Origin: Dehalococcoidia bacterium | Lineage (GTDB): Bacteria; Chloroflexota; Dehalococcoidia; UBA6926 | Length of the DNA stretch: 64,000 nt | NCBI GenBank assembly: GCA_965207895.1 | Contig: CBDBNN010000003.1 | Coordinates: 1,027,755 to 1,091,754, forward strand | Direction: 5' to 3' | Shown: piece after piece, positions 1-64,000 of the stretch | How positions within the stretch are numbered: the stretch's first letter is position 1 | How the letters are laid out: each line of letters starts with the position of its first letter | Notes under the pieces: generated by a model | The model's database searches: none | Seen by the model: the letters and a program-made list of their open reading frames with translations, nothing else | Told to the model about the DNA's origin: nothing | Made by a program: the position numbers and the translations under genes

Positions 1-234
1 GACTTTGATGCCTGTTGGGACGAAACCGCTGTTGACCCTGAGGTCCTTGATCCGGTGCTGCTGACGTTTGATAGGGAACGGGCAGCACAAAAGGCGAAGT
101 ACATGGGGGAATTGTTTCCATCAGCCACGGTGGCCAATTTGGGTGGTTGGTCTTTCCTGGATTTCTTTCAGACGGACAGAGAGACAGGCAACCGCAAGGG
201 AATTGTGGCCATAGATTTGGGAGGTCTGGAATGA
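1..234 (+). CDS. Partial (3' end) hypothetical protein. Its stop overlaps the start of the downstream HTH gene (ATGA overlap), so it may be the toxin-like partner of a TA-like pair
   Basis: Frame-1 reading frame is open from the window edge to TGA at 232-234, which overlaps ATG at 231. No recognisable motif. Not in the ORF track because its start lies outside the window. Confidence 0.35.
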   Translation, partial: DFDACWDETAVDPEVLDPVLLTFDRERAAQKAKYMGELFPSATVANLGGWSFLDFFQTDRETGNRKGIVAIDLGGLE

Positions 235-668
235 TTAAGAATGAGCGGCAATACAGGATTACGAAGACACAGGTAGAGGGTTTCAGCAAGACCCTTGCTA
301 ATCTCCAACAGAATCCTTCTTCAGCTCATCCCCTTATTGCCAAGGCGCAGGAAGATGCCATCCGCAGCCAGTTGGCTGACCTGGAGGCTCAAGTTCGAGA
401 ATATGAATCCCTGCAGAAGGGCAACTTCGAGCCCGCTCAGCTCAACCTCATCTCGCAGTTGCCGGATGTCCTGATAAAGGCCCGCATTGCTCGTGGCCTT
501 AGTCAGAGGGCCTTGGCCGAAAAACTACACGTCAAGGAACAGCAGATTCAGCGGTATGAGGCTACTGATTACGAGTCGGCCAGCGTGGCTCGTATTAGAG
601 AAGTCGCCTCGATTCTGTATAACGTGGGTAGTGATAAGGAGAACGAGGACTTATCCGGCTCCCCGTAG
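231..668 (+). CDS. XRE-family helix-turn-helix DNA-binding protein, antitoxin-like (HigA-like architecture: N-terminal helical region plus C-terminal HTH)
   Basis: GGAGG RBS at 221-225 precedes ATG 231. C-terminal segment LIKARIARGLSQRALAEKLHVKEQQIQRYE is a classic XRE HTH. Translationally coupled to the upstream ORF. Confidence 0.7.
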   Translation: MIKNERQYRITKTQVEGFSKTLANLQQNPSSAHPLIAKAQEDAIRSQLADLEAQVREYESLQKGNFEPAQLNLISQLPDVLIKARIARGLSQRALAEKLHVKEQQIQRYEATDYESASVARIREVASILYNVGSDKENEDLSGSP

Positions 669-1328
669 CCACTCGGACCCGCCGTCCCACACTTCGCGTT
701 TCCAGACCGGCGCCAGTGCCTTGACCTTCTCCACGGCCTCCCGGCACGCCTCAAACGCTGCACGGCGATGCGGTGAGGCCACCGCCACAACAAGTGACGT
801 CTCCCCAATCTCAAGCCGTCCTGTCCGGTGCCACAGAGCGATGCTGCCGATGTCAAAGTCCTCGATCGTCTCCCGCCCAATCTTCCGCAGCACACTCTCA
901 GCCATCTCCGGGTATGCCTCATATTCAAGGAACAACACGTGCCGTCCCAGGTTGTTGTCCCGAACGATTCCCTCAAAAGTGAGTACCGCCCCGTCCGACG
1001 AAGCCTTGAGCGACTCCGCGATTCGCAACGCGTCAAGCCGCTCAGGTGTCACGCCAACCTGCACGGCCTCCGCTTCTGATATCGCGCCTCCACTCACGGG
1101 CGGAATCAAAGCAACTTCATCGCCTGCGGAGATGGTGGTTGATTGGTCGACATACTCCTGGTTGATGGCAACAACAACGCCCTCGCAGCGGTTCGCCAAT
1201 GCGGGATGCTGCCTCTGCGCCTCCCCGAGCAGGCGCGAGACCGGCTCGCCCTCCGGAATCTCAACGCTGATTTCAGAAGCGCCTACCGCCTCTCGCAATG
1301 CCGCAAACAGCCTCACGCGAACGTTCAT
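651..1328 (-). CDS. moaDE: Molybdopterin synthase MoaD-MoaE fusion: N-terminal sulfur-carrier domain ending in GG, C-terminal catalytic subunit
   Basis: Internal start MNVRVRLFAALRE...IPPVSGG is MoaD-like with a C-terminal Gly-Gly. Downstream segment LTFEGIVRDNN...LEYEAY...ALWHRTGRLEIGE...APVWKRE is MoaE-like. The ORF N-terminal extension before MNV is rejected. Confidence 0.75.
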   Translation of the reverse strand: MNVRVRLFAALREAVGASEISVEIPEGEPVSRLLGEAQRQHPALANRCEGVVVAINQEYVDQSTTISAGDEVALIPPVSGGAISEAEAVQVGVTPERLDALRIAESLKASSDGAVLTFEGIVRDNNLGRHVLFLEYEAYPEMAESVLRKIGRETIEDFDIGSIALWHRTGRLEIGETSLVVAVASPHRRAAFEACREAVEKVKALAPVWKREVWDGGSEWLRGAG

Positions 1329-1507
1329 GAGGCCATTATAAGCTTCCCGGCTTCTCCCCTTTAATGCAGTGGAGAATCCAGGGATTTCATACCTGCTTTC
1401 CAGCTTGTGACGCTTGACACAAATTCGGGCTGACAGATAGACTCGCAATGTCGTGACAACGACGCAACGCTAGCTGCTGAGGTATTGCTCTGAACAGGCT
1501 CATCCGA

Positions 1508-2635
1508 ATGGGGAAAGGGACTCAACTTATCGGAGTTCTGACGGTTTTCATGGCCGTCGCTCTCCTCTCGGGCTGCCAATTGGCGCTGCCACAAAGCACG
1601 CTCAACCCGGCCGGTGACGTAGCCCAGAGTCAACAAGATCTTTTCCTTATCATCTTCTGGGTCGCAGTTGTTATCTTTATTGGCGTCCAGGGATTTCTGA
1701 CCATTGCCGTGCTCAAGTTCCGTGCCAGGCGGGGACGAGAAAATGACATTCCGGCCCAGACTCATGGCAACACACCGCTGGAAATCGGTTGGACGATTGC
1801 TCCCTCTCTTATCGTAATCGCTATAACCATCCCCACCGTCGCAGGCATCGGCGCAACGTATGACCCTCCGTCCGACTACGCCGATGATCCCTCCATGACC
1901 ATAGAGGTGGTTGGTCACCAGTGGTGGTGGGAGTACCGCTACCTCGATGAGAATGGCGACCTTGATTTCATTACCGCCAATGAATTGCACATCCCCGTCG
2001 ATACCGTAATAAACCTCAAGCTCTCCTCGAATGACGTGATCCACAGCTTCTCCGTTCCGCGCCTCGCCGGCAGCCGTGATGTCGTGCCCGGCCGCGTCAA
2101 CCGTATGTGGCTAAACGCGACTGAAACCGGTGTGTACGCGGGACAGTGCAAGGAGTTTTGTGGGGATTCGCACGCCCTGATGCGCACGGTCGCATTCGCT
2201 CGCACGCCTGCCGACTACGAAGCGTGGGCCGAGAACGAACGCCAGCCAGCCGTAAACAGGACGGCGGCAATGGACGCCGGCTGGGTGGTCTTCCAGGAGA
2301 ACGCCTGTCGTGGCTGCCATACCATTGAGGGCGCGACCGAGGACGAGTATGAGTTGGCCATAGGCGTGACCGGCCCGAATCTCTCGCACTTCGGTTCACG
2401 GGTCACCATCGCGGCGAACACGCTGCACAAGGGCCCCGCAGATATCAATATGGGCGCTTTCTTTGAGGATGTGCCGACCGATCCTGACCTTATGCAGCGT
2501 GATCCGGCGGCTGAAAACCTCAGGCACTGGCTCAACAATGCGCCGGATGTGAAGCCCGGTACCGAGATGCCTGACCTTAACCTAACTGACCAACAGCTTG
2601 ATGATCTCGTATTCTTCCTGGAGAGCCTGAAGTAG
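1508..2635 (+). CDS. ctaC: caa3-type cytochrome c oxidase subunit II with a fused C-terminal cytochrome c domain
   Basis: CuA site HSFSVPRL...CKEFCGDSHALM. C-terminal CXXCH motif (ACRGCH). Signal/lipobox LLSGC. Confidence 0.9.
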   Translation: MGKGTQLIGVLTVFMAVALLSGCQLALPQSTLNPAGDVAQSQQDLFLIIFWVAVVIFIGVQGFLTIAVLKFRARRGRENDIPAQTHGNTPLEIGWTIAPSLIVIAITIPTVAGIGATYDPPSDYADDPSMTIEVVGHQWWWEYRYLDENGDLDFITANELHIPVDTVINLKLSSNDVIHSFSVPRLAGSRDVVPGRVNRMWLNATETGVYAGQCKEFCGDSHALMRTVAFARTPADYEAWAENERQPAVNRTAAMDAGWVVFQENACRGCHTIEGATEDEYELAIGVTGPNLSHFGSRVTIAANTLHKGPADINMGAFFEDVPTDPDLMQRDPAAENLRHWLNNAPDVKPGTEMPDLNLTDQQLDDLVFFLESLK

Positions 2636-2658
2636 CGGGCGGCCGGCTGAAGGAGTAG

Positions 2659-4521
2659 ATGACGATGGCTATGCTAGGGGGCTTACTCGAGAGACCAACC
2701 GGGACAACCGGTATCTGGAGCTGGCTCACGACGATCGATCACAAGAGGATCGGCACGCTCTACCTTGTCACGGCGTTCTTCTTCTTCCTCGTTGGAGGGA
2801 TTGAGGCAAGCCTCATGCGGCTCCAGTTGTCAGTGCCTGATTCTTCCATCATCAGCGCGAACGTCTTCAGCCAGCTCTTTACCATGCACGCGCTGACCAT
2901 GATCTTCCTGGCGATTATGCCCCTCAGCGTCGCCTTCTTTAACTGGATTGTTCCGCTGCAGATCGGTGCCCGGGATGTCGCATTCCCTCGCCTGAACGCC
3001 CTCAGCTATTGGGTGTTCCTCGGCGGCGCGATCATCCTCAACCTCGGATGGTTCACCATGACCGCCCCGGCAGCTGGCTGGTTTGCCTATGCCAACCTGA
3101 CCAACACCACTTTCTCACCTACCAACGGCATGGACTTCTATGTCCTTGGCCTGCTGGTGTTGGGAACATCCTCACTGCTCGGCGCGTTCAACTTCATCGT
3201 GACAATCATCAATCTCCGCGCTCCTGGAATGTCCCTCATGCGGATGCCAATCTTCACGTGGATGGCGTTCATTACGTCCTTCCTGCTCGCTCTGGCCATG
3301 CCCGTCATCACTATCGGCCTGGTTGAGCTTGGGTTCGACCGCTTCTTTGGCACCAACTTCTTCGTGTTCGAGCGCGGCGGCGATGTGCTCCTCTGGCAGC
3401 ACCTGTTCTGGGTGTTCGGCCATCCCGAGGTCTACATCCTTATCCTGCCGGCCATGGGTATTGTGTCCGAAATTCTACCGACGTTCTCCCGTAAGCCATT
3501 GTTCGGCTTCCCGGTTGTCGTCTTCTCCGGCCTGACCATCGCATTCCTCGGATGGTCCGTGTGGGCGCACCACATGTTCGCGGCCGGTCTCGGACCCGTG
3601 CCGGACGCAGTCTTTGCGACGACGACGATGGCTATCGCCATTCCAACCGGCGTGAAAGTGTTCAACTGGTTAGCCACGATATGGGGTGGGAACATACAGC
3701 TCAAAACGCCGATGTATTTTGCCTTGGGCTTCATTGCGCTGTTCACCATCGGTGGGCTGAGCGGCATGACACACGCTGCCGCTCCCTCGGACCTACAGCA
3801 GACGGACACTTACTACATCGTTGCCCACCTTCATTACGTCCTCTTCGGCGGCTCGATCATGGCAATCCTGGGCGGAATCTTCTACTGGTTCCCGAAGATG
3901 ACGGGACGCATGATGAGCGACTATCTGGGCAAGTGGAGCTTCTGGCTCGTTATGATCGGCATGAATATGACGTTTGGTCCGATGCACTACCTGGGCCTCG
4001 TCGGAATGCCGCGACGGAACTTTACGTATCCCGAGGGAATGGGTTGGGACGTTTGGAATCTGGCCGCGTCGCTCAGCGTGCTGTTCATGATTGCTGGAAT
4101 CGGGTTGTTCACTTACAACGCGCTGCGTAGCGCTCGCAAGGGCGAAGTGGCCGGTGACGATCCGTGGGACGCACGCACGCTTGAATGGGCGATGTCGTCC
4201 CCGCCGCCGCACTACAACTTCGCTGAGATTCCCGTCGTCCATGGCCGTGACGCCCTCTGGGAGCAGAAGTATCCGGATGAGGAGCACGCGGCTCCGCGAC
4301 CGGTTCCCGCCGGAGGCGCCGATGAGGCAGACGAGCACCATGACATCCACATGCCGAGCCCCTCGTACTTCCCGTTCATCTGCGCCCTGGGCATCTTTGC
4401 CCTGGGAATCACTTTGCTGCTCTATCAGATGTCTGCGCCTCTTGGCTATGCCGCCGGCGCAATCGGCCTGATCCTCCTGCTCTGGGGTTCATACGGCTGG
4501 ATCTTCGAGCCGACGGACTAA
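2659..4521 (+). CDS. ctaD: Cytochrome c oxidase subunit I
   Basis: 12-TM heme-copper oxidase signature (WFFGHPEVYILILP, HHMF) with a C-terminal extension. Confidence 0.95.
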   Translation: MTMAMLGGLLERPTGTTGIWSWLTTIDHKRIGTLYLVTAFFFFLVGGIEASLMRLQLSVPDSSIISANVFSQLFTMHALTMIFLAIMPLSVAFFNWIVPLQIGARDVAFPRLNALSYWVFLGGAIILNLGWFTMTAPAAGWFAYANLTNTTFSPTNGMDFYVLGLLVLGTSSLLGAFNFIVTIINLRAPGMSLMRMPIFTWMAFITSFLLALAMPVITIGLVELGFDRFFGTNFFVFERGGDVLLWQHLFWVFGHPEVYILILPAMGIVSEILPTFSRKPLFGFPVVVFSGLTIAFLGWSVWAHHMFAAGLGPVPDAVFATTTMAIAIPTGVKVFNWLATIWGGNIQLKTPMYFALGFIALFTIGGLSGMTHAAAPSDLQQTDTYYIVAHLHYVLFGGSIMAILGGIFYWFPKMTGRMMSDYLGKWSFWLVMIGMNMTFGPMHYLGLVGMPRRNFTYPEGMGWDVWNLAASLSVLFMIAGIGLFTYNALRSARKGEVAGDDPWDARTLEWAMSSPPPHYNFAEIPVVHGRDALWEQKYPDEEHAAPRPVPAGGADEADEHHDIHMPSPSYFPFICALGIFALGITLLLYQMSAPLGYAAGAIGLILLLWGSYGWIFEPTD

Positions 4522-4571
4522 GAACGAAACAGACTAAGAGACTGACACGGAAACGCTAAAGGACATCGCAC

Positions 4572-5171
4572 GTGGCACACGACGCGACAATGGGACAGGC
4601 TGAGGCTCACTACACAACAACGGGCCTCGACCATCGGAAGATCCTCATGTGGGTCTTCCTCGCATCGGACTGCCTCTTCTTTGGCGCCCTGATCTCCACG
4701 TACATGGTCTACCGGAGCAACGTGCCGACCGGCCCCGGACCGGAAATCTTTGACATCCCGTACACCTCCGTCAGCGCGTTCGTCCTCTTGATGAGTTCGT
4801 TGACGATGGTGCTGGCCCTCGCGGCCCTCCAGCGTGGCAACTCCAGGCAGGCGCGGCTTTGGCTGCTTGCGACGGCCCTGCAGGGCGCCGTCTTCCTCGG
4901 CGGTCAGTTCTACGAATTCAACATATTCGTTGATCAAGGGCTGACCATCACCAATAGCGTCTTCGGCACAAGCTTCTTCGTGCTCACTGGATTCCACGGG
5001 ACGCACGTGGCGATTGGCGTGTTCATGCTTCTGACCCTTGTGGGAGCATCCTACATGGGGCGCCTGAAACCCAAGCACGATCTGACCGTGGAACTTGTGG
5101 GGTTGTACTGGCACTTCGTTGACATCGTCTGGATCGTGATCTTCACGGTGGTGTACCTCATCCCGTCGTAG
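4572..5171 (+). CDS. ctaE: Cytochrome c oxidase subunit III
   Basis: Subunit III family similarity (FFGALISTY..., GFHGTHVAIG, YWHFVDIVW). Confidence 0.9.
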   Translation: MAHDATMGQAEAHYTTTGLDHRKILMWVFLASDCLFFGALISTYMVYRSNVPTGPGPEIFDIPYTSVSAFVLLMSSLTMVLALAALQRGNSRQARLWLLATALQGAVFLGGQFYEFNIFVDQGLTITNSVFGTSFFVLTGFHGTHVAIGVFMLLTLVGASYMGRLKPKHDLTVELVGLYWHFVDIVWIVIFTVVYLIPS

Positions 5172-5209
5172 GGCGGACTAAAGAGACGCGCAAAGCGAGG
5201 GACGGAAAC

Positions 5210-5527
5210 ATGGCGACAGCAGAACAACAAGGGCACGCGGAAGATCATCCGACTCCCCGCACCTACGTCAACGTCGCGATTATCCTTTCGATTATCACGA
5301 TCATTGAGGTGGCCATCGTCATCGTTGAAGTGCCCTCCGTCATTCTCATTTCATCGTTGCTTGCCTTGTCTGCCGTCAAGTTCGCATTTGTCGTCGGGTG
5401 GTTCATGCATCTCAAGTTCGATGCGAAACTGTACCAGGCGCTTTTCCTTGGTGGCCTATTCCTGGCGATAGCAGTATTGTTGGCGCTGGTGGCGCTCTTT
5501 GAAAACTTCACTCTGCCTGCCGCGTAA
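5210..5527 (+). CDS. ctaF: Cytochrome c oxidase subunit IV (prokaryotic CtaF/CoxD-like)
   Basis: ~100-aa, 3-TM protein immediately after ctaE. TYVNVAIILSIITIIEV resembles bacterial subunit IV. Confidence 0.65.
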   Translation: MATAEQQGHAEDHPTPRTYVNVAIILSIITIIEVAIVIVEVPSVILISSLLALSAVKFAFVVGWFMHLKFDAKLYQALFLGGLFLAIAVLLALVALFENFTLPAA

Positions 5528-5570
5528 AGGCTGAGCGTAAATACTGAGACACGAGAATAGCGGAGCAGAA

Positions 5571-5846
5571 ATGGCGCATAACGACGAACAGGCCGAGACA
5601 AACAACTTGATGGATCGGCTGATCGTGCCGATTATGTTGCCGGTTGTCGCCCTCATCGTCACTATCGCGCTGATTGTTGGCATCGGTCTTCTCCTGTACG
5701 CCGTCATCCCGCATGACTACGTCAAGCTGGCCGGCGAGAAAGTCTACTACTCCGTCCCTGTCGCGCTTGGGCTTGCCCTCTTCTTCCTCCTGGGCTTTGC
5801 TTTTCTGGCGTCCTTGGCGAAGGACGACAGCGGCGACTCCCAGTAG
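5571..5846 (+). CDS. Small 2-TM membrane protein of unknown function inside the oxidase operon
   Basis: ORF with two hydrophobic helices between ctaF and ctaG. No motif recognised. Confidence 0.45.
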   Translation: MAHNDEQAETNNLMDRLIVPIMLPVVALIVTIALIVGIGLLLYAVIPHDYVKLAGEKVYYSVPVALGLALFFLLGFAFLASLAKDDSGDSQ

Positions 5847-5939
5847 TTCGTCGCCGCTGATTCACGGCGGCCCAACTGCTTTGTACATTCAGAGCGCTCC
5901 TGCATCCGCAACGCGCCGAAAAGGGCGTAGGATTGCGGC

Positions 5940-6830
5940 ATGAATGACCTTGGTGATTATCTGCTTGCGTGGTCGTGGGAGCCGCTGACGCTATTCTTCG
6001 TCGGCCTCCTAGGGATTGCCTACGTCAGGGGACTGCGAGGCCTTAACCCGATTAAGGTTCGTGTCGTTACCAACTGGCGCGCCGCGTCCTTTGCAGCCGG
6101 CCTGCTGTTGCTGCTCCTCGCGCTCATCTCGCCAATAGACGCGCTGGGCGGCCGACTGTTCGCCTTTCACATGGCGCAGCACATGCTCCTGATGCACGTT
6201 GCCGTGCCGCTTATTCTGCTCGGAGCGCCGGTCCTGCCTGTTGCCCGCGGCATGGGATACGGAATCCGTCGCCTCACCCTCATCAAGCTGGCGAGAGCCC
6301 CTCAAGTGCGTTTCGTATTCCACATCCTTATCCATCCTCTGGTTGGCTTGGCGGTCTTCGTGGGTGTTATCTGGTCATGGCATGTCCCGGGAGCCTATGC
6401 CGCCGCCGTCACTAACGATTTCGCCCACATCGGCCAGCACGCCAGCTTCATAACTGCGGCAACACTTTTCTGGTGGGCCATCATCGACCCGACGCCCATC
6501 CGTGGCAAGATTCCCTACCTCGGAAGGCTCGTCGTTGTTGTTATGGCGCTGTCCCTGACATTCCCGCTGGCTGCAATGCTGACATTCGCAGCTGCGCCCT
6601 GGTATGAGCCGTACATCGGCCAGGAACCGCTGTGGGGCATCGACGCGATGACCGATCAGCAGATTGGCGGACTCATCATGTGGGTTGGCGGCATTGCGCC
6701 GTATTTCCTCGCGATTGCCGGCCTGTTTATCGTTGCCGTGCAACGTGATGAAGAAGACACGCGCCGCTCGCGTGCCGCCCTCTACAAGAATCCGCCGAAT
6801 CATGCGCCGCATAGGCCGGCGACCACGTGA
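5940..6830 (+). CDS. ctaG: Putative caa3-type oxidase assembly factor CtaG (Caa3_CtaG family) multi-pass membrane protein
   Basis: 7-TM protein with an HMAQHMLLMHVAVPLILLGAP motif, in the position ctaG occupies in Bacillus-type caa3 operons. Confidence 0.55.
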   Translation: MNDLGDYLLAWSWEPLTLFFVGLLGIAYVRGLRGLNPIKVRVVTNWRAASFAAGLLLLLLALISPIDALGGRLFAFHMAQHMLLMHVAVPLILLGAPVLPVARGMGYGIRRLTLIKLARAPQVRFVFHILIHPLVGLAVFVGVIWSWHVPGAYAAAVTNDFAHIGQHASFITAATLFWWAIIDPTPIRGKIPYLGRLVVVVMALSLTFPLAAMLTFAAAPWYEPYIGQEPLWGIDAMTDQQIGGLIMWVGGIAPYFLAIAGLFIVAVQRDEEDTRRSRAALYKNPPNHAPHRPATT

Positions 6831-8731
6831 TGTCCAACATGTCTCACAGTACTGACCTGCGCTACCGCAAGACTCTGCTGGGACTTGCGTTGGCGGCGGC
6901 AATAACAACCGTCTTTCTGATCAGCTTGGGCAGCTTCGTGCGTGTCACTGGCTCCGGCCTCGCCTGCCCGGACTGGCCGCTGTGCCACGGCAGCATCATC
7001 CCGCCCTTCGAGTACCACGTCCTCATCGAGTACTCCCACCGCCTGACGGCGGCCATTGTTGGACTACTCGTTGCCGCGATGTTCGTCGTGGCGTTTCTCG
7101 CGTCACGAGCCGATGAACAGCCAACACGTCGCGCGCTTATCCCCGCCGCGATCACGCTCGTCGTCATGCTCACACAGGCGGGACTGGGCGGCGTGGCCGT
7201 CATCACAGAACTCCCGCCGCCAATTGTGACGCTGCACCTCTTTCTTGCCGAGGCCATCTTGGCCTTGCTCATCGTGACGATGATGGCCGCCGCGCCCGGG
7301 CAGGCGGCGCCCGCAGGAGGGCAGGGAATCTCTCTTGCTGACGCGCGCAAGCTCTATCTTTGGGCCATCATCGCTGCCGTCATGACCTTGGTGATGATTC
7401 TCTCCGGTTCATATGTCGTCGCGGAAGAGGCCACGCTTGCATGCGGCAGTGGATTCTCCGCATGGCCGCTGTGCGACGGCGCGATCATGCCGAGTGGGTT
7501 CGATCCGAATATCCACATGGGGCATCGCTACATGGTTGTCATCGGAACCCTGACCACCGGCTACGTCGCATTCCTCTCATGGCGGCAGAAGGAGCGGCAT
7601 CGCATGATCAGCCGTGTGGGGCAGGCCACACTTCACCTGCTTGCTGTGCAGATCATCGTCGGCGCGCTTGTGCCGTGGACGGAGTTCCACCATGCCGCGC
7701 GTGTTGCACACATCACACTTGCCTCGGTGACCTGGGCCGCCGCCGTGCTCCTCGTGATTCTTGCTGCGCGAGCGCGGGCCGGACCGGCTGAGGATGAGTC
7801 ATCAGGCCGATACACCCAGATGCCCCCCGCTCCTGCCGGCGGCGCGGATATCGCGCAGACCTCTACGCTCAGAGTGGTAGCCTCCGACTACTTCTGGCTG
7901 ACCAAGCCGCGCGTCATGGTCCTTCTGCTGCTGACGGCCTTGGGGGGCATGGTGTTCGCCGCGCAAGGGCTTCCGAACGCGACCGTCGCAGTTGCGGTCC
8001 TGTTGGGCGGCGCTTTCGCGTCCGGCGGCGCGGGAGCCATCAATCACGGCCTTGAAGGCGGGATCGATGCATCGATGTACCGTACGCGACACAGGCCTGT
8101 GGCAAGTGGGCGCGTCACACGGCGGCAGGCAATCGCATACGGCATAATCCTCAACGTGCTGGCATTCGCCGTCCTTGCGGCAGGCGCGAACGTGCTAGCC
8201 GCCTCGTTGGCCATCAGCGGGTCGTTGTTCTATGTGTTCGTATACACGCTGTGGTTGAAGAACACCACTGTGCAGAACATCGTGATCGGTGGGGCCGCGG
8301 GCTCGGTGCCGCCGGTTGTCGGATGGGCCGGCGTGACCGGAGAAGTGGGCCTGCCGGCGATCTACCTGTTCCTCATCATCTTCTTCTGGACGCCGCCGCA
8401 CTTCTGGGCGCTGGCCCTAATGATCAAGGACGACTACGAACGGGCGAGTGTGCCCATGATGCCGGTCGTTCTGGGAGAGGAGAACACACGCGTCGCAATA
8501 TTCCTCTATACGATTCTGGTCAGTATCCTCGCCCTGCTGCTGTACTTGTCCACACCGCGCCTGAGTGAACTGTATCTCTTGGGGGCGATGGCTGTAGGCG
8601 CAATCTTCACCTACTACGCACTGCGCCTGCTCAGGGAAAAGGACCGCGCCGCCGCCCTGCGCCTCTACAAGTTCTCTCTGTTATACCTGGCCCTGCTATT
8701 CCTCGCAGTAATGATCGACCAGGTTGTGTAG
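6830..8731 (+). CDS. ctaAB: Fusion of heme A synthase (CtaA/COX15-like, N-terminal) and protoheme IX farnesyltransferase (heme O synthase CtaB/CyoE, C-terminal)
   Basis: N-terminal GSGLACPDWPLCHG cysteine-loop motif and His-rich TM pairs of CtaA. C-terminal GGAAGSVPPVVGW...FFWTPPHFWALAL motifs of the UbiA superfamily CtaB. The GTG/ATG start overlaps the ctaG stop. Confidence 0.85.
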   Translation: MSNMSHSTDLRYRKTLLGLALAAAITTVFLISLGSFVRVTGSGLACPDWPLCHGSIIPPFEYHVLIEYSHRLTAAIVGLLVAAMFVVAFLASRADEQPTRRALIPAAITLVVMLTQAGLGGVAVITELPPPIVTLHLFLAEAILALLIVTMMAAAPGQAAPAGGQGISLADARKLYLWAIIAAVMTLVMILSGSYVVAEEATLACGSGFSAWPLCDGAIMPSGFDPNIHMGHRYMVVIGTLTTGYVAFLSWRQKERHRMISRVGQATLHLLAVQIIVGALVPWTEFHHAARVAHITLASVTWAAAVLLVILAARARAGPAEDESSGRYTQMPPAPAGGADIAQTSTLRVVASDYFWLTKPRVMVLLLLTALGGMVFAAQGLPNATVAVAVLLGGAFASGGAGAINHGLEGGIDASMYRTRHRPVASGRVTRRQAIAYGIILNVLAFAVLAAGANVLAASLAISGSLFYVFVYTLWLKNTTVQNIVIGGAAGSVPPVVGWAGVTGEVGLPAIYLFLIIFFWTPPHFWALALMIKDDYERASVPMMPVVLGEENTRVAIFLYTILVSILALLLYLSTPRLSELYLLGAMAVGAIFTYYALRLLREKDRAAALRLYKFSLLYLALLFLAVMIDQVV

Positions 8732-8739
8732 GGAACCAC

Positions 8740-8945
8740 TCAGCCCCTCCGTCATTCCCGCGAAAGCGGGAATCCAGTGCGGCGCACAGTGCCGCCGCAC
8801 TGTCATTCTGAGCGTAGCGAAGAATCTAAAATCTCCATTGCGCCGCTCATCCTGAGCTTGTCGAAGGGCATGAGCGGGGACGCTCTCGCCTCATTCCGGC
8901 GAAAGCCGGAATCCATCGGGACTCTCCTCTTCGGACTATGTGGTA
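8740..8945. repeat. Cluster of composite intergenic repeat modules (A: gtcattcccgcgaaagcgggaatccagtg; C: gtcattc(c/t)gagcg(c/t)agcgaagaatc; B: ctca(t/c)cctgagcttgtcgaaggg; A': cattccggcgaaagccggaatccatcggg)
   Basis: The same modules recur at >10 intergenic loci in this window. Track ORF 8777..9013 lies wholly inside the cluster and is rejected. Confidence 0.8.
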
Positions 8946-8950
8946 CTCGA

Positions 8951-9154
8951 TTAGCCCGACGTGAACTCCCAGAGCTGTTGGAAGAACAAAACCCATGCGG
9001 CGATAGCTACTAGCCAGGCTGCTACGAGCACGATGTTGAGTTGACGTACTAAACGCCGTTCCATTTTGGCGATATCACTGCGCAGGGCTCTCGCGCCTGT
9101 GCGTATCACGTCGTCCGCGCACGTGAGGTCGGAGGTGTCTTCCATATCTGTCAT
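8951..9154 (-). CDS. Hypothetical small membrane protein (single C-terminal TM) downstream of ccmD
   Basis: ATG preceded by GGGGAGGGG. One hydrophobic helix. Its C-terminus abuts the repeat cluster, so it may be spurious. Confidence 0.3.
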   Translation of the reverse strand: MTDMEDTSDLTCADDVIRTGARALRSDIAKMERRLVRQLNIVLVAAWLVAIAAWVLFFQQLWEFTSG

Positions 9155-9201
9155 TGCCCCTCCCCAAGATGCTGGTAATCTGGGTGTCCCCTTCGTGTCT
9201 G

Positions 9202-9375
9202 CTATCCGTCGCTCCGATCCTCATCCTCCGTGGAGTCCTTGAGCGCGTCGATCTGGGAGCGGATATCGGACTGCCTTCGCGCCATGTAATAGAGATAGGC
9301 AAAAAACACGATCCACACCGCGGCGTAGGCCACGAAGACAAAGATTGGACTGAAGTCACCGAAATCGTTTTCCAC
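9202..9375 (-). CDS. ccmD: Heme exporter protein D (CcmD), 57 aa
   Basis: Not in the ORF track (<60 aa). GGAGGA RBS and a GTG start directly after the ccmC stop. Translation VENDFGDFSPIFVFVAYAAVWIVFFAYLYYMARRQSDIRSQIDALKDSTEDEDRSDG has a single TM in the canonical CcmD position. Confidence 0.6.
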   Translation of the reverse strand: MENDFGDFSPIFVFVAYAAVWIVFFAYLYYMARRQSDIRSQIDALKDSTEDEDRSDG

Positions 9376-9390
9376 GTCTGACTGTCCTCC

Positions 9391-10092
9391 CTAAGAGGCC
9401 CCGTGCGCTGCTCGCAGCTCGTTCAGCTCGCGCTGTGATTTCTCGACACCCATGCGGAATGACATTAGGTAAGCGTACAGGAGCGTAAATGCCAGCATTC
9501 CGAACAGGAACGGCATCAGTATCGATCCCTCCGGCCTGTCAGTGGACGATTGCAGCGTTGGCACTGGGTGGAGGATGTTCGTCCATAGCCAGATGGAGAA
9601 GTACGAAAGGGGAACGCTGACGAAGCCCAGAATTCCGATAACCGCCGCCGAGCGATACGTCCCCGGGCCGCTCTCACCGAGTGAGCGAAACATCAAATAG
9701 GCCACATAGACCAGCCACATGACCAACGAGGTGACAAGTCTCGCGTCCGACCAGTCCCACCACGCGCCCCATACCGGCCGTCCCCAGATTGAGCCTGTTG
9801 CCAGCATGAGCGTCGTGAAGAGAACTCCCAGCTCAGCCGACGCGAGAGCAACGCGGTCCCAACGGTCTGTCCGCTTCCAGACATACATGATGCTGGCGAA
9901 CGCGACCACGCCGAATGCAATGTAACCCACGAGGGCTGTTGGTACGTGGATATAGAAGATCTTCTGGTGAATGCCTTGCACGCGCTCGATCGGCGACTCG
10001 ACAATGGCCAGGTAAAGCGCAGCAAGCATGGCCAGAAAAGCGGCTATGCCGATAGCGTCGGTAACTGTGAAACGTCGACCGGTCAGGCTCAC
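9391..10092 (-). CDS. ccmC: Heme exporter protein C (CcmC)
   Basis: Trp-rich WWD-type motif WGRPVWGAWWDWSDARL. 6-TM. Confidence 0.9.
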   Translation of the reverse strand: MSLTGRRFTVTDAIGIAAFLAMLAALYLAIVESPIERVQGIHQKIFYIHVPTALVGYIAFGVVAFASIMYVWKRTDRWDRVALASAELGVLFTTLMLATGSIWGRPVWGAWWDWSDARLVTSLVMWLVYVAYLMFRSLGESGPGTYRSAAVIGILGFVSVPLSYFSIWLWTNILHPVPTLQSSTDRPEGSILMPFLFGMLAFTLLYAYLMSFRMGVEKSQRELNELRAAHGAS

Positions 10093-10802
10093 TTCTCAAC
10101 CGTAACATAGAAGAGTAGCGAGGACACGAAGAGGAAAACAAGGTCGTACGCCGCCAGGATGGCCAGCCAGGGCCGTATATCATCCCAAGGCCCGTTATCG
10201 ATAGCGAGCGCCGTTGCACGCACGGCCCCGATGATGACCGGCACAAGCAGGGGCAACAGCATGATCGGCAGGAGCGCCTCGCGCGCCCGAGAACGCGCGC
10301 TGATCGCGGACAGGATAGTCCCCACGCTCGCGATACCGATGTTGCCAAGCAGTAGCGTCAAGAGCAACGTTGGCTGGAAAAACTGCAGGTTGAACAGGAT
10401 CACGGCCAGGGGAATAATGACGGCTTCCAGAACAAGTAACAGGATGACGTTGGCGGCCACCTTTGCAAGATAGAGCGCCCCCGGATCGATGGGACTCGCA
10501 AGTAGACCGTCCAGCGAGCCGCGCTCCACCTCTCGCGAAAAGGAGCGGCCCAGAGCCAACAGGCTCGCAAAGATGATTGCCACCCACAGGACTCCGGGCG
10601 CAACGAGATTCAGCGTGCCGCCGCGCAGGTCAAATGAAAACTGGAATGCGATTAGCGCCGCGGCAGCAAAGACGGCCATCGGGATAGCGGTCTCTCGTGA
10701 TCTGAACTCGACTGTGAGTTCCTTGGCCAGCAGAATCCGAATTTGACCGAAATAGCCGGGAGGCGAGGCGTGTTGGAGAGGGCTCATAACAACCTGCCTC
10801 AA
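10089..10802 (-). CDS. ccmB: Heme exporter permease CcmB
   Basis: 6-TM ABC-type permease between ccmA and ccmC with 4-nt overlaps. Confidence 0.85.
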   Translation of the reverse strand: MRQVVMSPLQHASPPGYFGQIRILLAKELTVEFRSRETAIPMAVFAAAALIAFQFSFDLRGGTLNLVAPGVLWVAIIFASLLALGRSFSREVERGSLDGLLASPIDPGALYLAKVAANVILLLVLEAVIIPLAVILFNLQFFQPTLLLTLLLGNIGIASVGTILSAISARSRAREALLPIMLLPLLVPVIIGAVRATALAIDNGPWDDIRPWLAILAAYDLVFLFVSSLLFYVTVEK

Positions 10803-11551
10803 CTTGCCCGAGATACGAGGAAACGAGCCACTTCGTCCCGTCGACGCTCGGCATTTGCTGCCTGCTCACCCAGCGATTCGGAGTCGTGGACAATCTCTCC
10901 ATCGCGCAGCACAATGTCGCGGGTGGTCAGTGAAACCCCCATCTCGACGTTGTGCGTCGCCAGTACAACCGTCACGCCGGAGGCCTGCTCAGTGATGTGT
11001 TGTGCAAGCATCTCCCGGGAAGTGGCATCCAGACCCGTCTCCGGCTCGTCCAGCAGCAGCAGCGCCGGATGATGGATCAACGCACGCATCAGGGACACGC
11101 GCTGTGTCATGCCGCGTGACAGCGTTCGTACCGGATCGACACGCCGTCCGGTCAGGCCGAATTCGGAAATCAGTTCGTCTGCCCGCGCTTGAGGATCCGT
11201 CACGCCGTAGAGCTTGCCGTACAAAGCAAGATTTTCCCGTGCGGAAAGCTCCTCATACAGATGGCTCTGGTGGCTGAGCGCGCCGATTCGCGCTCGCGCC
11301 CGAGCCCCAGCGTGTCCCCACGGCTGTCCTCCGAATACGCGAATGCCACCCCCACTCGGGCGCAGCAGGCCTGAAATCAACTGCAACAGCGTGGACTTTC
11401 CCGCTCCGTTGTCGCCGAACAGAGCAACGCGTTCTCCAGCGTCGATCGTTAGACTCAGATTACGAATCGCAGGACGTTGCCCATACGACTTCTCCAGATC
11501 ACCGCACCGCACGATAGCCTGTGACGAAGGATCGGGGCGTTCGGCGCTCAT
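10799..11551 (-). CDS. ccmA: Heme exporter ATP-binding protein CcmA
   Basis: Walker A GDNGAGKST, ABC signature, Walker B. Confidence 0.9.
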   Translation of the reverse strand: MSAERPDPSSQAIVRCGDLEKSYGQRPAIRNLSLTIDAGERVALFGDNGAGKSTLLQLISGLLRPSGGGIRVFGGQPWGHAGARARARIGALSHQSHLYEELSARENLALYGKLYGVTDPQARADELISEFGLTGRRVDPVRTLSRGMTQRVSLMRALIHHPALLLLDEPETGLDATSREMLAQHITEQASGVTVVLATHNVEMGVSLTTRDIVLRDGEIVHDSESLGEQAANAERRRDEVARFLVSRAS

Positions 11552-12801
11552 CGCCTCCGCTCCTCTTCCAGCATCTGCCGCAGGAGTTCTCGATGGGGCG
11601 CTGACATGTCGTCATATTCGTCCTCTGAGATGTCGCCCGCCTCCCGTGCGTCCTCCAGTCGCGCCAATTCCGCAACGGCAGCATCGCGTTGGGACTGAAG
11701 CAACTCTCGATCAGCGACGGAGTCTCCTGGCACGCCTCTTCGGTTCCGGAATCGTCCCCACCAGAGCGCAAAGCCCGCGGCCATGATGAGCGCGACCGCC
11801 ACCACACCGTATGCCGCGTCCCGCAGCGTCCGTTCAAGACTGCGACTGCGTGAGCCGGCGCTTGGCGGCAGGTCCGCCACCGTGCCGCTGAGAGTTTCGC
11901 CCGCGAGTATCGACCTCATTTCATAGCGAGCATACGTCACGCCGGACACCTCTGAGTCCTGCATCTGCACCCACTCGGAGCCGGGGCGGAACGAAACCTC
12001 CGCCGGAACCAGCAGGCGAGCAACCTCAGTGGGGTAGGGATAGTCCTTGCTCCATGCGAACACGTCAGTCGTGTAGAGAATGCCGTACGTGACGATGTAC
12101 TCCTCGATGCCCGGCATGAGAGGAATGATCGAATACACATCCCGACTGTCCGGCGCGAGTACCAGGCTGCCGGGGCTATGCACGGACTCAAGATCGAACG
12201 CCATAACAGGCAACGGCAGCCGAACCGTGAGCCGCGTGTTGAGAGGATCGTTGCCCACGTATGCGCGGTCGCTTGTGTTCTCGAAAGTGGTCACTTGTAG
12301 GATACGAAGCACCCCGGAATCGTCATCGGGCGGTGTGATAGCAGAGCTATCGCCGGTGATGCGAATAACAGAAGGATCGGACGTGGGCTCGAATATCGTG
12401 AGATGAATCGGCCCATCGCGATCAATGGTGGAGATGTATGCGTCGCTGAAAAAACGGACCTCGTTATAGGCTGCGGAGAGCGTATAGCTGACCTCCTCGT
12501 CGCCAATTACGCCGCCGAATGACACGCCTCCACTCGCATCGGTTTCTGCCTCAAGCCGCTGCAGTTCATTGTTCTCAAGGTCAAACACCTGGAGCGTGAC
12601 AATCATGCCCTCCGGCACGGACGCCCCCGCAGTGCCATTCCTGACCACCGTTTCAAGGGTGATTGGCGTGCCTGTAGCGAGTGTCCGTTGCTCAGTTTCC
12701 TGCGCGGCAACAGTAGAAAGCGCAGCCGCCAGCGCCATTCCAACGGCCATGAGTGCCACCACTCCGGTCACCGTGAGCCCGTCGAAGGGCCGGCCCCTCA
12801 T
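11548..12801 (-). CDS. Membrane-anchored protein of unknown function: signal peptide, ~330-aa Cys-free periplasmic domain, one TM, and a cytoplasmic acidic coiled tail (GDISEDEYDDM). Embedded in the ccm operon
   Basis: Coupled by ATGA overlaps to the upstream small gene and to ccmA. Its C-terminal tail is paralogous to the 116-aa protein at 12798..13148. Confidence 0.6.
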   Translation of the reverse strand: MRGRPFDGLTVTGVVALMAVGMALAAALSTVAAQETEQRTLATGTPITLETVVRNGTAGASVPEGMIVTLQVFDLENNELQRLEAETDASGGVSFGGVIGDEEVSYTLSAAYNEVRFFSDAYISTIDRDGPIHLTIFEPTSDPSVIRITGDSSAITPPDDDSGVLRILQVTTFENTSDRAYVGNDPLNTRLTVRLPLPVMAFDLESVHSPGSLVLAPDSRDVYSIIPLMPGIEEYIVTYGILYTTDVFAWSKDYPYPTEVARLLVPAEVSFRPGSEWVQMQDSEVSGVTYARYEMRSILAGETLSGTVADLPPSAGSRSRSLERTLRDAAYGVVAVALIMAAGFALWWGRFRNRRGVPGDSVADRELLQSQRDAAVAELARLEDAREAGDISEDEYDDMSAPHRELLRQMLEEERRR

Positions 12802-13148
12802 TCTTGTCGCCGTTCCCGACTCAATTGCACCGCCCGCTCGATCTCCTCATCCAAAATCTGTTCCCGTCCCTCTATTTCGCGGATCAGAGCGGCGGCCCGG
12901 CGTACAAGCAGGGTCCTCGCGGTGCGGTATTCACTCTCGGAAACGTTGCCGCGTTCCAGCTCGTCATCCAGGTCCATGATGGCCGTCAATGCTTCGTTGC
13001 GGGCTTCCCTCATGCGGCCCAGATCGGATAGCTCGTCCGCCGTGGCTGTTCCATCATCCACGCCACGCGCTCGAATAAGGGGAAATGCTATTCCCACGAC
13101 TGTCACAACGACGGCCACGAGGGTCAATCCGACAGGAACTAGCTCCAC
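12798..13148 (-). CDS. Small single-TM protein with a cytoplasmic acidic coiled domain (GNVSESEY motif). Possible CcmI/CycH-like remnant
   Basis: GAGG RBS. N-terminal TM followed by helical region. Shares the E..LAR...G.(V/I)SE.EY motif with the C-terminus of the next gene. Confidence 0.5.
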   Translation of the reverse strand: MELVPVGLTLVAVVVTVVGIAFPLIRARGVDDGTATADELSDLGRMREARNEALTAIMDLDDELERGNVSESEYRTARTLLVRRAAALIREIEGREQILDEEIERAVQLSRERRQE

Positions 13149-13155
13149 CCGCGCC

Positions 13156-13716
13156 TCAATTCCCGTCCCGCGTTACGCGCCCGATTTCCCGCGCAACGAT
13201 CTCATCATCGTCCGCCATGGAGGGCGGTGCAGGCCGCGGCGTCTGTAGATTCGTTCGCGCTCGTCTACCGCTCTTCAGACCGAAATAGACGATGAGCAAC
13301 CCAATCAGCGCAATGATGGGCGGCGCAAGCCAGACGCCCCACCCGATACCTTCGGGGCGCGGCTCCCGCAAAACCTCGGGCCCATAGCGCTCAACGAAGA
13401 AGTCGAGAATCTCGTCTTCGCCCGTGCCATTATCGACCAATTGTTGTACGCGCACCCGCATCTGCCGGGCGATGGTGGCGTTCGACTCCGTGATGGCCTG
13501 CCCGTCACAGACCGGGCATTGGAGCTTGTTGGCGATGGCGCGAGCCTGTGGTGAGAGCGCCGTCAGTTCGAGTTCCTGTCGCGAAAACTCATTAGAGCCC
13601 GTTTCTTGAGCGTGGGCCACGGAGTGCAAGCTCAGCAGGAGTAAGAATCCGAGAGCCACCGCAAGCACCGTGGTTCCGCCGTATGAAAGTACTCTCCGTG
13701 GTCTCGCGTGACTCAT
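13156..13716 (-). CDS. ccmH: Cytochrome c-type biogenesis protein CcmH/CcmL
   Basis: Signal peptide, LQCPVCDGQ (LRCxxC-type) motif, and a C-terminal TM. Confidence 0.8.
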   Translation of the reverse strand: MSHARPRRVLSYGGTTVLAVALGFLLLLSLHSVAHAQETGSNEFSRQELELTALSPQARAIANKLQCPVCDGQAITESNATIARQMRVRVQQLVDNGTGEDEILDFFVERYGPEVLREPRPEGIGWGVWLAPPIIALIGLLIVYFGLKSGRRARTNLQTPRPAPPSMADDDEIVAREIGRVTRDGN

Positions 13717-13737
13717 AACAATCCCCGTGGCCTCCGT

Positions 13738-15738
13738 TCAGGATCTCCGTGGGGCGGCAGTTCCTGCAGAGCCCAGCGGCTCCCAGACGGGCCGCAGGGC
13801 AGGGGCGCGTCCCGGCCACGCTGTGATGAGCAACGCCAGGAAGATCATCGAACTGCCCAACCACACGAAGGTCATCAGAGGGTTGATGAAGATCGCGAAT
13901 GTCGCCGACTCATCGTCGAATCCCGCCTGGAAGACGTAGAGGTCATGCCTCCATGTGGACATCACGGCGACGCGGTTGGTCGGCTGCGTCTCAAAGTTGG
14001 GATAGATCTGCGTCTTGGGGAAGAGCTGCCCGACAGCCACCCCATCCTCCTCAACGATCAACTGTGAACTGAATACCTGCCGGTTCGGTTCCTGGATCGA
14101 CGCTGTCCCCGCATACGTGATGGTGTAGTTGTCAATGGTCACCGACTCTCCGCGCAGCAGATTGACCTCCGTCGCGGACTGAAACGCCGTGGACGCGATG
14201 AGGCCGATGCCGAGCACGACAATAGCAACATGGATGAGATATCCGCCGTAGCGACGGCGATCCCGGGAAACGAGCCCTGTTACGGCCGCCGGGTATGACT
14301 CCCGAGTTGTGTTCCGCCGTATCCGAATGCCCCGCGCGTACTCCTGGGCCACCGTCGCCAGCACAAAAGCGCAGGCGCCGAAAGCGATTGGAGTGATGGC
14401 GTCACGCAGCAACGGCGCAAGCAGTGCTGCCGTCACCACTCCGACTGCAACTGAAATCCGGAGATGTCGCCACAGGCCCTGACCGGTCGATTTTCGCCAC
14501 GCCAACAGGGGCCCCACTCCCATCAGCAAGATCAGGGCAAGAAACAGCGGGCCGTTCACCTTGAGATAGAATGGCGCGCTCACAGTCAGCCGCTGATTGC
14601 CAAGCGCCTCGGACACCATCGGGTAAACGGTGCCCCAAAATGTGGCGAAGGCGATGCTGAACAGCAGCACATTGTTGAAGAGAAAGCCGGACTCCCGTGA
14701 CAGAACGGCCTCGAATCCTTCTTCATCACGGATGCGAGGCAGCCGCCAGAAGAGAAGGACAAGCGGCAGGATCATTGCTCCCACAAAGTATCCGAGGAAC
14801 AGGCCGCCAACATCCGATTCGGCAAAGTTGTGGACGGAGCTAAGTATCCCGCTGCGAACAATGAACGTTCCGAAAATTGCGAGGAGGTACGTGGCGAAAA
14901 CAAGACTCAGCGTCCACACCTTGAGCTTGCCGCGCCGCTCTACAACCATGACAGAGTGCAGGAATGCCGTGCCTGTGAGCCATGGCAGGAACGCAACATT
15001 CTCCACTGGGTCCCAACCCCAGTAACCGCCCCAACCTAGCACGTGGTACGCCCACCACCCGCCGAGAATGAGTCCCGCCGTCTGAATGCTCCAGGCGATC
15101 AAGGTCGGAGTCCGCAGCGCTCGGGTCCACTCCACGCCCACCCGACCTGTAGCTAGCGCGGCGATGCCGATGGCGAAGGGAAGCGTCCAGCTCATATATC
15201 CGGCCAGCAGCATTGGAGGATGCACCAGCATTCCCGGATCCTGCAGCAGGGGATTCAGTCCCACGCCATCCGGCATCGTGGCGGGGAGACGCGCCATCGG
15301 ATTCGCAAAGAAGACAAGCACGATAAGGAAGAAAGACAGATTCGCAAGGATGACAGCGTTTGCGTAGCCCATCAGCGCCGGGTATCGTCTGCGCATGACG
15401 TAAATCATCACGCTTCCGAACACCGCCAGCAGCGTCGACCAATAGAGCAGGGAGCCTTCCTGGCCGGCATAGAAAGCGGACAACGTGTAGTACCACGGCA
15501 TGGCGGTGCTGGAGTGGAGCGTCACATAGCGCAGCCCAAAGTCCTGCGTGACAAACGAGTACACGAGAATGGACGCCGTCATGACAAGCATCACTGCCAC
15601 AACATAGATGGCGTTTCGTCCACTCGCCGTCAGCGGAGTGATGGACAGGCGTGCCCCCAAAGCGGACGCTGCGCTGCCGTAGAGGGCAGCGCCAAGCGCG
15701 AGAATCAGCGCGATGTAACCGGCGTCTGAAAGCTGCAT
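13738..15738 (-). CDS. ccmF: Cytochrome c heme lyase subunit CcmF
   Basis: Large polytopic protein with the WWD domain WGGYWGWDPVENVAFLPWL. Confidence 0.9.
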   Translation of the reverse strand: MQLSDAGYIALILALGAALYGSAASALGARLSITPLTASGRNAIYVVAVMLVMTASILVYSFVTQDFGLRYVTLHSSTAMPWYYTLSAFYAGQEGSLLYWSTLLAVFGSVMIYVMRRRYPALMGYANAVILANLSFFLIVLVFFANPMARLPATMPDGVGLNPLLQDPGMLVHPPMLLAGYMSWTLPFAIGIAALATGRVGVEWTRALRTPTLIAWSIQTAGLILGGWWAYHVLGWGGYWGWDPVENVAFLPWLTGTAFLHSVMVVERRGKLKVWTLSLVFATYLLAIFGTFIVRSGILSSVHNFAESDVGGLFLGYFVGAMILPLVLLFWRLPRIRDEEGFEAVLSRESGFLFNNVLLFSIAFATFWGTVYPMVSEALGNQRLTVSAPFYLKVNGPLFLALILLMGVGPLLAWRKSTGQGLWRHLRISVAVGVVTAALLAPLLRDAITPIAFGACAFVLATVAQEYARGIRIRRNTTRESYPAAVTGLVSRDRRRYGGYLIHVAIVVLGIGLIASTAFQSATEVNLLRGESVTIDNYTITYAGTASIQEPNRQVFSSQLIVEEDGVAVGQLFPKTQIYPNFETQPTNRVAVMSTWRHDLYVFQAGFDDESATFAIFINPLMTFVWLGSSMIFLALLITAWPGRAPALRPVWEPLGSAGTAAPRRS

Positions 15739-15753
15739 CGTGGCGTGAATCGC

Positions 15754-16221
15754 CTAGTCGTATGTCGGTTCGTAGTTGGGAGCCGTCGCGCCGCTGGGCA
15801 GAGGCTCCATGGTGTCCGGGTGGCGCGTCAACAAGACATCCGCATTGAAAGTGCCGCCGGGAGTGTAGTAGCCCTCGACGAAAACAACAGCGTTATCGCC
15901 AAAAATATCCGGCGGCGCTCCTTGATAGACGACGGGAATCGTAGCTTCTTCTCCGTGCACCTCAAATTCATAGATGAGGTCTTCTCCACGGACAATGGAA
16001 CCCGCAGTCACCGTCCCGCCCACTCTGAGTCGGTCCTCATCCGTAATGCCCGGCGTGGCAGCTAATTCGTCCACGTTCATGTAGGCGGCGGTAGCCGCAT
16101 CGAGTGAAAGGAAGATCAGATAGGCGACCACAAGGGCGACCACGCCGGCGCCAATGAGCAAACGGACATTGAATCGTCCGCGCCGTGGTTCCGGTTCATC
16201 AAAGATGGAATCGTGCGCAGT
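15754..16221 (-). CDS. ccmE: Heme chaperone CcmE (start at TTG within the track ORF 15754..16272)
   Basis: N-terminal TM, RLRVGGTV..GS OB-fold core, C-terminal VLLTRHPD region similar to CcmE. AGGGG RBS before TTG. Confidence 0.75.
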   Translation of the reverse strand, partial: TAHDSIFDEPEPRRGRFNVRLLIGAGVVALVVAYLIFLSLDAATAAYMNVDELAATPGITDEDRLRVGGTVTAGSIVRGEDLIYEFEVHGEEATIPVVYQGAPPDIFGDNAVVFVEGYYTPGGTFNADVLLTRHPDTMEPLPSGATAPNYEPTYD

Positions 16222-16500
16222 CAACGGTACCCCTAAGCTGGCTGAAACACACCTGCCGTAGTAATCGAGCAAGAGCGTGGTAGAACAATCGTATTGAGAC
16301 GTGAAAGTTCCGTCAACGATGATGGCGATCGCGACCTTTCGGATGAGGTACTATCGTGCCGCGCCCGGCTCCCGGCATAGATCGTTTTCGAGCCGCGTAG
16401 GCGGACATTTGCCCTATGGGGCTATACTGTGGTGTAGTAGTGTCGCATCGATTAATTCCAACCCCCACACATCGTGCTACAGCAAAGGTAGAAGGAACAC

Positions 16501-16749
16501 ATGCTGCGAATCCGCCTTACTCGAAAGGGCTTCCGTAAGCAACCGCATTATCGTGTCGTGGTGGCCGACCAACGGGCTCCGCGAGACGGAGCGTTTGTCG
16601 AGATTATTGGGCATTACGACCCGCGCACCGGCCCTGATTCTCTTCACGTCGACCACGATAAAGCACGGGAATGGTTGAGTAGGGGCGCTCAGCCAAGTGA
16701 AGCTGTCACTAAGCTCTTTCGGCGCCAGGGGATTATCGCCTCGGCATGA
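16501..16749 (+). CDS. rpsP: 30S ribosomal protein S16
   Basis: MLRIRLTRKG...YRVVVAD signature. AAGGTAGAAGGA RBS. Confidence 0.9.
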   Translation: MLRIRLTRKGFRKQPHYRVVVADQRAPRDGAFVEIIGHYDPRTGPDSLHVDHDKAREWLSRGAQPSEAVTKLFRRQGIIASA

Positions 16750-16783
16750 AGAATGCGCCAGCAATGGCAGTTGGGACGTGATC

Positions 16784-17014
16784 GTGAAGGAGCTTGTTGA
16801 ATTTATCGCTATGAGCATTGTCGAAGACAAGGATGCAGTTCGTGTGACCGAGAGCGTCGCTGAGGACGGCCGAATCCTGATTAGTCTTGTTGTTGCTGAG
16901 GGCGATAAAGGTAAAGTCATTGGCCGTGGGGGCCGTGTTGCTGAAGCCATCCGAACAGTGTTGAGGATTGCCGCGATCAGGCGCGGCGTGAGAGCCAGTT
17001 TGGAGATCGTCTAG
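16784..17014 (+). CDS. khpA: KH-domain RNA-binding protein (KhpA/UPF0109)
   Basis: GTG start. VIGRGGRVAEAIRTV is a KH GXXG loop. Conserved rpsP-khpA-rimM order. Confidence 0.75.
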   Translation: MKELVEFIAMSIVEDKDAVRVTESVAEDGRILISLVVAEGDKGKVIGRGGRVAEAIRTVLRIAAIRRGVRASLEIV

Positions 17015-17027
17015 AGTCGTCAAGCCT

Positions 17028-17618
17028 GTGGATCGACGCTTTACCCCATCACCCTACATAGCAGTAGGTCGCATCAGTGGCCCTTTCGGCGTAAAGGGCG
17101 AACTCAAAATAGAAGTCCTGACGGACTTTCCTCAACGGTTTGAAGCAGGGAGCAGGCTCTTCCTCATGGAAGAGCCTGTCACCGTTTCAGGTGCCCGTAT
17201 CAGCGGCTTGGATCGGCTCATCGTCCAGCTTGATGAGGTTCGCTCCCGCACACAGGCCGAAACTATTCCTCGTGGCGCGACGCTTGATATTCGGGAAGAG
17301 GATGTCATCCCATTGCCGGACGGCGCCTATTACCGCTTTCAACTGATCGGCCTGCCAGTCATCACGGAAACTGATGATGAATCAATAGGAACGGTTGAAG
17401 ACATTATTGAAACCGGCGTCAATGACGTGCTGATTGTGCGCGCGGAAGGTCGACCGGAAACGCTGATACCAAATACCGAAGAGGTTGTCACAATTGACCT
17501 TGAGAAAGCCGTCATCCGGGTGAAACCCATAGAAGGACTGCTGCCCTCTGCAGCGCCGGAGGAAACCCAGGATGAACGGCCGCAACAGCGACGCCGCAGA
17601 CGTAGACGACGACGATAA
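17028..17618 (+). CDS. rimM: 16S rRNA processing protein RimM, with a C-terminal poly-Arg tail
   Basis: RimM N-terminal domain plus PRC barrel. Ends in QQRRRRRRRRR. Confidence 0.85.
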   Translation: MDRRFTPSPYIAVGRISGPFGVKGELKIEVLTDFPQRFEAGSRLFLMEEPVTVSGARISGLDRLIVQLDEVRSRTQAETIPRGATLDIREEDVIPLPDGAYYRFQLIGLPVITETDDESIGTVEDIIETGVNDVLIVRAEGRPETLIPNTEEVVTIDLEKAVIRVKPIEGLLPSAAPEETQDERPQQRRRRRRRRR

Positions 17619-17702
17619 TCCGTCGTATGACATCGTCCCGGGCACGTCGTGCAACTCGGAGCGCTTGACACCATTTCATTCCGCATGACGTAGAATAATG
17701 TC

Positions 17703-18458
17703 ATGTCTGGACACTCACATTGGTCGACGATTCAGCGGCAGAAAGGCGCTAATGACGCCAAGCGGGCCAAGCTGTTCACCAAGCTGTCTCGTGAAATTAC
17801 CACTGCCGCCAGGGATGGTGGCGTCAACCCTGAGTTCAACCCGCGCCTACGCCTCGCCGTTCAGCGTGCCAAAGACTCAGGGATGCCCAACGACAACATC
17901 GACCGTACCCTCAAGAAAATCGCGGGCGGAGATAATGGTGATTCGCTGGAGGAAATCTGGTATGAGGGCTACGGTGCAGGAGGCGCAGCGGTCCTCGTGC
18001 ATACCCTGACCGACAACCGCAACCGCACCTCAAATGAAGTGCGGTCCACCTTCAGCAGGCAGGGCGGCAACATCGGCGAGGTCGGAAGCGTCAACTGGAT
18101 CTTCGACAACACCGGCACCATCGTCGTTGAAGGTAATGACGACGAGCTTGAGGAAGTCGCGCTGTCTGCTATTGATGCGGGTGCGGAGGACGTCGGCGAT
18201 CCCTACAGCGGCCAGTTGGAAGTCTATACGGCTCCGGGGCAGCTTGAGGCGGTTCGCGCTGTAATGGCCGAGCAGGGCGCAAACGTCATCCAGGCGGAAA
18301 TCACCATGCGCCCCAAGACGCAGGTCGACCTGGAAGTGTCGGCGGCGAAACAGAATCTCCGCTTGTTGGAGCGCCTCGATGAACTCGATGATGTTCAGCA
18401 GGTATACACCAACGCCAATTTCCCCGCCGAAGTGCTGCAAGACGCCGCGGCCGTCTAG
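17703..18458 (+). CDS. yebC: YebC/PmpR family DNA-binding transcriptional regulator
   Basis: MSGHSHWSTIQRQKG N-terminus typical of the YebC family. Confidence 0.9.
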   Translation: MSGHSHWSTIQRQKGANDAKRAKLFTKLSREITTAARDGGVNPEFNPRLRLAVQRAKDSGMPNDNIDRTLKKIAGGDNGDSLEEIWYEGYGAGGAAVLVHTLTDNRNRTSNEVRSTFSRQGGNIGEVGSVNWIFDNTGTIVVEGNDDELEEVALSAIDAGAEDVGDPYSGQLEVYTAPGQLEAVRAVMAEQGANVIQAEITMRPKTQVDLEVSAAKQNLRLLERLDELDDVQQVYTNANFPAEVLQDAAAV

Positions 18459-18482
18459 GCTCGCGTAACACGGCGGCCCGTG

Positions 18483-18995
18483 ATGGCGCGCGTCCTCGGC
18501 ATCGACCCGGGAACACAGGTCGCCGGTTACGGCGTACTTGATACGAAAGACGATGGCAGCACTCATTCATTTGTGGAGTGCGGCGTCGTTCGCCTTAAGC
18601 GTGATGATCCTTTGGAGATACGGCTCTTGCGACTCCGGGAAGAACTGCTTGATATCGTCGGGCGGCTGAGTCCTGACGCCATCGCCATTGAGAGCCCGTT
18701 CGTCGGACGGAACGTGAAGGCGGCATTTTCTGTGGGTGAAGCGCGCGGTGTCGCGCTCGTCATCGCTGCAGAACGCGGCATCCCAGTCCGCCAATACGCC
18801 CCCGCCCAGGTGAAAAGCACTGTCGCAGGCCACGGCCGAGCCACCAAGCAGGACGTCGATCGGCTGCTCAGGCTGCAAGTAACTATGCCCGAGGGCAGGG
18901 TTCCGGCAGACGCCACGGACGCCCTGGCCGTCGCCATGTGTGACGCGGTCCAATCCTCATCTATTCAGTCACAGTCCGCCAATCTGCTACGCTGA
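18483..18995 (+). CDS. ruvC: Crossover junction endodeoxyribonuclease RuvC
   Basis: VLGIDPGT...GYGV N-terminus with RNase H-like fold residues. Confidence 0.9.
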   Translation: MARVLGIDPGTQVAGYGVLDTKDDGSTHSFVECGVVRLKRDDPLEIRLLRLREELLDIVGRLSPDAIAIESPFVGRNVKAAFSVGEARGVALVIAAERGIPVRQYAPAQVKSTVAGHGRATKQDVDRLLRLQVTMPEGRVPADATDALAVAMCDAVQSSSIQSQSANLLR

Positions 18996-19039
18996 CTCTG
19001 GTCCGAGTGGCATGAAGACCGCCGGAATGGAGGACAGTG

Positions 19040-20248
19040 ATGGACTTTCGACTCTCGCCCGAGGCTGAGACATTCCGCGACGAGGTGCGCACGTTCTTGA
19101 AGGAGAACTGGGATCCCCGAGATTTTGAGGCTCACTCCATCAACGTTCGTTCCATCGACTTTGCAAACGCCGAATCGCGTGAGCACGACCAGGAGTTCAC
19201 CAAGAAGCTCGTCGATAAGGGCTGGTACACGATGCACTGGCCGGAGGAATTCGGCGGCACGAACGCCCCGTTTGACAATCAATTCGTTTACATGGAGGAA
19301 CTCGGGTACGCGGACGCTCCCTCAGGCAACCCGAGCGCCAACATCACCGGTGCAATCATGTTCCATGGCTCTGATTGGCTCAAGGAACAGTTCCTCCCCA
19401 AGATGGCCACAGCGGATATCGATTGGGCGCAGGGCTACAGCGAACCGAATGCAGGAACAGACCTCGCAAGCCTTCAGACACGCGGCGTGGAAGACGGAGA
19501 CGACATCGTCGTGACGGGCCAGAAGATCTGGTCGTCCGGCTCACATTTCTCCAACTGGTATCACATCCTCGTTCGCACAGACCCAAACGCGCCAAAGCAT
19601 CGCGGCATCACGTACCTGGCCATGCAGCTGACAGACGATGACGGAAATATGATGCCCGGCATCACACTGCGGCCTCTGTATGACTTCTTCGGCACCCGCC
19701 GATGGAATGAAGTCTTCATGGATGAAGTCCGCGTGCCAAAGCGTTACCTTATCGGTGAGATGAACCGGGGCTGGTATGCGGCGATGACGACGCTCAATTT
19801 TGAACGCACCGGCATCGACAACGCTGCGAGGCAAATCGGTGTATTTGATCGCTTTATTGCGATGGCTCGCGACCTGAAATTCAACGGCGAGTCGATCCTG
19901 AACAACGGCGTCACGCGGCACCAGTTGGCGGATCTGCGCGTGACGCTTGAGATTGACCGAATGCTGGCGTATCGTGTCGCGGCGATGCAGGCGGCAGGGG
20001 AGGTTCCGCAGGCGGAAGGCGCGATGTCCGGCTGGCGCGTCCTCCACACCTCAAAATACTGGCTGTGGCCCACCTTCGCTCGGGCCCTGGGACCGTACAT
20101 TGGGCTTCACAAGCCTGAACCGCGTGCCCCGGGCAATGGCATCTACGGCACGCACTACATGCTCTCCCAGAACGAGTCTGGCGGTGGCGGTGGTATCGCA
20201 CTCGGCGCAAACATCATCGCCTGGCGCGGACTGGGCCTCCCACGGTAG
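19040..20248 (+). CDS. Acyl-CoA dehydrogenase family protein
   Basis: ACAD N-terminal, middle and C-terminal domain organisation. GGAGG RBS. Confidence 0.85.
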   Translation: MDFRLSPEAETFRDEVRTFLKENWDPRDFEAHSINVRSIDFANAESREHDQEFTKKLVDKGWYTMHWPEEFGGTNAPFDNQFVYMEELGYADAPSGNPSANITGAIMFHGSDWLKEQFLPKMATADIDWAQGYSEPNAGTDLASLQTRGVEDGDDIVVTGQKIWSSGSHFSNWYHILVRTDPNAPKHRGITYLAMQLTDDDGNMMPGITLRPLYDFFGTRRWNEVFMDEVRVPKRYLIGEMNRGWYAAMTTLNFERTGIDNAARQIGVFDRFIAMARDLKFNGESILNNGVTRHQLADLRVTLEIDRMLAYRVAAMQAAGEVPQAEGAMSGWRVLHTSKYWLWPTFARALGPYIGLHKPEPRAPGNGIYGTHYMLSQNESGGGGGIALGANIIAWRGLGLPR

Positions 20249-20295
20249 TATCATCCGCGCGGCTACGTACACCTTCGGCGACGTAGAATAGACAC

Positions 20296-20658
20296 ATGGT
20301 TGTAGCGAATCGGTACGCCACTCAAGCGCGAACCTTTATCCGGCAGGCTTTCAAAGAACTTCAAACGGGCGATTTGAGGCAAGCCGCCGAGAAGGGCTGG
20401 GGTGCGGCTGCCCAGATCGTCAAGGCGATCGGGGAAGACCGTGGCCTCAAACACAGCAAACACGCCGAGTTGTTCGTGATTGTACGCACGCTCGTCGCTG
20501 AAACCGGAGACCGCAGCCTGTCCTTGTCCTTTCAGCTTGCCAACAACTTGCACATCGATTTCTATGAGGGCTGGCACGGCCACGATGACATCGAACTCAG
20601 CTTGACAAACATTGAAGAATTCATTGACAAGCTTGAGGACTTGCCCTCGCAGGGCTGA
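20296..20658 (+). CDS. Small conserved hypothetical protein, paralog 1 (possible HEPN/PaREP1-like 4-helix protein; R-x6-H-like motif DRGLKHSKH)
   Basis: 120 aa, tandem duplicate of the next gene with ~60% identity. The first ~40 nt, including the leader ATAGA(N)CACATGGTTGTAGCGAATCGGTACGC, are duplicated at DNA level. Confidence 0.6.
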   Translation: MVVANRYATQARTFIRQAFKELQTGDLRQAAEKGWGAAAQIVKAIGEDRGLKHSKHAELFVIVRTLVAETGDRSLSLSFQLANNLHIDFYEGWHGHDDIELSLTNIEEFIDKLEDLPSQG

Positions 20659-20683
20659 ACCCTCAGCGGCATAGAATAGGCAC

Positions 20684-21046
20684 ATGGTTGTAGCGAATCG
20701 GTACGCGGCCCAGAGCCGCATTTTCCTGCGTCGTGCCTTTGAAGAATTGGAGCAGGGTGACCTGCACCAAGCCTCGGAGAAGGGCTGGGGCGCAGCCGCC
20801 CAGATAGTCAAGGCGCTTGCTGAAGAGCAAGGCCTTGACCATGGTGGTCATGTAGAGCTCTACGCCGTGGTTCGCCACCTCAGAACCGAGACCGGAATCG
20901 ACGATCTCATGTCCCTCTTCCAGACTGCCGGCCATCTTCACTTCAATTTCTATGAAGGTGTCCTTGACAGTGATGAAGTTAGGGATAGCCTCAATGAGGC
21001 TTCGGAGTTCATTGACCAGGTCCGGCCAATGCTCTCCATCGAATAG
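20684..21046 (+). CDS. Small conserved hypothetical protein, paralog 2
   Basis: 120 aa. MVVANRYA...GWGAAAQIVKA...FYEG shared with paralog 1. Confidence 0.6.
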   Translation: MVVANRYAAQSRIFLRRAFEELEQGDLHQASEKGWGAAAQIVKALAEEQGLDHGGHVELYAVVRHLRTETGIDDLMSLFQTAGHLHFNFYEGVLDSDEVRDSLNEASEFIDQVRPMLSIE

Positions 21047-21085
21047 CCACTCCTATTCGTCCTCCCCTCTGGTACGCTGTGAACG

Positions 21086-21697
21086 ATGATTTCCAGCATT
21101 CAGGGCATCCTTGAGGCGCGCGGCGAGGACTGGGTTGATGTTGCCATCGGCGGCGTCAGCGTACGCGCTCAACTCCCATCATCTGCCCTGTCCGGCCTCG
21201 GCCCCATCGGAGCTCCTGTCCGTCTCTTCACCCATCTCATCGTCCGGGACGAGAACATCACTCTCTACGGCTTCCGCAGTGCGGAAGAAAAAGCGGCGTT
21301 TGGTGCACTTCTCGGCGTCTCTGGCATCGGACCACGCCTTGGTCTGGTCATTCTGTCGGTACTGTCGCCCGCAGACCTTGTGCAGGCGATAGAGCAGGGG
21401 GATGCTGGAGCGTTGGCGCGCGCGCCCGGTGTCGGCAAGCGCAGCGCCTCCCGCGTCATCGTGGAACTCAAGGGCAAGCTGGATGAGCTGGACCTCGCCG
21501 GACTGACCGCCGGCACAACCCGAACCCCCACCGTCCTCGACGCGGAGCTGACCGCCGTGCTGCAATCATTGGGCTATACCGCGCAGGAGATTCGCCTGGC
21601 CGTCTCGTCAGTTGTAAACCCGGAGTTGGAGGAGACTCCTCCGCTTGATGAGCGAGTCCGCTTGGCGCTGGCCTCTTTGAGCGAGGGTGGAACATAG
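21086..21697 (+). CDS. ruvA: Holliday junction branch migration complex subunit RuvA
   Basis: OB domain, HhH motifs (GVGKRSASRVIVEL), C-terminal domain III. Confidence 0.9.
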   Translation: MISSIQGILEARGEDWVDVAIGGVSVRAQLPSSALSGLGPIGAPVRLFTHLIVRDENITLYGFRSAEEKAAFGALLGVSGIGPRLGLVILSVLSPADLVQAIEQGDAGALARAPGVGKRSASRVIVELKGKLDELDLAGLTAGTTRTPTVLDAELTAVLQSLGYTAQEIRLAVSSVVNPELEETPPLDERVRLALASLSEGGT

Positions 21698-22160
21698 GGA
21701 CATGCTTGAAAGCTTTTTCGTCGTTCTGGCGTTGATCAGCGTCCTCTGCTCGTGGGTTTTGTACACCGGCGGTCGTTATGGCGCAGCCACCTCCAATCCC
21801 TGGTGGGCTGTTATCGGCCTTATGGCAGTTCTACTCAACCTTCATGTCATCGGGCTGCTTTTGCCGTCGTTCACGATCATCGCGTGGGTGCTGATTGCAG
21901 TCGCTATTGGTACAAGCCTGCTGGCCGCGTTGCGTGAGATTTCGTTCTGGAATGCTGGACTGCTGAAGCGTCCCGGCAACAGGGAACTGCTGATGGAAGT
22001 CATCCTCATCGTTGTCAGCATTTATGCTGCCACGACAGTGGATCCGCAAATACCTGATGTCGGACGTGGTCCAATCATCGCCGCCATCATCACGCCGCTG
22101 CTCATGGTCCGGTGGGCCATCACGCGCATCACGGCTCAACGGCCTGATCGCTACAACTAA
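21687..22160 (+). CDS. Hypothetical 4-TM membrane protein, in the position normally occupied by ruvB
   Basis: Hydrophobic ORF overlapping the ruvA stop. Confidence 0.5.
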   Translation: MEHRDMLESFFVVLALISVLCSWVLYTGGRYGAATSNPWWAVIGLMAVLLNLHVIGLLLPSFTIIAWVLIAVAIGTSLLAALREISFWNAGLLKRPGNRELLMEVILIVVSIYAATTVDPQIPDVGRGPIIAAIITPLLMVRWAITRITAQRPDRYN

Positions 22161-22210
22161 CCTCCTGACTTTCCTGTAGGAACTATTGATTCCGCTTGTA
22201 CGGAGTCCTT

Positions 22211-22639
22211 ATGAGGGCAATCATTGATACCAATCTCCTGGTTGGCGCGCTTGCGCGGCGCGGGGGCTCCGCGAGTCGCATACTGGACCTGTGGCGCGCC
22301 GGAAGATTTGAGCACGTGGCCTCAGAAGCCACTCTGCGGGAAGCGGAATCGGTCGTCGGCGCGCGGTGGATCGAAAGACTCAGCAGCAGAGAAGAACGGG
22401 ACGGACTGCTGGAGGAACTGAGAGAGAATTCCATCCTCGTCAAGGCGCCGATTCTGGAAGAGTTGACACTGAAGGATGCAGGCGACCGCCGCCTTGTAGA
22501 GGCCGCGCACGCGGGAAACGCACGCTATCTTGTCACGGCGGATAGGGAAGTGCTGCGCATGTGGGGGTATGGCGGCGTGGAGTTCGTAACGTCCGCTGAG
22601 TTCCTGCGGGTGCTGAACGAAGAATCTGGCCAACCATAG
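22211..22639 (+). CDS. PIN-domain nuclease (putative TA-system toxin family)
   Basis: IIDTNLLV...D...RLVEAA...YLVTADREV acidic tetrad pattern of PIN domains. Confidence 0.75.
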   Translation: MRAIIDTNLLVGALARRGGSASRILDLWRAGRFEHVASEATLREAESVVGARWIERLSSREERDGLLEELRENSILVKAPILEELTLKDAGDRRLVEAAHAGNARYLVTADREVLRMWGYGGVEFVTSAEFLRVLNEESGQP

Positions 22640-22720
22640 AGTTTGCGCGACTCTCAACGCAAACCCTAGTTATACTAGGGTGTTGGGCAGACATGGGGAG
22701 CCCGAGGTCAGGATCAGTTG

Positions 22721-24724
22721 ATGGCTATTGCAGAGTATCCCGCGACAGACCGGCAGTTTGAACTTGTGTCCCCGTTCGGCATGATGGGTGACCAGCCTGA
22801 CGCCGTCGGCACAATCGTGGATGGCCTCGGGGATGGTCGCCGCTATCAGACCCTCAAGGGCGTCACGGGCAGCGGCAAGACCTTCACCATGGCCAACATC
22901 ATCGCCCAGGCCCAACGTCCCGCTCTCGTCATCGCCCACAACAAGACTCTCGCCGCGCAGCTCGCCATGGAGTTTCGCGACTTCTTCCCCAACAACGCCG
23001 TCGAGTACTTCGTTTCCTATTACGACTACTACCAGCCTGAGGCATACGTCCCGCGTTCGGACACGTACATCGAAAAAGACTCGCACATTAACGATGAGAT
23101 TGATCGGCTGCGCCACGCCGCCACAAAGGCTCTGTGGGAGCGGCGTGATGTCGTAATCGTTGCCTCCGTCTCCTGCATCTACGGCCTCGGCGCGCCGGAT
23201 GAGTATGCCGCGTTCATCCTCATGCTTGAACAAGGATCACGGCACCGGCGTGACGACGTCATCCGCCGCCTCATCGACATGCAGTACGCGCGAAACGACT
23301 TCGATTTCACGCGGGGGCGATTCCGCGTCAACGGCGACACCATCGAAGTGCAGCCCGCGTACGAAGAGACCGCCGTCCGCATCGAATTCTTCGGCGATGA
23401 GATTGAGCGCATCGTCACGGTTGATACAACCACCGGCCAGCTTCTGGGCGAACGCTCGAAGGTGGCCATCTACCCCGCCAAGCACTGGGTGACTGGCGAA
23501 GAGAAACTCCGCTCCGCCATCATTGATATCGAAGAGGAACTGCATGACCGCGTGTCGTGGTTCCGTGAGCAGGGCAAGCTGGTCGAAGCTCAGCGCCTTG
23601 AACAGCGCACTCGCTACGACCTTGAGATGCTCCGGGAGGCTGGCTACTGCGCGGGCGTTGAAAACTACTCCCGGCATCTGCAGAGGCGAGAAGCGCACAG
23701 CCGACCGTGGACGCTGCTCGACTACTTCCCAAAGGACTACCTTATCTTTATTGATGAATCACACATGACTATCCCGCAGCTCCGCGGCATGTTCCACGGC
23801 GACGTCGCCCGCAAACAGGTGCTAGTCGATTACGGTTTCCGGCTGCCCTCCGCGCTGGACAACCGCCCGCTGAATTACACGGAGTTCGAGCAGCTTTTCG
23901 GGCAGATTGTCTTCGTATCCGCCACGCCCGGCCCCTATGAGCATGAGGTCAGCAACAGCATTGTTGAACAGGTCATTCGCCCAACAGGTCTCCTTGACCC
24001 GACGGTGGAGGTTAAACCCACGCGAGGGCAGGTTGACGATCTACTCGCCCAGATCAAGGAGCGCGTGGACCGTGGTGAGCGCGCGCTCGTCACCACTCTG
24101 ACAAAACGCATGGCGGAACAGCTTGCAGATTACCTGCAGGAAATGGGAGTCAAGACTCATTACATCCACGCGGACGTGAAGACACTGGATCGCAGCGAGA
24201 TACTGCGTGATCTGAGGCTCGGCGTCTATGACGTCATCGTCGGCATCAACCTCCTGCGTGAGGGCCTGGACCTGCCGGAGGTCAGCCTGGTCGCTATCCT
24301 TGATGCCGATAAGGAAGGCTATCTGCGTTCCGGCACGTCACTTATCCAGACTGTTGGGCGCGCCGCCCGCCACGTCAATGGTCACGTCATCATGTACGCC
24401 GACCGCGTAACGGACTCCATGCGCAACGCCATCGAGGAAACCTATCGACGGCGTGACCTGCAGGAGGACTACAACACGGATCACGATATCGTCCCGCAGG
24501 GAATCCAGAAGGCTGTGCATGACATCACGGAGCGTGTGAGACAAGTCGCTGAATCTCGCGCCGTGTACGAGGCCGTCCCAAGCGAAATATCGCAGGAGAA
24601 CGTCGCGTCGACTGTACGCGAGCTTGAGAAGCAGATGAAGCAAGCCGCCCGCAACCTGGAGTTTGAAAAGGCCGCTGCGCTGCGAGATCAGATGGTTGAG
24701 CTGCGCCGTCTGATGATTGAGTGA
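22721..24724 (+). CDS. uvrB: Excinuclease ABC subunit B
   Basis: Full-length UvrB with helicase motifs, beta-hairpin, and C-terminal UvrC-interaction helix. Confidence 0.95.
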
Positions 24725-24727
24725 TCC

Positions 24728-25747
24728 ATGTCTGTGCTGCGCACACTATTGGGAGTCGGAGGCCTGTTTCCGGCCACCATCCTGGCCCTAAGCGCCATCG
24801 CTCTCACAGGATGCGTTGAGCGTCTGTCCACTGATGGCGAACCCGGCGTTCCTGAGGGCTTCGGCGAACGTGTCCCCGACGTTCCCCTTGGCGGCTACAT
24901 CTTTGTGAAGCCGCCTGGTGACGATTCAACTATCAACATCAGCACGAACCTTCGACAGCGAGACGGCTCGACTATACCCTGGCGTGCAGAAGCCCGCTCG
25001 ATCTCACTCTGGCTGAGCCCGGCTGACACGGATGAGAGCGCAATAACCACAACAATTCGCTTCTCATTCGGCAGCGAGTTCGACGCAATTTCGGCACACA
25101 GCGTGCTTTCCCGCGTTGATGCGGGCGTGTCAACGTGGTCCAACAGGAGCGGCCACGATGCAGAGATTGTTATTGGCGATCAGAGACAGGTCTGGGCTAT
25201 GCGGAACACCCTCAATGGAAATAGGTTCATCCCCGATGAGCAATTGGCTGGAACAGGAGCCTGGCGCAATGCGCTCGACCTGCCACAGGCCCCGCCAAAG
25301 CCGGTGCTTGCCGCGGGGTTCACACAGGTTCCTCCTGAGCGCATGAACGAGATTCTTGAATGGCTGGCAGGGCAGGGCATCGTCGACCTTACGCAGTTCG
25401 GTGAGATGCTTGAGACGCTCCAGCTGGACAACGCCGTTTTTGCGGTCTATGGAGACTCTCTGCCTGAGCTAAGCGTAAACACTGCGCCGGGGGAGCTGGC
25501 TGCCCATGGTCTCACCGGACTCGCCATCGCGCGGACCGGAATCCCTGCTCCCCTTGTTTCGTGGGGATTCAACGTCGGGGCGCTGCGAGCCGGTCTCGAT
25601 AGAGTCGAATCTCGAACCGGCCGCTACTATCGCTACGAAGCCGATGGCGCAATTGTGCTCGCGCAGGTCAGGCAAGGCGATATACAGGTTGCAGCATCGT
25701 CAAACCCGGAAGATGCCGCGCAGATACTCGAACTGATACCCAACTGA
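24728..25747 (+). CDS. Hypothetical lipoprotein
   Basis: Signal peptide with lipobox LTGC. Start overlaps the uvrB stop region. Confidence 0.55.
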   Translation: MSVLRTLLGVGGLFPATILALSAIALTGCVERLSTDGEPGVPEGFGERVPDVPLGGYIFVKPPGDDSTINISTNLRQRDGSTIPWRAEARSISLWLSPADTDESAITTTIRFSFGSEFDAISAHSVLSRVDAGVSTWSNRSGHDAEIVIGDQRQVWAMRNTLNGNRFIPDEQLAGTGAWRNALDLPQAPPKPVLAAGFTQVPPERMNEILEWLAGQGIVDLTQFGEMLETLQLDNAVFAVYGDSLPELSVNTAPGELAAHGLTGLAIARTGIPAPLVSWGFNVGALRAGLDRVESRTGRYYRYEADGAIVLAQVRQGDIQVAASSNPEDAAQILELIPN

Positions 25748-25876
25748 GACGCGCCTGACGCCCACAGTTCCTAAACCACGGAGTTAACCCGCTAGAATGA
25801 ACAGGGTGGCGGCTCGGCTTTCACAAGCGTGTCGCCGTACAGCACGGAGAGAGGAAGACAAGTGACCCAGCCCGGA

Positions 25877-26695
25877 ATGAATGATCAAGCCCGCGCGCGT
25901 CTTGGCTCCATGATGAAGACGTGGGAGCGCCGCAAGAAGATTGCCGAGCACCTCAACCAGATTCAGTATCGCGTCGCCGTCTACAGCGGTAAGGGTGGCG
26001 TCGGCAAAACAACGGTTGCCGTCAACCTTGCCGTCGCGCTCTCCCAGATGGGGCATTCCGTCGGCCTGCTTGACGCTGACATCGACTGCCCGAACGCGGA
26101 CAAACTCCTCGGCGTCACTGAGCGACCGCGCTATGTGGAAGGGGTGCTCTATCCCCCCCAGCGCGCCGGCGTGAAGACCATCTCCATGGCCTCATTCCAG
26201 GAAAACGAGGACGAGGCCATCATCTGGCGCGGGCCGATGGTCACGAACGCCATCAACCAGTTCCTTGAACTAACCGAGTGGGGCGATCTTGAATACCTGG
26301 TCGTTGACCTGCCCCCCGGCACCTCTGACGCGCCGCTGACCATCATGCAGACACTTCAACTGCATGGATTCGTCGTGGTGACCACACCGCAAGACCTCGC
26401 CGTGTTGGACGCCAAGCGCTCCATCAACATGATCAAGAAGATGAACATTGACATCCTCGGAGTGGTGGAGAACATGTCAGGCGACATCTTCGGCAAGGGA
26501 GGCGGCGAGCATCTTGCCAGGGACCTTGATGTCCCGTTCCTCGGACGGCTCGAGCTGTCACGCGACTTCAGTGATATCGGCCCTGACCTCGCGGTCATCA
26601 AGCACAAGAAGGCGCAGAAGCGCTATCGGGAGATCGCTGACGGCATGATCAGCCGCGTCAAGGAAGTGACACCGGCCGCCCAAATCGCGTCCTAA
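25877..26695 (+). CDS. apbC: Mrp/NBP35 (ApbC) family Fe-S cluster carrier ATPase
   Basis: Deviant Walker A VYSGKGGVGKTT. The start could alternatively be GTG 25862. Confidence 0.85.
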   Translation: MNDQARARLGSMMKTWERRKKIAEHLNQIQYRVAVYSGKGGVGKTTVAVNLAVALSQMGHSVGLLDADIDCPNADKLLGVTERPRYVEGVLYPPQRAGVKTISMASFQENEDEAIIWRGPMVTNAINQFLELTEWGDLEYLVVDLPPGTSDAPLTIMQTLQLHGFVVVTTPQDLAVLDAKRSINMIKKMNIDILGVVENMSGDIFGKGGGEHLARDLDVPFLGRLELSRDFSDIGPDLAVIKHKKAQKRYREIADGMISRVKEVTPAAQIAS

Positions 26696-26699
26696 CGCC

Positions 26700-26810
26700 C
26701 GTCCGTCATTCCCGCGAAAGCGGGAATCCAGTACGGCGCAACGCGCCGTTCACCGCTCACCCTGAGCTTGTCGAAGGGTGAACCCCTCTCCCTGAGAGAG
26801 AAAATCGAAC
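26700..26810. repeat. Composite intergenic repeat (modules A+B+D fragment)
   Basis: gtcattcccgcgaaagcgggaatccagt... ccgctcaccctgagcttgtcgaagggtgaacccctctccctgag. Confidence 0.8.
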
Positions 26811-26851
26811 TATGGGGATTCTGGAACCAGCAGCAGGGCAGGGGAGCGCCT

Positions 26852-29782
26852 CTACTCGTCGGCGCCGTTCTCTTCGATGGCCGCAGCTGCTTCTCGCGTC
26901 CGCCTGATTCCGCGGCCTGCGGTCTCCGCCGGAGCGTTAGGAATCTCGGCCCCCGCCACGCCCTCTTCGACGAGCCGGTCGCGCAGTCGCGCCGCGCGCG
27001 GATAACCGATTCCCAACCGTCGTTGCAGCAGTGATGTTGAGACCTTGCCGTTATAGATGTCAGCCAGTTCGCGCGCCTGCTCCATGATGTCGTCTTCGCC
27101 TGAGCCGTTGCGCCTGGACCCGTTCCCGTTCATATCGTCTGTGCTGCCATTTCGGCCCCTCGACTGCAGGCCGATGTCCTCCGGTTGAACCAGGTCTGGC
27201 AGCTCCGGTGGCACGTAACCCCTGGATTGGGCGCGCCACGCATCGACAAAGGCGTCCGATTCATGCGATGAGATAAACGCGCTCTGAATGCGGAGAGGGC
27301 GGGAGGCGTCCTGCGGCAGATAGAGCATATCGCCGCGCCCCAACAGCTTTTCTGCGCCAGCTCCGTCCAGGATCGTTCTTGAATCGACCAGCGACGTCAC
27401 CATGAAGCTGATCCGCGTTGGGAAGTTGGCCTTGATGAGGCCCGTGATGACGTTGACGGACGGACGTTGGGTTGCAACGACAAGGTGGATGCCCGTTGCG
27501 CGTCCCATCTGGGCGAGCCGGACGAGGCCGGTTTCCACAGCCTTGCCTGATGTCATCATAAGGTCCGCCAACTCATCAACGATGAGGACCAGATAGGGCA
27601 TGCGCTTGCCCGCGCCGACCTTCTCGTTGTAGGAGGCGATGTCGCGCGCGCCCTGCTCCGCCAGCATTTCAAGTCGGTCCTCCATCTGCTGCATCATCCA
27701 CTGCAGGGCGTTAACGACTTTCTGCGTGTCGACGATGACTGGCGTAATGAGATGGGGAATGCCGTTATAGATAGTCAACTCGACGCGCTTCGGATCAATC
27801 ATCACGAAGCGAAGATCGTCCGGTGTGGCGCGCGAGATGAGGCTTGTAATAAGGCTGTTGATGAAGACGCTCTTTCCGCTGCCCGTTGAACCGGCTACCA
27901 GCAGATGGGGCATACGGGCGAGGTCTGCAACCACCGGCTCGCCGCCACTTCCCTTGCCGAGCGGGAACGACAGCATGCTCTTGCCGTGCGCCTTGCGATA
28001 GGCGTCACTCTCCATCTGCGGGCGCATATAGACCGTCTCCGCCGTTGCGTTCGGCACCTCGACCCCCACCAGGTTCGTTCCCTGGATGGGTTCGATACGC
28101 ACGCTTGCGGCCTTAAGCTGAAGCGCAAGATCGTCATCGAGCTTCGAAATCGCGTCCACCTTGACTCGTGTGCGACCCACTTCCTGGCGCCGTGCCACGA
28201 TCTGGCCGTCCTCGTTCCGCTCCCGCACAGTTCGATAACGCCTGTCCCACCCGGGCCGTACACCGTAGAGCGTGACCGTCGGGCCGGGACGAACCTCAGT
28301 CACCTCAACCTCAATGCCGTACTCCTGTAGGGTTTCCTGGATGGCCTCCGCTGTTTCCATGTGGGATTCGGTGTCGACTTCAGTTGGCGGCTGCTCGTCA
28401 AACAACTTCACGGAGGGGTATTTCCATGCCACTCTAGGCAACCCGGCAAACGGATCAAGGGAGTCCAGAAGCTCCTGGTCGCTGCGGGCCACGGCGGTAA
28501 CCTCTTCCCTCTCGTCCTCCGCCTCCGGGCCCTCTTCTTCCATTAAGTCAATGCCGTCTTCCGCAGTTAAGACCCCGTCTTCCACCAGCGTGATTGAGTC
28601 TTCGCCGGAGTCCCAGTCCACGGCATCGTCGATATTCTCTGCAGACTCATCAATTGGATCTTCAATGAGTGTTTCAATGTGCTTATCAATGTCCCAGGAA
28701 TCTTCCTCATCTTCCGCATCATGATCAGTGAAGGCTAGCGGATCCCTCTGGCCCATCTCATCGACCTCATCCGGATTCATGCCGAATCCTTCACCTTGCA
28801 CGTCAGAATGAGGCGAATGCTCGGCCCTCTGGGCATCGACACTGCTGAGACCGGGCGGTGGGATGAACAGAGGCTTCTCCTCGATTGCCACTGAATTCTC
28901 TTGGTAGGCGAGTTCTTCGATTTCGGCGTCATCCACATGTTTTTTGCTGGGGACGCCTGGCATAACAATGCGGGGACGCTGCTCTTGCGCTGTCTCTCCA
29001 TCCTTGGCCGACTCTATTTCCTGCTGCACACGCTGCTGCTGGTCACGGACAACGCCCACAGGCTCCGGATATCGTGGCCTCACCGCAGCGCGCGCAGGCT
29101 CGGGCACAACGATCCGCGTGCGTGGAATAGGCGACTCATCCAGCTCGGATATCTGCTCATCAGCCGCGTACGTGCGTGCCGCGCGGACCTCTTGTATCCT
29201 GCGTTTCGCGGCTGCGCCGCCGGCGGCAGCCACGTTCGCGCTTGCCATGCCTGCCGTGCGGCTTGCGCGCCCTGATGCTTGCGCAGCCCTGAACGCCCCA
29301 ATTGGTGAAAGAAGAATAAGCGTAGCGAGCGTCAGTCCGGCAAAGATGCCGATCACCTGTAGATCTGTGAAGCCGGTAAGAAAGCCGGAGAAATTGCTTT
29401 CAATGGAGATGCCTTGTATCTCTGTGACCTCGAAATAGTGCAGGGCTGTCAGAGCAGCCCCCGCGCTGAACAGTGTCGCCCCCGCCCAGCGCCAAACCCG
29501 CGCGTTCTTCAGACCGAAGACACGGAGAGCGATATACGTTGCAACAAGGAGCACAGGCGCAACGATGAGCAACGGCCCCGCATACGTCCACGCCGGAGCC
29601 AGCTCGTCGGTCAGTTCTACAGGCTGCCATAAAGCGACCGCGATTGAACCGACGACGATGCCCAACAGCAGAAGGATGCCAAGGATGCGCAGCTTCGAGG
29701 AATCGTGGCCCGCAGCGGCATTCTTGACCTTGGGTGCACTCGTTCGCCTGGGCGTGCGCCGAGTGGCAGTTGACTCAGCCAT
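26852..29782 (-). CDS. ftsK: DNA translocase FtsK/SpoIIIE
   Basis: N-terminal TM domain, long acidic linker, RecA-like motor (GSTGSGKS), C-terminal gamma winged-helix. Confidence 0.9.
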   Translation of the reverse strand: MAESTATRRTPRRTSAPKVKNAAAGHDSSKLRILGILLLLGIVVGSIAVALWQPVELTDELAPAWTYAGPLLIVAPVLLVATYIALRVFGLKNARVWRWAGATLFSAGAALTALHYFEVTEIQGISIESNFSGFLTGFTDLQVIGIFAGLTLATLILLSPIGAFRAAQASGRASRTAGMASANVAAAGGAAAKRRIQEVRAARTYAADEQISELDESPIPRTRIVVPEPARAAVRPRYPEPVGVVRDQQQRVQQEIESAKDGETAQEQRPRIVMPGVPSKKHVDDAEIEELAYQENSVAIEEKPLFIPPPGLSSVDAQRAEHSPHSDVQGEGFGMNPDEVDEMGQRDPLAFTDHDAEDEEDSWDIDKHIETLIEDPIDESAENIDDAVDWDSGEDSITLVEDGVLTAEDGIDLMEEEGPEAEDEREEVTAVARSDQELLDSLDPFAGLPRVAWKYPSVKLFDEQPPTEVDTESHMETAEAIQETLQEYGIEVEVTEVRPGPTVTLYGVRPGWDRRYRTVRERNEDGQIVARRQEVGRTRVKVDAISKLDDDLALQLKAASVRIEPIQGTNLVGVEVPNATAETVYMRPQMESDAYRKAHGKSMLSFPLGKGSGGEPVVADLARMPHLLVAGSTGSGKSVFINSLITSLISRATPDDLRFVMIDPKRVELTIYNGIPHLITPVIVDTQKVVNALQWMMQQMEDRLEMLAEQGARDIASYNEKVGAGKRMPYLVLIVDELADLMMTSGKAVETGLVRLAQMGRATGIHLVVATQRPSVNVITGLIKANFPTRISFMVTSLVDSRTILDGAGAEKLLGRGDMLYLPQDASRPLRIQSAFISSHESDAFVDAWRAQSRGYVPPELPDLVQPEDIGLQSRGRNGSTDDMNGNGSRRNGSGEDDIMEQARELADIYNGKVSTSLLQRRLGIGYPRAARLRDRLVEEGVAGAEIPNAPAETAGRGIRRTREAAAAIEENGADE

Positions 29783-29839
29783 AGCGGCATTATTTTAGAC
29801 CAATTTCAAAACCACGTCCAATCAACGCGCCCATCCGTG

Positions 29840-30000
29840 GCCATGAACCCGCTCTCCCTGAGCCTGTCGAAGGGCGAGCGCCGCGCCCTCCGTCATTTCC
29901 CGCGCAGGCGCGGCGAACGCCGCCTACAGGCAGCCACTCATGTCATTCCGAGCGGAGCGCAGCGGAGTCGAGGAATCCAAAATCTCAATTCTGCCATCCA
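29840..30000. repeat. Composite intergenic repeat (modules B+A-variant+C)
   Basis: ctccctgagcctgtcgaagggcgag ... gtcattccgagcggagcgcagcggagtcgaggaatccaaaatctc. Confidence 0.8.
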
Positions 30001-30022
30001 ACCTTGTAACGCCAATCCACGC

Positions 30023-30928
30023 TCAGGACGAACAGGGGTGGTCGTGAGAAAACGCCTCCTCAAGGATCGCCCGGGCCTGCTCTGAGGTATCGGGCCGTGA
30101 AAGCGCGAATGACGCAGCCGCCCGCAGATGTCCCAGCGGATTTCCTGCGTCATAGCGCACCCCGTCAAAGGCGAATGCGAATGTTGGGACTCCCTCCCGA
30201 CGCAGAATCTCCATCGCGTCTGTAATCTGGATCTCATCCTTCGCGCCGGGCGGCGTCCGTCGTATCGCGTCAAAGATTGTCCCCGGAAAGATATAGCGCC
30301 CAACGATGCCAAGATCAGAGGGTGCGTCCGCCGGATCCGGCTTCTCAACCATGCCCGTCACCCGATATACCCGCTCATCATCCCCGTCCGCCGGTTCAAC
30401 GGCGACCACGCCATACGCCGAGATGGCGTCCCCCGGCACTCGCTCAACCCCCACATGAATACCGGGATGATTGTCATATGCGGCCAGCATCTGCGCGAGG
30501 ACCGGCGTCTCCGCATCGACAATATCGTCAGGCAGGATCACGGCAAACGGCTCATCTCCCACGGCATCCGCAGCCTGCAGGATGGCGTGGCCGAGGCCAA
30601 GCGGCTCGTTCTGGTGAACGATCGTCACTGACAGCGAGTCCATAAGGCGTTGGACATCCGGCGCGCTGGAGTGCTCTCCCAGCGCTCTGGCCAACGCCTC
30701 GCCCCGCAGCGTCACATAGCTCTCCATCACTGCCTTGCCCGGAGCGCTGATCAGCACAATCTCCGTGAGCCCTGAGTTCGCCGCCTCCTCAAGCGCGTAG
30801 AACAGCATCGGACGGTCGAAGATCGGCAGGATCTCCTTGGGGATGGCGAGAGTCGCCGGCAGGAAGCGGGTTCCTCGGCCTCCAGCCACGATGACAGCCT
30901 TGCTGATCGCGCCTTGTCGTTCGCTCAC
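30023..30928 (-). CDS. galU: UTP--glucose-1-phosphate uridylyltransferase
   Basis: AVIVAGGRGTRFLPATLAIPKE nucleotidyltransferase motif. Confidence 0.85.
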   Translation of the reverse strand: MSERQGAISKAVIVAGGRGTRFLPATLAIPKEILPIFDRPMLFYALEEAANSGLTEIVLISAPGKAVMESYVTLRGEALARALGEHSSAPDVQRLMDSLSVTIVHQNEPLGLGHAILQAADAVGDEPFAVILPDDIVDAETPVLAQMLAAYDNHPGIHVGVERVPGDAISAYGVVAVEPADGDDERVYRVTGMVEKPDPADAPSDLGIVGRYIFPGTIFDAIRRTPPGAKDEIQITDAMEILRREGVPTFAFAFDGVRYDAGNPLGHLRAAASFALSRPDTSEQARAILEEAFSHDHPCSS

Positions 30929-30952
30929 TCACCCTCCCCCGAGTTCACAGAT

Positions 30953-30990
30953 ATAAAACAAAGGGGGCTCAGCCGAAGCCGAGCCCCCTT
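30953..30990 (-). terminator. Rho-independent terminator downstream of nhaA
   Basis: Perfect 13-bp stem aagggggctcagc/gctgagccccctt followed on the minus strand by TGTTTTATAT. Confidence 0.55.
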
Positions 30991-31162
30991 CTCCCAGTCG
31001 CCAAGGTCAACGTCATGGCGCCTGGCGCTGGGTTAGCCTTTGCTCACCTCGTCCGTTGAAATAAGCTCTGGCTGTCTAGGTAAAGACATGCGCCAAACCA
31101 CCTCCTTCCTTCTCAAGATGACCTAAGTATATATCACGTCTTTCCTGCCGGTCAGTCGCAGA

Positions 31163-31200
31163 ATGTTCTCCGCTCACCCTGAGCTTGTCGAAGGGTGGTT
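31163..31200. repeat. Solo repeat module B
   Basis: ctccgctcaccctgagcttgtcgaagggtgg. Confidence 0.7.
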
Positions 31201-32547
31201 GGCGGAATGCCCACCACCTGTGAAGCGCAGAAGCGCATATCCGATAACGGCCGCTGCGACCGACGCCACGAATATACCCATCTTTGCCTGATCGACTAGG
31301 GCCGGGTCATCAAAGGCGATGCCGGAAATGAAGATCGCCACCGTGAATCCGATGCCTGCCAGGAATCCCACGCCCAACACGTGCATCCTCGTCATCGATG
31401 CAGGCAGTTGACCGATGCCGAAACGAATGGCAAGCCACGTGATGCCAAAGATGCCTAGTGCCTTGCCTGCTAACAGCCCTGCCGCGATGCCGATGGTGAT
31501 ACTGCTCCCGGCCGCATCGGACAGTGTATCCCCCGTGATCGTGATCCCCGCATTCGCCAGCGCGAACAGCGGCAGAATGGCGAGGCTCACCCACGGATGA
31601 ATCATGTGCTCCAGGCTCTCCAGCGGCGACTCTGTACTACGGCTGAGCTTCTCGATTTCCTCGAGGACGATTTCCGCGTGCTCCTCGTCGCCATTGGACA
31701 TCGCAAGGCGATAGTCGTGCAGGAGATCGTCCAGCACAGCAGCGTAGTCATCGCGGCTCCGCGCCGATCCGGCAGGGACAACCGCCGCTAGAAGCACACC
31801 TGCTAAAGTCGCGTGCACTCCGGATTCCAGGAAGAAATACCACATAAGGAAGCCCGCGACGATGTAGAAGACCATGGAACGAATCCCGAAACGGACGCTC
31901 ACCGCCACGGCCCCGAGAATAGCCAGCGAAATCCAAAGACTCGACCACTCGATTGTGTCCGTATAGAACAGGGCAATGACTGTGATTGCGCCCAGATCGT
32001 CCACCACCGCCAACCCCAGCAGAAAGACCCGTAGCTCCACCGGAATCCGTCGACCCAACAGCGCCAGTACACCGATCGCGAACGCGATGTCCGTCGCCAT
32101 GGGTATGCCCCAGCCAACAGCCGCGTCGCCCGAGGGGTTGAACACTAGATAGGTGAGCGCGGGCACAACCATGCCGCCAACTGCGGCGAGCACGGGCAGT
32201 GACGCTTTCCTGACGCTGGACAATTCCCCGTGCAGGAGTTCCCGTTTGATCTCCAGGCCCACCACAAAGAAGAAGATGGCCATTAGGCCATCGTTGACGA
32301 GGTGCCCCAGATCTTCGTGGATTGAGATGATAGGAATCTCGATCGTGATATAGGTGTGCCAAAAATCGAAATACGAATCCGACCACGGTGAGTTGGCCCA
32401 TATAATGGCAGCCGCGGCGGCTGCCAACAGGATGAGCGCTCCCACCTCTTCCGTGTGGATAAAGCTCTGCACGTGTCCGCGCAGCCCGCTGACGCGATAC
32501 GGCAGATTGGTCGCCGATTCCTGAGTTTCGTCCTGTCTGTCGTTCAC
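31174..32547 (-). CDS. nhaA: Na+/H+ antiporter NhaA
   Basis: NhaA hallmarks IWANSPW and FFFVVGLEIKRE. GTG start with GGAG RBS chosen inside the longer track ORF. Confidence 0.8.
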   Translation of the reverse strand: MNDRQDETQESATNLPYRVSGLRGHVQSFIHTEEVGALILLAAAAAAIIWANSPWSDSYFDFWHTYITIEIPIISIHEDLGHLVNDGLMAIFFFVVGLEIKRELLHGELSSVRKASLPVLAAVGGMVVPALTYLVFNPSGDAAVGWGIPMATDIAFAIGVLALLGRRIPVELRVFLLGLAVVDDLGAITVIALFYTDTIEWSSLWISLAILGAVAVSVRFGIRSMVFYIVAGFLMWYFFLESGVHATLAGVLLAAVVPAGSARSRDDYAAVLDDLLHDYRLAMSNGDEEHAEIVLEEIEKLSRSTESPLESLEHMIHPWVSLAILPLFALANAGITITGDTLSDAAGSSITIGIAAGLLAGKALGIFGITWLAIRFGIGQLPASMTRMHVLGVGFLAGIGFTVAIFISGIAFDDPALVDQAKMGIFVASVAAAVIGYALLRFTGGGHSANHPSTSSG

Positions 32548-32632
32548 CTGTCTCCGCCGTTTGGGTATAGATTTCCGATGCCCTACTATAGTGCCACCTG
32601 CCGGATGAAAGATGAGGGCACGCTCAACGGAA

Positions 32633-33067
32633 ATGGCGAACTCAAATCGGATCGACAATTCTCCCAGAGCACGGTGCATCGCGTCAGTGCTGATTAGGGA
32701 CGATGCGGTCTTGCTCGTGAAGAGGCTTCCACAGCGGAAGGTCTATCCCAATCTGTGGGACCTGCCCGGAGGGCACATCGAAGGTGACGAAACGCCTGAA
32801 CAGGCGCTGCGTCGGGAGGCTCAAGAGGAACTCGGCATTGATGTTGAGCAATACCGGGAGTTGGGGACAGTCCTCGATCCCGTCGAACCGGCCGACATCA
32901 TCGTATTCGCCGTCACCGCCTGGTTCGGCGAACCCACCAACGCCGCCCTGGATGAGCACAGCGAGATCGGCTGGTTTGCAGAGGACAACCTCCCCGAATC
33001 CGCCGCCCTCGACTGTTACCGCAAAGAAGTCATCGAAACAATGACCGCCGCCCGCAGGACGACTTAA
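32633..33067 (+). CDS. NUDIX hydrolase
   Basis: Nudix box GGHIEGDETPEQALRREAQEELGI. Confidence 0.8.
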   Translation: MANSNRIDNSPRARCIASVLIRDDAVLLVKRLPQRKVYPNLWDLPGGHIEGDETPEQALRREAQEELGIDVEQYRELGTVLDPVEPADIIVFAVTAWFGEPTNAALDEHSEIGWFAEDNLPESAALDCYRKEVIETMTAARRTT

Positions 33068-33435
33068 GATCCCCCCTCCCTGAGGGAGAGGGTTAGGGTG
33101 AGGGGGTGTCTCTCCCTCGTCATTCCGAGCGCAGTCGAGGAATCCAAAGACTCATCTGACAAGCATGCTGGAACGCGGCAAGCCTGTTTCTTCTTCAGAC
33201 AAGGCAAGACCGCGAACTTAAGCCGTAGCGCAGCTACCCGTTCGCCCTGAGCGTAGTCGAAGAGGGCTCCCGAACGGGGACTTGGCCCACCGTCATTCCC
33301 TCGAAAGCATGTCCCGTGCTCCGATACGGGGCGGGAATCCAGTGCCGCCCACGGGGCGGCCTCGAAATCCCCTCTCCTTCAGGGAGAGGGTTAGGGTGAG
33401 GGGGTGCCCCCCCGCATGCCTTCGCTGAGACGGCT
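33068..33435. repeat. Large composite repeat cluster (modules D, C, B, A-variant, D)
   Basis: cccctccctgagggagagggttagggtgaggggg occurs twice, plus gtcattccgagcgcagtcgaggaatc, gttcgccctgagcgtagtcgaagagggctcccgaacgggga, and gtcattccctcgaaagcatgtcccgtgctccgatacggggcgggaatccagtgccgccc. Confidence 0.85.
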
Positions 33436-33471
33436 GGGATTCTCCCGACGGCAGAGTTGCTATCATGCGGG

Positions 33472-34452
33472 ATGTCCCTTTCCACAGTCATTCCGTTTCA
33501 ACGTCCCCGACCAAGTCTGGAGATGTTGATCTGGTCGGCGACAATACTGCTGCTGCTGACAGGCTCTCTGCTCCCGCAAGCCAACACCGACATGCTGAGA
33601 GACGTAGGTCGCGGCCTGCTATCCTTGCTGCCGGTGGTTGTGGTCGCTGCGCTTCTCGCAGGGGCGCTGACAGCTGGCCGGTGGGCAGACCGGGCATTGG
33701 CATGGCTCAAGGGCGGATCCGTACGGACAGTGGTCATCGCAAGCTTCGTCGGGGCCGTTACGCCGGTCTGCGGCCTCGCAGTGCTGCCCCTGATTGTCAC
33801 CCTCTTGCGTCGCGGCATCACAATCCCTCCGGTCATGGCGTTCTGGCTGGCCTCCCCGGTGACCGATCCAAGCATGTTCCTCGTTACCGCCGGCATCATC
33901 AGCGTGCCCTTTGCCATTGCAAAGACTGTGAGCGCCTTTGCCATCGGCTTGCTCGCGGGCGGGGTGACCGCGATGCTGCCGGCCTACCGAGGCGCTGGTC
34001 ATGAGCTGATGCGCCCTGAAGTTCTGGCACAGTACGAATGCGAAGAAGAAGACGCCCGATTCTGGCCTGCCGTCTGGGGCAGTGCCCGACCGATCATCCA
34101 ATGGTTGGCGCTAGCGTTGGTGCTGGAGGTCTTCCTTGAGCGACTGGTACCTGATGCATGGATCATGTCGCTTTTCGGCAGCGAGGCCGGCGCATCGGTT
34201 CCATTTGCCGTTCTCGTGGGTGCGCCCATGTATCTCGACGGCTATGCGGCCCTGCCCTTGGTGAGAGGGTTGATGGATATGGGCATGGGTTTTGGCTCCG
34301 CCCTGGCGCTCATGATCTCAGGCGCGGCGGTCAGCTTCTATGCCGCTGCGGCGGTTGTTTCCATTGTTCGTCCTCGGGTCTTCGCACTGTACGTCTTGCT
34401 CGCCCTCACCGGCGCCTGCCTCGCCGGCTATCTGGCCAACTGGCTCCTGTAG
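33472..34452 (+). CDS. Predicted permease (DUF318/ArsP_1-like family)
   Basis: 8-TM protein with a TPVCG motif. Start uncertain (TTG 33457, ATG 33472 or ATG 33523). Confidence 0.55.
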   Translation: MSLSTVIPFQRPRPSLEMLIWSATILLLLTGSLLPQANTDMLRDVGRGLLSLLPVVVVAALLAGALTAGRWADRALAWLKGGSVRTVVIASFVGAVTPVCGLAVLPLIVTLLRRGITIPPVMAFWLASPVTDPSMFLVTAGIISVPFAIAKTVSAFAIGLLAGGVTAMLPAYRGAGHELMRPEVLAQYECEEEDARFWPAVWGSARPIIQWLALALVLEVFLERLVPDAWIMSLFGSEAGASVPFAVLVGAPMYLDGYAALPLVRGLMDMGMGFGSALALMISGAAVSFYAAAAVVSIVRPRVFALYVLLALTGACLAGYLANWLL

Positions 34453-34482
34453 GGACGCAGCGGCACGCCTAAGGAGGCTTGC

Positions 34483-35844
34483 CTACTCCGCGCGAGACCC
34501 CATCAAGGCAGCAACCCTGGTCGCCGCGCTGTGACCACTGGAGAGAGCGCCGTTCACCGACGGCACACTCATGTAATCTCCCGCCAAAAACAGTTTGTCG
34601 ATCCGACCCGCCAGCTGCCCCGGAATCTCCGCCATCGCCGCCAGCATCCCCGGCTCCCCCATGCACAGCGCCTCTTCCCAGCGGTACACGCGGAAGAACA
34701 GCCCCTCATCATCGCCGGGCAGGGCGGAACCTTGCGGCGCTTTCTCGCGAGCCGCCCCCAGCATCTTTAGCTTGATCTCATCGTCGTCAAGCGGAATCAA
34801 CTCCTTGGCCCGCTCCCTCCCGATGAGCAGGTCGAGAATGCTCTTCCCCTGCGGCGCGCAGTCGGGCAGGAATGCAGTCCGATTCAGCAGAAGAGGCGTG
34901 TCGTCGTCCTCCGGAAACAGCGCCCCATGCCACCCGGCGGGCAGCGGGGCCTGATCCAGCCCGATTACCACCCGGCACCCCGTTGAATAGTTGATCGTGC
35001 TGAGCGCGCGATGAGTCTCCGCCGGCAGGTCGGGAATGAGCCTTGACACCTTCGTGCCCGGCACAGCGCTGATCACCGCGTCCGCCTCGATCGTCTCGCC
35101 GTCCACAACAACACCGGTCGCCTTTCCGTCCGTAACAACAATCCTCTCAACAGGCGTTGAAACCTGGATCGCATCGGAACAGAAATCACCAAGAGCCGTG
35201 CTAAACGACCCAATGCCCCGTTCCGGCATATAGACCTGGCCGTTGCTCAGCATCGTTTCACCGATATACGCCCGCATCAGCGCCTGTCCCGCGGGCAGCG
35301 GATCACCCAACACCATCTCCAGTGGTCCCCGCAGCGACAGCGCCAGCTTGTCCGGCACCCGCATCCGCTCCAGATACTCGCCGAAACTCTCGTCATCGTC
35401 GATCTCGGCGATGGGGCTGTCGCTGGCGAAACTCATGTAATCCGCCTGCTGACGAATCTCCCGCATCACCTTCATACCGGCTTGCATGCCCGACGGCGAC
35501 AGGAAGCCCATCGCGGCCGCCGTGCGCAGGTGTCTCAAAAAATTCCAAAGCGACTGGTCCGGCGTCGTTGTAACCCATCGCCCGCCCCGATAGTGCCCGA
35601 ACTTCATCTGCGAGGGCGCCAGCGGCAGACCCAGCTCCTCGCAGATGCGGAACGCTGTGTCGTAAGTGGACGTGAACACGAACGCGCCCATGTCTACGGA
35701 GAACCCGTCCACCCGCTCCCCGCTCCCGCGTCCGCCCACGTGATCCTCGGCCTCAAGCAGGAGGGGAGTGATCCCACGCTTCATCAGCGTGTAAGCCGCG
35801 CTCAGCCCGGCAAATCCACCGCCGACAATGATCACTCTTTCCAT
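34483..35844 (-). CDS. FAD-dependent oxidoreductase (amine oxidase/protoporphyrinogen oxidase-like)
   Basis: N-terminal Rossmann motif VIIVGGGFAGLSAAY...EAEDHVGGR. Confidence 0.8.
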   Translation of the reverse strand: MERVIIVGGGFAGLSAAYTLMKRGITPLLLEAEDHVGGRGSGERVDGFSVDMGAFVFTSTYDTAFRICEELGLPLAPSQMKFGHYRGGRWVTTTPDQSLWNFLRHLRTAAAMGFLSPSGMQAGMKVMREIRQQADYMSFASDSPIAEIDDDESFGEYLERMRVPDKLALSLRGPLEMVLGDPLPAGQALMRAYIGETMLSNGQVYMPERGIGSFSTALGDFCSDAIQVSTPVERIVVTDGKATGVVVDGETIEADAVISAVPGTKVSRLIPDLPAETHRALSTINYSTGCRVVIGLDQAPLPAGWHGALFPEDDDTPLLLNRTAFLPDCAPQGKSILDLLIGRERAKELIPLDDDEIKLKMLGAAREKAPQGSALPGDDEGLFFRVYRWEEALCMGEPGMLAAMAEIPGQLAGRIDKLFLAGDYMSVPSVNGALSSGHSAATRVAALMGSRAE

Positions 35845-36440
35845 TCGAGCACCATTCGCCGCTGTGCCTCCGTCTCCGGAGACCTCGCCCAGGTGTTCAG
35901 GAGTCCCTTTCTCAATTTCCGAATCTCATCCAGCGCCTGCTCGCCCGTCATGCCATGACGCACCAGGTAGCACCCGACCACCGACCCCGTCCGCCCTATC
36001 CCACGCATACAGTGGACATAGGCAGTGCCTCCGGACTCAAGAACCCGGTCAATCTCATTGAGGACGTCTGCCATCTGATTCCCGGTAGCAGGCGTCTGGT
36101 CCTTCACGGGCACCCGCCGATACTCCACCGACGCGCCCAGCTTCTTGGCCTCCTCACGCAGAAGGCCTTCGTAAGACGGCAGCTCCCCCTCTTCCGTCAG
36201 ATCAAGGAACAGGGTGGTGCCTGCTTCGATCAACGAGCGGATCTTTCGCCGATTGCCCTTGAGACCCCCGCGACCTTTAAACACGAACGCAAGAACGGCG
36301 TCCATGATTGTTCGGACGGTCCGCTTCGGACTGCGGACGACTATCAGAGGGCCTGGGTACTCGCCCACAAGCAGCCGCTGCGGGACTACCCAATAGGAAT
36401 ATGGAGTGGGCCTTGGAGGCATGATACTTTCGTCTCTCAT
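35832..36440 (-). CDS. Protein-tyrosine/dual-specificity phosphatase
   Basis: CX5R P-loop HCMRGIGRTG. Overlaps the downstream oxidoreductase by 13 nt. Start could alternatively be ATG 36422. Confidence 0.75.
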   Translation of the reverse strand: MRDESIMPPRPTPYSYWVVPQRLLVGEYPGPLIVVRSPKRTVRTIMDAVLAFVFKGRGGLKGNRRKIRSLIEAGTTLFLDLTEEGELPSYEGLLREEAKKLGASVEYRRVPVKDQTPATGNQMADVLNEIDRVLESGGTAYVHCMRGIGRTGSVVGCYLVRHGMTGEQALDEIRKLRKGLLNTWARSPETEAQRRMVLEWKE

Positions 36441-36444
36441 ACAA

Positions 36445-37053
36445 CTATTCCCGCGCCATTGAACCTTGATACTCCAGTTTCGGCTCCCAGTCGTCCACGC
36501 CATCCGCCAGCAGATCGAACAGGTGCCAGACGCCGCAGTACAGGTCCCCCGCACCGAAGAAATCCTTCGCGATCCGGTCGATCGTTCCGTCTGCGTTCTT
36601 GCGAAAAGTAGACATCCCCGGCATCGCGTTGGAGTTGTATGACACCCCGTCCGACTCGAACCCCATGTCCTTAATGAACGAGGTGCCCTCAGACGAGTAC
36701 ATCTCGAACGTCCACCCCCGCTTCTCCCGCACCGCCTGCTGCACGTCCACGCTGTTGGGCGATACCACCACGAACGCCGCCCGGTCCCGCAGGTGCTCTA
36801 GCACGCCGTTGAACCCATCGGCCCACATCGTGCAGTACGGGCACTCCGACCCCATGTTGTGGATTAGGATGAGGTCCTGCTTGTCGCCGAACATCTCGGA
36901 CAGCCTCACGACGCCCTCGCGTCCCTGCAGCTCGTAGTCCTCCACCCGCTCCGGCCCGATCCGACGACTCAGCTCGACCATCTTCCGCTTGGCCTCTTCC
37001 AGGTTTGCCCACGCCTCCGCGTACTCCGCCTGCAAGTCCTCTGTAGTGGTCAT
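36445..37053 (-). CDS. DUF899 thioredoxin-like protein
   Basis: GSECPYCTMWADGFNG motif typical of the DUF899 family. Confidence 0.75.
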   Translation of the reverse strand: MTTTEDLQAEYAEAWANLEEAKRKMVELSRRIGPERVEDYELQGREGVVRLSEMFGDKQDLILIHNMGSECPYCTMWADGFNGVLEHLRDRAAFVVVSPNSVDVQQAVREKRGWTFEMYSSEGTSFIKDMGFESDGVSYNSNAMPGMSTFRKNADGTIDRIAKDFFGAGDLYCGVWHLFDLLADGVDDWEPKLEYQGSMARE

Positions 37054-37194
37054 TGAACGTCCTCCCAATGACTACATTACCCAATCAGGTCACTTTAATA
37101 TTGCAATTCCACAACTTTGGTATCAGGATGCAGGGTGCGAGAGGTTGAACCCGGATGGCTCCTTACCATCACAACACATAAAGGAGATTCGACG

Positions 37195-37875
37195 ATGGGT
37201 ACAATATCCGTGAACCGGCTGGCGGGCCTGTCCCTCATATTCGGGCCAATAATCGCCTTCATCTTCTTTCTCATAGAGCCGGGTGGACTACTGATAGACA
37301 GTGCCGAGGTGTCAGACGCTGTTGGCTCCATAACGGCCAAGAGCGATAACGCCACGCTGACCAATGTAACCAACATCGGGATAATCCTTGGCTTGCTGTT
37401 GATCCTCTCCGGCCTCTATGCGCTGATGCGGAACGTAACTCTGCAGGGCAACGGCAAGGCCCTTGTTCAGATGGGATTCTTCATGATCTTCGTCGGACTG
37501 GCCGGTTGGATTCTATCCGGCGGCATGGACTTCATTCTGGCCGATGCCGAAACCGCCGACCAGATCAGCGAAAGCGTACCCGTCTTCTATGTCGGCTCCG
37601 CTCTCGTCTACGCCGGTGGGATTGTGCTCGGGTTTGGCGGCTTCATCTTCGCGCTGGGCCTCTCCACGAGAGACGACTTCAACAGGATAATCTCCCTGTT
37701 GGCCACGGTAGTGAGCCTGGCCGTCATGGTCTTCTTCGTGGTAGCCGTCCTTGATAACGATAGCCGTGACACCTTTATCGCCCTGGCCCGGAGCTCCTAC
37801 GTGCTGCTCGTCATCTGGTATGCATATCTGGGCTTTGGCCTCATGAACCGCCCCGACCCTGACCTCTGGCAATAA
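37195..37875 (+). CDS. Hypothetical 6-TM membrane protein
   Basis: AAGGAGAT RBS 6 nt upstream of ATG 37195. Hydrophobic profile only. Confidence 0.55.
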   Translation: MGTISVNRLAGLSLIFGPIIAFIFFLIEPGGLLIDSAEVSDAVGSITAKSDNATLTNVTNIGIILGLLLILSGLYALMRNVTLQGNGKALVQMGFFMIFVGLAGWILSGGMDFILADAETADQISESVPVFYVGSALVYAGGIVLGFGGFIFALGLSTRDDFNRIISLLATVVSLAVMVFFVVAVLDNDSRDTFIALARSSYVLLVIWYAYLGFGLMNRPDPDLWQ

Positions 37876-37904
37876 CCAAAGCGACGACGCCCCGTAACGC
37901 ATTT

Positions 37905-38120
37905 CCCCTCATTCCGGCGAAAGCCGGAATCCATCGGGATACCCTCCCCCTCGCAACCACCGTCACCCCCGCGCAGGCGGGGGCAGGGTGGGGGTGAAGA
38001 GAGAATCCCCTCCCCCTCGATGGGGGAGGGCTAGGGTGGGGGTGACGGCAACGTCATTCCGAGCGTAGCCGAGGAACCTAAAGTCGTATCTGGTTACCAA
38101 GTTGGAACGCGGCACCACAA
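37905..38120. repeat. Composite repeat cluster (A'-variant, D-variants, C-variant)
   Basis: cattccggcgaaagccggaatccatcggga, cccctccccctcgatgggggagggctagggtgggggtga, gtcattccgagcgtagccgaggaacctaaag. Confidence 0.8.
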
Positions 38121-38182
38121 ACACACCGGCCCTCCGTGCAGGAACGCGAACCGAGAGCTGTAACGCAGTTACCTCCCATCCG

Positions 38183-38962
38183 TCACTCCTCCAGCGACGC
38201 CAAAAAACCCTGCAGACGGCTGTTAAAGGCCTCGGGATCCTCCCTGTGCGCCTCGTGGCCCACGCCCGGCAACAGGTCAAGCTCCGCCCCACGGATGGAA
38301 TCCCGGAGCATACGGGCGTGCCTGGCCCCAGCCCAATCGTCATCCTCCCCCTGCACGATCAGCGTTGGGCAGGTGATAGTATCCAGCCGGTCGCCGACGA
38401 TGCGGGGCTCGGTCTGATAGATGCGCTCCGCGCTCGCCACGTAGTCGTCGACCATCCCCTCCCAATAAGGGGAACCGTGGCTGCGGGCGAGGGCTTGCTG
38501 AAAGCCATCGGGCAGGTTGCTGGCGGGTGACAGCTGCCGCGTCGTCTCCATCGTCTGTTCGTCTAGAACCGCCTGCCCGGAGATCAGCGTCAGCGACCGC
38601 AGTCGATCGGGATGGTCGCCGGCAACCATCATCGCCACGATAGCGCCGTCGCTGAACCCGCACAGATGGACGGGCGGCAGCTCCAGGTTTTCAATCAGGG
38701 CCGCAATGTCCTCAGTGTCCCTCTCGTAGAAATCGTCGAACGATTCACGAGGGTCCGATCCGCCGTGGCCCAGGAAATTCGGCACGATCACCTGGTAGTC
38801 CGAGGCGAACTCGTTTATCTGTCCCCGAAAGTGGGCGCGGCCGGTCCCAAGCGCCCCGTGCAGGAACAGCAGCGGCGGCCCATCCCCCTGCACGATGCAG
38901 CGCAGACGGCCATGCTGCGCCATAACATCTATCTCTTGCGGTTGTTCAGCTTCATACGTCAT
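38183..38962 (-). CDS. Alpha/beta hydrolase fold protein
   Basis: LLFLHGALG oxyanion region and GFSDGA nucleophile elbow. Start set at MTYEAEQ with GGAG RBS. The N-terminal extension into the repeat region is rejected. Confidence 0.8.
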   Translation of the reverse strand: MTYEAEQPQEIDVMAQHGRLRCIVQGDGPPLLFLHGALGTGRAHFRGQINEFASDYQVIVPNFLGHGGSDPRESFDDFYERDTEDIAALIENLELPPVHLCGFSDGAIVAMMVAGDHPDRLRSLTLISGQAVLDEQTMETTRQLSPASNLPDGFQQALARSHGSPYWEGMVDDYVASAERIYQTEPRIVGDRLDTITCPTLIVQGEDDDWAGARHARMLRDSIRGAELDLLPGVGHEAHREDPEAFNSRLQGFLASLEE

Positions 38963-39059
38963 AGATCGTCTCCGCCCCCTCCCCATGCGATACACGGCAA
39001 GCGCCTGATTATACCAAGTCTGGTGAGCCCACCAAGACTGAATTGCGAACTTAAGCCGT

Positions 39060-39240
39060 AGCGCAGCTACCCGTTCGCCCTGAGCCTGTCGAAGGGGGCT
39101 CCCGAACGGGGAACTAACACCACCGTCATTCCCGCGCCAACCGAATCCCCGCGCAGGCGGGGCCCACGCCGCCCACAGGGCGGCTCCCCATGTCATTCCG
39201 AGCGCAGCGAAGAATCTACAGACTCAATTATGCCGCCCAA
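39060..39240. repeat. Composite repeat cluster (B, A-variant, C) at the left border of the low-GC island
   Basis: gttcgccctgagcctgtcgaagggggctcccgaacgggga, gtcattcccgcgccaaccgaatccccgcgcaggcgggg, gtcattccgagcgcagcgaagaatctacag. Confidence 0.8.
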
Positions 39241-39260
39241 CCCCCATTGCGTGCTCTCGT

Positions 39261-39962
39261 TCATCCTGACTGCAATGGAGATTGGCTGACTTCAACGTGA
39301 ACAATCCTACGTTCATCTGGACGAATTGAATCTGGGAAAGAAGTGCGGGGTATTGGCAAACTTGCTACGTAATTATGGTGTGCGCTGTTGTAGAAGTTGC
39401 GCAGAACGAAATCCACGAATTTGGTCGGTGTCAGCGGAGAACTTACTGGAATCCTGCAGTTTCGGTATTGTCCGAGAGTCAGATGTACTCTTGGGTGTAA
39501 CGATTCTGGTGGTCCCTGATCTGCCAAGTTATAGTCGAATCTCAAAGGAACAGGGACCACATTGCTTGCCACCACTTCCGCGAAGACCACGTTATTGATA
39601 TAGATGTCAGGATTAGCTTGGAACTCATGAAGATATGGGGAAGGGAAGAAAGCGAGGCGGTGACTTATGAGCCGACTTCCGTCGTATCGATAAAGCATCT
39701 GTAGCAGACCACCGTCAAGCATCTTGACGTTGTAAGCCCTCGATGCAACTAGCTGATCATAGATAACCTCGTACTCTTGGTTGTGAAGTGCAACACTTAT
39801 ATGTTCGGAACCTTCAAAGCTTATCTCTAGGAACCCATCATTTAGCCGCCGTTCGAACGGAAAGCTTTGATCATCTGCTAGACTTTCAACAATCAAGAAT
39901 CTAATGATTCCAGTGATCTCGGCTTTCGTTTCGTTTGCGGTGGCCATGACATTAGTCGTCAA
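39261..39962 (-). CDS. Hypothetical protein, 233 aa, no recognisable domain. Partner gene of the NERD-helicase (11-nt overlap)
   Basis: ORF in a low-GC context. Its start overlaps the stop of the upstream helicase gene. Confidence 0.55.
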   Translation of the reverse strand: MTTNVMATANETKAEITGIIRFLIVESLADDQSFPFERRLNDGFLEISFEGSEHISVALHNQEYEVIYDQLVASRAYNVKMLDGGLLQMLYRYDGSRLISHRLAFFPSPYLHEFQANPDIYINNVVFAEVVASNVVPVPLRFDYNLADQGPPESLHPRVHLTLGQYRNCRIPVSSPLTPTKFVDFVLRNFYNSAHHNYVASLPIPRTSFPDSIRPDERRIVHVEVSQSPLQSG

Positions 39963-42144
39963 GCAGTTCTCTTAGCTTCAGAACGTCCATTTTGTCCAAG
40001 TCCTCCGTCCGCATCTCCCCAGATTCAAGGCTCTCTATGAGCTCTGCAAATCTCCGCCGCCCACCTTCCAGACGCCGCTTCTCCGACTTTGTCATATCTC
40101 GGTGAACGATCTTGAGGCGCTCCCGTAATGTTGCCCCCGGATACACAAAATCCAACTCAAAGTCTCTTTTTCGGAGTTCCTCATATTCTTTCATGAGAGG
40201 CTGCATGCGATTTCCGAAACCGACCACTCGAATCCAAGCTTTACTTCGTGTAATCGCAGTGAAAAGACGATTACGCACTGTTGCTAGATTTATCGCAGAT
40301 GTCGTGCAATCTTGGGCATTGATGATGTAGACCATTCCAGCCTCGTTCCCTTTAGCGCGAAAGATCCCAGTAAATGTTACGGAGGGCGTGCCGGACATAT
40401 AGAATACGTCTGGATCTGTGTCTACACCCGCAATATGCGACTGAATACCCATATCCGCTAGCATTGCTCTTATGGGCCCTACGTTTGCTCGGGTCGAAGT
40501 AGGGTCTGGATTGATGACGACAATGTCGTCATGGCGCAACTCTTCATCCTCAATATTGGCCTTAATCTGAGTTGCCACCCATTCAGCCTGCTCCGCATCG
40601 CTTTCAAAAACTTTGAACTGAAGCAAGTCACTCAGGTCTGAGTGATCCTCAAGGAATCTAGGACTAGTCGTTTCATCACGTTGCAAAACAACCGGTTCGT
40701 TGTCTGCGAGCCGCCCTTCTCGAACCCTGTAGCCCACGTCCTCCCACAAGTTTGCATTGTCGAACATTTGAATTAAGCCGGTGTCAGCTCCAGTCGGTGC
40801 CTCCCGATAGATACCGAACCCGAGGGCATGGGCAGTTACGAGCAGTGGACGTGAGTTCCTGTAACACTTCCGCAAAATGATGTCAGCGCTGTCAGGCTCG
40901 TTACTCGCCTGTACTCGACCGTTACCTGATGCTGCCTCTGGCATATCTTCAAATATTCTCTCTGGTGACGGCAACGATTCGTCCCTGAGATTCTGCAACT
41001 CGTCATAAGCATAGACCAGCCGCTTAGGCTCTCTCAGGAAAGCATGGCATAGTCTGAGAAATGCTGGCGAGAAGTCTTGTGCCTCGTCAATGAGAATGGC
41101 GTCGTACTGAGGGCGTAATTCCTCCGCTTGGCTAAGTGCCAATGCGCAGGCCTTCGAAAAGGTGTCTTGCGCTCCTAAAGTTCGCCTCGCAGATTGGAAG
41201 TCAAAATAGGATAAACCGTGAGTATGGCAGAACTCAAAATATATGCCATCGCGTCTATTGGCGCCAGGAGCACCCCAAGCATTCACTATGCGAAGTTGGT
41301 CCCAATTCGGTTCTTCATTTGTTTGTTGAAGGAAAAAGGATGCGATTAGTCTCTGAAAAAGTGCCTTTAGAGATCTTGTGTTGAACGTAACAGCGATCCG
41401 CCAGTCTGGGTGCTGGGCATGCAAATATGCTGCCTTTCGGGCGAGAACGATGGTCTTCCCTGACCCTGCAAGCCCTCTGATTCGTTGGACGCCCTCCACA
41501 GTTTCGACAACTGCCTTGCGTTGCATTCCATCCAGGGCAGCAATCGAACCCTCTAGCTGCTTTAACCTAGCACCCCTAGAATCGGGCGATTCTGCAGGCC
41601 GCTTGGTCCTCGTTTGACGGATAGCTGACGTGCTGTCAATTGCTGCGAGCGTGGCCTCGAACAAATCAGCCCGTTCCCATGTGGCTCCACTGGCAGTTAA
41701 CTTGCTACCCAAATCCTGTGCGTTAGCTATCGGATAGCCTTTCGTTCCGCTATCTGGCGACATATCTACCGCAGGAGCAAAAGATATTACCTCTATTGGA
41801 ACGAGGAGTTCTCGATGTTCCACAAGCTCTCGCTGTAGTTTCAATTTCGATTCCAACTTGTTGTAAGAATCATCTTGCAATGCTTCGTATCCCTGAAGGT
41901 CGGTGCCCTCTATAAGGCAAATTATGGTCACGCCTGTCTCTCTAGTGACTAGTAGCCCGTCGATTACATGCGGACCTTCGCTCGTTGCCACTATTGGGTA
42001 GCCAACAAGCAGGAGGCCGCTAAGGCCTTCAAGGTCGGTTACAATGCTCGCCAAGACGCTTGAGGAGGCAGGTTTATTGCTTGTACCCCTTACGACTTCT
42101 ATGCTCACAGCTTCACCCCAGAACGCTATGGTGCTTGCCTCCAC
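39952..42144 (-). CDS. Fusion of an N-terminal NERD-like/PD-(D/E)xK-like nuclease domain with an SF1 (UvrD/DUF2075-like) helicase/ATPase. Nhi-like architecture
   Basis: N-terminal LLLVGYPIV...HVIDGLLVTRETGVTIICLIEG resembles NERD. Walker A GLAGSGKT, Walker B ILIDEAQDF, YRNS, FRAKGNEAGMVYI and TAITRSKAW motifs of the SF1/DUF2075 type. Start codon uncertain (GTG at 42144). Confidence 0.7.
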   Translation of the reverse strand: MEASTIAFWGEAVSIEVVRGTSNKPASSSVLASIVTDLEGLSGLLLVGYPIVATSEGPHVIDGLLVTRETGVTIICLIEGTDLQGYEALQDDSYNKLESKLKLQRELVEHRELLVPIEVISFAPAVDMSPDSGTKGYPIANAQDLGSKLTASGATWERADLFEATLAAIDSTSAIRQTRTKRPAESPDSRGARLKQLEGSIAALDGMQRKAVVETVEGVQRIRGLAGSGKTIVLARKAAYLHAQHPDWRIAVTFNTRSLKALFQRLIASFFLQQTNEEPNWDQLRIVNAWGAPGANRRDGIYFEFCHTHGLSYFDFQSARRTLGAQDTFSKACALALSQAEELRPQYDAILIDEAQDFSPAFLRLCHAFLREPKRLVYAYDELQNLRDESLPSPERIFEDMPEAASGNGRVQASNEPDSADIILRKCYRNSRPLLVTAHALGFGIYREAPTGADTGLIQMFDNANLWEDVGYRVREGRLADNEPVVLQRDETTSPRFLEDHSDLSDLLQFKVFESDAEQAEWVATQIKANIEDEELRHDDIVVINPDPTSTRANVGPIRAMLADMGIQSHIAGVDTDPDVFYMSGTPSVTFTGIFRAKGNEAGMVYIINAQDCTTSAINLATVRNRLFTAITRSKAWIRVVGFGNRMQPLMKEYEELRKRDFELDFVYPGATLRERLKIVHRDMTKSEKRRLEGGRRRFAELIESLESGEMRTEDLDKMDVLKLRELLDD

Positions 42145-42298
42145 TATTGTAACGGCTTACACTCCGCTCTCCCTACATCTAATCGAGGTCAGAAAGGTGC
42201 CAGCTATTCGGTTAGACTGTGAAGTTCTCTAACGGCAGTAAGTTTCGACTGAAAGTAAGGATGGGTTTGGAAGGCGCACTGCAACAAGAGTGAAGCAT

Positions 42299-42370
42299 GG
42301 GCCCGGCAGGGATCGAACCTGCGACCGATCGGTTATGAGCCGACTGCTCTGCCACTGAGCTACGGGCCCC
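42299..42370 (-). tRNA. tRNA-Met (anticodon CAT). Could alternatively be tRNA-Ile2 (lysidine), but not initiator-like
   Basis: Cloverleaf read from sequence: acceptor GGGCCCG/CGGGCCC, D-arm GCTC-AGTGGCA-GAGC, anticodon loop CTCATAA, T-arm GCAGG-TTCGATC-CCTGC, discriminator A, no encoded CCA. Confidence 0.8.
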
Positions 42371-42598
42371 CAAAAACAAACGATGTCACAATCGTAGCAT
42401 CGAGGATGAACATCGAACCGCCGACCCGCGGCGAGGCGCGTGGCGGTGGCCTCGGCCGCTGGGATACCATTGGGGCATGGCTCATACGACCCTCCTGTGT
42501 ATCCAACCCTTACTTTTGTTCTACCTACGCGACCAAACGGCAAGCTGGGCGCGCCCAAACACGCTGCCCGACAGCACGAGGGCAGGGGCGCAGAACCG

Positions 42599-43855
42599 GT
42601 GAGATACCAACCCCATTACGGCTGGGTCATCGCCGGCGTTCTCTTTGTCTGTTTCACCCTGACCGTCGGCATGCTCCAGTACTCCTACGGTGTCTTCGTG
42701 GCCCCGCTGGAGGAGGAATTCGGCTGGACGCGCGCCGAGGTCAACGTATCCCTATCGTTCTTCGCGATGACCGGCCTCCTGGCCCCCCTCGCCGGCCCTC
42801 TCCTGGACCGCTTTGGCTCATCGCGAGTGATGATGCTCTCGTATCTGCTTCTTGCAATCAGTTTCCTGCCGCGCCCGTGGATGACGGAACTCTGGGAGTT
42901 CTACGCGCTCAACATCCTGATGTACGCAGGAATGCCGGGCGCGATCATGCTGCCCGTCGGCAAGCTCATTGGCATCTGGTTCACGGAGGCGCGAGGCCGC
43001 GCCGTCGGCATCACGGCCATGGGCGCCAACTTCGGCGGCTTCATCTTCTCCGCCCAGACACGGACCCTCATCGACCTCACGGACTGGCGCGCAACGTATT
43101 TCATCTTCGGCGTGGCGATCGCCATGCTCATACCAATCATCGCGCTTACGATCAGGGACGCGCCGCGTCGCCCGGCGGACAGACCGCTGAGAACGGAAGC
43201 TTCGGCCGTAGTCCCGCCTGAGGAGGGCATGGCCGTTCGCGACGCGATACGCACCCGCGCCTTCCTCCTTATGACATTCGGACTGCTCCTGGCGACGATT
43301 CCGTATCAGTCGGTCCTGACGCAGATAATCCCGCACCTCGAGGCCGAGGGCATGAGCTCGGCGGACGCCGCGTGGGTGCTGAGTGTCCTGGCCGTCTTCG
43401 GCATGGTGGGAAAGGTGCTCCTCGGCTGGCTATCGGATCTCATCGCTGCCCGCAAAGTCTTTGTCGCCAGCCTGTTCTTGCAGGCGTTTGGGTTGCTGGT
43501 ACTCGTCAACGGAGGCACGTCGATATACGTGTGGCTCCTATTTGTTCCGATATTCGGCGTTGCCTTTGGCGGCATGGGATCCCTCATGACACTCCTGCCG
43601 CTGGAAACATTTGGCATCCGGGCGTTCGCCTCGATTTTTGGCCTGCTCAGCCTGCTCATCCTCCCCACCGCCCTCATCGGCCCGCCGCTGACCGGCTACG
43701 CATTTGATGTAACAGGCTCCTACACGATTGCGTTCTACGTGATCGCGGCCCTCCTCGTCATCGGATCAATTGCCCTCTGGTTTGCCGCCCCGCCAAAATG
43801 GCAGAAATCCGAGGAAGAAGAAGAAACCCGCGACATCGCCCAGGTCGCAACGTAG
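42599..43855 (+). CDS. MFS transporter (OFA/MCT-like)
   Basis: 12-TM MFS topology. GTG 42599 chosen; the longer track N-terminus is doubtful. Confidence 0.75.
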   Translation: MRYQPHYGWVIAGVLFVCFTLTVGMLQYSYGVFVAPLEEEFGWTRAEVNVSLSFFAMTGLLAPLAGPLLDRFGSSRVMMLSYLLLAISFLPRPWMTELWEFYALNILMYAGMPGAIMLPVGKLIGIWFTEARGRAVGITAMGANFGGFIFSAQTRTLIDLTDWRATYFIFGVAIAMLIPIIALTIRDAPRRPADRPLRTEASAVVPPEEGMAVRDAIRTRAFLLMTFGLLLATIPYQSVLTQIIPHLEAEGMSSADAAWVLSVLAVFGMVGKVLLGWLSDLIAARKVFVASLFLQAFGLLVLVNGGTSIYVWLLFVPIFGVAFGGMGSLMTLLPLETFGIRAFASIFGLLSLLILPTALIGPPLTGYAFDVTGSYTIAFYVIAALLVIGSIALWFAAPPKWQKSEEEEETRDIAQVAT

Positions 43856-43958
43856 TCCCACCGAGGAACCCCCTCCCCGTCACCCCCATGCCGGAACGCG
43901 GCACGGGAACTCCAAGAGTCGGCCAAAGTAAATCGCGAACCATGGCCGTAGGCACTGC

Positions 43959-44861
43959 CTACCGCTCCAGCACACTCAACGGCCGTTCCGCCATCCCCGC
44001 CACGATGGGCGTCAATCCCTGTTGCGTCAGCGTCGCCGCCGCCCCGTCCGCCTCCTCCCGCGTCCCCAAAACCGCATACAGCGACGGCCCCGCCCCGGAA
44101 AGACTCACATTCGCCTCACCCGGAACCGCCTGAGCCAGCGCCTCCCGGAACCTCCCGATACCCGGAAAAGCCCGATCCGCCACCGAATTGAACGTGTTGA
44201 CCGCCGCCACGCCCCGTAGAACGTCGCCCACCGACGAACCCGACTCGATAAGCTCCTTCAACCCCCTCGTCCGCTCACCGTCCCCATACAACGACTCATC
44301 CAGCATCCGGAACAGCACCCGCGTTTTCGGCGACGGCACCGGGACCTCCGGCACAAGAATCACGGCCCACGCCAACGGCATCGAGGGCAGGGCAGTGATC
44401 GTCTCCCCCCGCCCCTCCACCAACGCCGTCGCCGACTCCCCCAAAAAGAACGGCACATCGGACCCCACCGCCGCACCAATCTCCAGCAGCCGCTCGCGCC
44501 GCACAGGCGCGTCCCACAACAACGACAACGCCACCAGCGCCGCCGCTCCGTCCGCGCTCCCCCCGCCAAGCCCCGCCGCAACGGGTATAGACTTCCGTAA
44601 CAGCAGCCGCGCCCCCTGCTCGATACCCAACGATTCCTTCAGCAGCCGTGCGGCCGTCAAAACCGTGTTCTCGTCGCTCTCCAACAGGGCAGGGTCGTTG
44701 CACTCAAAACTCAATGAGCCGTCCGGCGAGGGCAGGGCAACAAGCTCATCCGACAGATCGATGGCCTGCATCACGGAGATGAGTTCGTGAAAACCGTCAT
44801 CGCGCCGACCGATTACCTCAAGGCTCAGATTGATCTTGGCGTTCGCCGTAACGTGGATCAT
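43959..44861 (-). CDS. ispE: 4-diphosphocytidyl-2-C-methyl-D-erythritol kinase
   Basis: GHMP kinase motifs KINLSLEV and PVAAGLGGGSADGAAAL. ATGA overlap with upstream ksgA. Confidence 0.85.
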   Translation of the reverse strand: MIHVTANAKINLSLEVIGRRDDGFHELISVMQAIDLSDELVALPSPDGSLSFECNDPALLESDENTVLTAARLLKESLGIEQGARLLLRKSIPVAAGLGGGSADGAAALVALSLLWDAPVRRERLLEIGAAVGSDVPFFLGESATALVEGRGETITALPSMPLAWAVILVPEVPVPSPKTRVLFRMLDESLYGDGERTRGLKELIESGSSVGDVLRGVAAVNTFNSVADRAFPGIGRFREALAQAVPGEANVSLSGAGPSLYAVLGTREEADGAAATLTQQGLTPIVAGMAERPLSVLER

Positions 44862-45700
44862 GACGTCTCGCCTCGGTTCGCGGCCAGAAAACGCTGCATC
44901 ACCAGGGCGATTGGCGCCCACTCGTCGATGGTCAATGTCTCGGCCCGCCGCCGCCCATCGATCCCGATCGTCGTGAGCGCCGCGTCCACGAACTGCGCCT
45001 CGGTGCCAAGCCCCCCGGCCAGCGAGTTGCGCAACTGCTTGCGCGGCGCGCTGAAACCGGCCCGCGCCACACCGAAGAACTGCGGCTGCTGGTCCTCGGA
45101 AACACGTGGCTCCGGCAGCACATCCAGCCGAACGACAGCCGACTCAACACCCGGTGCGGGCACGAAACTCCCGGGCTTCACACGCCGCACGATCCGCGCA
45201 TTCGCGAAGACCTGCGTCGCGATCGTCAGCAGGCTTGCCTTGCCGGGTGGGGCCGTCATCTGCTGCGCCACCTCACGCTGCACCATCACCACCATCCGCT
45301 GCGGTGGGTGGCTCGACTCAAGGAACAGCCGAATGGTGGGAGACGCGACGTAATAGGGCAGATTCGCAACGACAACATACGGTCTCCCCCCCGTCAACTC
45401 CGCCGGTGACTGGTCGCGGATGTCTCCGTGAAGCAGCGTCAGATTTTGGTGTTCGGATAGCATCGTGCGCGCCTGTGCGACCATGTCCGCGTCGATTTCG
45501 ACGGCAACGACGTGCCCCGCGTTTTCGAGCAGCCGGCGCGTCAGCAACCCTGTCCCCGGCCCCACCTCCACGACAAGATCCTCGCTGGACAACTCCGCAG
45601 CCTCAACAATCCCGTCAAGCACCCCCCCGCTCACGAGCAAGTGCTGCCCCAGCGCCTTATTCAACCGAGGCCGTTCAGACCGCTTTCGGCGTGTCGTCAT
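44858..45700 (-). CDS. rsmA: 16S rRNA (adenine1518/1519-N6)-dimethyltransferase RsmA/KsgA
   Basis: LGQHLL, SAM-binding VVEVGPGTG, and NLPY motifs. Start at MTTRRK with GGAGGG RBS. The track N-terminal extension into the repeat is rejected. Confidence 0.85.
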   Translation of the reverse strand: MTTRRKRSERPRLNKALGQHLLVSGGVLDGIVEAAELSSEDLVVEVGPGTGLLTRRLLENAGHVVAVEIDADMVAQARTMLSEHQNLTLLHGDIRDQSPAELTGGRPYVVVANLPYYVASPTIRLFLESSHPPQRMVVMVQREVAQQMTAPPGKASLLTIATQVFANARIVRRVKPGSFVPAPGVESAVVRLDVLPEPRVSEDQQPQFFGVARAGFSAPRKQLRNSLAGGLGTEAQFVDAALTTIGIDGRRRAETLTIDEWAPIALVMQRFLAANRGETS

Positions 45701-45715
45701 CCCGCCCTCCGTAAT

Positions 45716-45830
45716 AGCATTCCCCTCATTCCGACGAAAGCATGCCCCGTACTCCGATACGGGGCCGGAATCCATCGGGACAATCCCCTCCCCCTTGATG
45801 GGGGAGGGTTGGGGTGGGGGTGAACACAAA
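45716..45830. repeat. Composite repeat (A-variant + D-variant)
   Basis: cattccgacgaaagcatgccccgtactccgatacggggccggaatccatcggga...cccctcccccttgatgggggagggttggggtgggggtga. Confidence 0.8.
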
Positions 45831-46139
45831 AAGAAAAGAGGCCATGCACCCCCTCTCGAACTGGATACCGGATGGGCGAAACGACCACGCGACTCAGCCC
45901 AGGCGCTCCCGCGGCGCCCGAAGGACATTCCTTATCGTTGCTTCCTTCCGGACCTGGCGAAGTTCAGAGGCCTTCGTCGCACGGGACCCGAACATCAACA
46001 TCGTTTGAGCGCCTCGCGTCATTCGGACCACAGCCCTCAAGAGGGAATTCAGCCTCGCTAGAGCGGATTGCGAGTACAGGGCACCGCTGGCTCCCCGCCT
46101 AGCATGACCTCGAAACTCAGTATCCCCGCGCCACCCCAT

Positions 46140-46330
46140 TCGGTCAACGCCCCCCCGTTCGCCCTGAGCTTGTCGAAGGGGGCTCGCGAACGGGAACCTG
46201 GACCCCCTCCGTCATTCTGGCCGCACGGCCAGAATCTGAATCGTATTGCGCCCCCAACTCCGGTAACGCCATGTCCGTCATTCCCGTGAAAACGAGAATC
46301 CAGTGCCGCCCAGAGGGCGGCCACAATCCC
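46140..46330. repeat. Composite repeat cluster (B, A-variants)
   Basis: gttcgccctgagcttgtcgaagggggctcgcgaacggga, gtcattctggccgcacggccagaatctgaatc, gtcattcccgtgaaaacgagaatccagtgccgccc. Confidence 0.8.
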
Positions 46331-46465
46331 CTCTAACGGCCAAAGCCGGAAAGCGGCACACCAAACGTAACGGCCACCGTGCCGGACCGCGAACCTTGGC
46401 CGTAGGCACTGCCTACCCCTTGCTACACTAACCACAACAACCGCCGAACAGTCAGGAAATCCCGA

Positions 46466-46855
46466 ATGCCAAAGACCATCTACCTCGCAAACCCCTACGG
46501 CTTCTCTCGACAACAGCGGGCCCTCCTCCTGCCGCCGATCGTTGCCGCCCTCGAGGAACTGGGCCTTGAGGTCTGGGAGCCCTTCTTACGCAACAATCAG
46601 GTCGACTTCTCACAGGAGGGATGGGCCTACCAGGTGGGGCAGCTCGACTACAGCGACGTGGCTGAGAGCGACGCCATCTTTGCCGTCGTCAACGGCGTCC
46701 CGCCGGACGAGGGCGTCATGATCGAACTGGGGATGGCCATAGCGCTAAAGAAACCAACCTTCCTGTTCCGCGACGACTTCCGACGAGCCAGCGAAAGCGA
46801 TCAATACCCGCTGAACCTCATGCTCTTCACCGGACTACCCGAAAAGGGCTGGTAG
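46466..46855 (+). CDS. Nucleoside 2-deoxyribosyltransferase family protein
   Basis: IYLANPYGFS...GVMIELGMA motif pattern of the family. The gene is bracketed by repeat clusters on both sides. Confidence 0.75.
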   Translation: MPKTIYLANPYGFSRQQRALLLPPIVAALEELGLEVWEPFLRNNQVDFSQEGWAYQVGQLDYSDVAESDAIFAVVNGVPPDEGVMIELGMAIALKKPTFLFRDDFRRASESDQYPLNLMLFTGLPEKGW

Positions 46856-46924
46856 GACTACTACTACAAGTCGGTGAACGAAATAACCTCCCCCGACAAA
46901 GCCCTCGCCCGCTGGGCCTCCTCC

Positions 46925-47100
46925 CCCTAACACGAACCACATCGTCATTCCCACGAAAGCATGTCCCGTACCCCGATACGGGGCGGGAATCCAGTGCCGC
47001 CCCCAGGGCGGCCAATCCCCTCTCCCTGAGGGAGAGGGCTAGGGTGAGGGGGTATGTCATTCCGAGCGCAGCAGAGGAATCTAAAGCCTGCTTCTCAAGG
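46925..47100. repeat. Composite repeat cluster (A-variant, D, C)
   Basis: gtcattcccacgaaagcatgtcccgtaccccgatacggggcgggaatccagtgccgccc, cccctctccctgagggagagggctagggtgaggggg, gtcattccgagcgcagcagaggaatctaaag. Confidence 0.8.
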
Positions 47101-47386
47101 CCTCTCGCACTAACGCTGCAGCACCTCTGCCGTCTATTCCGAAATATCCGATTGCCCGCAACCGACCAAAGCGCGTGTCACTGCGAATCTCTTCCTTTTC
47201 CCTTTCGTCCATGTCCGAATAGGCGAGGATTTCATCCACTGTCATTTTGTCCATGTCATCCGAAGACAGGAGCATGAACTTTACGATGGCCTCATGATGT
47301 GGATCGTACTCGGCTGTCCATTTCGGGCGAGGCGTCTGGAATCTCCGCTTGATGGACTGTATGAGCGCGACGACGATCTTCGCCAT
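47081..47386 (-). CDS. Hypothetical protein (101 aa), divergent from the methyltransferase gene
   Basis: AAGGAAGGGG RBS before ATG 47386. The track N-terminal extension is rejected. Confidence 0.4.
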   Translation of the reverse strand: MAKIVVALIQSIKRRFQTPRPKWTAEYDPHHEAIVKFMLLSSDDMDKMTVDEILAYSDMDEREKEEIRSDTRFGRLRAIGYFGIDGRGAAALVREALRSRL

Positions 47387-47477
47387 TTTCTGGCCCCTTC
47401 CTTGAGTAACGTGATACATATATTCTAAGCATTTCGTGCGCGGATGGCTTCGCCCCCCATCCCCTACAATTAACCCT

Positions 47478-49130
47478 ATGACCACCCCAACCCCACCCAC
47501 CAACTGGAAAAACAAGCTCTACTTCGGCGATAACCTCCCCATCATGCGGGAGCACATCCCGGACGAGTCCGTCGATCTCATCTACCTCGATCCTCCCTTC
47601 AACTCCAACGCCACCTACAACGTCCTCTTCCGCGAGCACGATTCCTCAGAGTCCGCCGCCCAGATACAGGCATTCGACGATACCTGGCACTGGAGCACGG
47701 ACGCTGAATGGCATTACGAGCGGGTCGTCACCACCGGCCCGCGCAAACTCGCGGACATGCTCCAGGCCATGCGCACATTCCTCGGCCAGAACGACATGAT
47801 GGCCTACCTCACCATGATGGCCCCGCGCATGGTGGAGCTACATCGCGTCCTCAAGCCCACCGGCAGCATCTATCTCCACTGTGACCCCACCGCCAGCCAC
47901 TACCTCAAGCTCCTCATGGACGCCGTGTTTGGGCAACAGAGCTTCCGCAATGAGATTATTTGGAAGCGCCAGAGCGCCCATAGTGACGCCCGTGGATTCG
48001 GCTCGGTCCACGATACTTTGCTGTTCTACGTAAAGTCCGATGAGTTTATGTGGAATCCTACTTTCCAGCCTTACGAGCAGGAATACGTCGACAACTACTA
48101 CCGATACAAAGACGACGATGGCCGCCGATTCATGTCAGGTGACTTAGGTGCTGCTGGACTCCAAGGTGGCGGCTATGAATATGAATGGAAAGGTGTTACG
48201 AGAGTTTGGCGCGTTCCTATTGAGACCATGGAACGATTGGATTCAGAAGGGCGAGTCTTCTACACAAGGAATGGAATACCAAGAATCAAGCGTTATCTTG
48301 ATGAATCGCAGGGTAATCCGATTCAGGATGTCGTTACGGACATTCAATCCCTGCGGTCGTGGCACGATGAACGCCTCGGTTACCCCACCCAGAAACCCGA
48401 GGCGCTACTAGAGCGCGTCATCTCCGCCTCCAGCAACGAGGGCGACGTCGTCCTTGACCCGTTCTGCGGCTGCGGCACCGCCGTCGCCGTCGCGGAGCGC
48501 CTGAACCGCAAGTGGATCGGCATCGATGTCACCCATCTGGCCATCTCGCTCATGCGCAGCCGCCTGCGCGACTCGTTCGGCGATGACCTGTCCGACTACG
48601 AGGTCGTCGGTTCCCCCGCGGACGCTGAGAGCGCCCGCGCCCTCTCGCTTGAGGGCGGCAACACTGGCCGCTACCAGTTCGAATACTGGGCGCTCGGCCT
48701 TGTCGAGGCGCGCCCCGCGCGCGATATGAAGAAGGGCGCGGACGCCGGCATCGACGGCTACATCAACTTCTTTGATGACAACTCCGGCAAGGCAAAGACC
48801 GTCATCGTCCAGGTCAAGAGCGGTAACGTGGGCCGCAACGTCATCGCCACTCTCAAGGGCGACATGGATCGCGAGAATGCAGAGATGGGTCTGCTAATCA
48901 CCTTGCAGCCACCCACCGGCCCCATGCTCAATGAGGCCACATCCGCCGGATTCTACACGCCGGAGGCATACCCTGATCGCCAATTCCCGCGCGTCCAGAT
49001 CGCCACCATCGACGACATCCTCAACGGCAACGGCCCCGCGATACCGCAGCTCGGCCTCTCCCAGGCCCCCACCTTCCGCCGCGCCCCCCGCCGCCGCAGA
49101 ACACAAGGCCGCTCCGAACGAATGCTGTAG
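47478..49130 (+). CDS. DNA methyltransferase (beta-class N6-adenine/N4-cytosine, DPPF motif IV before motif I) fused to a C-terminal Mrr-cat-like restriction endonuclease domain
   Basis: Motif IV IYLDPPFNS. Motif I VVLDPFCGCGTAVAVAERL. C-terminal GADAGIDGYINFF...KTVIVQVKSGNVG matches the Mrr catalytic-domain pattern (D...D/QxK). Confidence 0.85.
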   Translation: MTTPTPPTNWKNKLYFGDNLPIMREHIPDESVDLIYLDPPFNSNATYNVLFREHDSSESAAQIQAFDDTWHWSTDAEWHYERVVTTGPRKLADMLQAMRTFLGQNDMMAYLTMMAPRMVELHRVLKPTGSIYLHCDPTASHYLKLLMDAVFGQQSFRNEIIWKRQSAHSDARGFGSVHDTLLFYVKSDEFMWNPTFQPYEQEYVDNYYRYKDDDGRRFMSGDLGAAGLQGGGYEYEWKGVTRVWRVPIETMERLDSEGRVFYTRNGIPRIKRYLDESQGNPIQDVVTDIQSLRSWHDERLGYPTQKPEALLERVISASSNEGDVVLDPFCGCGTAVAVAERLNRKWIGIDVTHLAISLMRSRLRDSFGDDLSDYEVVGSPADAESARALSLEGGNTGRYQFEYWALGLVEARPARDMKKGADAGIDGYINFFDDNSGKAKTVIVQVKSGNVGRNVIATLKGDMDRENAEMGLLITLQPPTGPMLNEATSAGFYTPEAYPDRQFPRVQIATIDDILNGNGPAIPQLGLSQAPTFRRAPRRRRTQGRSERML

Positions 49131-49233
49131 CCTTGCTCCGCCACCCCTAATTGCTACCCATCCACCTCTAGCGGTACAGTACGAACGCGGACATCGATGA
49201 CAAAAAATCCGGTGGGGACCGGGGAGGTGAGTG

Positions 49234-50451
49234 ATGACGAACGGCGCCGCGCAGAAGGTACTCTGTGTTCTCTATGACGATCCCGTGCAGGGCTTTCCGC
49301 CCCAATATGCCCGGGAGTCCATCCCAACCCTGAGCCAATACCCGGACGGCCAGTCCATGCCGTCCCCGACGGCCATCGACTTCACGCCCGGCCAGCTGCT
49401 GGGCTCCGTGTCCGGTGGCCTGGGACTTGAGAGCTTCGTCACGTCACAGGGCCATCAGTTCGTCGTGACGTCCGATAAGGACGCCGCGGACTCCGTGTTC
49501 GAGCGGGAGATCGTCGATGCCGACGTGGTCATCTCCCAGCCGTTCTGGCCCGCGTACCTGACGGCGGAGAGGATCGCCAAGGCGCCCAACCTCAAGCTCG
49601 CCATCACCGCCGGCATCGGCTCCGATCACGTCGACCTCCAGTCGGCCATCAACCGGGACATCACCGTCGCGGAGGTCACCTGGTGCAACAGCATCAGCGT
49701 CGCGGAGCACGCCGTCATGCAGATGCTGGCCCTCGTGCGCGACTATCTGCCGCAGTACGGGTGGGTCGTGCGCGGCGGCTGGAACATCGCGGACGCCGTC
49801 TCACGCTCCTATGACATTGAGGGCATGGACGTCGGCGTCGTCGCGGCGGGCCGCATCGGCCTCGCCGTTCTCAAGCGGATGAAGCCCTTCGACGTGAACC
49901 TCCACTACACGGATCGCCACCGCCTCCCGCCGGAGGTTGAAGAGGAGCTGGGCGTCACGTTCCACGAGACGCCGGAATCGCTTGTGGCGGCCTGTGACGT
50001 CGTCAGCATCCATTGCCCCCTCCATCCGGAGACCGAGCACATGTTCAACGATGAGCTGATTGGCAAGATGCGACGCGGCTCCTACCTCGTTAACACCGCC
50101 CGTGGCAAGATCTGCGATCGAGATGCCGTCGCCCGAGCGTTGGAGAGCGGACAGCTGGCAGGCTACGCCGGCGACGTGTGGTTCCCGCAGCCCGCCCCGA
50201 ACGACCATCCGTGGCGCACCATGCCGAATCATGCGCTGACACCGCACACGTCCGGCACGTCGCTGTCGGCGCAGGCGCGCTACGCCGCAGGCGTCCGGGA
50301 GATCCTGGAGTGCTGGTTCGAGGGTCGCCCGATCCGCGACGAATACCTCATCGTGCAGGGCGGCGGACTCGCTGGAACGGGCGCGCATTCCTACAGCGAG
50401 GGCGATGCCACCGGCGGCTCTGAGGAGGCCGCGCGGTTCTCGTCTACGTAG
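49234..50451 (+). CDS. fdh: NAD-dependent formate dehydrogenase
   Basis: D-isomer-specific 2-hydroxyacid dehydrogenase fold. FDH-type N-terminus KVLCVLYDDPV and AGIGSDHVDL. Confidence 0.9.
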   Translation: MTNGAAQKVLCVLYDDPVQGFPPQYARESIPTLSQYPDGQSMPSPTAIDFTPGQLLGSVSGGLGLESFVTSQGHQFVVTSDKDAADSVFEREIVDADVVISQPFWPAYLTAERIAKAPNLKLAITAGIGSDHVDLQSAINRDITVAEVTWCNSISVAEHAVMQMLALVRDYLPQYGWVVRGGWNIADAVSRSYDIEGMDVGVVAAGRIGLAVLKRMKPFDVNLHYTDRHRLPPEVEEELGVTFHETPESLVAACDVVSIHCPLHPETEHMFNDELIGKMRRGSYLVNTARGKICDRDAVARALESGQLAGYAGDVWFPQPAPNDHPWRTMPNHALTPHTSGTSLSAQARYAAGVREILECWFEGRPIRDEYLIVQGGGLAGTGAHSYSEGDATGGSEEAARFSST

Positions 50452-50651
50452 AGAGAAAAGGAGCAAAAACGAGGATTGCAGCGCCCGAAAGGTTGCAATC
50501 CACACCAACTTCGTGAAAAACGTAACATGACAGGAGAGGGGCGGCTGATCGCGCTGTCCCTATCTGTTACGCAGCAGGAAAGCAGAAGGATTACCAAAAT
50601 CGGCAACGGTGCTATTATGACCGTGCAAAAACAATCGGCTGGGAGGCGGAT

Positions 50652-51056
50652 ATGCTGACACTAGCGAACGTAAGGCCCTTGGTTGCAACTTTTGCCCGAC
50701 CTGTCGTGTTATTCGCCTCATTTGCACTACTTCTGGGAGTTTTCGCCGCATGTGAGGCCGCGCCAACCCCCACCCCGACTGCGGTGCCCACAGCAACGCC
50801 AACTCCCATCCCAACCGCAGACCCATCAATGCCATCCATACTTGGCGCCGATATAATGCGTTTACTCCCACTGGAGGAAGTTGACTGCATCCAGGCGGCA
50901 GTTGGCGGCTTGGACGCCTACAACTTACTCCTTCAAACTCCGTTTACCGCCGAAATGCTCACTCCTGAGGCCGCCGCCGCGTCACCGGTCACAGCTTGCC
51001 TGTCACCGGAGTCTCAGGCGATCTTCGCCGAAGCGGTAATGGCCGCCGGGGGATAA
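50652..51056 (+). CDS. Hypothetical secreted protein/lipoprotein with a PT-rich linker
   Basis: Signal peptide ending ...FAAC, then a (TPTP)n segment. Confidence 0.5.
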   Translation: MLTLANVRPLVATFARPVVLFASFALLLGVFAACEAAPTPTPTAVPTATPTPIPTADPSMPSILGADIMRLLPLEEVDCIQAAVGGLDAYNLLLQTPFTAEMLTPEAAAASPVTACLSPESQAIFAEAVMAAGG

Positions 51057-51149
51057 CTTCAAGGTCAGTCGCGACGCTCTAAACCGGAGTTTCACGGTTT
51101 GACACCGCGAAAGACGGTGCGATAGGCTTCGTCCGAAGAGCAGATAGAC

Positions 51150-51345
51150 ACTGCCCGTTCAGGTGCCCGTACCCGGGAGAATAGGGAAGGCGGTGAAAAG
51201 CCGCCGCGGTAGCGCCACTGTAAGCGGGGTTTGATTGCTGAGTGCCCACTGTCGCGAATGCGATGGGAAGGGCCCGGCGCAAGATCGATACCCGCAAGCC
51301 AGGAGACCTGCCTGGACGGAAGGTGAACTCTCTCCGCTAATGAGA
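51150..51345 (+). ncRNA. Cobalamin (B12) riboswitch
   Basis: Conserved core AATAGGGAAGGCGGTGAAAAGCCGCCGCGGTAGCGCCACTGT and B12 box AGCCAGGAGACCTGCC, in the 5' leader of a btuC-like operon. Confidence 0.75.
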
Positions 51346-51422
51346 GGGTCCCTCAGCCGGCCGGGCAAAAAGCCCCAACAGCGTGAGCGTCAACCCTCCA
51401 GCGGAGCAGCCGGAGGGTTGTT

Positions 51423-52502
51423 TTGTTGCGAGTTGCCGGAATTCCGGCGTGGGGCACTTATCGCCGCTCGGGCGTCCTCACGCGTCTCGCCATCGGCGCG
51501 GCGACCCTTGCGCTCGCCATTCTCCTCATCGTGCTCATCTCATTGAGCGTTGGCCCCGTCAGCATTCCGGTGCGCAGCGTCGCCTCCACCCTCGTTGGAT
51601 TCCTTGGCGTCGACGTTGGTGATGTTTCGCGAACCCACGAACTGGTGATTCAGCAGATTCGTTTGCCGCGCATCATTGTGGGCGCGGCCGTCGGCATGGG
51701 GCTCGGTGTGGCGGGCGCGACGATGCAGGGACTCTTCCGCAATCCATTGGCCGACCCCGGCATCATTGGCGTGTCCGCGGGTGGGGCGCTTGGCGCAGTC
51801 ATTGCTATCGCGACGGGCGCGGCCGGGCTATTCTTCATGGCCCTGCCCCTCGCCGCCTTTTCGGGAGCAATGATAGCCACACTGGTTGTCTATGGCATCT
51901 CAACAGTCAGCGGACACTTCTCGATGGCCACACTGCTGTTGGCCGGCATCGCGGTGAACGCGTTCCTAGGCGCGATCGTATCTGCAATCGTCATCCTGCT
52001 GCCGGATAATGGCGCGCTGCGAGAGATTCTCTTCTGGCTGGCAGGCGGTCTGGATTCACGCGCATGGGAACACGTATTGATGTCGCTGCCGCCGATTCTT
52101 GCAGGAATTCTCATTGCCATGGTGATGGCCCGGGACCTCAACCTGCTGATGCTTGGCGATGATGAAGCCCGCTCGCTCGGCGTGAATGTCGTGCCAGTGC
52201 GTCTGCTGCTCCTGGCGGTTGGGGCGATGGTGACGGGTGTGGCTGTTGCTGTCAGCGGAACCATCGCATTCGTTGGCCTTGTGACACCCCACGTGCTCAG
52301 GCTGCTGCTTGGGCCGGACAATCGCGTGCTCATTCCCATGAGCGCGCTGGGCGGAGCAGTTTTTGTGATTCTTGCCGACACCGTGGCGAGGACAGTCATT
52401 CAGCCGGCTGAACTGAGAGTCGGAATCCTGACGGCGTTCGTCGGCGCGCCGTTCTTCATCCTGTTGCTCATCCAGAACAGGGGGCGAGGGTACTCGCTCT
52501 GA
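51423..52502 (+). CDS. btuC: FecCD-family ABC transporter permease (BtuC-like)
   Basis: 10-TM FecCD permease pattern. Downstream of the riboswitch. Confidence 0.85.
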   Translation: MLRVAGIPAWGTYRRSGVLTRLAIGAATLALAILLIVLISLSVGPVSIPVRSVASTLVGFLGVDVGDVSRTHELVIQQIRLPRIIVGAAVGMGLGVAGATMQGLFRNPLADPGIIGVSAGGALGAVIAIATGAAGLFFMALPLAAFSGAMIATLVVYGISTVSGHFSMATLLLAGIAVNAFLGAIVSAIVILLPDNGALREILFWLAGGLDSRAWEHVLMSLPPILAGILIAMVMARDLNLLMLGDDEARSLGVNVVPVRLLLLAVGAMVTGVAVAVSGTIAFVGLVTPHVLRLLLGPDNRVLIPMSALGGAVFVILADTVARTVIQPAELRVGILTAFVGAPFFILLLIQNRGRGYSL

Positions 52503-52554
52503 ATCGTGAATGTAGATATCCGAATGCGTGAGAAAAGAGAAGGGAGATAGAGCA

Positions 52555-53694
52555 GTGAAAGAAATCTCGGCCAGAATCGTCATCTTCGGGCTGCTTGCCA
52601 TACTGGCGGCTTTGGCGTTCGCGTGCGACTCCACAGGACCGACAGGAGAGAGGGGAACAGCGCCGGATCCGGCCCCGACAGTGGAAATCGTGCTACCGAC
52701 GGCTACCCCAACCGCTACTCCACGCTCTGTCCCTACACCAACTCCCGAGCCGACACCGCCGCCGCTGGTCGGTCAGTTAACCGGTGTTCCCGGTATTGTT
52801 GATCCCACCAACCTCAATTGGCCCAGGCAGGTTGAAGGGCTGAACGGAATCGTCGAGATTCCTGCCAAGCCGCAACGCGTCATTACCGCATCGGTGGGCC
52901 ATGATGAGATGGTGCTGGCTATTGTGCCCAATGAAAGGCTCGTCGCCGTTGGCGGTGCAACTCAGAACCAGACGTACTCAAATGTCGCAGACTTGGTTCA
53001 GGAAAAGCCGGAAATCACTCGCGATCCCGAAACCATAATTGCCCAGAATCCGGACGTCATAGTGACAAGCCCATTCTTTTCGGCGGATGGCGTCGAGGCG
53101 TTGACTCGCGTTGGGATTCCGGTCATTCAGACTCAGCTGGATCACGACGCGGAGGCGCGCATCAATAACATCCTCTTGCTGGGTTACATCCTGGGTGAAG
53201 AATCGCGGGCATTGCAGTTTGCGAAAGAAGTGCGCGATCGATACGAGACCCTTATCGCCGTCACGGGCGAAAAGCAAAACAAGCCGCGTGTCCTGGCACT
53301 GACCAGCTACTCGGATAATCTCTGGGTGGCCGGAGCGAATTCGACCGAAGGGTCTGTCATCGAGGCGGCCGGAGGAATCAACGCAGCGGCGGATCAAGGA
53401 GTTGAAGGAAACCAGACCACCAGCCTTGAGGGCGTGATCTCCATGAATCCGGATGTCATCATCATCGCCCAGCCCATCGAGTTCGGCGCCCTGGGATTCC
53501 AGGAGCGACTCATGTCAGAAGAGGTGCTCAGTAATTTGCCGGCTATCAGCGATGATCGTATCTATGTCGTCGAAAGCAAGCACTTCACGACGCTATCGTA
53601 CTGGAACATCAGGGGAGCTGAAGATCTTGCCCGGATCCTGTGGCCGGACGATTTCTCCGAGCCACCGGCTGAGACCTTCAGTGTTGCAGGATAG
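52555..53694 (+). CDS. btuF: ABC transporter periplasmic substrate-binding lipoprotein (BtuF/TroA-like)
   Basis: AAGGGAG RBS and GTG start. Lipobox LAFAC. Class III SBP fold motifs. Confidence 0.8.
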   Translation: MKEISARIVIFGLLAILAALAFACDSTGPTGERGTAPDPAPTVEIVLPTATPTATPRSVPTPTPEPTPPPLVGQLTGVPGIVDPTNLNWPRQVEGLNGIVEIPAKPQRVITASVGHDEMVLAIVPNERLVAVGGATQNQTYSNVADLVQEKPEITRDPETIIAQNPDVIVTSPFFSADGVEALTRVGIPVIQTQLDHDAEARINNILLLGYILGEESRALQFAKEVRDRYETLIAVTGEKQNKPRVLALTSYSDNLWVAGANSTEGSVIEAAGGINAAADQGVEGNQTTSLEGVISMNPDVIIIAQPIEFGALGFQERLMSEEVLSNLPAISDDRIYVVESKHFTTLSYWNIRGAEDLARILWPDDFSEPPAETFSVAG

Positions 53695-53703
53695 AGGGGG
53701 ACG

Positions 53704-54528
53704 ATGACTACGGCGGTGCGTGCAGCCTCGCTCTCAGCGGAGGGCCTGACGTACGCGATCCAGGGCAAGAAGCTGCTGGACAACGTCCGCCTCCGCGCAG
53801 GGCAGGGTGAGCTGGTGGGAGTGATAGGCCCGAACGGAGCGGGGAAATCAACACTCTTGCGCGCACTCGCCGGGGTCATCGAGCCGTCTGAAGGAGAACC
53901 TTACCTTGACGGCCGTAGATTTGGTGAGATGCCTTCACGTGAAAGAGCGCGAGCCATTGCACTTGTTCCCCAGGTTGCGCCGATGGCGCACGGTTTCACG
54001 TGCCTCGAGCTTGTGCTTATGGGCAGGTATCCGCATATGGGACGGTTCCAGATCGAGGGCGCATCGGACGAAAATATCGCGCGTCAGGCGATGCGGATGA
54101 CAGATACGGAACAATTTGCGGATCGGACGCTCGAAACGCTGTCCGGCGGTGAGTGCCAGCGCGTGTTTATCGCGCGCGCCCTCGCACAGCATCCCCGTAT
54201 CCTCTTGCTCGACGAGCCAACCTCAAACCTGGATATTCTTCACCAGCTGCGTGTGCTTGGCCTCATTCGGCAATGGGCTTCGGATGGCTCGACGGCAATC
54301 GCTGCTGTGCATGACCTCAACATGGCGGCTCGCCATTGCGATTTTCTGACCCTGCTCAGTAGAGGCAGGGTAGTCGCAGAAGGAACGCCGGAAGACGTTC
54401 TGACTGCTGAGAATGTCAGCAACGCCTACGGGGTCGAATCAGTCATTTATCGCGACCCCCACACCGGCGCCCTGGCCCTAAGCCTAATCGGCCCGGCTGA
54501 GCGCTTGTCTGAGTATGCGGTTGGTTAG
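53704..54528 (+). CDS. btuD: ABC transporter ATP-binding protein (BtuD/FecE-like)
   Basis: Walker A GPNGAGKST, LSGGE signature, Walker B LLLDEPT. Confidence 0.9.
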   Translation: MTTAVRAASLSAEGLTYAIQGKKLLDNVRLRAGQGELVGVIGPNGAGKSTLLRALAGVIEPSEGEPYLDGRRFGEMPSRERARAIALVPQVAPMAHGFTCLELVLMGRYPHMGRFQIEGASDENIARQAMRMTDTEQFADRTLETLSGGECQRVFIARALAQHPRILLLDEPTSNLDILHQLRVLGLIRQWASDGSTAIAAVHDLNMAARHCDFLTLLSRGRVVAEGTPEDVLTAENVSNAYGVESVIYRDPHTGALALSLIGPAERLSEYAVG

Positions 54529-54646
54529 TGCAAGAGTGGCGAGGCAAGGCTAGAATGAAAAGCAACCGGATACTGCTTCGATAGATTCGAATGCGGTCCA
54601 CCCGCCATTAACGACGACCGCTCAGAGCGGAGATCAGGAGTGTAGT

Positions 54647-56332
54647 TTGATTGACCGCCGGGCTCTAAACGCCGTCGTAATCCTGACCATCTTCACGGTT
54701 TTATCCCTTCTGCTCTCTTGCACTCAGATCGACACCACTCCGACCTCGACTCAAGATTCTGACTCTCCCGCGCCAACCGCTGAAACGGAAACGTCGGCGA
54801 CAACACCGCTAGCAACTGCGACTCCTGTCCCTCCTGCATCGACTCCGGCTCCACCGACGGCCACACCCCCATCCCCTACGGCGACACCGTTGCCTGTGCC
54901 GACGCCGACGCCCACGGCGCTGGAATTGAAACTTGCGCGCATTGAGCAATTGCGTTGGTACGACGACGAATCATTGACGCAGGAATCACGCAACTCTTTG
55001 GTGACGAATCTCTGTGATCTCGCTACAGCTCATCCTGAGCTCTTTGAGGATGTTCTGAGCAAGAACTGGATTAATCCGGTCGACCAAACAGAATTGGACA
55101 CGGCTGGGTCTGTCGTTAGCCGCCTGATCGAGCTTGCCGGGAATGACGAAAGGGCAGCCCAGGACGTTCTTGTGATGCCATTCCTAGAAAGCCTTGATTC
55201 CATCAGAGAGCTTGATGAGTTACAGGCCGGGGAAGCAGAGATTCAAGTGCTGGATGCGCTGGTTTTTTTGAGCAATTTAGTCGATGGAGATTTCAGCGAC
55301 TACCTGGATAGCCTTCCTCTTGATGGCCCGATTGATGACCAAATTCTTGAGTACGATGATGACAATGACTCCAAAACGGACTTTGCGGAGCAACTGTCTT
55401 ACTACTATGTCCAGTGGACCAATCCTGAAATCGCCAGCGAAATCGATTCCATCACTCGGGGGCCTCATGAGCGGTTAGATTGGGCTTCAGACTTTGCGAT
55501 GCTCTACCTTTCTAAGCCCGAGACCTATCGACAGCTGTATGACGGACTCACTGGGCGTGGCGCAGGCGACTCTACGATTCGTGCCTTTTTGTACATCGCC
55601 ATTCAGGAACCGGAATTGGCTGTCCGAATCAGTCAAATGCCCGTTGCGATGGCAAGAGAAGAAGGCTACTTCTCCGCATGGGGCTTCCTTAGGAGGGCCC
55701 TGGAGCACGACCCGGCAAAGACCTGGGAAATTGTTGACGAGGTTGCACAAGACGGGGTTATAGAAGTAACTGACAACTATGCTTTCATGTTGGCCCTTCT
55801 TGGTGTGTTCGATTCAGAATTCAGCGAAACGCTCACAGCACTGCCCTGGGTGATTGATGGCGTACGGCCGCGGGAATACACGGTCAATGAAGAGGGTGAA
55901 CGTTCTTACTGGACTGGCTCTGGGGAAGATGAACCATTCATAAACTTGATCTACTGGGGGCTGGAACCGGAACGGACTGCGCTAAACAAACTGCTCAACA
56001 TGGGGTGGATTCGTGACGATGAATTCGATTGGTACGAGAGGAAGGTGGTTGACGAGCTGACGAACTTCTCCCATGCAGAAGTAGAAGTTCTATTGGATCT
56101 ACAGTTTCTGCGGAGCATTGAGAATGATGACCGTTTTTCTTTAAGCCGACTTAGGAATGCAATAGAGACTGATTCGGAACTTTCCTACCCCTTCCAGGAC
56201 ATTATTGAGCACCGATTGTTTGGTGGAGACATTACGGATGAGAACCAGTGCTACCTTGAGCGTGTCATTGAGGAACTGAGGCCGGGGTCGACGCGTGTCG
56301 CTGCAAATCCCGGCGCCGGAGAATCCTGCTAA
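54647..56332 (+). CDS. Hypothetical lipoprotein with a long Pro/Thr/Ala-rich linker and a ~450-aa acidic helical domain
   Basis: Lipobox LLSC. PTPT-rich low-complexity region. No catalytic motif. Confidence 0.5.
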   Translation: MIDRRALNAVVILTIFTVLSLLLSCTQIDTTPTSTQDSDSPAPTAETETSATTPLATATPVPPASTPAPPTATPPSPTATPLPVPTPTPTALELKLARIEQLRWYDDESLTQESRNSLVTNLCDLATAHPELFEDVLSKNWINPVDQTELDTAGSVVSRLIELAGNDERAAQDVLVMPFLESLDSIRELDELQAGEAEIQVLDALVFLSNLVDGDFSDYLDSLPLDGPIDDQILEYDDDNDSKTDFAEQLSYYYVQWTNPEIASEIDSITRGPHERLDWASDFAMLYLSKPETYRQLYDGLTGRGAGDSTIRAFLYIAIQEPELAVRISQMPVAMAREEGYFSAWGFLRRALEHDPAKTWEIVDEVAQDGVIEVTDNYAFMLALLGVFDSEFSETLTALPWVIDGVRPREYTVNEEGERSYWTGSGEDEPFINLIYWGLEPERTALNKLLNMGWIRDDEFDWYERKVVDELTNFSHAEVEVLLDLQFLRSIENDDRFSLSRLRNAIETDSELSYPFQDIIEHRLFGGDITDENQCYLERVIEELRPGSTRVAANPGAGESC

Positions 56333-56467
56333 GAGGCAGATCATCCCCTGGTAGTAGGTGGGACAAAAACCAAACCCGCCGCCAAATCTCTCACAAGAGA
56401 CTAGGCGGCGGGATGTTGCGCTTGGTTACTAGACCCGCAGCACGCGGTAGCAATTGCCTTTCTTGTT

Positions 56468-57121
56468 CTAATAAATGTGCCGCTGTACAGAAGTGGCGAC
56501 GAACTGCTCAATGTCCATGATCGCCTGCGTGGTGGCCTGACCTACGAGGTCCAGCCTGCGCACCTGCTCGATGCGTTCGGCGGCGCTATTCAACTCGCGG
56601 CGTGACAACATGCCGCGCAGAATTCCACACGCGTCTGTCAGGCTCAACAAGACGATGTCACGCGGATCGGGGATCTCATCGCTAAAAAGGATACTCATCA
56701 GGCGCAGGCGCACTTCCCGCTCTTCCTTGCCGTCAACCATGGGATAACGGCGCGACTGAAATACCCAGAGAAAGCGATCATCCTTGCGTTCCAGAATGCC
56801 TCCATCGACTAGGCGATTTAGCGCTTCCTCACGGATTTCAGCTGCGCGGTTAGCAGTATGTTCAACCCAATAGCGCGCGTTCCGTTCTTCACCCGCAGCT
56901 ATGTCTGCCAACGTCGGGTCCAACAGCGAATCGTCAAGCGGCGAGGAATCTACCAGCACCAATCGCTCAAGGTCTGTGTCGATACGATTCTCCAGCGCAA
57001 GATCCATCAAGACGGCACCGGCCAGGGCATAGTCCATAGACCAGCTTGGCACGCGCGCGAATCGACCGTCATCGTCGTTCAAAAGGAGTAGAATGATCTC
57101 TTCAGCGAAACGTAGCGGCAT
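56468..57121 (-). CDS. GPP34/GOLPH3-like family protein
   Basis: N-terminal AEEIILLLLNDDDGRF and overall helical pattern resemble bacterial GPP34 homologs. Confidence 0.55.
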   Translation of the reverse strand: MPLRFAEEIILLLLNDDDGRFARVPSWSMDYALAGAVLMDLALENRIDTDLERLVLVDSSPLDDSLLDPTLADIAAGEERNARYWVEHTANRAAEIREEALNRLVDGGILERKDDRFLWVFQSRRYPMVDGKEEREVRLRLMSILFSDEIPDPRDIVLLSLTDACGILRGMLSRRELNSAAERIEQVRRLDLVGQATTQAIMDIEQFVATSVQRHIY

Positions 57122-57678
57122 GTCTTCCCCCTACTCTCAACGACGGCAGTACACACCGCTATCGTTGTTTTCTTCCCCATTTGGCCTATTATGGCTGTCC
57201 TCTGTGCGCTGCTTCTGACCTCATTGTAGCCCACGAGCCAACACAAATGCACCAAGAACCAGCAGTTGTTGAACACCATTGACATGCCAATCTGGCCTGG
57301 AGAGAGATTGGGTGAAAACAAGCCACGCCATATAGCGTGAAACCTGTAGAAAGAGTGATGCCCACAGACGTGTCGTCGCTGACCGGAGGGCCGCTGATAC
57401 TGAGGCTACACTCGAGGAATGGGTGACGATGGCATCGGTTACGTGCGGACCTTGCCGCCAAGGTGAGGGAACGAATCAACAGTGAGTGCCAGCAGAAGCA
57501 CCTTACCTCTTCGCAATATGTAGACGTTCATGGCATGTACGTGTTACACATGTGGTGGCATCGTGGCGCGGTTGCACTTCACCTAATACCTTGATAGTCG
57601 TCCTGCGGGGCCGAAGTGGGGAACGGGGGCCAATGTGGTTTAGATGCCACGTTGGGTTGGTAGGTTAGCGCGTCGCGA

Positions 57679-60600
57679 GTGGTTTCCGGGTTCAGGCAAT
57701 TCACGCGGGTTCTTGCTAATCCCGCAGCGGTCTCATCGTTGCTGGTCATGGCTGGAGTGCTCTCAAGCCTAGCTCTGTATATCGTTCTTGAAGAAACCGC
57801 TTTAGCGCAGTCGCTCACTGCACAGCAGTCTCTCGCTATCGAAGGTCCTACAGCTATTGAGTTTCCTGAGAACAGTGGTGAGGCCATCGCCACGTATCGA
57901 GTGACGAATGCTACGCCTGGCTCGATAATCTCCTGGTCAATTGATGGCGCTGATGCCAGAAGGCTGTCCATAGATGGTTCCGGCGTCTTGCGTTTCAAGG
58001 CGGCCAGGAACTTCGAGGAGCCGAATGATGGAAACCGTGACAACGAGTACGAGATTGATTTATCAGCAAGCGATGGATCAACTCAAGTCTCGGTTGAGGT
58101 GGCCGTCATGATTACGGATGTTAATGAGTCGCCGGCTTTTGAACTCGAAAGCGCGGAATTCTCAGTAGAGGAAAACGCATCCGCCAATCGACGTGTGGGT
58201 GGTGCACTCGCGGTTATAGACCCCGATGACGGCGACTTGATGACGTTCTCATTGGAAGGAGAAAATGCAGACCCGTTCCATATTGACGCCGAAGGGCAGA
58301 TTCGTGTGCGCCCGGGTGCCATCCTCGACTACGAGACCTCAGGCATTCTGAGTTTCACCGCTCGTGTAACAGATCAGGATGGCCTGAGTGTTTCATTGCC
58401 TGTTCAGATAGCCCTAACCGATGCAGACGATCCGGGGATCGTTACCTTCTTGTCTGCCCGGCCGTTTGTTGGAGTGCCGCTCACGGCGATGGTTTCCGAT
58501 CAGGATGGTGTTACTGGTCGAATCCGATGGAGATGGTATCGAGCCACGAACACTAACGATGAATTCGAGCGAATTGATGGAGCGACTGGGATCTCGTATA
58601 CGCCAATGGATGATGACGAGGGATACATCTTGCGCGTGACGGTTTCGTACGAGGACAACTTCGAAGTAGGGGCTTCAGCTTCGCAAATCAGCGAGAAAGT
58701 TGGCAGAAACGCTGCGCCTCAGTTTGAATCGGCGTCCATCACTCTGACGGTTCCGGAGGGCGCGCCTGCCGGAACGGATGTTGGCAAACCTGTTACAGCG
58801 ACGGACAGTGATGATCACGATCTTACCTACGCTCTTTCAGGAGAGGATGCGTCTTACTTTGAGGTCAACGTTTCAACCGGACAGATTAGAGTTGGCGCGC
58901 AGGCGCTGCCAGATTCAGAGACGAAGGCCAGCTACACAATGATTGTTACTGCGACGGATGAGGCGAGGGCGGCAGCGTCCGTCACGGTGATAATTACAGC
59001 AAGAGTTTCAAATACTCCGTCCGTCATCATCGGTCCGGCCACTGTCAGCTACGCAGAGAACGGCACGGCGTCTGTGGCAATGTACACGACCACTGACCTA
59101 GAGGGCGATGGAATTATTTGGGGCATTGAAGGAACTGACGCGGCGCGATTCACGATAAACGTTGCGGGCGAGCTGATATTCAATTCGCCGCCAGACTATG
59201 AGAAACCGCGTGATGCCAACATGGACAACGTGTACGAACTCACGGCGACGGCGTCGGACGGAAACCTCACCGCCGAACTGAATGTTGAAGTCGCTGTGAC
59301 GAACGTCAATGAGGCAGTCATCATCACCGGCTCCGCATCCGTCACTTACGCGGAGAACGATACTACAGCAGTCGTAGTGTATTCCGCTATCGACTCGGAT
59401 GGAGACAGAATCACGTGGGATGTTGTGGGAACGGACGCGGATTGGTTCTCGATCAGCCAAGTAGGAGAGCTAACATTCAACTCGCCGCCGGACTATGAAA
59501 AACCGCGAGACGCCAACAATGACAACGTCTATAAGGTGTCCGTGACGGCGTCGGACGGCAATCTTGAGTCTACGCTGAACGTGGAAGTTACCGTCACGGA
59601 TGTCGTTGAGGCTAGCGCCATCACCGGTCCTGCAACTGTCAGCTACGCGGAGAATGGCATGGCGTCTGTGGCAATGTACACGACCAGTGATCCGAATGGA
59701 GACAGAATCACGTGGGACATTGCCGGAGTGGACGCGCCGCGATTCTCGATCGAGCCAACGGGTGAGCTGACGTTCAAGTCGGCACCGGACTACGAGAAGC
59801 CGCGTGATGCCAACAAGGATAACGTCTATAAGGTGATGATTACCGCGTCGGATGGGAACGTCACGGCCAGATTGGATGTTGAAGTCAGCGTCAGCAACGT
59901 CAATGAGGCCGCCTTGATCGATGGTGCGACGTCTGTTAGCTATCCGGAGAACAGCATCGTATCAGTGGCAATCTACTCGGCCACGGATCCGGATGGAGAT
60001 GAAATCACGTGGGATGTTGCGGGAACGGACGCGTCGCGGTTCTCGATCAAAGCAACGGGAGGATTGACGTTCAAGTCCACGCCGGACTATGAAAATCCGA
60101 ATGATGCCAACAACGACAATGTGTACGAACTGACAGTGACGGCGTCTGACGGCAATCTTGAATCCACCCTGGACGTGGAAGTTAATGTCACGAACATCGA
60201 TGAGTCCACCGTCATCACCGGCCCCGCAACTGTCAGCTACGCGGAGAATGGCATGGCACCTGTGGCACTTTACACGACCACTGATCCGAATGGAGACGGA
60301 ATCACGTGGAACATTGCCGGAGTGGACGCACCGCGATTCTCGATCGAGCCAACGGGTGAGTTGACGTTCAAGTCGGCACCGGACTATGAGAAACCGCGAG
60401 ATGCCAACAAGGACAACGTGTACGAAGTGACGGTAACAGCGACGGACGGCAACCTTGAGTCTACGCTGGACATTGAAGTTACTGTCGCGAACGCCAACGA
60501 GCCTGTGACTATCACCGGCTCCGCGTCCGTCACGTATGCAGAGAACAACGCCACGGCTGTAGCCGTGTATTCCGCTACGGACCCGGATGGCGACGGAATC

Positions 60601-62760
60601 ATGTGGGGCGTGGCAGGTGCGGATGTGGCACGGTTTGAGGTCAGCGAGACGGGCGAGTTGTCATTCAATTCCACGCCGGACTACGAGAATCCGAACGATG
60701 CCAACAAAGACAACGTCTATGAGGTAACGATCGCAGCGTCGGACGGGACCCTCGCCACCGAACTGGATATTGAAGTTATCGTTACGAACGTTAATGAGGC
60801 CGCCATCATCACTGGTCCCGCCACTGTCACTTATGCGGAGAACGGCGTGGCGTCTGTGGCAACGTACACGGCGACGGACCCGGATGGAGAGGCCATCATA
60901 TGGGATGTTGCGGGCAGTGATGCGGCCCATTTCGCAATTGACAGTCAAGGCAGGCTGGCCTTTGTAAGCCCCCCCAACTTTGAAAATCCTCTCGATGCGG
61001 ATGCTGACAACACGTATTTGCTTCAGATTGTCGTGAATGACAGCGGCAACGAAAGCAGTCTGGATATGGTCGTCGAGGTCGCGGATGCCAATGACGCGCC
61101 ACGCTTCCCGACTGCCGGCATCGTTGCAGAGATTCCGGAGAATTCATGCCCGGGCACTGACATCGTAGACCGTGGTATTCGAGGTGATCTGGACATTGCA
61201 GCGGACGAGGATGGCGACCCCCTCACCTATGCGCTGTCCGGGTCAGATGCACGGCACTTCGTGATTCATCCGCCCACCGGCTATGTAACGCTCGGCCCTG
61301 GCGCACTTCTGGATTTCGAGACCTCGCAAGAACCATTCCTGCTGCGTGTGTCCGTTTCAGATGGACGTGACGATTTCGGGAATGCTGAGAGCGAATTCAG
61401 TGCGGACGATTACCTCGATCTCACGGTGGTAATCAGTGATGTCGATGAGCCACCGGTCTTTACTGAAACCCAACTCATTCTGGACGCTTGCGGCACCTCA
61501 GTGGGACATGAGCCTGACCAGCTACGGAGGGTGGTAACGTCCGGCGCTCGCGGTGGAAGTCGCGTGGGAGCGGCACTCTCAGTGAAAGACCCCGAGGGGG
61601 ATCCTGTCCATTTCAGGATTGTCAGCCAATCGGATCAGGGGGCCTTCATCGTCGATTCAAAGACTGGGCAGATTATGGTTGCGCCCGGTTTCTCGCCAAG
61701 AGACGCCCGGCGTGTCTATACACTCCGTGTCGCCGCAATGGATGGTGAGTTGGAGTCCCTCATTGAAGTCCGTATCGCCGTACTGAAAGCGCCAAAACCT
61801 GCGCCTGAACCTGATGTAGAGGATTCGTCTACACCCAACCAGGAATCTGCTGACGATGCTGAGGCGCCAACACCCGTGCAAAGCGATGAGATTTCGGGCG
61901 TTTCATCAGCCCGTGGCGAGAATGCCGCACACTCTGCCCCCACGCCTAACACTCTTAACCGGCCACCCGTGAATCTCAAACTAATTGAGCCCACATTTGT
62001 TCATGTGCAACACGCAGTACAGATACCGCTCTTTGGCAGTTCAGAAGCGCAGGACCAGAGTGGCCGTGCCCGGCTGACTGCCCTTCCTGGCGCGCTCGCA
62101 GTCCCATACCAGGTTCGACTGACGCAGGATGACGCTGCGTGCGGCAGTCTGACTCAGACTGCCGCATCTCTGAAATGTGTCTGTGTTTCTGTGGAGTTCT
62201 TTGATGTGGTAGGCGAACCCTTGGCAGATGGATTCCTCAATCGCCCGGCGTTGCTCGAGATTGTCCTGAGAACGCAGGACGAGACTGGGAACTCTGAAAG
62301 TGGAGATCAGCGTTTCGAAATCGGCCAGGACTCTGTTGAAATGAGGATGAGGCAAGATGATGAGCAGAAGTGGGGATATATGCACGCAAGCTTGAGAGAA
62401 CCGGCAGACGGCTCGGCAGTCCTGATGACACGGGTGAGATCGCCAGGGCAGTACATGGCGCTGGTGACTGAATCCGGAAGTGAAAGAGAGGCCCCTGCCA
62501 GCGCAGCACCCATGGATTTTGTGAAGACCGCGGTTGCCCGGCAGGCACAGAACACGGTCACGAATAACACCCAGGAGCGCACAGCATCGTTTGTTTACGA
62601 ATCCGTCGCTGTTCATCCTCAATCACAACCGACGCCAATCGTTTCTGCAGAACCTCAGGTATGGCGCATGGCACGTCTACTGATTGCGCTACTATTGGAC
62701 GTGACGGTTGCGCTTTCCGCCGGCATCTTTCTTCAACGCATTACTTTCCAGCGGCAATAG
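57679..62760 (+). CDS. Giant secreted adhesin with >10 tandem cadherin-like repeat domains and a C-terminal hydrophobic anchor
   Basis: Signal peptide ending in an AXA site. Repeated ~100-aa units carry ITGPATVSYAENG...FNSPPDYEKPRDANKDNVY...ASDGNL...V(T/S)NVNE, with DxNDxPxF linkers (DVNESPAF, DANDAPRF, DVDEPPVF). Confidence 0.8.
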   Translation: MVSGFRQFTRVLANPAAVSSLLVMAGVLSSLALYIVLEETALAQSLTAQQSLAIEGPTAIEFPENSGEAIATYRVTNATPGSIISWSIDGADARRLSIDGSGVLRFKAARNFEEPNDGNRDNEYEIDLSASDGSTQVSVEVAVMITDVNESPAFELESAEFSVEENASANRRVGGALAVIDPDDGDLMTFSLEGENADPFHIDAEGQIRVRPGAILDYETSGILSFTARVTDQDGLSVSLPVQIALTDADDPGIVTFLSARPFVGVPLTAMVSDQDGVTGRIRWRWYRATNTNDEFERIDGATGISYTPMDDDEGYILRVTVSYEDNFEVGASASQISEKVGRNAAPQFESASITLTVPEGAPAGTDVGKPVTATDSDDHDLTYALSGEDASYFEVNVSTGQIRVGAQALPDSETKASYTMIVTATDEARAAASVTVIITARVSNTPSVIIGPATVSYAENGTASVAMYTTTDLEGDGIIWGIEGTDAARFTINVAGELIFNSPPDYEKPRDANMDNVYELTATASDGNLTAELNVEVAVTNVNEAVIITGSASVTYAENDTTAVVVYSAIDSDGDRITWDVVGTDADWFSISQVGELTFNSPPDYEKPRDANNDNVYKVSVTASDGNLESTLNVEVTVTDVVEASAITGPATVSYAENGMASVAMYTTSDPNGDRITWDIAGVDAPRFSIEPTGELTFKSAPDYEKPRDANKDNVYKVMITASDGNVTARLDVEVSVSNVNEAALIDGATSVSYPENSIVSVAIYSATDPDGDEITWDVAGTDASRFSIKATGGLTFKSTPDYENPNDANNDNVYELTVTASDGNLESTLDVEVNVTNIDESTVITGPATVSYAENGMAPVALYTTTDPNGDGITWNIAGVDAPRFSIEPTGELTFKSAPDYEKPRDANKDNVYEVTVTATDGNLESTLDIEVTVANANEPVTITGSASVTYAENNATAVAVYSATDPDGDGIMWGVAGADVARFEVSETGELSFNSTPDYENPNDANKDNVYEVTIAASDGTLATELDIEVIVTNVNEAAIITGPATVTYAENGVASVATYTATDPDGEAIIWDVAGSDAAHFAIDSQGRLAFVSPPNFENPLDADADNTYLLQIVVNDSGNESSLDMVVEVADANDAPRFPTAGIVAEIPENSCPGTDIVDRGIRGDLDIAADEDGDPLTYALSGSDARHFVIHPPTGYVTLGPGALLDFETSQEPFLLRVSVSDGRDDFGNAESEFSADDYLDLTVVISDVDEPPVFTETQLILDACGTSVGHEPDQLRRVVTSGARGGSRVGAALSVKDPEGDPVHFRIVSQSDQGAFIVDSKTGQIMVAPGFSPRDARRVYTLRVAAMDGELESLIEVRIAVLKAPKPAPEPDVEDSSTPNQESADDAEAPTPVQSDEISGVSSARGENAAHSAPTPNTLNRPPVNLKLIEPTFVHVQHAVQIPLFGSSEAQDQSGRARLTALPGALAVPYQVRLTQDDAACGSLTQTAASLKCVCVSVEFFDVVGEPLADGFLNRPALLEIVLRTQDETGNSESGDQRFEIGQDSVEMRMRQDDEQKWGYMHASLREPADGSAVLMTRVRSPGQYMALVTESGSEREAPASAAPMDFVKTAVARQAQNTVTNNTQERTASFVYESVAVHPQSQPTPIVSAEPQVWRMARLLIALLLDVTVALSAGIFLQRITFQRQ

Positions 62761-62779
62761 ACGACCGCGGAGGTGCTGA

Positions 62780-63718
62780 TTGACTGGACGAAGTTCCTCC
62801 CATCCCGCCATTGAGGTTGTAGGCCTACGAAAATCGTACGGTAGTTTTGAGGCCGTCAAGGGTGTAGACCTGCATGTCGAAACCGGGGAAGTCTATGCGC
62901 TGCTCGGTCCAAACGGGGCGGGAAAGACGACGACGGTCGAGATTCTCGAAGGACACAGGGATCGAAGCGCGGGGACAGTTTCTGTTCTGGGGCATGATCC
63001 TGCACGTGCAGAAAGAGAATTCCGGGAACGCGTCGGCATCGTCCTGCAGACGACAAGCGTTGATCAATACCTGTCCGTCGGCGAAACGGTAAATCTCTTT
63101 CGCGGTTACTACCCCGATCCACTGCCACTTGACGTCGTCCTTGAAGCGACCGGCCTGACGGAACAGGCCCGAGTTCGCGTGGGAAAGCTCTCTGGTGGTC
63201 AACAGAGACGGCTTGACGTTGCCGTCGGGCTGGCCGGAAACCCTGAGTTGCTCTTTCTCGATGAGCCGACGACCGGCTTCGATCCGTCGGCTCGCCGTGG
63301 CGCGTGGGACATGGTGAAGAACCTTCAGGAACTCGGCAAGACAATCCTGCTGACGACGCACTACATGGAGGAAGCTGAATACTTGGCGGACCGGGTAGGG
63401 ATCATGGTTGAAGGTCGCGTCGTTGTAGAAGGCTCGCCGCAAGAAATTGCAGGAGCGAACAGTTCCACCCTGATTCGATTTCGGCTGACCGAAAATGTCT
63501 CAGCTCTACCAGATGATCTTGGCGCTCAGGCGGCCAACGGGGTAGGAGTCTATGAAATCCGCACGGCAACGCCAACGACTAGCCTGCATCAACTGACTTC
63601 GTGGGCGACCGAGCAGGGCATCGAGCTAGAGGAGCTGACTGTTTCCAGACCGTCGTTGGAGGATACATTCCTCGATGTGACGCGAGGACACGCGGACGAC
63701 GGAGGGAATGGGAAATGA
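62780..63718 (+). CDS. ABC transporter ATP-binding protein (ABC-2/DrrA-like)
   Basis: Walker A GPNGAGKTT, LSGGQ signature, Walker B LFLDEPT. Confidence 0.9.
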   Translation: MTGRSSSHPAIEVVGLRKSYGSFEAVKGVDLHVETGEVYALLGPNGAGKTTTVEILEGHRDRSAGTVSVLGHDPARAEREFRERVGIVLQTTSVDQYLSVGETVNLFRGYYPDPLPLDVVLEATGLTEQARVRVGKLSGGQQRRLDVAVGLAGNPELLFLDEPTTGFDPSARRGAWDMVKNLQELGKTILLTTHYMEEAEYLADRVGIMVEGRVVVEGSPQEIAGANSSTLIRFRLTENVSALPDDLGAQAANGVGVYEIRTATPTTSLHQLTSWATEQGIELEELTVSRPSLEDTFLDVTRGHADDGGNGK

Positions 63719-64000
63719 GAACCATCGCCCTCGCCCTGAGGCAGGCACGCTACCAAAACACGGCCTTCTGGAGAAACCCCGCCGCGGCCTTTTTCACCAT
63801 TGTGTTCCCGCTCATGTTCCTGGTTATTTTCAATCTGCTTTTCGGCAGCAACGAAGTCCAGTTCGATGGCGGCACGGCAAGTTTATCGACGTTCTATGTT
63901 CCGGGCATCGTGGTCTTCGCGCTCGTGGGCGCCTGCTACAACAACATCGCCATGACTCTTGCCTTCAGCCGTGACAACGGCCTGTTAAAGCGGATTCGCG
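63715..64000 (+). CDS. ABC-2 family transporter permease (partial, 5' end)
   Basis: GGAGGGAATGGGAA RBS and ATG overlapping the ATPase stop. Hydrophobic N-terminus FFTIVFPLMFLVIF. Confidence 0.75.
   Translation, partial: MRTIALALRQARYQNTAFWRNPAAAFFTIVFPLMFLVIFNLLFGSNEVQFDGGTASLSTFYVPGIVVFALVGACYNNIAMTLAFSRDNGLLKRIR

Follow-up and report, generated by a model that had tools for sequence, protein, structure and literature searches.

A low-GC island at a tRNA 3' end in a Dehalococcoidia genome very probably carries a copy of the Helicase-DUF2290 anti-phage system

Introduction

What occupies the short, low-GC segment that abuts a tRNA gene in this Dehalococcoidia bacterium, and what might its two genes do? 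A sequence-only reading of the 64,000-nucleotide stretch of DNA that we analyzed (the window) had taken the segment, next to a tRNA 3' end, for an acquired immunity module of two genes and had called it a candidate uncharacterized defense module. The first part of that proposal holds up, given the matches to a system family, the foreign composition and the variable site. The second part does not, as the system is already in both PADLOC (as Helicase-DUF2290) and DefenseFinder (as Rst_HelicaseDUF2290) and has been phage-tested. Judging from its sequence, the island is very probably a horizontally acquired copy of this known two-gene anti-phage system.

A compositionally foreign segment between a repeat cluster and a tRNA

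Four features define the setting of the two genes:

39244 to 42296, no strand: low-GC variable segment (the island), hotspot cargo between a conserved GC-rich repeat and a tRNA 3' end, defined by GC content and by the limits of homology with a sister contig
39060 to 39243, no strand: interspersed host repeats of high GC, whose cluster bounds the island on the left, from repeat counts in the window and alignment with the sister contig
42298 to 42369, minus strand: CAT-anticodon tRNA gene (called tRNA-Met) whose 3' end is the right border of the island, found by ARAGORN and by Rfam (tRNA, 71.5 bits)
42109 to 42297, minus strand: leader or promoter region of 189 nt between the tRNA and the helicase start, part of the island and not of the conserved flank, as it is unalignable to the sister contig

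The island has a GC content of 49.6%, against 59.2% in the remainder of the window and 62-65% in the adjacent genes; the drop from about 62% to about 45% described earlier is therefore real, with its size slightly overstated. Compared with all other sliding windows of 3.05 kb, the island has a z-score of -4.2 and lies below all 549 tested (minimum 53.1%). Its GC3 values, 0.50 for the helicase gene and 0.45 for the DUF2290 gene, compare with 0.69-0.79 for most of the host genes that we measured, including all four flanking genes. This comparison of sliding-window GC with the flanks had been named beforehand as a test, and it shows that GC is not uniform and that the segment is compositionally foreign. 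The DUF2290 gene is the sole part of the island that goes down to 46% GC. Elsewhere, a second low-GC patch lies further downstream, with two ORFs of GC3 0.56-0.59.

The sister contig (L085) fixes the borders: homology with it ends at 39243 on the left and restarts at 42297 on the right, which puts the borders at 39243/39244 and 42296/42297, at most 3 nt from those first proposed for a low-GC segment between the tRNA 3' end and the repeats. The minus-strand tRNA stands at the island edge as had been read, and differs from its L085 counterpart by one mismatch in 72 nt. The repeat cluster on the other side is likewise real, its units recurring in the window (CGCCCTGAGCCTGTCGAAGGG-like units in 7 copies and GTCATTCCGAGCGCAGCGAAGAATC in 2 copies, with 0 expected by chance for either), and positions 39183-39243 are 87% identical to L085 3745-3806. 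The flanks in L085 are as in the window, with 90% nucleotide identity for the hydrolase and 78% for the tRNA and MFS part, and a presence/absence comparison at this tRNA, also suggested beforehand, finds the syntenic site in L085 without the helicase gene. Its cargo there is a different one, of low GC, that matches PADLOC PDC-M32A and PDC-M32B; the same site in a relative thus holds a different defense candidate.

In agreement with what had been noted before, our scans found no integrase in the island or among nine ORFs around it, both flanks included, and no att-like copy of the tRNA 3' end on the far side of the island, so that the tyrosine or serine integrase and the direct repeat of the tRNA 3' end that mark integrase-mediated tRNA-targeting islands are both absent here. 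A 13-nt repeat of the tRNA anticodon arm was considered as an att site and rejected; it lies inside the DUF2290 ORF and is probably due to chance. Scanned for promoter and terminator consensus sequences and against Rfam, the island yielded nothing apart from the tRNA, and in the leader at 42109-42297 we saw neither a sigma-70 consensus nor an Rfam match nor a credible small ORF.

Two genes that match a known defense pair

The island encodes two proteins, the larger with a separate N-terminal domain:

39952 to 42108, minus strand: helicase subunit, probably about 718 aa from a GTG at 42108 (longest ORF to 42144, 730 aa), from PADLOC PDLC03002, Pfam and the family start consensus
41545 to 42108, minus strand: N-terminal domain of the helicase, predicted PD-(D/E)xK or restriction-endonuclease-like fold, about residues 13-200 of the 730-aa ORF, from fold similarity
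39261 to 39947, minus strand: DUF2290 subunit, probably 228 aa from an ATG at 39947 (longest ORF from a TTG at 39962, 233 aa), from Pfam PF10053, PADLOC PDLC02999 and database entry P0001

The genes are adjacent: the helicase ORF stops at 39952, and DUF2290 begins at 39947 (or 39962). The large protein matches the PADLOC model "Helicase" (PDLC03002) with 977 bits and an E-value of 9.9e-295, over residues 15-729 of 730 and profile positions 2-705 of 707, and has Pfam matches to UvrD-helicase, UvrD_C_2 and AAA_19. An N-terminal NERD-like domain of restriction-endonuclease fold, with the nuclease fold at about residues 13-160, is followed by an SF1 core of the UvrD/DUF2075 type (Walker A at residues 226-230, UvrD_C_2 at 593-641) and a C-terminal helical tail; the earlier description of a nuclease-type domain joined to an SF1 helicase in one large protein was apt. 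The motifs that it listed (GSGKT, DEAQ, YRNS and FRAKGNEAG) are all present in nearly invariant columns of the family alignment, and the Walker A, Walker B and C-terminal helicase motifs agree with the invariant family columns.

Because family alignments give the consensus start "MSIDIVRGT", we place the helicase start at GTG 42108 ("MSIEVVRGT"), which is probably the true one and would yield 718 aa. The source annotation has 659 aa only; this is a matter of start-codon choice and not a lesion, and the start given there for the helicase needs correction. The true DUF2290 start is probably ATG 39947, for a protein of 228 aa, and with this start the genes are separated by a gap of 4 nt. The 11-nt overlap reported before does exist between the longest ORFs (730 aa, 39952-42144, and 233 aa, 39261-39962); the products are probably shorter and do not share it. 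In relatives, the gap between the two genes is about 4-5 nt.

The small protein had been said to have no recognizable motif and no described counterpart, neither of which proved correct. It is a DUF2290 protein by Pfam (PF10053, 159 bits against a cut-off of 25, E 1.2e-46) and over its full length by PADLOC (PDLC02999 "DUF2290", profile positions 1-221 of 222, E 2.9e-84), and thus the named partner in the published Helicase+DUF2290 system (PMC9122126). It is 100% identical to database entry P0001 (228 aa), and its closest relative has only 57% identity; the closest relatives of the helicase have 59-63%. Alignments with relatives run end to end, over residues 10-728 of the helicase and 1-218 of DUF2290.

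The two genes are co-inherited across phyla. In 79 of 83 related loci, DUF2290 is immediately preceded by a co-oriented, full-length helicase homologue; the 4 others either run into a contig end or come from contigs that are short or fragmented. The helicase itself has a patchy distribution across phyla, at 44-63% identity. The pair stands alone both here and in two related loci (L002 and L003), its surroundings being free of mobility, replication and integrase genes; in another (L001) it lies within an island of type I restriction-modification and toxin-antitoxin genes. Further homologous pairs are found on conjugative and mobilizable plasmids beside replication, partition and toxin-antitoxin genes (E. 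coli pRHB10-C19_3), as well as in P4 and P2 hotspots (PMC9122126).

Published activity and related systems

The pair from Klebsiella pneumoniae SB5961, which comes from a P4-satellite hotspot, was cloned by itself and specifically inhibited T7 in E. coli (Rousset et al. 2022, PMC9122126). Deletion of the system in P. aeruginosa MPAO1 increased susceptibility to subsets of phages (bioRxiv 10.64898/2026.09.16.752016), and no protection from the phages tested was seen with a lactococcal homologue (PMC11381338). By HHpred, the Klebsiella helicase consists of NERD (11-112), DUF2075 (206-424) and a UvrD_C-type end to 633 (PMC9122126, Table S3). The helicase in the window is laid out alike, with a NERD-like N-terminus, an SF1 UvrD/DUF2075 core and a C-terminal tail; both of its proteins belong to the same families, with full-length PADLOC matches, and the gene order and tight coupling are also alike. 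Both pairs are small cargo of variable hotspots, the Klebsiella pair in a phage satellite and ours in a tRNA-flanked chromosomal site of a high-GC environmental bacterium, where its closest database relatives are only 57-63% identical. The link to the validated pair runs through PADLOC and Pfam profiles and partial published sequences; among the latter, those that cover the N-terminus in E. coli P4 and B. cereus have in common the pattern "G-[FY]-P-[VI] ... D-[GA]-L", as judged by eye.

Nhi, to which the large protein had been likened, is likewise an anti-phage protein in which an N-terminal nuclease-type domain precedes an SF1 helicase. The likeness is one of architecture: Nhi is a single gene without a DUF2290 partner, and we do not count the window protein as a member of its family, because the PADLOC Nhi model (PDLC02372) covers 45 residues only (345-390, E 2.6e-4). 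Gabija, with the OLD nuclease GajA and GajB, similarly pairs a UvrD-type SF1 helicase with a second protein, but our locus has no OLD/TOPRIM nuclease partner and a different domain layout, and the PADLOC GajB matches are weak and local, about 60 residues around the helicase motifs (E 1e-7 to 0.05). A NERD-like and UvrD-type architecture is also common to the PADLOC candidate C3a187 "NERD+UvrD" and the NCBIfam STM2767-family helicase. Their matches are confined to the first helicase lobe (residues 194-389; E 4.9e-14 and 1.1e-33), and the protein is not an STM2767 member, because it scores 117 bits against a cut-off of 550. Hachiman, another two-gene defense system of a helicase and a small partner, differs in that HamB is an SF2 helicase without a nuclease-fold domain of its own and HamA a DUF1837 effector nuclease; the PADLOC Hachiman models did not match either window protein.

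How might the pair act?

For the N-terminal domain of the helicase, we found an alpha-beta-beta-beta-alpha-beta core fold resembling known nucleases. Two acidic residues, D62 at the start of predicted beta-2 and E79 just beyond the end of beta-3, are at least 95% conserved in the family, as is the pair E79-G80. The sequence at E79 is L-I-E-G, without the canonical (D/E)xK lysine; a conserved K24 lies elsewhere. In hmmscan with a limit of E <= 10, neither the window domain nor three relatives nor two published members matched Pfam NERD (PF08378); the NERD match of the validated homologue is at the HHpred level only (PMC9122126). When the first 200 residues alone were used to search for homologues, a single protein came back, a Burkholderiaceae fragment of 242 aa. 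The domain is therefore best described as a candidate nuclease by fold, which lacks the canonical lysine and is not reached by Pfam NERD in hmmscan.

DUF2290 resembles no nuclease or toxin fold in our fold comparison, a PDB sequence search gave no match, and neither did tblastn against a phage collection. Its structure model is confident (pTM 0.83). Ten residues are invariant in all six members of an alignment that includes two distant ones at 20-24% identity (Y59, D78, A99, R136, D138, H151, H155, I166, F180 and R183), and the published DUF2290 of B. cereus VD115, which aligns at 24% identity, keeps all signature residues.

A literature search found no paper that addresses the mechanism of Helicase-DUF2290. 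Our own account is a tentative one, held with less than even confidence: the two proteins would form a complex, in which the large subunit, an SF1 translocase/helicase driven by ATP and bearing the restriction-endonuclease-fold domain at its N-terminus, would load on phage DNA at ends or replication intermediates. DUF2290, with its new fold and invariant polar cluster (D78, R136-x-D138, H151-x3-H155, R183), would act as the partner for regulation or sensing, or else be a second catalytic subunit, and phage DNA would be damaged or its replication blocked. The polar cluster and the lysine-less nuclease-fold domain offer mutable targets for this mechanism.

The main alternative, which we consider unlikely, is an abortive-infection variant akin to Hachiman, in which the helicase would be a sensor with a dead nuclease fold that restrains DUF2290, until phage or damaged DNA frees this effector to cause cell death or arrest. 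There is a precedent in Hachiman, whose helicase senses the state of DNA and controls its partner, HamB restraining the HamA effector (PMC12278908). The missing lysine fits such a sensor, the invariance of the R-x-D ... H-P-x-x-H cluster with D78 and R183 at 20-24% identity is active-site-like, and co-inheritance and translational coupling resemble toxin/restrainer pairs. Yet the conservation of D62 and E79-G80 argues against a dead domain, DUF2290 has no likeness to nuclease or toxin folds, and no toxicity or abortive-infection data are reported for Helicase-DUF2290. It is equally doubtful, at about the same low level, that DUF2290 is an enzyme of previously unseen fold, with D78, R136-x-D138, H151-P-x-x-H155 and R183 as its catalytic center, that acts as the real effector while the nuclease-fold domain of the helicase serves as a lysine-less sensor.

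Two further explanations are both very improbable. The first is that the pair serves its carrier mobile DNA, in replication, maintenance or exclusion of competing plasmids or satellites, with phage defense as a side effect. Its occurrence on plasmids and in P4 and P2 hotspots would suit this, but the pair stands alone in the window and in L002 and L003, sits inside a restriction-modification and toxin-antitoxin island in L001, and blocked T7 when cloned by itself (PMC9122126). The second, that the window copy is a decaying, non-functional remnant, could draw on the short 659-aa annotation, the lack of a promoter consensus in the island scan and two changed N-terminal positions, G63 in place of the family's A (at least 95%) and C76 in place of its D (60-80%). 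However, the annotation reflects start-codon choice, both ORFs are uninterrupted and align with relatives from end to end, and every helicase motif and every invariant DUF2290 residue is present.

Finally, it is hardly credible that the large protein belongs to the housekeeping SF1 helicases (RecD, HelD or PcrA type) and that the low GC is incidental; a match to a housekeeping helicase such as RecD or HelD, with conserved synteny, had been named in the sequence-only reading as a refuting outcome, and the absence of the gene from the syntenic site in L085 already refutes this explanation. In its favor are local and weak similarities around Walker A to PcrA, Rep, helicase IV and RecD2, a region where a PDB sequence search also gave only PcrA. 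Against it stand scores of 9-21 bits with NCBIfam equivalog cut-offs of 500-965 (PcrA 21 against 911; PcrA, Rep, UvrD, helicase IV, RecD2 and RecB scored), the patchy distribution, and the pairing with DUF2290.

Implications

The locus can be annotated as a Helicase-DUF2290 defense system, which for the window itself matters little. If DUF2290 were indeed the effector, the window protein, with its confident model, would give good access to a new class of effectors. For the family, the pair lies below its flanks in GC at 63 of 63 loci, a striking mark of constant horizontal movement in this clade. For the organism and its relatives, the 3' site of tRNA(CAT) is a small, integrase-less hotspot with different defense cargos in two related genomes, and it can therefore be mined for further systems in this lineage.

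Family assignment of the island pair

We analyzed the low-GC island at 39244-42296 of the window, which carries two minus-strand genes and borders the 3' end of a tRNA.

39952-42144, minus strand: helicase, longest ORF, 730 aa
39261-39962, minus strand: DUF2290 gene, longest ORF, 233 aa
42298-42369, minus strand: tRNA with CAT anticodon (ARAGORN, Rfam)

Judging from its sequence, the pair is very probably a horizontally gained Helicase-DUF2290 module with a predicted anti-phage function. The 233-aa protein, which a sequence-only reading had taken for an orphan without a described counterpart, is matched by Pfam PF10053 (DUF2290; E 1.2e-46) and, over the entire profile, by the PADLOC model PDLC02999 "DUF2290" (E 2.9e-84), so that this claim falls. 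For the large protein, the PADLOC match is PDLC03002 "Helicase" (E 9.9e-295, profile positions 2-705 of 707), and its Pfam domains are UvrD-helicase, AAA_19 and UvrD_C_2. Other helicase-bearing PADLOC defence models match it locally at most, the best being C3a187 "NERD+UvrD" (E 4.9e-14, residues 202-389). GajB (best E 1e-7) and AbiO (E 2.5e-4) also gave local matches; Nhi, whose architecture the sequence-only reading had compared with this protein, matches across 45 residues (E 2.6e-4). All sequence-level criteria tested for the Helicase-DUF2290 system place the locus within it, and those for Nhi, the NERD Pfam family, housekeeping helicases and integrase-type tRNA islands place it outside.

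Rather than an undescribed defence module, the window locus is a new and fairly divergent copy of an already known one, the published "Helicase + DUF2290" system. The cloned pair, taken from a P4-like satellite hotspot in Klebsiella pneumoniae SB5961, specifically inhibited T7 in E. coli, and the system also occurs in prophage hotspots, both in Vibrionaceae and in Bacillus (Rousset et al. 2022, PMC9122126). The validated Klebsiella helicase has the same domain layout as the window helicase, with HHpred placing NERD at 11-112 (98.1 %), DUF2075 at 206-424 (99.9 %) and UvrD_C up to 633 (PMC9122126). Later work on the system has been limited to detection, deletion or cloning (PMC10952713, bioRxiv 10.64898/2026.09.16.752016, PMC11381338): its deletion from P. 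aeruginosa MPAO1 led to a phage-specific rise in susceptibility (bioRxiv 10.64898/2026.09.16.752016), a lactococcal homologue did not protect against the phages used (PMC11381338), and a review describes the role of the helicase domains as not explored (PMC10952713). None of the papers retrieved by full-text literature search addressed the mechanism.

Linkage and distribution

At E <= 1e-5, the database contains 591 relatives of the window DUF2290 protein; the closest of them, leaving aside the protein itself, is no more than 57 % identical. A DUF2290 profile search of 1.84 billion representatives returned 1520 cluster representatives. The best 150 of these 1520 are mostly stand-alone proteins of ~215-240 aa, with some shorter fragments; none exceeds 272 aa, and none is fused to another domain. 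A scan with one genome per species found 282 loci, of which the best 80, at 43-53 % identity, come from Chloroflexota, Binatia, Latescibacterota, Spirochaetia, Cyanobacteria, Proteobacteria, Planctomycetota, Patescibacteria and others. A full-length helicase homologue (45-62 % identity) lies directly upstream of the DUF2290 gene, on the same strand, in 79 of 83 loci; the other four end at a contig edge (L008, L036) or lie on short or fragmented contigs (L081, L082). Of the 80 one-per-species loci (L004-L083), 63 have 3 kb or more of sequence to either side. Their flanks span 41 to 74 % GC, and the GC of the pair is below that of its flanks in every case (mean -10 points, none positive). Just 4 of these 63 loci have a tRNA within 600 nt of the pair.

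Gene models, protein anatomy and a possible mechanism

The sequence-only reading had described genes of 730 and 233 aa overlapping by 11 nt, which holds for the longest ORFs; family alignments favour shorter products. The helicase family N-terminus "MSIDIVRGT" corresponds to the window GTG at 42108 ("MSIEVVRGT", 718 aa), and the database entry for the DUF2290 protein (P0001), 100 % identical to the window protein, has 228 aa from the ATG at 39947, which leaves a gap of 4 nt between the genes (5 nt in the nearest relatives). From this starting motif and the 228-aa record, we infer that the true products are shorter than the longest ORFs. The source annotation of the helicase (P0122, 659 aa) begins at about residue 72 of the 730-aa ORF, removing most of the nuclease-fold N-terminal domain; here too, the family alignment favours GTG 42108.

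The helicase core is nearly invariant over 76 homologues, and the window protein conforms to it (GLAGSGKT, DEAQDF, YAYDELQNL, CYRNSRP, RAKGNEAG, LFTAITRSKAW). In the N-terminal nuclease-fold domain (730-aa numbering), conservation is 95 % or more for K24-P25, for D62 at a strand start ("IDaLL"), for E79-G80 just beyond the next strand ("LIEG") and for Q90-D91-D92; the second residue past E79 is not a lysine. The window protein has two deviations within the putative active-site strands of this domain (41905-41958): G63, beside D62, is Ala in at least 95 % of the homologues, and C76 is Asp in 60-80 % ("FDLIEG" to "ICLIEG"). A stand-alone Burkholderiaceae protein of 242 aa (P0121, WP_237574246.1) aligns with the N-terminal domain at 43 % identity, covering 93 % of a 200-residue query; it represents either a helicase gene that has been truncated or the nuclease-fold domain existing on its own. 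In an alignment of six DUF2290 proteins that included published Bacillus and P2-hotspot members at 20-24 % identity, Y59, D78, A99, R136, D138, H151, H155, I166, F180 and R183 are invariant. The resulting signature, R-x-D ... H-P-x-x-H plus one Asp and one Arg, looks like a putative active or ligand-binding site.

Protein anatomy, near-universal co-inheritance and analogy with Hachiman, Gabija and Nhi suggest a tentative mechanism, which we hold possible rather than probable. The two proteins would associate as a complex, in which the SF1 motor and the nuclease-fold domain attached to it would meet the ends or replication intermediates of phage DNA, damaging or blocking them. The DUF2290 protein may be a partner with a regulatory or sensing role, or else a second catalytic subunit. 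The main rival, somewhat less likely still, is Hachiman-like: the lysine-less nuclease-fold domain would be a sensor, and DUF2290 an effector freed upon triggering. Plasmid-borne pairs occur, for example on a conjugative IncI E. coli plasmid with an adjoining RelE/ParE toxin-antitoxin pair, and one metagenomic relative (L001) has the pair within an island of type I restriction-modification and toxin-antitoxin genes; a role in mobile-element maintenance is unlikely. It is also unlikely that the window copy, with its conforming core, is a dead remnant, or that the large protein is a housekeeping helicase, given its scores of 9-21 bits against cut-offs of 500-965.

Island composition and the tRNA hotspot

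The proposed drop in GC between the tRNA and a repeat cluster was borne out. In 400-nt windows, GC is 0.45-0.53 at ~39200-42300 and 0.60-0.66 in the flanks; the island (3053 nt) has 49.6 % GC against 59.2 % for the remainder of the window, below all 549 other 3.05-kb windows (z = -4.2; mean 0.592, sd 0.023, minimum 0.531). In line with this, GC3 is 0.50 in the helicase gene and 0.45 in the DUF2290 gene; most of the measured host genes, among them all four that flank the island, have 0.69-0.79. The tRNA at 42298-42369 (-) likewise confirms that the island begins at a tRNA 3' end. It had been called tRNA-Met(CAT); its acceptor and T arms are presumably closer to bacterial tRNA-Ile2 (lysidine-modified CAU) than to elongator or initiator tRNA-Met, identities that ARAGORN does not distinguish.

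The repeat cluster at the other border is also present, as GC-rich short interspersed repeats at 39060-39243 that recur over the window (7 and 2 copies; chance expectation 0). Units of ~20-60 nt lie at 8750-8870, 12769, 26700-26780, 29854, 31175, 33120-33365, 37893-37938, 39060-39243, 45780-46322 and 46983-47023, and the 7 copies of the CGCCCTGAGCCTGTCGAAGGG-like unit share the plus-strand orientation. Such repeats lengthen the N-termini of longest ORFs, for example those of a hydrolase (38183-39196, "PLRQAQGERV") and RsmA (44858-45928, "PSPIKGEG"). A second low-GC patch (50-52 %) at ~55.0-55.8 kb falls in a 561-aa ORF (54647-56332, +; GC3 0.56) without a Pfam match at E <= 1e-5, neighboured by a GPP34-family protein (56468-57121, -) and by a protein of 1693 aa (57679-62760, +; GC3 0.59) that matches a cadherin domain.

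A close relative of the window genome, metagenome contig LXNJ01003416.1 (L085), shares both flanks: DNA identity is 90 % for the alpha/beta hydrolase gene (window 38180-39046), 87 % for the repeat unit (39183-39243) and 78 % for the tRNA and MFS transporter (42297-44130), with 1 mismatch in 72 nt for the tRNA alone. This comparison sets the island borders at 39244-42296. Between the shared flanks, L085 has neither a helicase nor a DUF2290 gene, so the insert is absent from the same site; the interval (3807-6486) instead holds 2.7 kb of 51-55 % GC with three other ORFs, two of them matching PDC-M32, a candidate defence system in PADLOC.

4289-4678, minus strand: PDC-M32B, E 1.4e-41
4675-5493, minus strand: PDC-M32A, E 1.5e-31, C-terminal part only
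5493-6158, minus strand: ORF without a match in Pfam or PADLOC

L085 also has a glyoxalase-family gene (3300-3683, +) between hydrolase and repeat, which the window lacks. Since the cargo differs between the two contigs, the interval from the host repeat to the tRNA(CAT) 3' end is, by sequence comparison, a predicted defence hotspot whose content varies among relatives. As anticipated, no integrase was found in the island or the scanned flanking ORFs, and no att-like copy of the tRNA end. A 13-nt exact direct repeat, TTATGAGCCGACT, at 39665-39677 and 42333-42345 was rejected as an att site on account of its position, within the DUF2290 ORF and the tRNA anticodon arm; by estimate, chance would give ~0.1 pairs of this kind in 3.7 kb. 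The simplest reading is that cargo at the tRNA(CAT) site would be exchanged by recombination via the conserved flanks. For a system that is already known, a modest interest remains in the low GC of this Helicase-DUF2290 clade, consistent across loci, and in a small, integrase-less tRNA hotspot with alternative defence cargo.

Follow-up and report, generated by a model that had tools for sequence, protein, structure and literature searches.

The window, the whole 64,000-nt stretch of Dehalococcoidia DNA analyzed here, carries two adjacent genes on its reverse strand. One encodes a UvrD-like helicase, and the one directly downstream encodes a protein of family DUF2290. Together they form a low-GC cassette next to a tRNA-Met gene (Table 1).

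Table 1. Features of the two-gene cassette and the adjoining tRNA gene (window coordinates).
Feature	Position	Strand	Basis
DUF2290 protein gene, 228 aa from most likely start ATG 39947	39261..39947	-	Pfam, PADLOC, identical public 228-aa product, homologue N-termini
4-nt spacer, helicase stop to DUF2290 ATG	39948..39951	-	read from sequence
SF1 UvrD-like helicase gene, ~718 aa from likely start GTG 42108	39952..42108	-	PADLOC PDLC03002, Pfam, homologue lengths
Two-gene low-GC cassette, 3,067 bp, GC 0.497	39231..42297	.	composition, repeats, housekeeping neighbours
tRNA-Met (CAT)	42298..42369	-	ARAGORN

The downstream ORF product matches Pfam PF10053 (DUF2290) with an E-value of 1.2e-46 (159 bits against a cut-off of 25). 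It also matches the PADLOC model PDLC02999 'DUF2290' (E 2.9e-84), with residues 6–226 of a 233-aa ORF covering model positions 1–221 of 222. The first-pass annotation had described an orphan protein of a new family with no recognizable motif; the Pfam match overturns both statements. Homologues numbered 591 in one search and 1505 clusters at 50% identity in another, and the ORF is therefore far beyond chance. For the upstream protein, PADLOC PDLC03002 'Helicase' gives an E-value of 9.9e-295 and is covered from position 2 to 705 of 707; the protein also has the Pfam domains UvrD-helicase, UvrD_C_2 and AAA_19.

Both families are present at full length, adjacent and on the same strand, with the helicase upstream and its motifs intact. 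The ORF product is very probably the DUF2290 subunit of the Helicase+DUF2290 anti-phage system (Rst_HelicaseDUF2290 in DefenseFinder). Judged from sequence, the pair is an instance of an already described system that is complete, divergent and apparently intact. Its nearest sequenced relatives share 57% identity for DUF2290 and 63% for the helicase. No housekeeping family match was found for the DUF2290 protein, and none in NCBIfam at E <= 0.01; the first-pass annotation had named such a match as evidence against its proposal of a defence partner.

Helicase+DUF2290 was described from a P4-satellite hotspot of Klebsiella pneumoniae SB5961, and this homologue specifically inhibits phage T7 when placed in E. 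coli (Rousset et al. 2022, Cell Host Microbe, PMC9122126). Other papers describe predictions of the system in genomes by PADLOC and DefenseFinder. No protection against the phages tried was seen with a lactococcal homologue, and deletion of the system in P. aeruginosa had phage-specific effects only. The literature searched gives neither a biochemical function for DUF2290 nor a mechanism for the system.

Mechanical ORF calling gives a DUF2290 ORF of 233 aa with a TTG start (39261..39962, -); the helicase ORF immediately before it is 730 aa long (39952..42144, -). This TTG, at 39962, falls within the helicase ORF, 11 nt from its end. At the junction the sequence is ...CTT GAC GAC TAA TGTC ATG GCC..., where the helicase TAA occupies 39954..39952 and an in-frame ATG at 39947 stands 4 nt past it. 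We favor this ATG because three lines of evidence agree: an identical 228-aa product in NCBI/ENA starts there, the N-termini of homologues (218–228 aa) line up with this Met, and the PADLOC DUF2290 model has its first position at the same Met, residue 6 of the 233-aa ORF. It is most likely the true start of the 228-aa protein, and an overlapping start at the TTG is unlikely.

Since the ATG follows the helicase stop by 4 nt, the two genes are tightly juxtaposed, and they are probably tightly coupled without overlap. Of the coupled, overlapping start proposed in the first-pass annotation, the shared strand and the tight junction stand and the overlap probably does not, because ATG 39947 lies after the helicase stop. 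Relatives with a callable ATG have a stop-to-ATG gap of mostly -13 to +8 nt (mode +5). No Shine-Dalgarno sequence is evident in the 4-nt spacer, which makes termination-reinitiation coupling of DUF2290 to the helicase plausible. Scans for promoters and terminators scored no better than shuffled sequence.

The helicase ORF can be extended to a GTG at 42144 (730 aa), and helicase residue numbers below follow this longer form. Homologues are 715–726 aa long and begin at window residues 13–15, so the likely start is the GTG at 42108 (718 aa). The public annotation (P0271, 659 aa, starting MTIICL...) omits about 60–70 N-terminal residues that are conserved in all homologues.

Both genes have low GC, as the first-pass annotation observed (0.464 for DUF2290 and 0.506 for the helicase, versus 0.61–0.63 in the flanks). 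The cassette begins exactly at the 3' end of the tRNA-Met gene, where GC steps from 0.63–0.65 to about 0.50, and it ends before an alpha/beta-hydrolase gene. Further out lie an MFS transporter gene and ispE-like and ksgA-like ORFs, the latter two read from their translations. Given its GC of 0.497 versus about 0.62 and its position against tRNA-Met, the cassette is horizontally acquired. Neither an integrase nor an att-type direct repeat was found flanking it. A 13-nt repeat shared with the tRNA anticodon arm was rejected: it lies inside the DUF2290 gene and is probably a chance match. Related operons directly abut a tRNA gene in 4 of 60 loci, with a different tRNA each time.

Several other observations concern the surrounding DNA. 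The alpha/beta-hydrolase ORF (38183..39196, -) has a long N-terminal extension across a repeat-like stretch and matches Pfam from residue ~107 only, so translation probably begins well downstream of 39196. Some 5 kb away from the cassette, 47436..49130 (+) encodes a 564-aa N6/N4 DNA methylase (PF01555, E 6e-45) fused at its C-terminus to an Mrr_cat restriction-endonuclease domain, which may be a second defence or restriction-modification (R-M) gene. Between the ksgA-like ORF and this fusion lies a gene for a 129-aa nucleoside 2-deoxyribosyltransferase (46466..46855, +; PF05014, E 1e-26). The region 54647..62760 (+), with GC of 0.51–0.55 from 55 to 60 kb, encodes a 561-aa protein without a Pfam match and a 1693-aa cadherin-repeat protein. 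Spurious intergenic ORFs, for example at 29837..30085, 33234..33491, 37963..38343, 45697..45888, 46058..46513 and 46827..47060, yield recurring peptides ('...LSLSKGER...', '...LTLSLKERG...', 'WIPAPYRSTGHAF.GM', the last of these twice, and 'FDKLRANG'). The recurrence suggests that this genome has a family of short interspersed repeats.

Scanning a single genome per species yielded 225 DUF2290 relatives, from which 80 loci were retrieved. These span Chloroflexota, Binatia, Latescibacterota, Cyanobacteria, Proteobacteria, Spirochaetia, Planctomycetota, Saccharibacteria and other groups. With the window helicase as tblastn query, 79 of the 80 showed a full-length helicase homologue (45–60% identity) directly next to DUF2290, upstream and in the same orientation. 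At the single exception the contig ends 55 nt upstream of the DUF2290 gene, so the pairing holds at 79/79 testable loci. The idea that the protein is the obligate partner of a putative defence helicase is borne out by this count, and the two genes are read as co-transcribed. The co-occurrence analysis suggested with this idea turned up no homologue lacking a helicase neighbour at the testable loci. The pairing extends to plasmids of E. coli, Corynebacterium glutamicum, Mycobacterium gordonae and Thioflavicoccus, with DUF2290 identity down to 25–29%. Identity to the window helicase is 37% for the M. gordonae helicase and 53% for the E. coli one.

The surroundings of relatives fit a defence role. 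In the two closest relatives, the pair sits between hsdS and hsdR of type I R-M operons (5288..8115 in locus L085 and 5845..8666 in L086). Nearby are NTP_transf_2/NTase_sub_bind pairs and HicAB, HigB, PIN and PemK toxin-antitoxin modules. On the Thioflavicoccus mobilis plasmid pTHIMO01, the pair (7578..10431) lies inside a BREX locus (L084, 5561..12464) with GC below its surroundings. It is flanked there by a 663-aa PglX-type methylase and a 673-aa protein without a Pfam match, which could be the halves of a split pglX. Embedding in R-M and BREX loci is consistent with defence, and such repeated placement in type I R-M and BREX operons may help in studying the mechanism.

The ATPase motifs of the window helicase are intact (Walker A G227-S-G-K230-T, Walker B D353-E-A-Q). 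Its N-terminal ~200 aa form a conserved domain, with D62, E79, Q90 and D91 invariant and K24 near-invariant in the homologue alignment. The protein had been called a NERD-helicase, a label for which we found no profile support: the NERD profile (PF08378) matches neither the full helicase at E <= 1 nor residues 1–205 at E <= 10, and it matches 0 of 120 homologues. Alignment of the PADLOC 'NERD+UvrD' model is confined to the UvrD part (residues 202–389). Profile searches of the PDB returned nothing for the N-terminal domain and weak PcrA matches only for the helicase. The D...(D/E)xK signature is incomplete: D62 and E79 are invariant, but no Lys stands at +2. The aligned 'DLI' position is variable in the family (D55/N11/H3/S2) and is Cys in the window copy.

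Published comparisons add to this picture. In the supplement of Rousset et al. (PMC9122126), residues 15–85 of the Klebsiella helicase have weak HHpred matches to BpuSI_N (88%) and MmcB-like (83%), both PD-(D/E)xK families, and a B. cereus helicase homologue is labelled NERD. That homologue is 33% identical to the window helicase, aligning from D62 onward, and has no NERD match with the current Pfam release. The N-terminal domain possibly has a degenerate nuclease-like fold.

Conservation in the DUF2290 protein was counted in an alignment of 144 diverse members. R136 and H155 are present in all 144, Y59 and R165 in 143, D138 and H151 in 142, D78, Y86 and C164 in 141, and Y186 in 140. Somewhat more variable are R97 (133), H96 (128), E212 (128, plus 12 with Asp), T157 (127, plus 7 with Ser) and H217 (123). 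Besides R136 and H155, about 14 polar residues are conserved in at least 85% of the members, and the window protein has all invariant columns of both family alignments. From this conservation pattern alone, the polar residues look like a candidate active or ligand-binding site. The near-invariant C164 is the only Cys, so the protein was rightly called Cys-poor. The His/Tyr-rich C-terminal half reported alongside is not real, since the two halves have 5 H + 5 Y and 4 H + 6 Y.

A first AlphaFold model from 38 sequences had a pLDDT of 71, and a model from the 144 diverse sequences reached a pLDDT of 91.1 and a pTM of 0.89. The modelled fold is alpha+beta: a helix at the N-terminus is accompanied by nine short or medium strands and by several helices. 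Foldseek with the pLDDT-91 model found no match in the PDB (best E 0.45, TM at most 0.22). Searches with both models against the PDB and with the pLDDT-91 model against viral models (BFVD) likewise returned nothing (best E 0.2–0.45, TM <=0.3). The structural check proposed in the first-pass annotation thus gave a confident model (pLDDT 91) and no PDB or viral-model match. A PDB sequence-profile search and PHROGs also gave no match, and no relative was found in phage records. No second Pfam family recurs among the 144 members. The best 150 of the 1505 cluster representatives are all stand-alone proteins without domain fusions, about 215–240 aa when full-length.

One enzyme class was considered and rejected. 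A 2H phosphoesterase requires two H-x-T/S-x motifs, and DUF2290 has one (H155-L-T157-L; H in 144/144, T/S in 134/144). The other conserved His is in H96-R-L-A, which is not H-x-T/S-x, and no 2H structures were among the Foldseek matches of the model.

We tentatively propose that the helicase acts as sensor and motor on phage DNA and that DUF2290 is an effector enzyme restrained or activated by it. The two proteins would be produced at a fixed ratio and assemble into a complex. The UvrD-like ATPase/helicase would load on, or translocate along, phage DNA or replication intermediates. DUF2290, a ~220-aa alpha+beta protein, would be the catalytic effector that the helicase releases or activates, in a manner resembling the control of HamA by HamB in Hachiman. 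Its activity would most plausibly be that of a phosphodiesterase on nucleic acid, with active-site candidates among Y59, D78, Y86, H96, R97, R136, D138, H151, H155, T157, C164, R165, Y186, E212 and H217. We are a little more hesitant about the specific claim for DUF2290 itself, that it may be an enzyme with a fold lacking a solved relative, switched on as a catalytic effector by the UvrD-like helicase. The active site would then be built from the candidate residues R136, D138, H151, H155, C164 and R165. The invariance of R136 and H155, the stand-alone proteins, the confident fold and a helicase N-terminus without the canonical D...ExK triad count in favor of DUF2290 as effector. Counting against it are the lack of a PDB or BFVD match and the conserved helicase N-terminal domain, which could be the effector instead.

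That last point leads to a doubtful but serious rival in which the roles are reversed: a PD-(D/E)xK/NERD-like domain at the helicase N-terminus would act as effector, with DUF2290 serving as a non-catalytic sensor, specificity factor or regulator. Single-protein nuclease-helicases such as Nhi carry their effector in this way. The rival draws on the invariant D62, E79, Q90 and D91 and the near-invariant K24, on the published HHpred matches to BpuSI_N (88%) and MmcB-like (83%) and the NERD-labelled B. cereus homologue that aligns from D62, and on the fact that DUF2290 has no detectable similarity to any known enzyme. However, no NERD or other nuclease profile matches the window helicase, its isolated N-terminus or the 120 homologues, and the PDB profile search was empty. 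The canonical ExK lysine is absent, the first-acid position is variable and occupied by Cys in the window copy, and invariant His, Asp, Arg, Cys and Tyr residues are unusually dense in DUF2290 for an adaptor.

An improbable alternative keeps DUF2290 as the active component but makes it a translation-targeting toxin like TumE (DUF6516), restrained by the helicase and released on infection to cause abortive infection. TumE is a validated translation-inhibiting toxin and suspected RNase with an alpha+beta fold and no PDB matches (PMC10584680), and DUF2290 shares this kind of fold and the lack of a PDB match. In their HHpred table, Rousset et al. give PF20126 (DUF6516) a probability of 87.8% for residues 74–185 of the Klebsiella DUF2290, covering nearly the whole DUF6516 model (PMC9122126). 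An invariant R-[FY]-D motif with conserved histidines after it is also common to both families. Our own searches did not reproduce the link. The window protein has no PF20126 match, and PF20126 is absent from the 25 families (of 38) that the 144 DUF2290 members match most often (hmmscan, E<=5). Full and core DUF2290 profiles aligned to DUF6516 with hhalign gave probabilities below 1% in three runs, against a DUF6516 set that is haloarchaeal only and of low diversity, which makes this a weak test. This set comprised a Halococcus plasmid gene, its close relatives and eight more-divergent haloarchaeal genes; a metagenome scan added near-identical copies only. The only hhalign match spans 12 columns, R-F-D-Y-D to R-Y-D-N-D, with an E-value of 0.37. 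As a separate observation, the DUF6516 gene comes first on haloarchaeal plasmids (L094–L101), followed by a 'transcriptional regulator' or hypothetical gene. The Halococcus locus (L087) is likewise toxin-first, with a same-strand helix-turn-helix gene after DUF6516. Less probable still is that the pair serves DNA repair or replication, or maintenance of its mobile element, and not defence. UvrD-like helicases are common in repair, some copies lie on plasmids beside stability genes, and the lactococcal homologue had no anti-phage activity. Against this stand the direct anti-T7 activity of the Klebsiella homologue (PMC9122126), the relatives embedded in R-M and BREX loci, the patchy distribution across phyla, the atypical GC in the window and the absence of a housekeeping family match.

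As a find in the window, the pair is ordinary: a standard full-length match to PADLOC models, in a small defence cassette that was acquired horizontally and lies at a tRNA gene. The wider interest lies in DUF2290, which combines a confident fold, nothing solved that resembles it and sharply conserved candidate catalytic residues. The residue list may aid work on the mechanism. If DUF2290 is indeed an effector enzyme controlled by the helicase, a widespread cassette (>1,500 clusters at 50% identity in many phyla) would hide a new class of defence effector.

Several known systems resemble the pair in part. TumE-TumA (DUF6516) likewise has a small alpha+beta protein without PDB relatives as the second member of a bicistronic pair, but the partner of TumE is a small DNA-binding antitoxin and that of DUF2290 a ~720-aa helicase. 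Gabija combines the OLD-family nuclease GajA with the UvrD-like helicase GajB, and so shares with the window pair a UvrD-like SF1 helicase and a second protein. GajB matches on the window helicase are local and weak (E 1e-7 over ~60 aa at the first helicase motifs), the window has no GajA/OLD-TOPRIM partner, and gene order and partner fold differ. Hachiman (HamA nuclease and HamB helicase) is similar in that its helicase is paired with a small protein that carried a DUF annotation for a long time; in Hachiman this protein proved to be the effector, and the helicase restrains it. The two systems have no sequence relation: neither HamA (DUF1837) nor HamB is matched in PADLOC, the window helicase is SF1 UvrD-like, and DUF2290 has no PD-(D/E)xK match in the Pfam scan of 144 members or in Foldseek against the PDB. 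The source on Hachiman names SF1 and SF2 defence helicases in one list and assigns HamB to neither class. The Klebsiella Helicase+DUF2290 system has the same families, helicase-first order, tight junction and protein sizes (~715 aa and ~220 aa) as the window pair. Their settings differ. The SB5961 pair lies in a P4-like satellite, whereas the window pair is outside a P4/P2 hotspot and stands as a bare cassette at tRNA-Met in a chromosome of ~59–60% GC.

Follow-up and report, generated by a model that had tools for sequence, protein, structure and literature searches.

The gene at positions 47478 to 49130 of the window, as we call the whole 64,000-nucleotide stretch of DNA analysed here, codes for a protein of 550 residues in which a methyltransferase is followed by a nuclease domain. 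We propose that the protein is a single-chain, ATP-independent restriction-modification (R-M) enzyme, similar in logic to the Type IIC enzymes but of unusual build, and we give this reading a probability of roughly 0.55. It is favoured because the fusion appears to be obligate, because no partner gene accompanies it and because its recognition domain diversifies in a cassette-like manner. A sequence-only reading of the same DNA had put forward a self-contained R-M enzyme as one of its options; these three observations speak for that option, with DNA cleavage itself as its putative part. Further points in its favour, described below, are two catalytic centres that are conserved together, a C-terminal fold like that of active nucleases, selection on the nuclease domain, the closeness of the methyltransferase part to Type III Mod, and the mobility of the gene and its defence-type surroundings.

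The open reading frame lies on the + strand, starts at 47436 (GTG) or at 47478 (ATG) and ends at 49130. The ATG at 47478 agrees with the N-termini of the homologues and is taken as the start. A sigma-70-like promoter was looked for around the gene and was not found. The features of the gene are the following:

47478 to 49130, + strand: complete coding sequence of the fusion, 550 residues and the stop codon (ORF list, Pfam domains, start consistent with homologues).
47478 to 47987, + strand: N-terminal lobe of the methyltransferase, residues 1-170, which contains motif IV and a helical stretch that is conserved (Pfam N6_N4_Mtase).
47589 to 47600, + strand: catalytic motif IV, DPPF, residues 38-41 (invariant in 76 of 76 members).
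47988 to 48362, + strand: hypervariable central region, residues 171-295, taken as the target-recognition domain (identity, dS, boundaries between paralogues).
48363 to 48587, + strand: C-terminal lobe of the methyltransferase, residues 296-370 (Pfam, sequence matches in the PDB).
48456 to 48482, + strand: SAM-binding motif I, DPFCGCGTA, residues 327-335 (conserved in 75-76 of 76 members).
48588 to 48671, + strand: linker from methyltransferase to nuclease, residues 371-398 (lower conservation, short helices in AF2 models).
48672 to 49022, + strand: Mrr-type PD-(D/E)xK nuclease domain, residues 399-515 (Pfam, AF2, Foldseek, hhalign, dN/dS).
48735 to 48758, + strand: GADAGIDG loop, residues 420-427, which holds D422 and D426 (hhalign to Mrr D199 and D203).
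48810 to 48818, + strand: QVK, residues 445-447, the QxK half of the PD-QxK site (hhalign to Mrr Q219-A-K221).
49023 to 49127, + strand: basic C-terminal tail, residues 516-550, with TFRRAPRRRR (conservation; pLDDT below 50).
47454 to 49103, + strand: the only segment common to the window and a 95%-identical copy of the fusion at another locus (L085), at 91.9% nucleotide identity (blastn).

The N-terminal 370 residues are a Mod-like, SAM-dependent methyltransferase of the beta class, that is, of the Type III type. PF01555 (N6_N4_Mtase) matched residues 32-352 with an E-value of 5.8e-45 (154.4 bits against a cut-off of 26.7), and the motifs follow one another in the beta-class order, with DPPF (residues 38-41) ahead of the recognition domain and FCGCG (residues 329-333) behind it, both invariant in the family. 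The assignment to the beta class, with motif IV before motif I (DPFCGCGTA, residues 327-335), had been made from the letters of the DNA and is borne out. The N-terminal lobe has a mean pairwise identity of 0.73 among 76 members. In Foldseek searches the methyltransferase part was nearest to Type III Mod subunits (EcoP15I Mod, 4zcf, E 1e-17), and the Mod structure 6k0w aligned with the fusion over residues 11-344; the full-length model of the fusion is only moderate (pLDDT 65). In a sequence search of the PDB, residues 286-379 matched M.BceJIV, CcrM and RsrI. The only labels that PADLOC gives the protein are MTase_II, MTase_III and orphan methyltransferase, with MTase_III matches reaching 5e-45; the best 25 PADLOC matches were all to methyltransferase models and none was to a model of a fused R-M system. 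The m6A enzymes (M.BceJIV, CcrM, Mod, RsrI and MboIIA) matched better than the N4C enzymes. Because the closest characterised relatives are all m6A enzymes, and because motif IV has the DPPF form typical of the N6-adenine enzymes of the beta class, the predicted modification is N6-adenine methylation.

The C-terminal 120 residues, carried on a linker of about 30 residues, are a nuclease domain of the Mrr/MspJI type, with a PD-QxK site whose catalytic residues are intact. PF04471 (Mrr_cat) matched residues 399-480 (E 7.6e-9; 36.1 bits against a cut-off of 21) and PF22722 (NA-iREase1) matched residues 418-488 (33.4 bits against a cut-off of 27); among 75 distant representatives, 74 matched the former and all 75 the latter. 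The Mrr_cat pattern had already been noticed in the sequence-only reading, and the motifs GADAGIDG and QVK are present. The AF2 model of the C-terminal part (pTM 0.75) has an alpha-beta-beta-alpha-beta-alpha-beta core, and its top Foldseek matches were AspBHI (4oc8) and MspJI (4f0q/4f0p), with a probability of 1.0 and E-values of 3-5e-3; the C-terminal profile aligned with E. coli Mrr in hhalign with a probability of 86.7% (E 4.4e-6), so that the similarity is only moderate both by structure (E of about 3e-3) and by profile. The catalytic loop, residues 415-423, is of low confidence in the AF2 models, and searches of the PDB with the C-terminal domain, as a single sequence or as a profile of 32 sequences, returned chance matches only.

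An alignment with the catalytic residues of Mrr had been suggested earlier as a check on the triad. In the hhalign alignment, E402, D422, D426, Q445 and K447 of the fusion correspond to E172, D199, D203, Q219 and K221 of Mrr, indicating that the nuclease site is intact; the triad itself, D426, Q445 and K447, is present in full. The catalytic mutant of Mrr is D203A (PMC5435990), and the site of MspJI has been described as PD-QxK (PMC12707154). No exception to D422, D426 or K447 occurred in about 150 diverse members, whose overall identity goes as low as about 31%, the two aspartates being present in 76 of 76 close and 75 of 75 distant members. Position 445 is Q in 72 and S in 4 of the close members, and Q in 33 and S in 42 of the distant ones. 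The helix position occupied by E402 is Q instead of E in 55 of the 75 distant members. With Q in the helix and S in the strand, the obvious catalytic residues of many distant members come down to D, D and K. DPPF and FxGxG were found together with D..D..(Q/S)xK in 76/76, 57/59 and 24/25 full-length members, and purifying selection acts on the nuclease domain as strongly as on the methyltransferase core (dN/dS of 0.06-0.21 and 0.09-0.19, respectively). The linker in front of the domain has a mean pairwise identity of 0.58 among the 76 members. In the basic tail behind it, each of T532, F533, R534 and R538 is shared by at least 90% of the close homologues, and the tail is a putative DNA contact.

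It could be argued that the protein is a methyltransferase only, and that the Mrr-like domain is a non-cutting accessory for DNA binding or dimerisation, with CcrM as the model. Such an enzyme would protect mobile elements and their hosts from restriction by others, or would have an epigenetic role. The precedent is that of a dimeric beta-class enzyme with an essential C-terminal DNA-binding domain: in CcrM, methylation depends on the C-terminal domain, which in one protomer grips the non-target strand (PMC6787082). The occurrence of Q and S in place of the canonical helix E and strand Q/E in many distant members would fit this explanation, and so would carriage by phages and conjugative plasmids, which suits an anti-restriction or protective methyltransferase. 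Database annotations of the family, all of them just "DNA methyltransferase", point the same way. So does the above-threshold match to NA-iREase1, a model named for the 'inactive' REase of NACHT proteins; the NACHT domain that goes with this match is absent from the fusion protein (Pfam), and the loss of catalytic residues associated with the model was not found, the equivalents of Mrr D199, D203 and K221 being present and invariant. Such strict conservation of acidic residues would be unexpected for a purely phosphate-binding surface. In addition, CcrM's C-terminal domain has a different fold, SAND/PWWP-like, beta-rich and without nuclease motifs, and CcrM is not among the listed Foldseek matches of the C-terminal model; as a homologue it was rejected, and it serves as an analogy only. 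Nor are swapped hypervariable recognition domains and multiple paralogues per genome features of the conserved orphan methyltransferases. On balance we regard an enzyme that methylates without cutting as unlikely, and the inactivated, DNA-anchoring nuclease fold that the sequence-only reading had kept as its other option is disfavoured by residues that are intact and invariant and by purifying selection.

The central region, residues 171-295, is hypervariable and is swapped between copies in a cassette-like manner. Its mean pairwise identity among the 76 members is 0.34, and 34 types of recognition domain were found among the 76 sequences. The identity of the recognition domain is uncorrelated with that of the core (r = 0.10), and dS is saturated in this region as against 0.3-0.8 in the core. 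Paralogues from the same genome have cores that are 80-94% identical and recognition domains that are 20-50% identical. Five such pairs were compared at the nucleotide level: in the two clearest, identity is 0.90-0.98 in the flanks and 0.32-0.58 inside, with sharp boundaries, and the remaining three show the same fall with less uniform flanks. Residues 171-295 are thus a putative target-recognition domain, which would fix the specificity of both methylation and cleavage, and the diversification of this domain suggests selection on target specificity.

Upstream of the gene is a 101-residue ORF on the - strand (47081 to 47386), and downstream of it is a gene of 406 residues from the 2-hydroxyacid/formate-dehydrogenase family. 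The ORF list agrees with the earlier description of these flanks as a 101-residue hypothetical protein and formate dehydrogenase, with no adjacent REase gene. A res gene (SF2 helicase-nuclease) was likewise not found in the window flanks, nor beside the fusion in 80 related loci. We also noted a candidate defence pair, Helicase+DUF2290, within the window at a distance of 5 kb from the fusion. Among 80 related loci there was no conserved neighbour: the adjoining genes lay on either strand and were metabolic, and the only family common to 79 of 81 loci was the fusion itself. Several candidate partners were rejected. The 101-residue upstream ORF had no match in Pfam or PADLOC and no homologue in the 80 related loci, and it shows no relationship to the small ORF that lies upstream of the 95%-identical copy. 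A protein of 443 residues, encoded convergently downstream in 4 of the 80 loci, is too rare for a partner and belongs to no known family, and a stand-alone Mrr-type REase adjoining the copy on a Cellulosimicrobium plasmid is a single case. CcrM has one conserved specificity within its lineage. The stable specificity and conserved context of CcrM/Dam-type orphan enzymes were not found here, the recognition domains being swapped and the loci unrelated. The word "orphan", used in the sequence-only reading, is therefore apt in that there is no partner gene, but would be misleading if meant as a housekeeping enzyme of the CcrM/Dam type.

The family of the fusion is large, with more than 8000 matches, which fall into about 2000 clusters at 50% identity. 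Most occurrences are in MAGs of Dehalococcoidia; others are on rhizobial and actinobacterial plasmids, and the distribution across phyla is patchy, with up to two paralogues per genome. Copies were also found in at least 28 Streptomyces phages; in Ejemplo, the only phage locus examined, the fusion is gene 47 and adjoins a serine integrase. Plasmid copies adjoin toxin-antitoxin modules and partition genes. Judging by the sequences compared, the methyltransferase-Mrr fusion is obligate: this subtype of Mrr was found almost only behind an N6_N4 methyltransferase (63 of 75 representatives), and the others look like fragments. The short representatives that look at first like free-standing Mrr-like proteins have their start within the linker and end in junk tails, and were set aside as gene fragments. 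We found no published description of the fusion in the literature, including work on Synechocystis, on Haloferax and on the Lake Biwa metaepigenome, and nothing on it in the literature on PD-(D/E)xK surveys, adenine methylation and bNACHT proteins; our literature search also found no experimental characterisation (cleavage, restriction or methylation) of any member.

The 95%-identical copy lies in an unrelated locus, with a gene context different from that of the window. The fusion is mobile as a cassette of the size of the gene, and is passed among chromosomes, plasmids and temperate phages. Neither target-site duplications nor terminal repeats nor empty sites were identified for this cassette, and when relatives of the downstream FDH-like gene on metagenome contigs were used to search for empty sites, not one of the 80 loci obtained was syntenic with the window flanks. 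R-M genes are known for selfish behaviour, and the fusion could conceivably be a selfish mobile or addiction element, whose nuclease would serve its own upkeep or spread and for which host defence would not be the main role. It would act by post-segregational killing of cells that lose the gene, or by break-induced, homing-like insertion. A gene-sized cassette that sits in unrelated loci without shared flanks would suit such an element, as would its patchy occurrence on plasmids and phages and the toxin-antitoxin and partition genes around the plasmid copies. However, none of the marks of insertion just listed was identified, and the diversification of the recognition domains suggests selection on target specificity. 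The selfish explanation is also compatible with an R-M enzyme and requires the same biochemistry. As an account of the main role of the gene, we hold it to be improbable.

Least probable is a modification-dependent, Type IV-like nuclease that would cut foreign-methylated DNA, with the methyltransferase module as a reader or as the source of another self-mark: the family name Mrr_cat, the modification dependence of the closest structural neighbours (MspJI, AspBHI and Mrr) and the free-standing Mrr-type REase next to the copy on a Cellulosimicrobium plasmid are in its favour, but the sensor of Mrr and MspJI is a separate N-terminal domain (winged helix or SRA) that is absent from the fusion, whose N-terminal part matches methyltransferase models only (Pfam) and which has the cleavage module alone in common with them, the methyltransferase motifs are intact and invariant and thus those of an enzyme rather than of a degenerate reader, and cleavage of its own methylation product would be lethal. 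The earlier suggestion of a modification-dependent module accordingly finds no support.

As a single-chain R-M enzyme, the fusion protein would use its methyltransferase and recognition module to bind a short target, probably in dimeric form, as do other enzymes of the beta class and Mod proteins, and would methylate the sites of the host. On unmethylated incoming DNA, two nuclease domains would meet, and cleavage nearby would follow, a mode of action shared with enzymes of the Type IIS, Type IIG and MspJI types. Because methylation competes with cleavage, and because the enzyme must first assemble, self-toxicity would be kept low, and specificity would be reprogrammed by the exchange of recognition-domain cassettes between paralogues. 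Somewhat more tentatively, and at a little under even odds, we suggest that the family is a large unrecognised class of ATP-independent, single-chain R-M enzymes derived from Type III Mod, with an Mrr-type nuclease in cis and a specificity reprogrammed by cassettes. Its members are common in uncultured Chloroflexota, actinophages and plasmids carry them, and present-day annotation and defence-finding software labels them as plain or orphan methyltransferases.

An active nuclease would mean that thousands of genes with a plain methyltransferase annotation are complete one-gene restriction systems. As the genes are common and often duplicated, estimates of R-M content would shift in Chloroflexota and in other uncultured groups, and a group of Streptomyces phages as well as rhizobial and actinobacterial plasmids would gain a gene for defence or exclusion. 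The family would also be a second, independent route to single-chain R-M, from Type III Mod as against Type I-like gamma-class methyltransferases, and its conserved core with a swappable recognition cassette would be a modular natural scaffold for new specificities. Should the nuclease prove inactive, the family would remain a clear example of a nuclease fold retained as an obligatory accessory of a methyltransferase.

Several known systems share parts of this arrangement. CcrM, like the fusion, adds a further C-terminal domain, on a short linker, to an adenine methyltransferase of the beta class, and by analogy a CcrM-like dimer whose C-terminal domain acts on DNA is plausible for the fusion. 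Mrr, MspJI and AspBHI share the nuclease fold and the E..D-x-G-x-D..QxK configuration; unlike the fusion, they have N-terminal readers of modified DNA (winged helix or SRA) and no methyltransferase, and they cut modified DNA. A Shedu nuclease fused to an N6_N4_MTase has been reported, for which the authors propose equivalence to Type II R-M (bioRxiv 10.1101/2023.08.10.552793); there the nuclease family is Shedu/DUF4263, not Mrr_cat, and that case is a prediction too. Type III Mod proteins (EcoP15I, H. pylori, Mbo45V) are the best matches, by structure and by sequence, for residues 11-370, and have in common with the fusion the order of motif IV, recognition domain and motif I, the DPPF/Y motif, and the swapping of a central recognition domain between conserved flanks. 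Between mod alleles of Type III systems, the central recognition domain is exchanged and the flanks are kept. In contrast with Type III systems, the fusion has no Res gene and no ATPase motor, and its nuclease is joined directly to the methyltransferase. The Type IIC/IIG enzymes (MmeI, BpuSI, Eco57I and Tth111II/TspDTI, with BcgI/TstI of Type IIB) share with the fusion the single polypeptide, the lack of a partner gene and, presumably, the use of one recognition module for both activities, and in both, control is expected to come from assembly and from competition between methylation and cleavage (PMC12707154). The fusion differs from them in starting with a beta-class, Mod-like methyltransferase, in having an internal recognition domain and in placing a nuclease of the Mrr subtype last. 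In the characterised Type IIC/IIG enzymes, an N-terminal nuclease is followed by a gamma-class methyltransferase (N6_Mtase/Eco57I-type) and then by a C-terminal recognition domain. To our knowledge, every single-chain R-M enzyme characterised so far combines a nuclease at its N-terminus with a methyltransferase of the gamma class, the opposite of the layout of the fusion.

The fusion gene ends at 49130 on the + strand, and the window's ORF listing offers a GTG (47436) or an ATG (47478) as its start. Because homologue N-termini begin at the ATG position, we took 47478 as the start, giving a protein of 550 residues. Its Pfam domains and its surroundings are as follows:

aa 32-352 of the fusion protein: N6_N4_Mtase (E 5.8e-45)
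aa 399-480: Mrr_cat (E 7.6e-9; 36 bits against a cut-off of 21)
aa 418-488: NA-iREase1 (33 bits against a cut-off of 27), overlapping Mrr_cat
window 47081-47386, - strand: 101-aa ORF without a family, upstream of and divergent from the fusion gene
window 46466-46855, + strand: 129-aa nucleoside 2-deoxyribosyltransferase-family protein (Pfam E 1.3e-26), immediately upstream of the cassette region
also in the upstream direction, beyond the 101-aa ORF, besides this deoxyribosyltransferase-family gene: KsgA and IspE
downstream neighbour: a gene of the 2-hydroxyacid/formate-dehydrogenase family

The sequence-only reading had proposed a methyltransferase fused to an Mrr-type nuclease domain, between a 101-aa ORF and a formate dehydrogenase. 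The motifs it quoted were found where it had placed them, and its flanks were correct. The motif coordinates also bear out its order of IV before I, that of the beta class. All PDB sequence matches to the methyltransferase half were beta-class enzymes: M.BceJIV, CcrM, RsrI and MboIIA matched its motif blocks, and a Helicobacter Mod subunit aligned collinearly over aa 11-344. A full-length AlphaFold model was of moderate quality (pLDDT 65, pTM 0.55), and its top structural matches were Type III Mod subunits (EcoP15I Mod, E 1e-17; 6k0w, 6e-15; Mbo45V Mod, 1e-9). The DPPF motif and the nearest characterised relatives suggest that the protein methylates adenine at N6. Its NCBIfam matches and the best PADLOC matches listed were all to models of methyltransferases, whether adenine, Type II or Type III.

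Plain sequence and profile searches of the PDB found no match to the nuclease half. Modelled alone, aa 371-550 gave a good model (pTM 0.75, core pLDDT 85-95) with the alpha-beta-beta-alpha-beta-alpha-beta order of PD-(D/E)xK nucleases. The solved structures closest to this model were the AspBHI and MspJI catalytic domains (prob 1.0, E 3-5e-3); BamHI, EcoO109I and the RPB5 N-domain of eukaryotic RNA polymerases came next. When a 32-sequence profile of the nuclease domain was aligned with E. coli K-12 mrr by hhalign (prob 86.7%, E 4.4e-6), E402 fell on Mrr E172, D422 on D199, D426 on D203, Q445 on Q219 and K447 on K221. D203A is a published catalytic mutant of Mrr (PMC5435990), and a 2025 review calls the MspJI site "PD-QxK" (PMC12707154). 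We conclude that the Mrr-type site of the fusion protein is intact, the outcome of a check against the Mrr catalytic residues that the sequence-only reading had suggested.

Conservation was assessed in 76 family members from the loci and in 75 distant representatives at 31-59% identity. DPPF, FCGCGT, D422, D426 and K447 were invariant in the former, E402 was kept in 74, and Q445 in 72, the other four having S at position 445. The two aspartates and the lysine were still present in 75/75 distant representatives, in which R465-E466 was almost invariant; the helix position was Q in 55 and E in 20, and the strand position S in 42 and Q in 33. All three motif sets occurred together in 76/76, 57/59 and 24/25 full-length members. 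When the window gene was compared with nine relatives, dN/dS was 0.09-0.19 for the methyltransferase lobes and 0.06-0.21 for the nuclease domain, indicating that the latter is maintained and not decaying.

It is possible, though rather doubtful, that the protein is a methyltransferase only and that the Mrr-like domain is an accessory for DNA binding or dimerisation. CcrM, itself of the beta class, depends on a C-terminal DNA-binding domain in trans, albeit of a different fold (PMC6787082). The Pfam "inactive" NA-iREase1 model also matches the nuclease domain, and two canonical positions are occupied by Q and S in many of the distant members, but the invariance of D, D and K argues against an accessory role. 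Active enzymes with an "SxK" variant, in which the acidic residue comes from the following helix, include Cfr10I and NgoMIV; by analogy, E466 could be the acidic residue in such a role.

A word-indexed search returned at least 8000 proteins; the best 120 were 68-100% identical to the fusion protein, each with its full set of three Pfam domains. When one genome was scanned for each species, at least 591 relatives were confirmed. Among those listed, most came from MAGs of Dehalococcoidia, SAR202 or other Chloroflexota, with scattered members in Latescibacterota, Desulfobacterales, Nitrospirales, Bacillota, Armatimonadota and Gemmobacter; at least five genomes had two copies. With the C-terminal domain alone as query, the hits formed 1997 clusters at 50% identity. 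The methyltransferase domain was also present in 63 of 75 longer representatives and the others look like truncated gene calls, so that this Mrr subtype practically never occurs apart from this methyltransferase. Full-length homologues, 43-48% identical with the nuclease domain included, were found on plasmids (Mesorhizobium japonicum MAFF303099, Microbacterium, Bradyrhizobium, Rhizobium, Sinorhizobium, Cellulosimicrobium) and in at least 28 Streptomyces phage records. The phage homologues keep the E..D..D..SxK residues; in the phage examined, the temperate Likavirus Ejemplo, the homologue is gene 47 (L086 4971-6626), between a serine integrase and a ribonucleotide reductase gene. All homologue annotations examined were "DNA methyltransferase" or a near variant ("DNA methylase", "methyltransferase"). 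We conclude that the fusion is real, ancient and widespread.

In the predicted recognition domain (aa 171-295), pairs of sequences were on average 0.34 identical; the corresponding means were 0.68 for the nuclease domain and 0.73-0.79 for the lobes of the methyltransferase. The 76 sequences held 34 recognition-domain types, and identity in this domain was uncorrelated with that in the core (r = 0.10). A Gemmobacter copy was 73% identical to the window protein in the recognition domain and 57% in the core, and same-genome paralogues had cores 80-94% and recognition domains 20-50% identical. Synonymous divergence was saturated in the recognition domain and 0.3-0.8 in the flanks. Five paralogue pairs, each from one genome (L001/L002, L021/L037, L010/L033, L009/L036 and L024/L069), combine near-identical flanks with different recognition cassettes. 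In the two clearest, nucleotide identity fell to 0.32-0.58 over codons ~150-300 from 0.90-0.98 on either side of them; a central drop was also present in the other three, with less uniform flanks. As read from these alignments, the pattern is one of replacement by recombination with homogenised flanks. Type III mod alleles and the specificity genes of Type I systems are known for such a pattern, which is unlike that of conserved orphan methyltransferases. L001 and L002 lie ~25 kb apart in opposite orientation on contig OZ241912.1, an inverted pair that could allow recombinational switching of specificity.

We called ORFs in the window and in 80 related loci and clustered them. The fusion was the sole family common to the loci (79/81). 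The next-commonest families, each in at most 10 loci, were generic metabolic paralogues, and neighbours were equally frequent on the two strands. Clustering over the 81 loci found no partner gene. The gene is mobile: its 95%-identical copy in locus L085 is surrounded by a glycolytic pgk-tpi cluster, and all the DNA that L085 has in common with the window (47454-49103, 92% identity) is the gene itself. The small ORFs upstream of these two copies are unrelated to each other. The 101-aa ORF matched nothing in Pfam or PADLOC, had no homologue in the 80 related loci or beside the L085 copy, and may be a lineage-specific orphan or not a real gene. The deoxyribosyltransferase gene, with a relative in only one of the 80 loci, is probably unrelated to the fusion gene. 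Other features of the window and the loci were:

window 39261-42144, - strand: low-GC block (~0.505 against ~0.60 in the flanks) ~5 kb upstream of the fusion gene, encoding a 729-aa UvrD-like helicase and a 227-aa DUF2290 protein that match the paired PADLOC models 'Helicase' (E ~1e-294, full length) and 'DUF2290' (E 7e-84); it looks like a horizontally acquired candidate defence pair
window 33084-33104, 33382-33402, 38022-38042, 45726-45820 and 46945-47050, also 46274-46325 and L085 6034-6085: GC-rich, dispersed, REP/MITE-like intergenic repeat family (core CCCTCACCCTARCCCTCTCCC, 5 times in the window against 0.04 expected); the longer composite copies (45726-45820, 46945-47050) have 49-nt and 31-nt direct repeats of 90-92% identity and flank the deoxyribosyltransferase gene on either side, just upstream of the 101-aa ORF, and a 52-bp piece recurs beside the 95%-identical copy on another contig
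window 57679-62760, + strand: 1693-aa protein carrying five or more cadherin repeats (Pfam E 7.5e-58)
window 56468-57121, - strand: GPP34-family protein adjoining the cadherin-repeat protein, both in a lower-GC stretch (0.51-0.57)
L085 4824-6025: phosphoglycerate kinase gene in three consecutive fragments (130, 181 and 79 aa), either a pseudogene or an assembly frameshift
L085 8610-8930: 106-aa HTH_3/HI1420-type antitoxin-like gene after the methyltransferase gene
L014 7654-8985, L024 7759-9096, L040 6417-7778 and L076 7639-8982, all - strand: conserved 443-453 aa protein directly downstream of and convergent with the fusion gene in 4 of the 80 loci, outside all Pfam and PADLOC families, its copies sharing ~63% identity; a candidate for an occasional accessory or for a passenger mobilised together with the fusion gene
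L083 (Cellulosimicrobium cellulans plasmid pTL2A) 4822-5769: 315-aa stand-alone Mrr_cat protein with a restriction-endonuclease annotation, directly upstream of the fusion gene, a single case

Cassette behaviour and plasmid context would also fit a mainly selfish or addictive element, an unlikely reading in itself and one compatible with, not exclusive of, a restriction-modification enzyme. A modification-dependent nuclease, also considered in the sequence-only reading, is highly improbable, as Mrr_cat makes up just the cleavage part of Mrr and MspJI; the fusion protein lacks the domains by which those enzymes read modifications, and its methyltransferase is intact.

The best-supported reading, to which we give a probability of roughly 0.55, is that the fusion protein is a one-protein restriction-modification enzyme. 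Its target would be set by the internal recognition domain of the Mod-like adenine methyltransferase, and the tethered Mrr-type nuclease would cut unmethylated DNA near that target. Self-damage may be limited by dimerisation of the nuclease domain and by competition between methylation and cleavage; limits of that sort have been proposed for Type IIC enzymes (PMC12707154). The literature searched contained no publication on the methyltransferase-Mrr fusion family, which may already have been recognised in REBASE; a comparable prediction exists for methyltransferase-Shedu fusions (bioRxiv 10.1101/2023.08.10.552793). Its size, mis-annotation, modular recognition cassettes and presence in phages and plasmids make the family a worthwhile and directly testable target.

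Among known systems, the methyltransferase is a relative of Type III Mod, yet it has no Res gene, and the nuclease is a true Mrr_cat member, yet the protein is not a Type IV enzyme. In its predicted working, the fusion protein comes closest to Type IIC/IIG enzymes but falls outside their architectural definition, since in these, unlike in the fusion protein, the nuclease is N-terminal, the methyltransferase belongs to the gamma class and the recognition domain is C-terminal.
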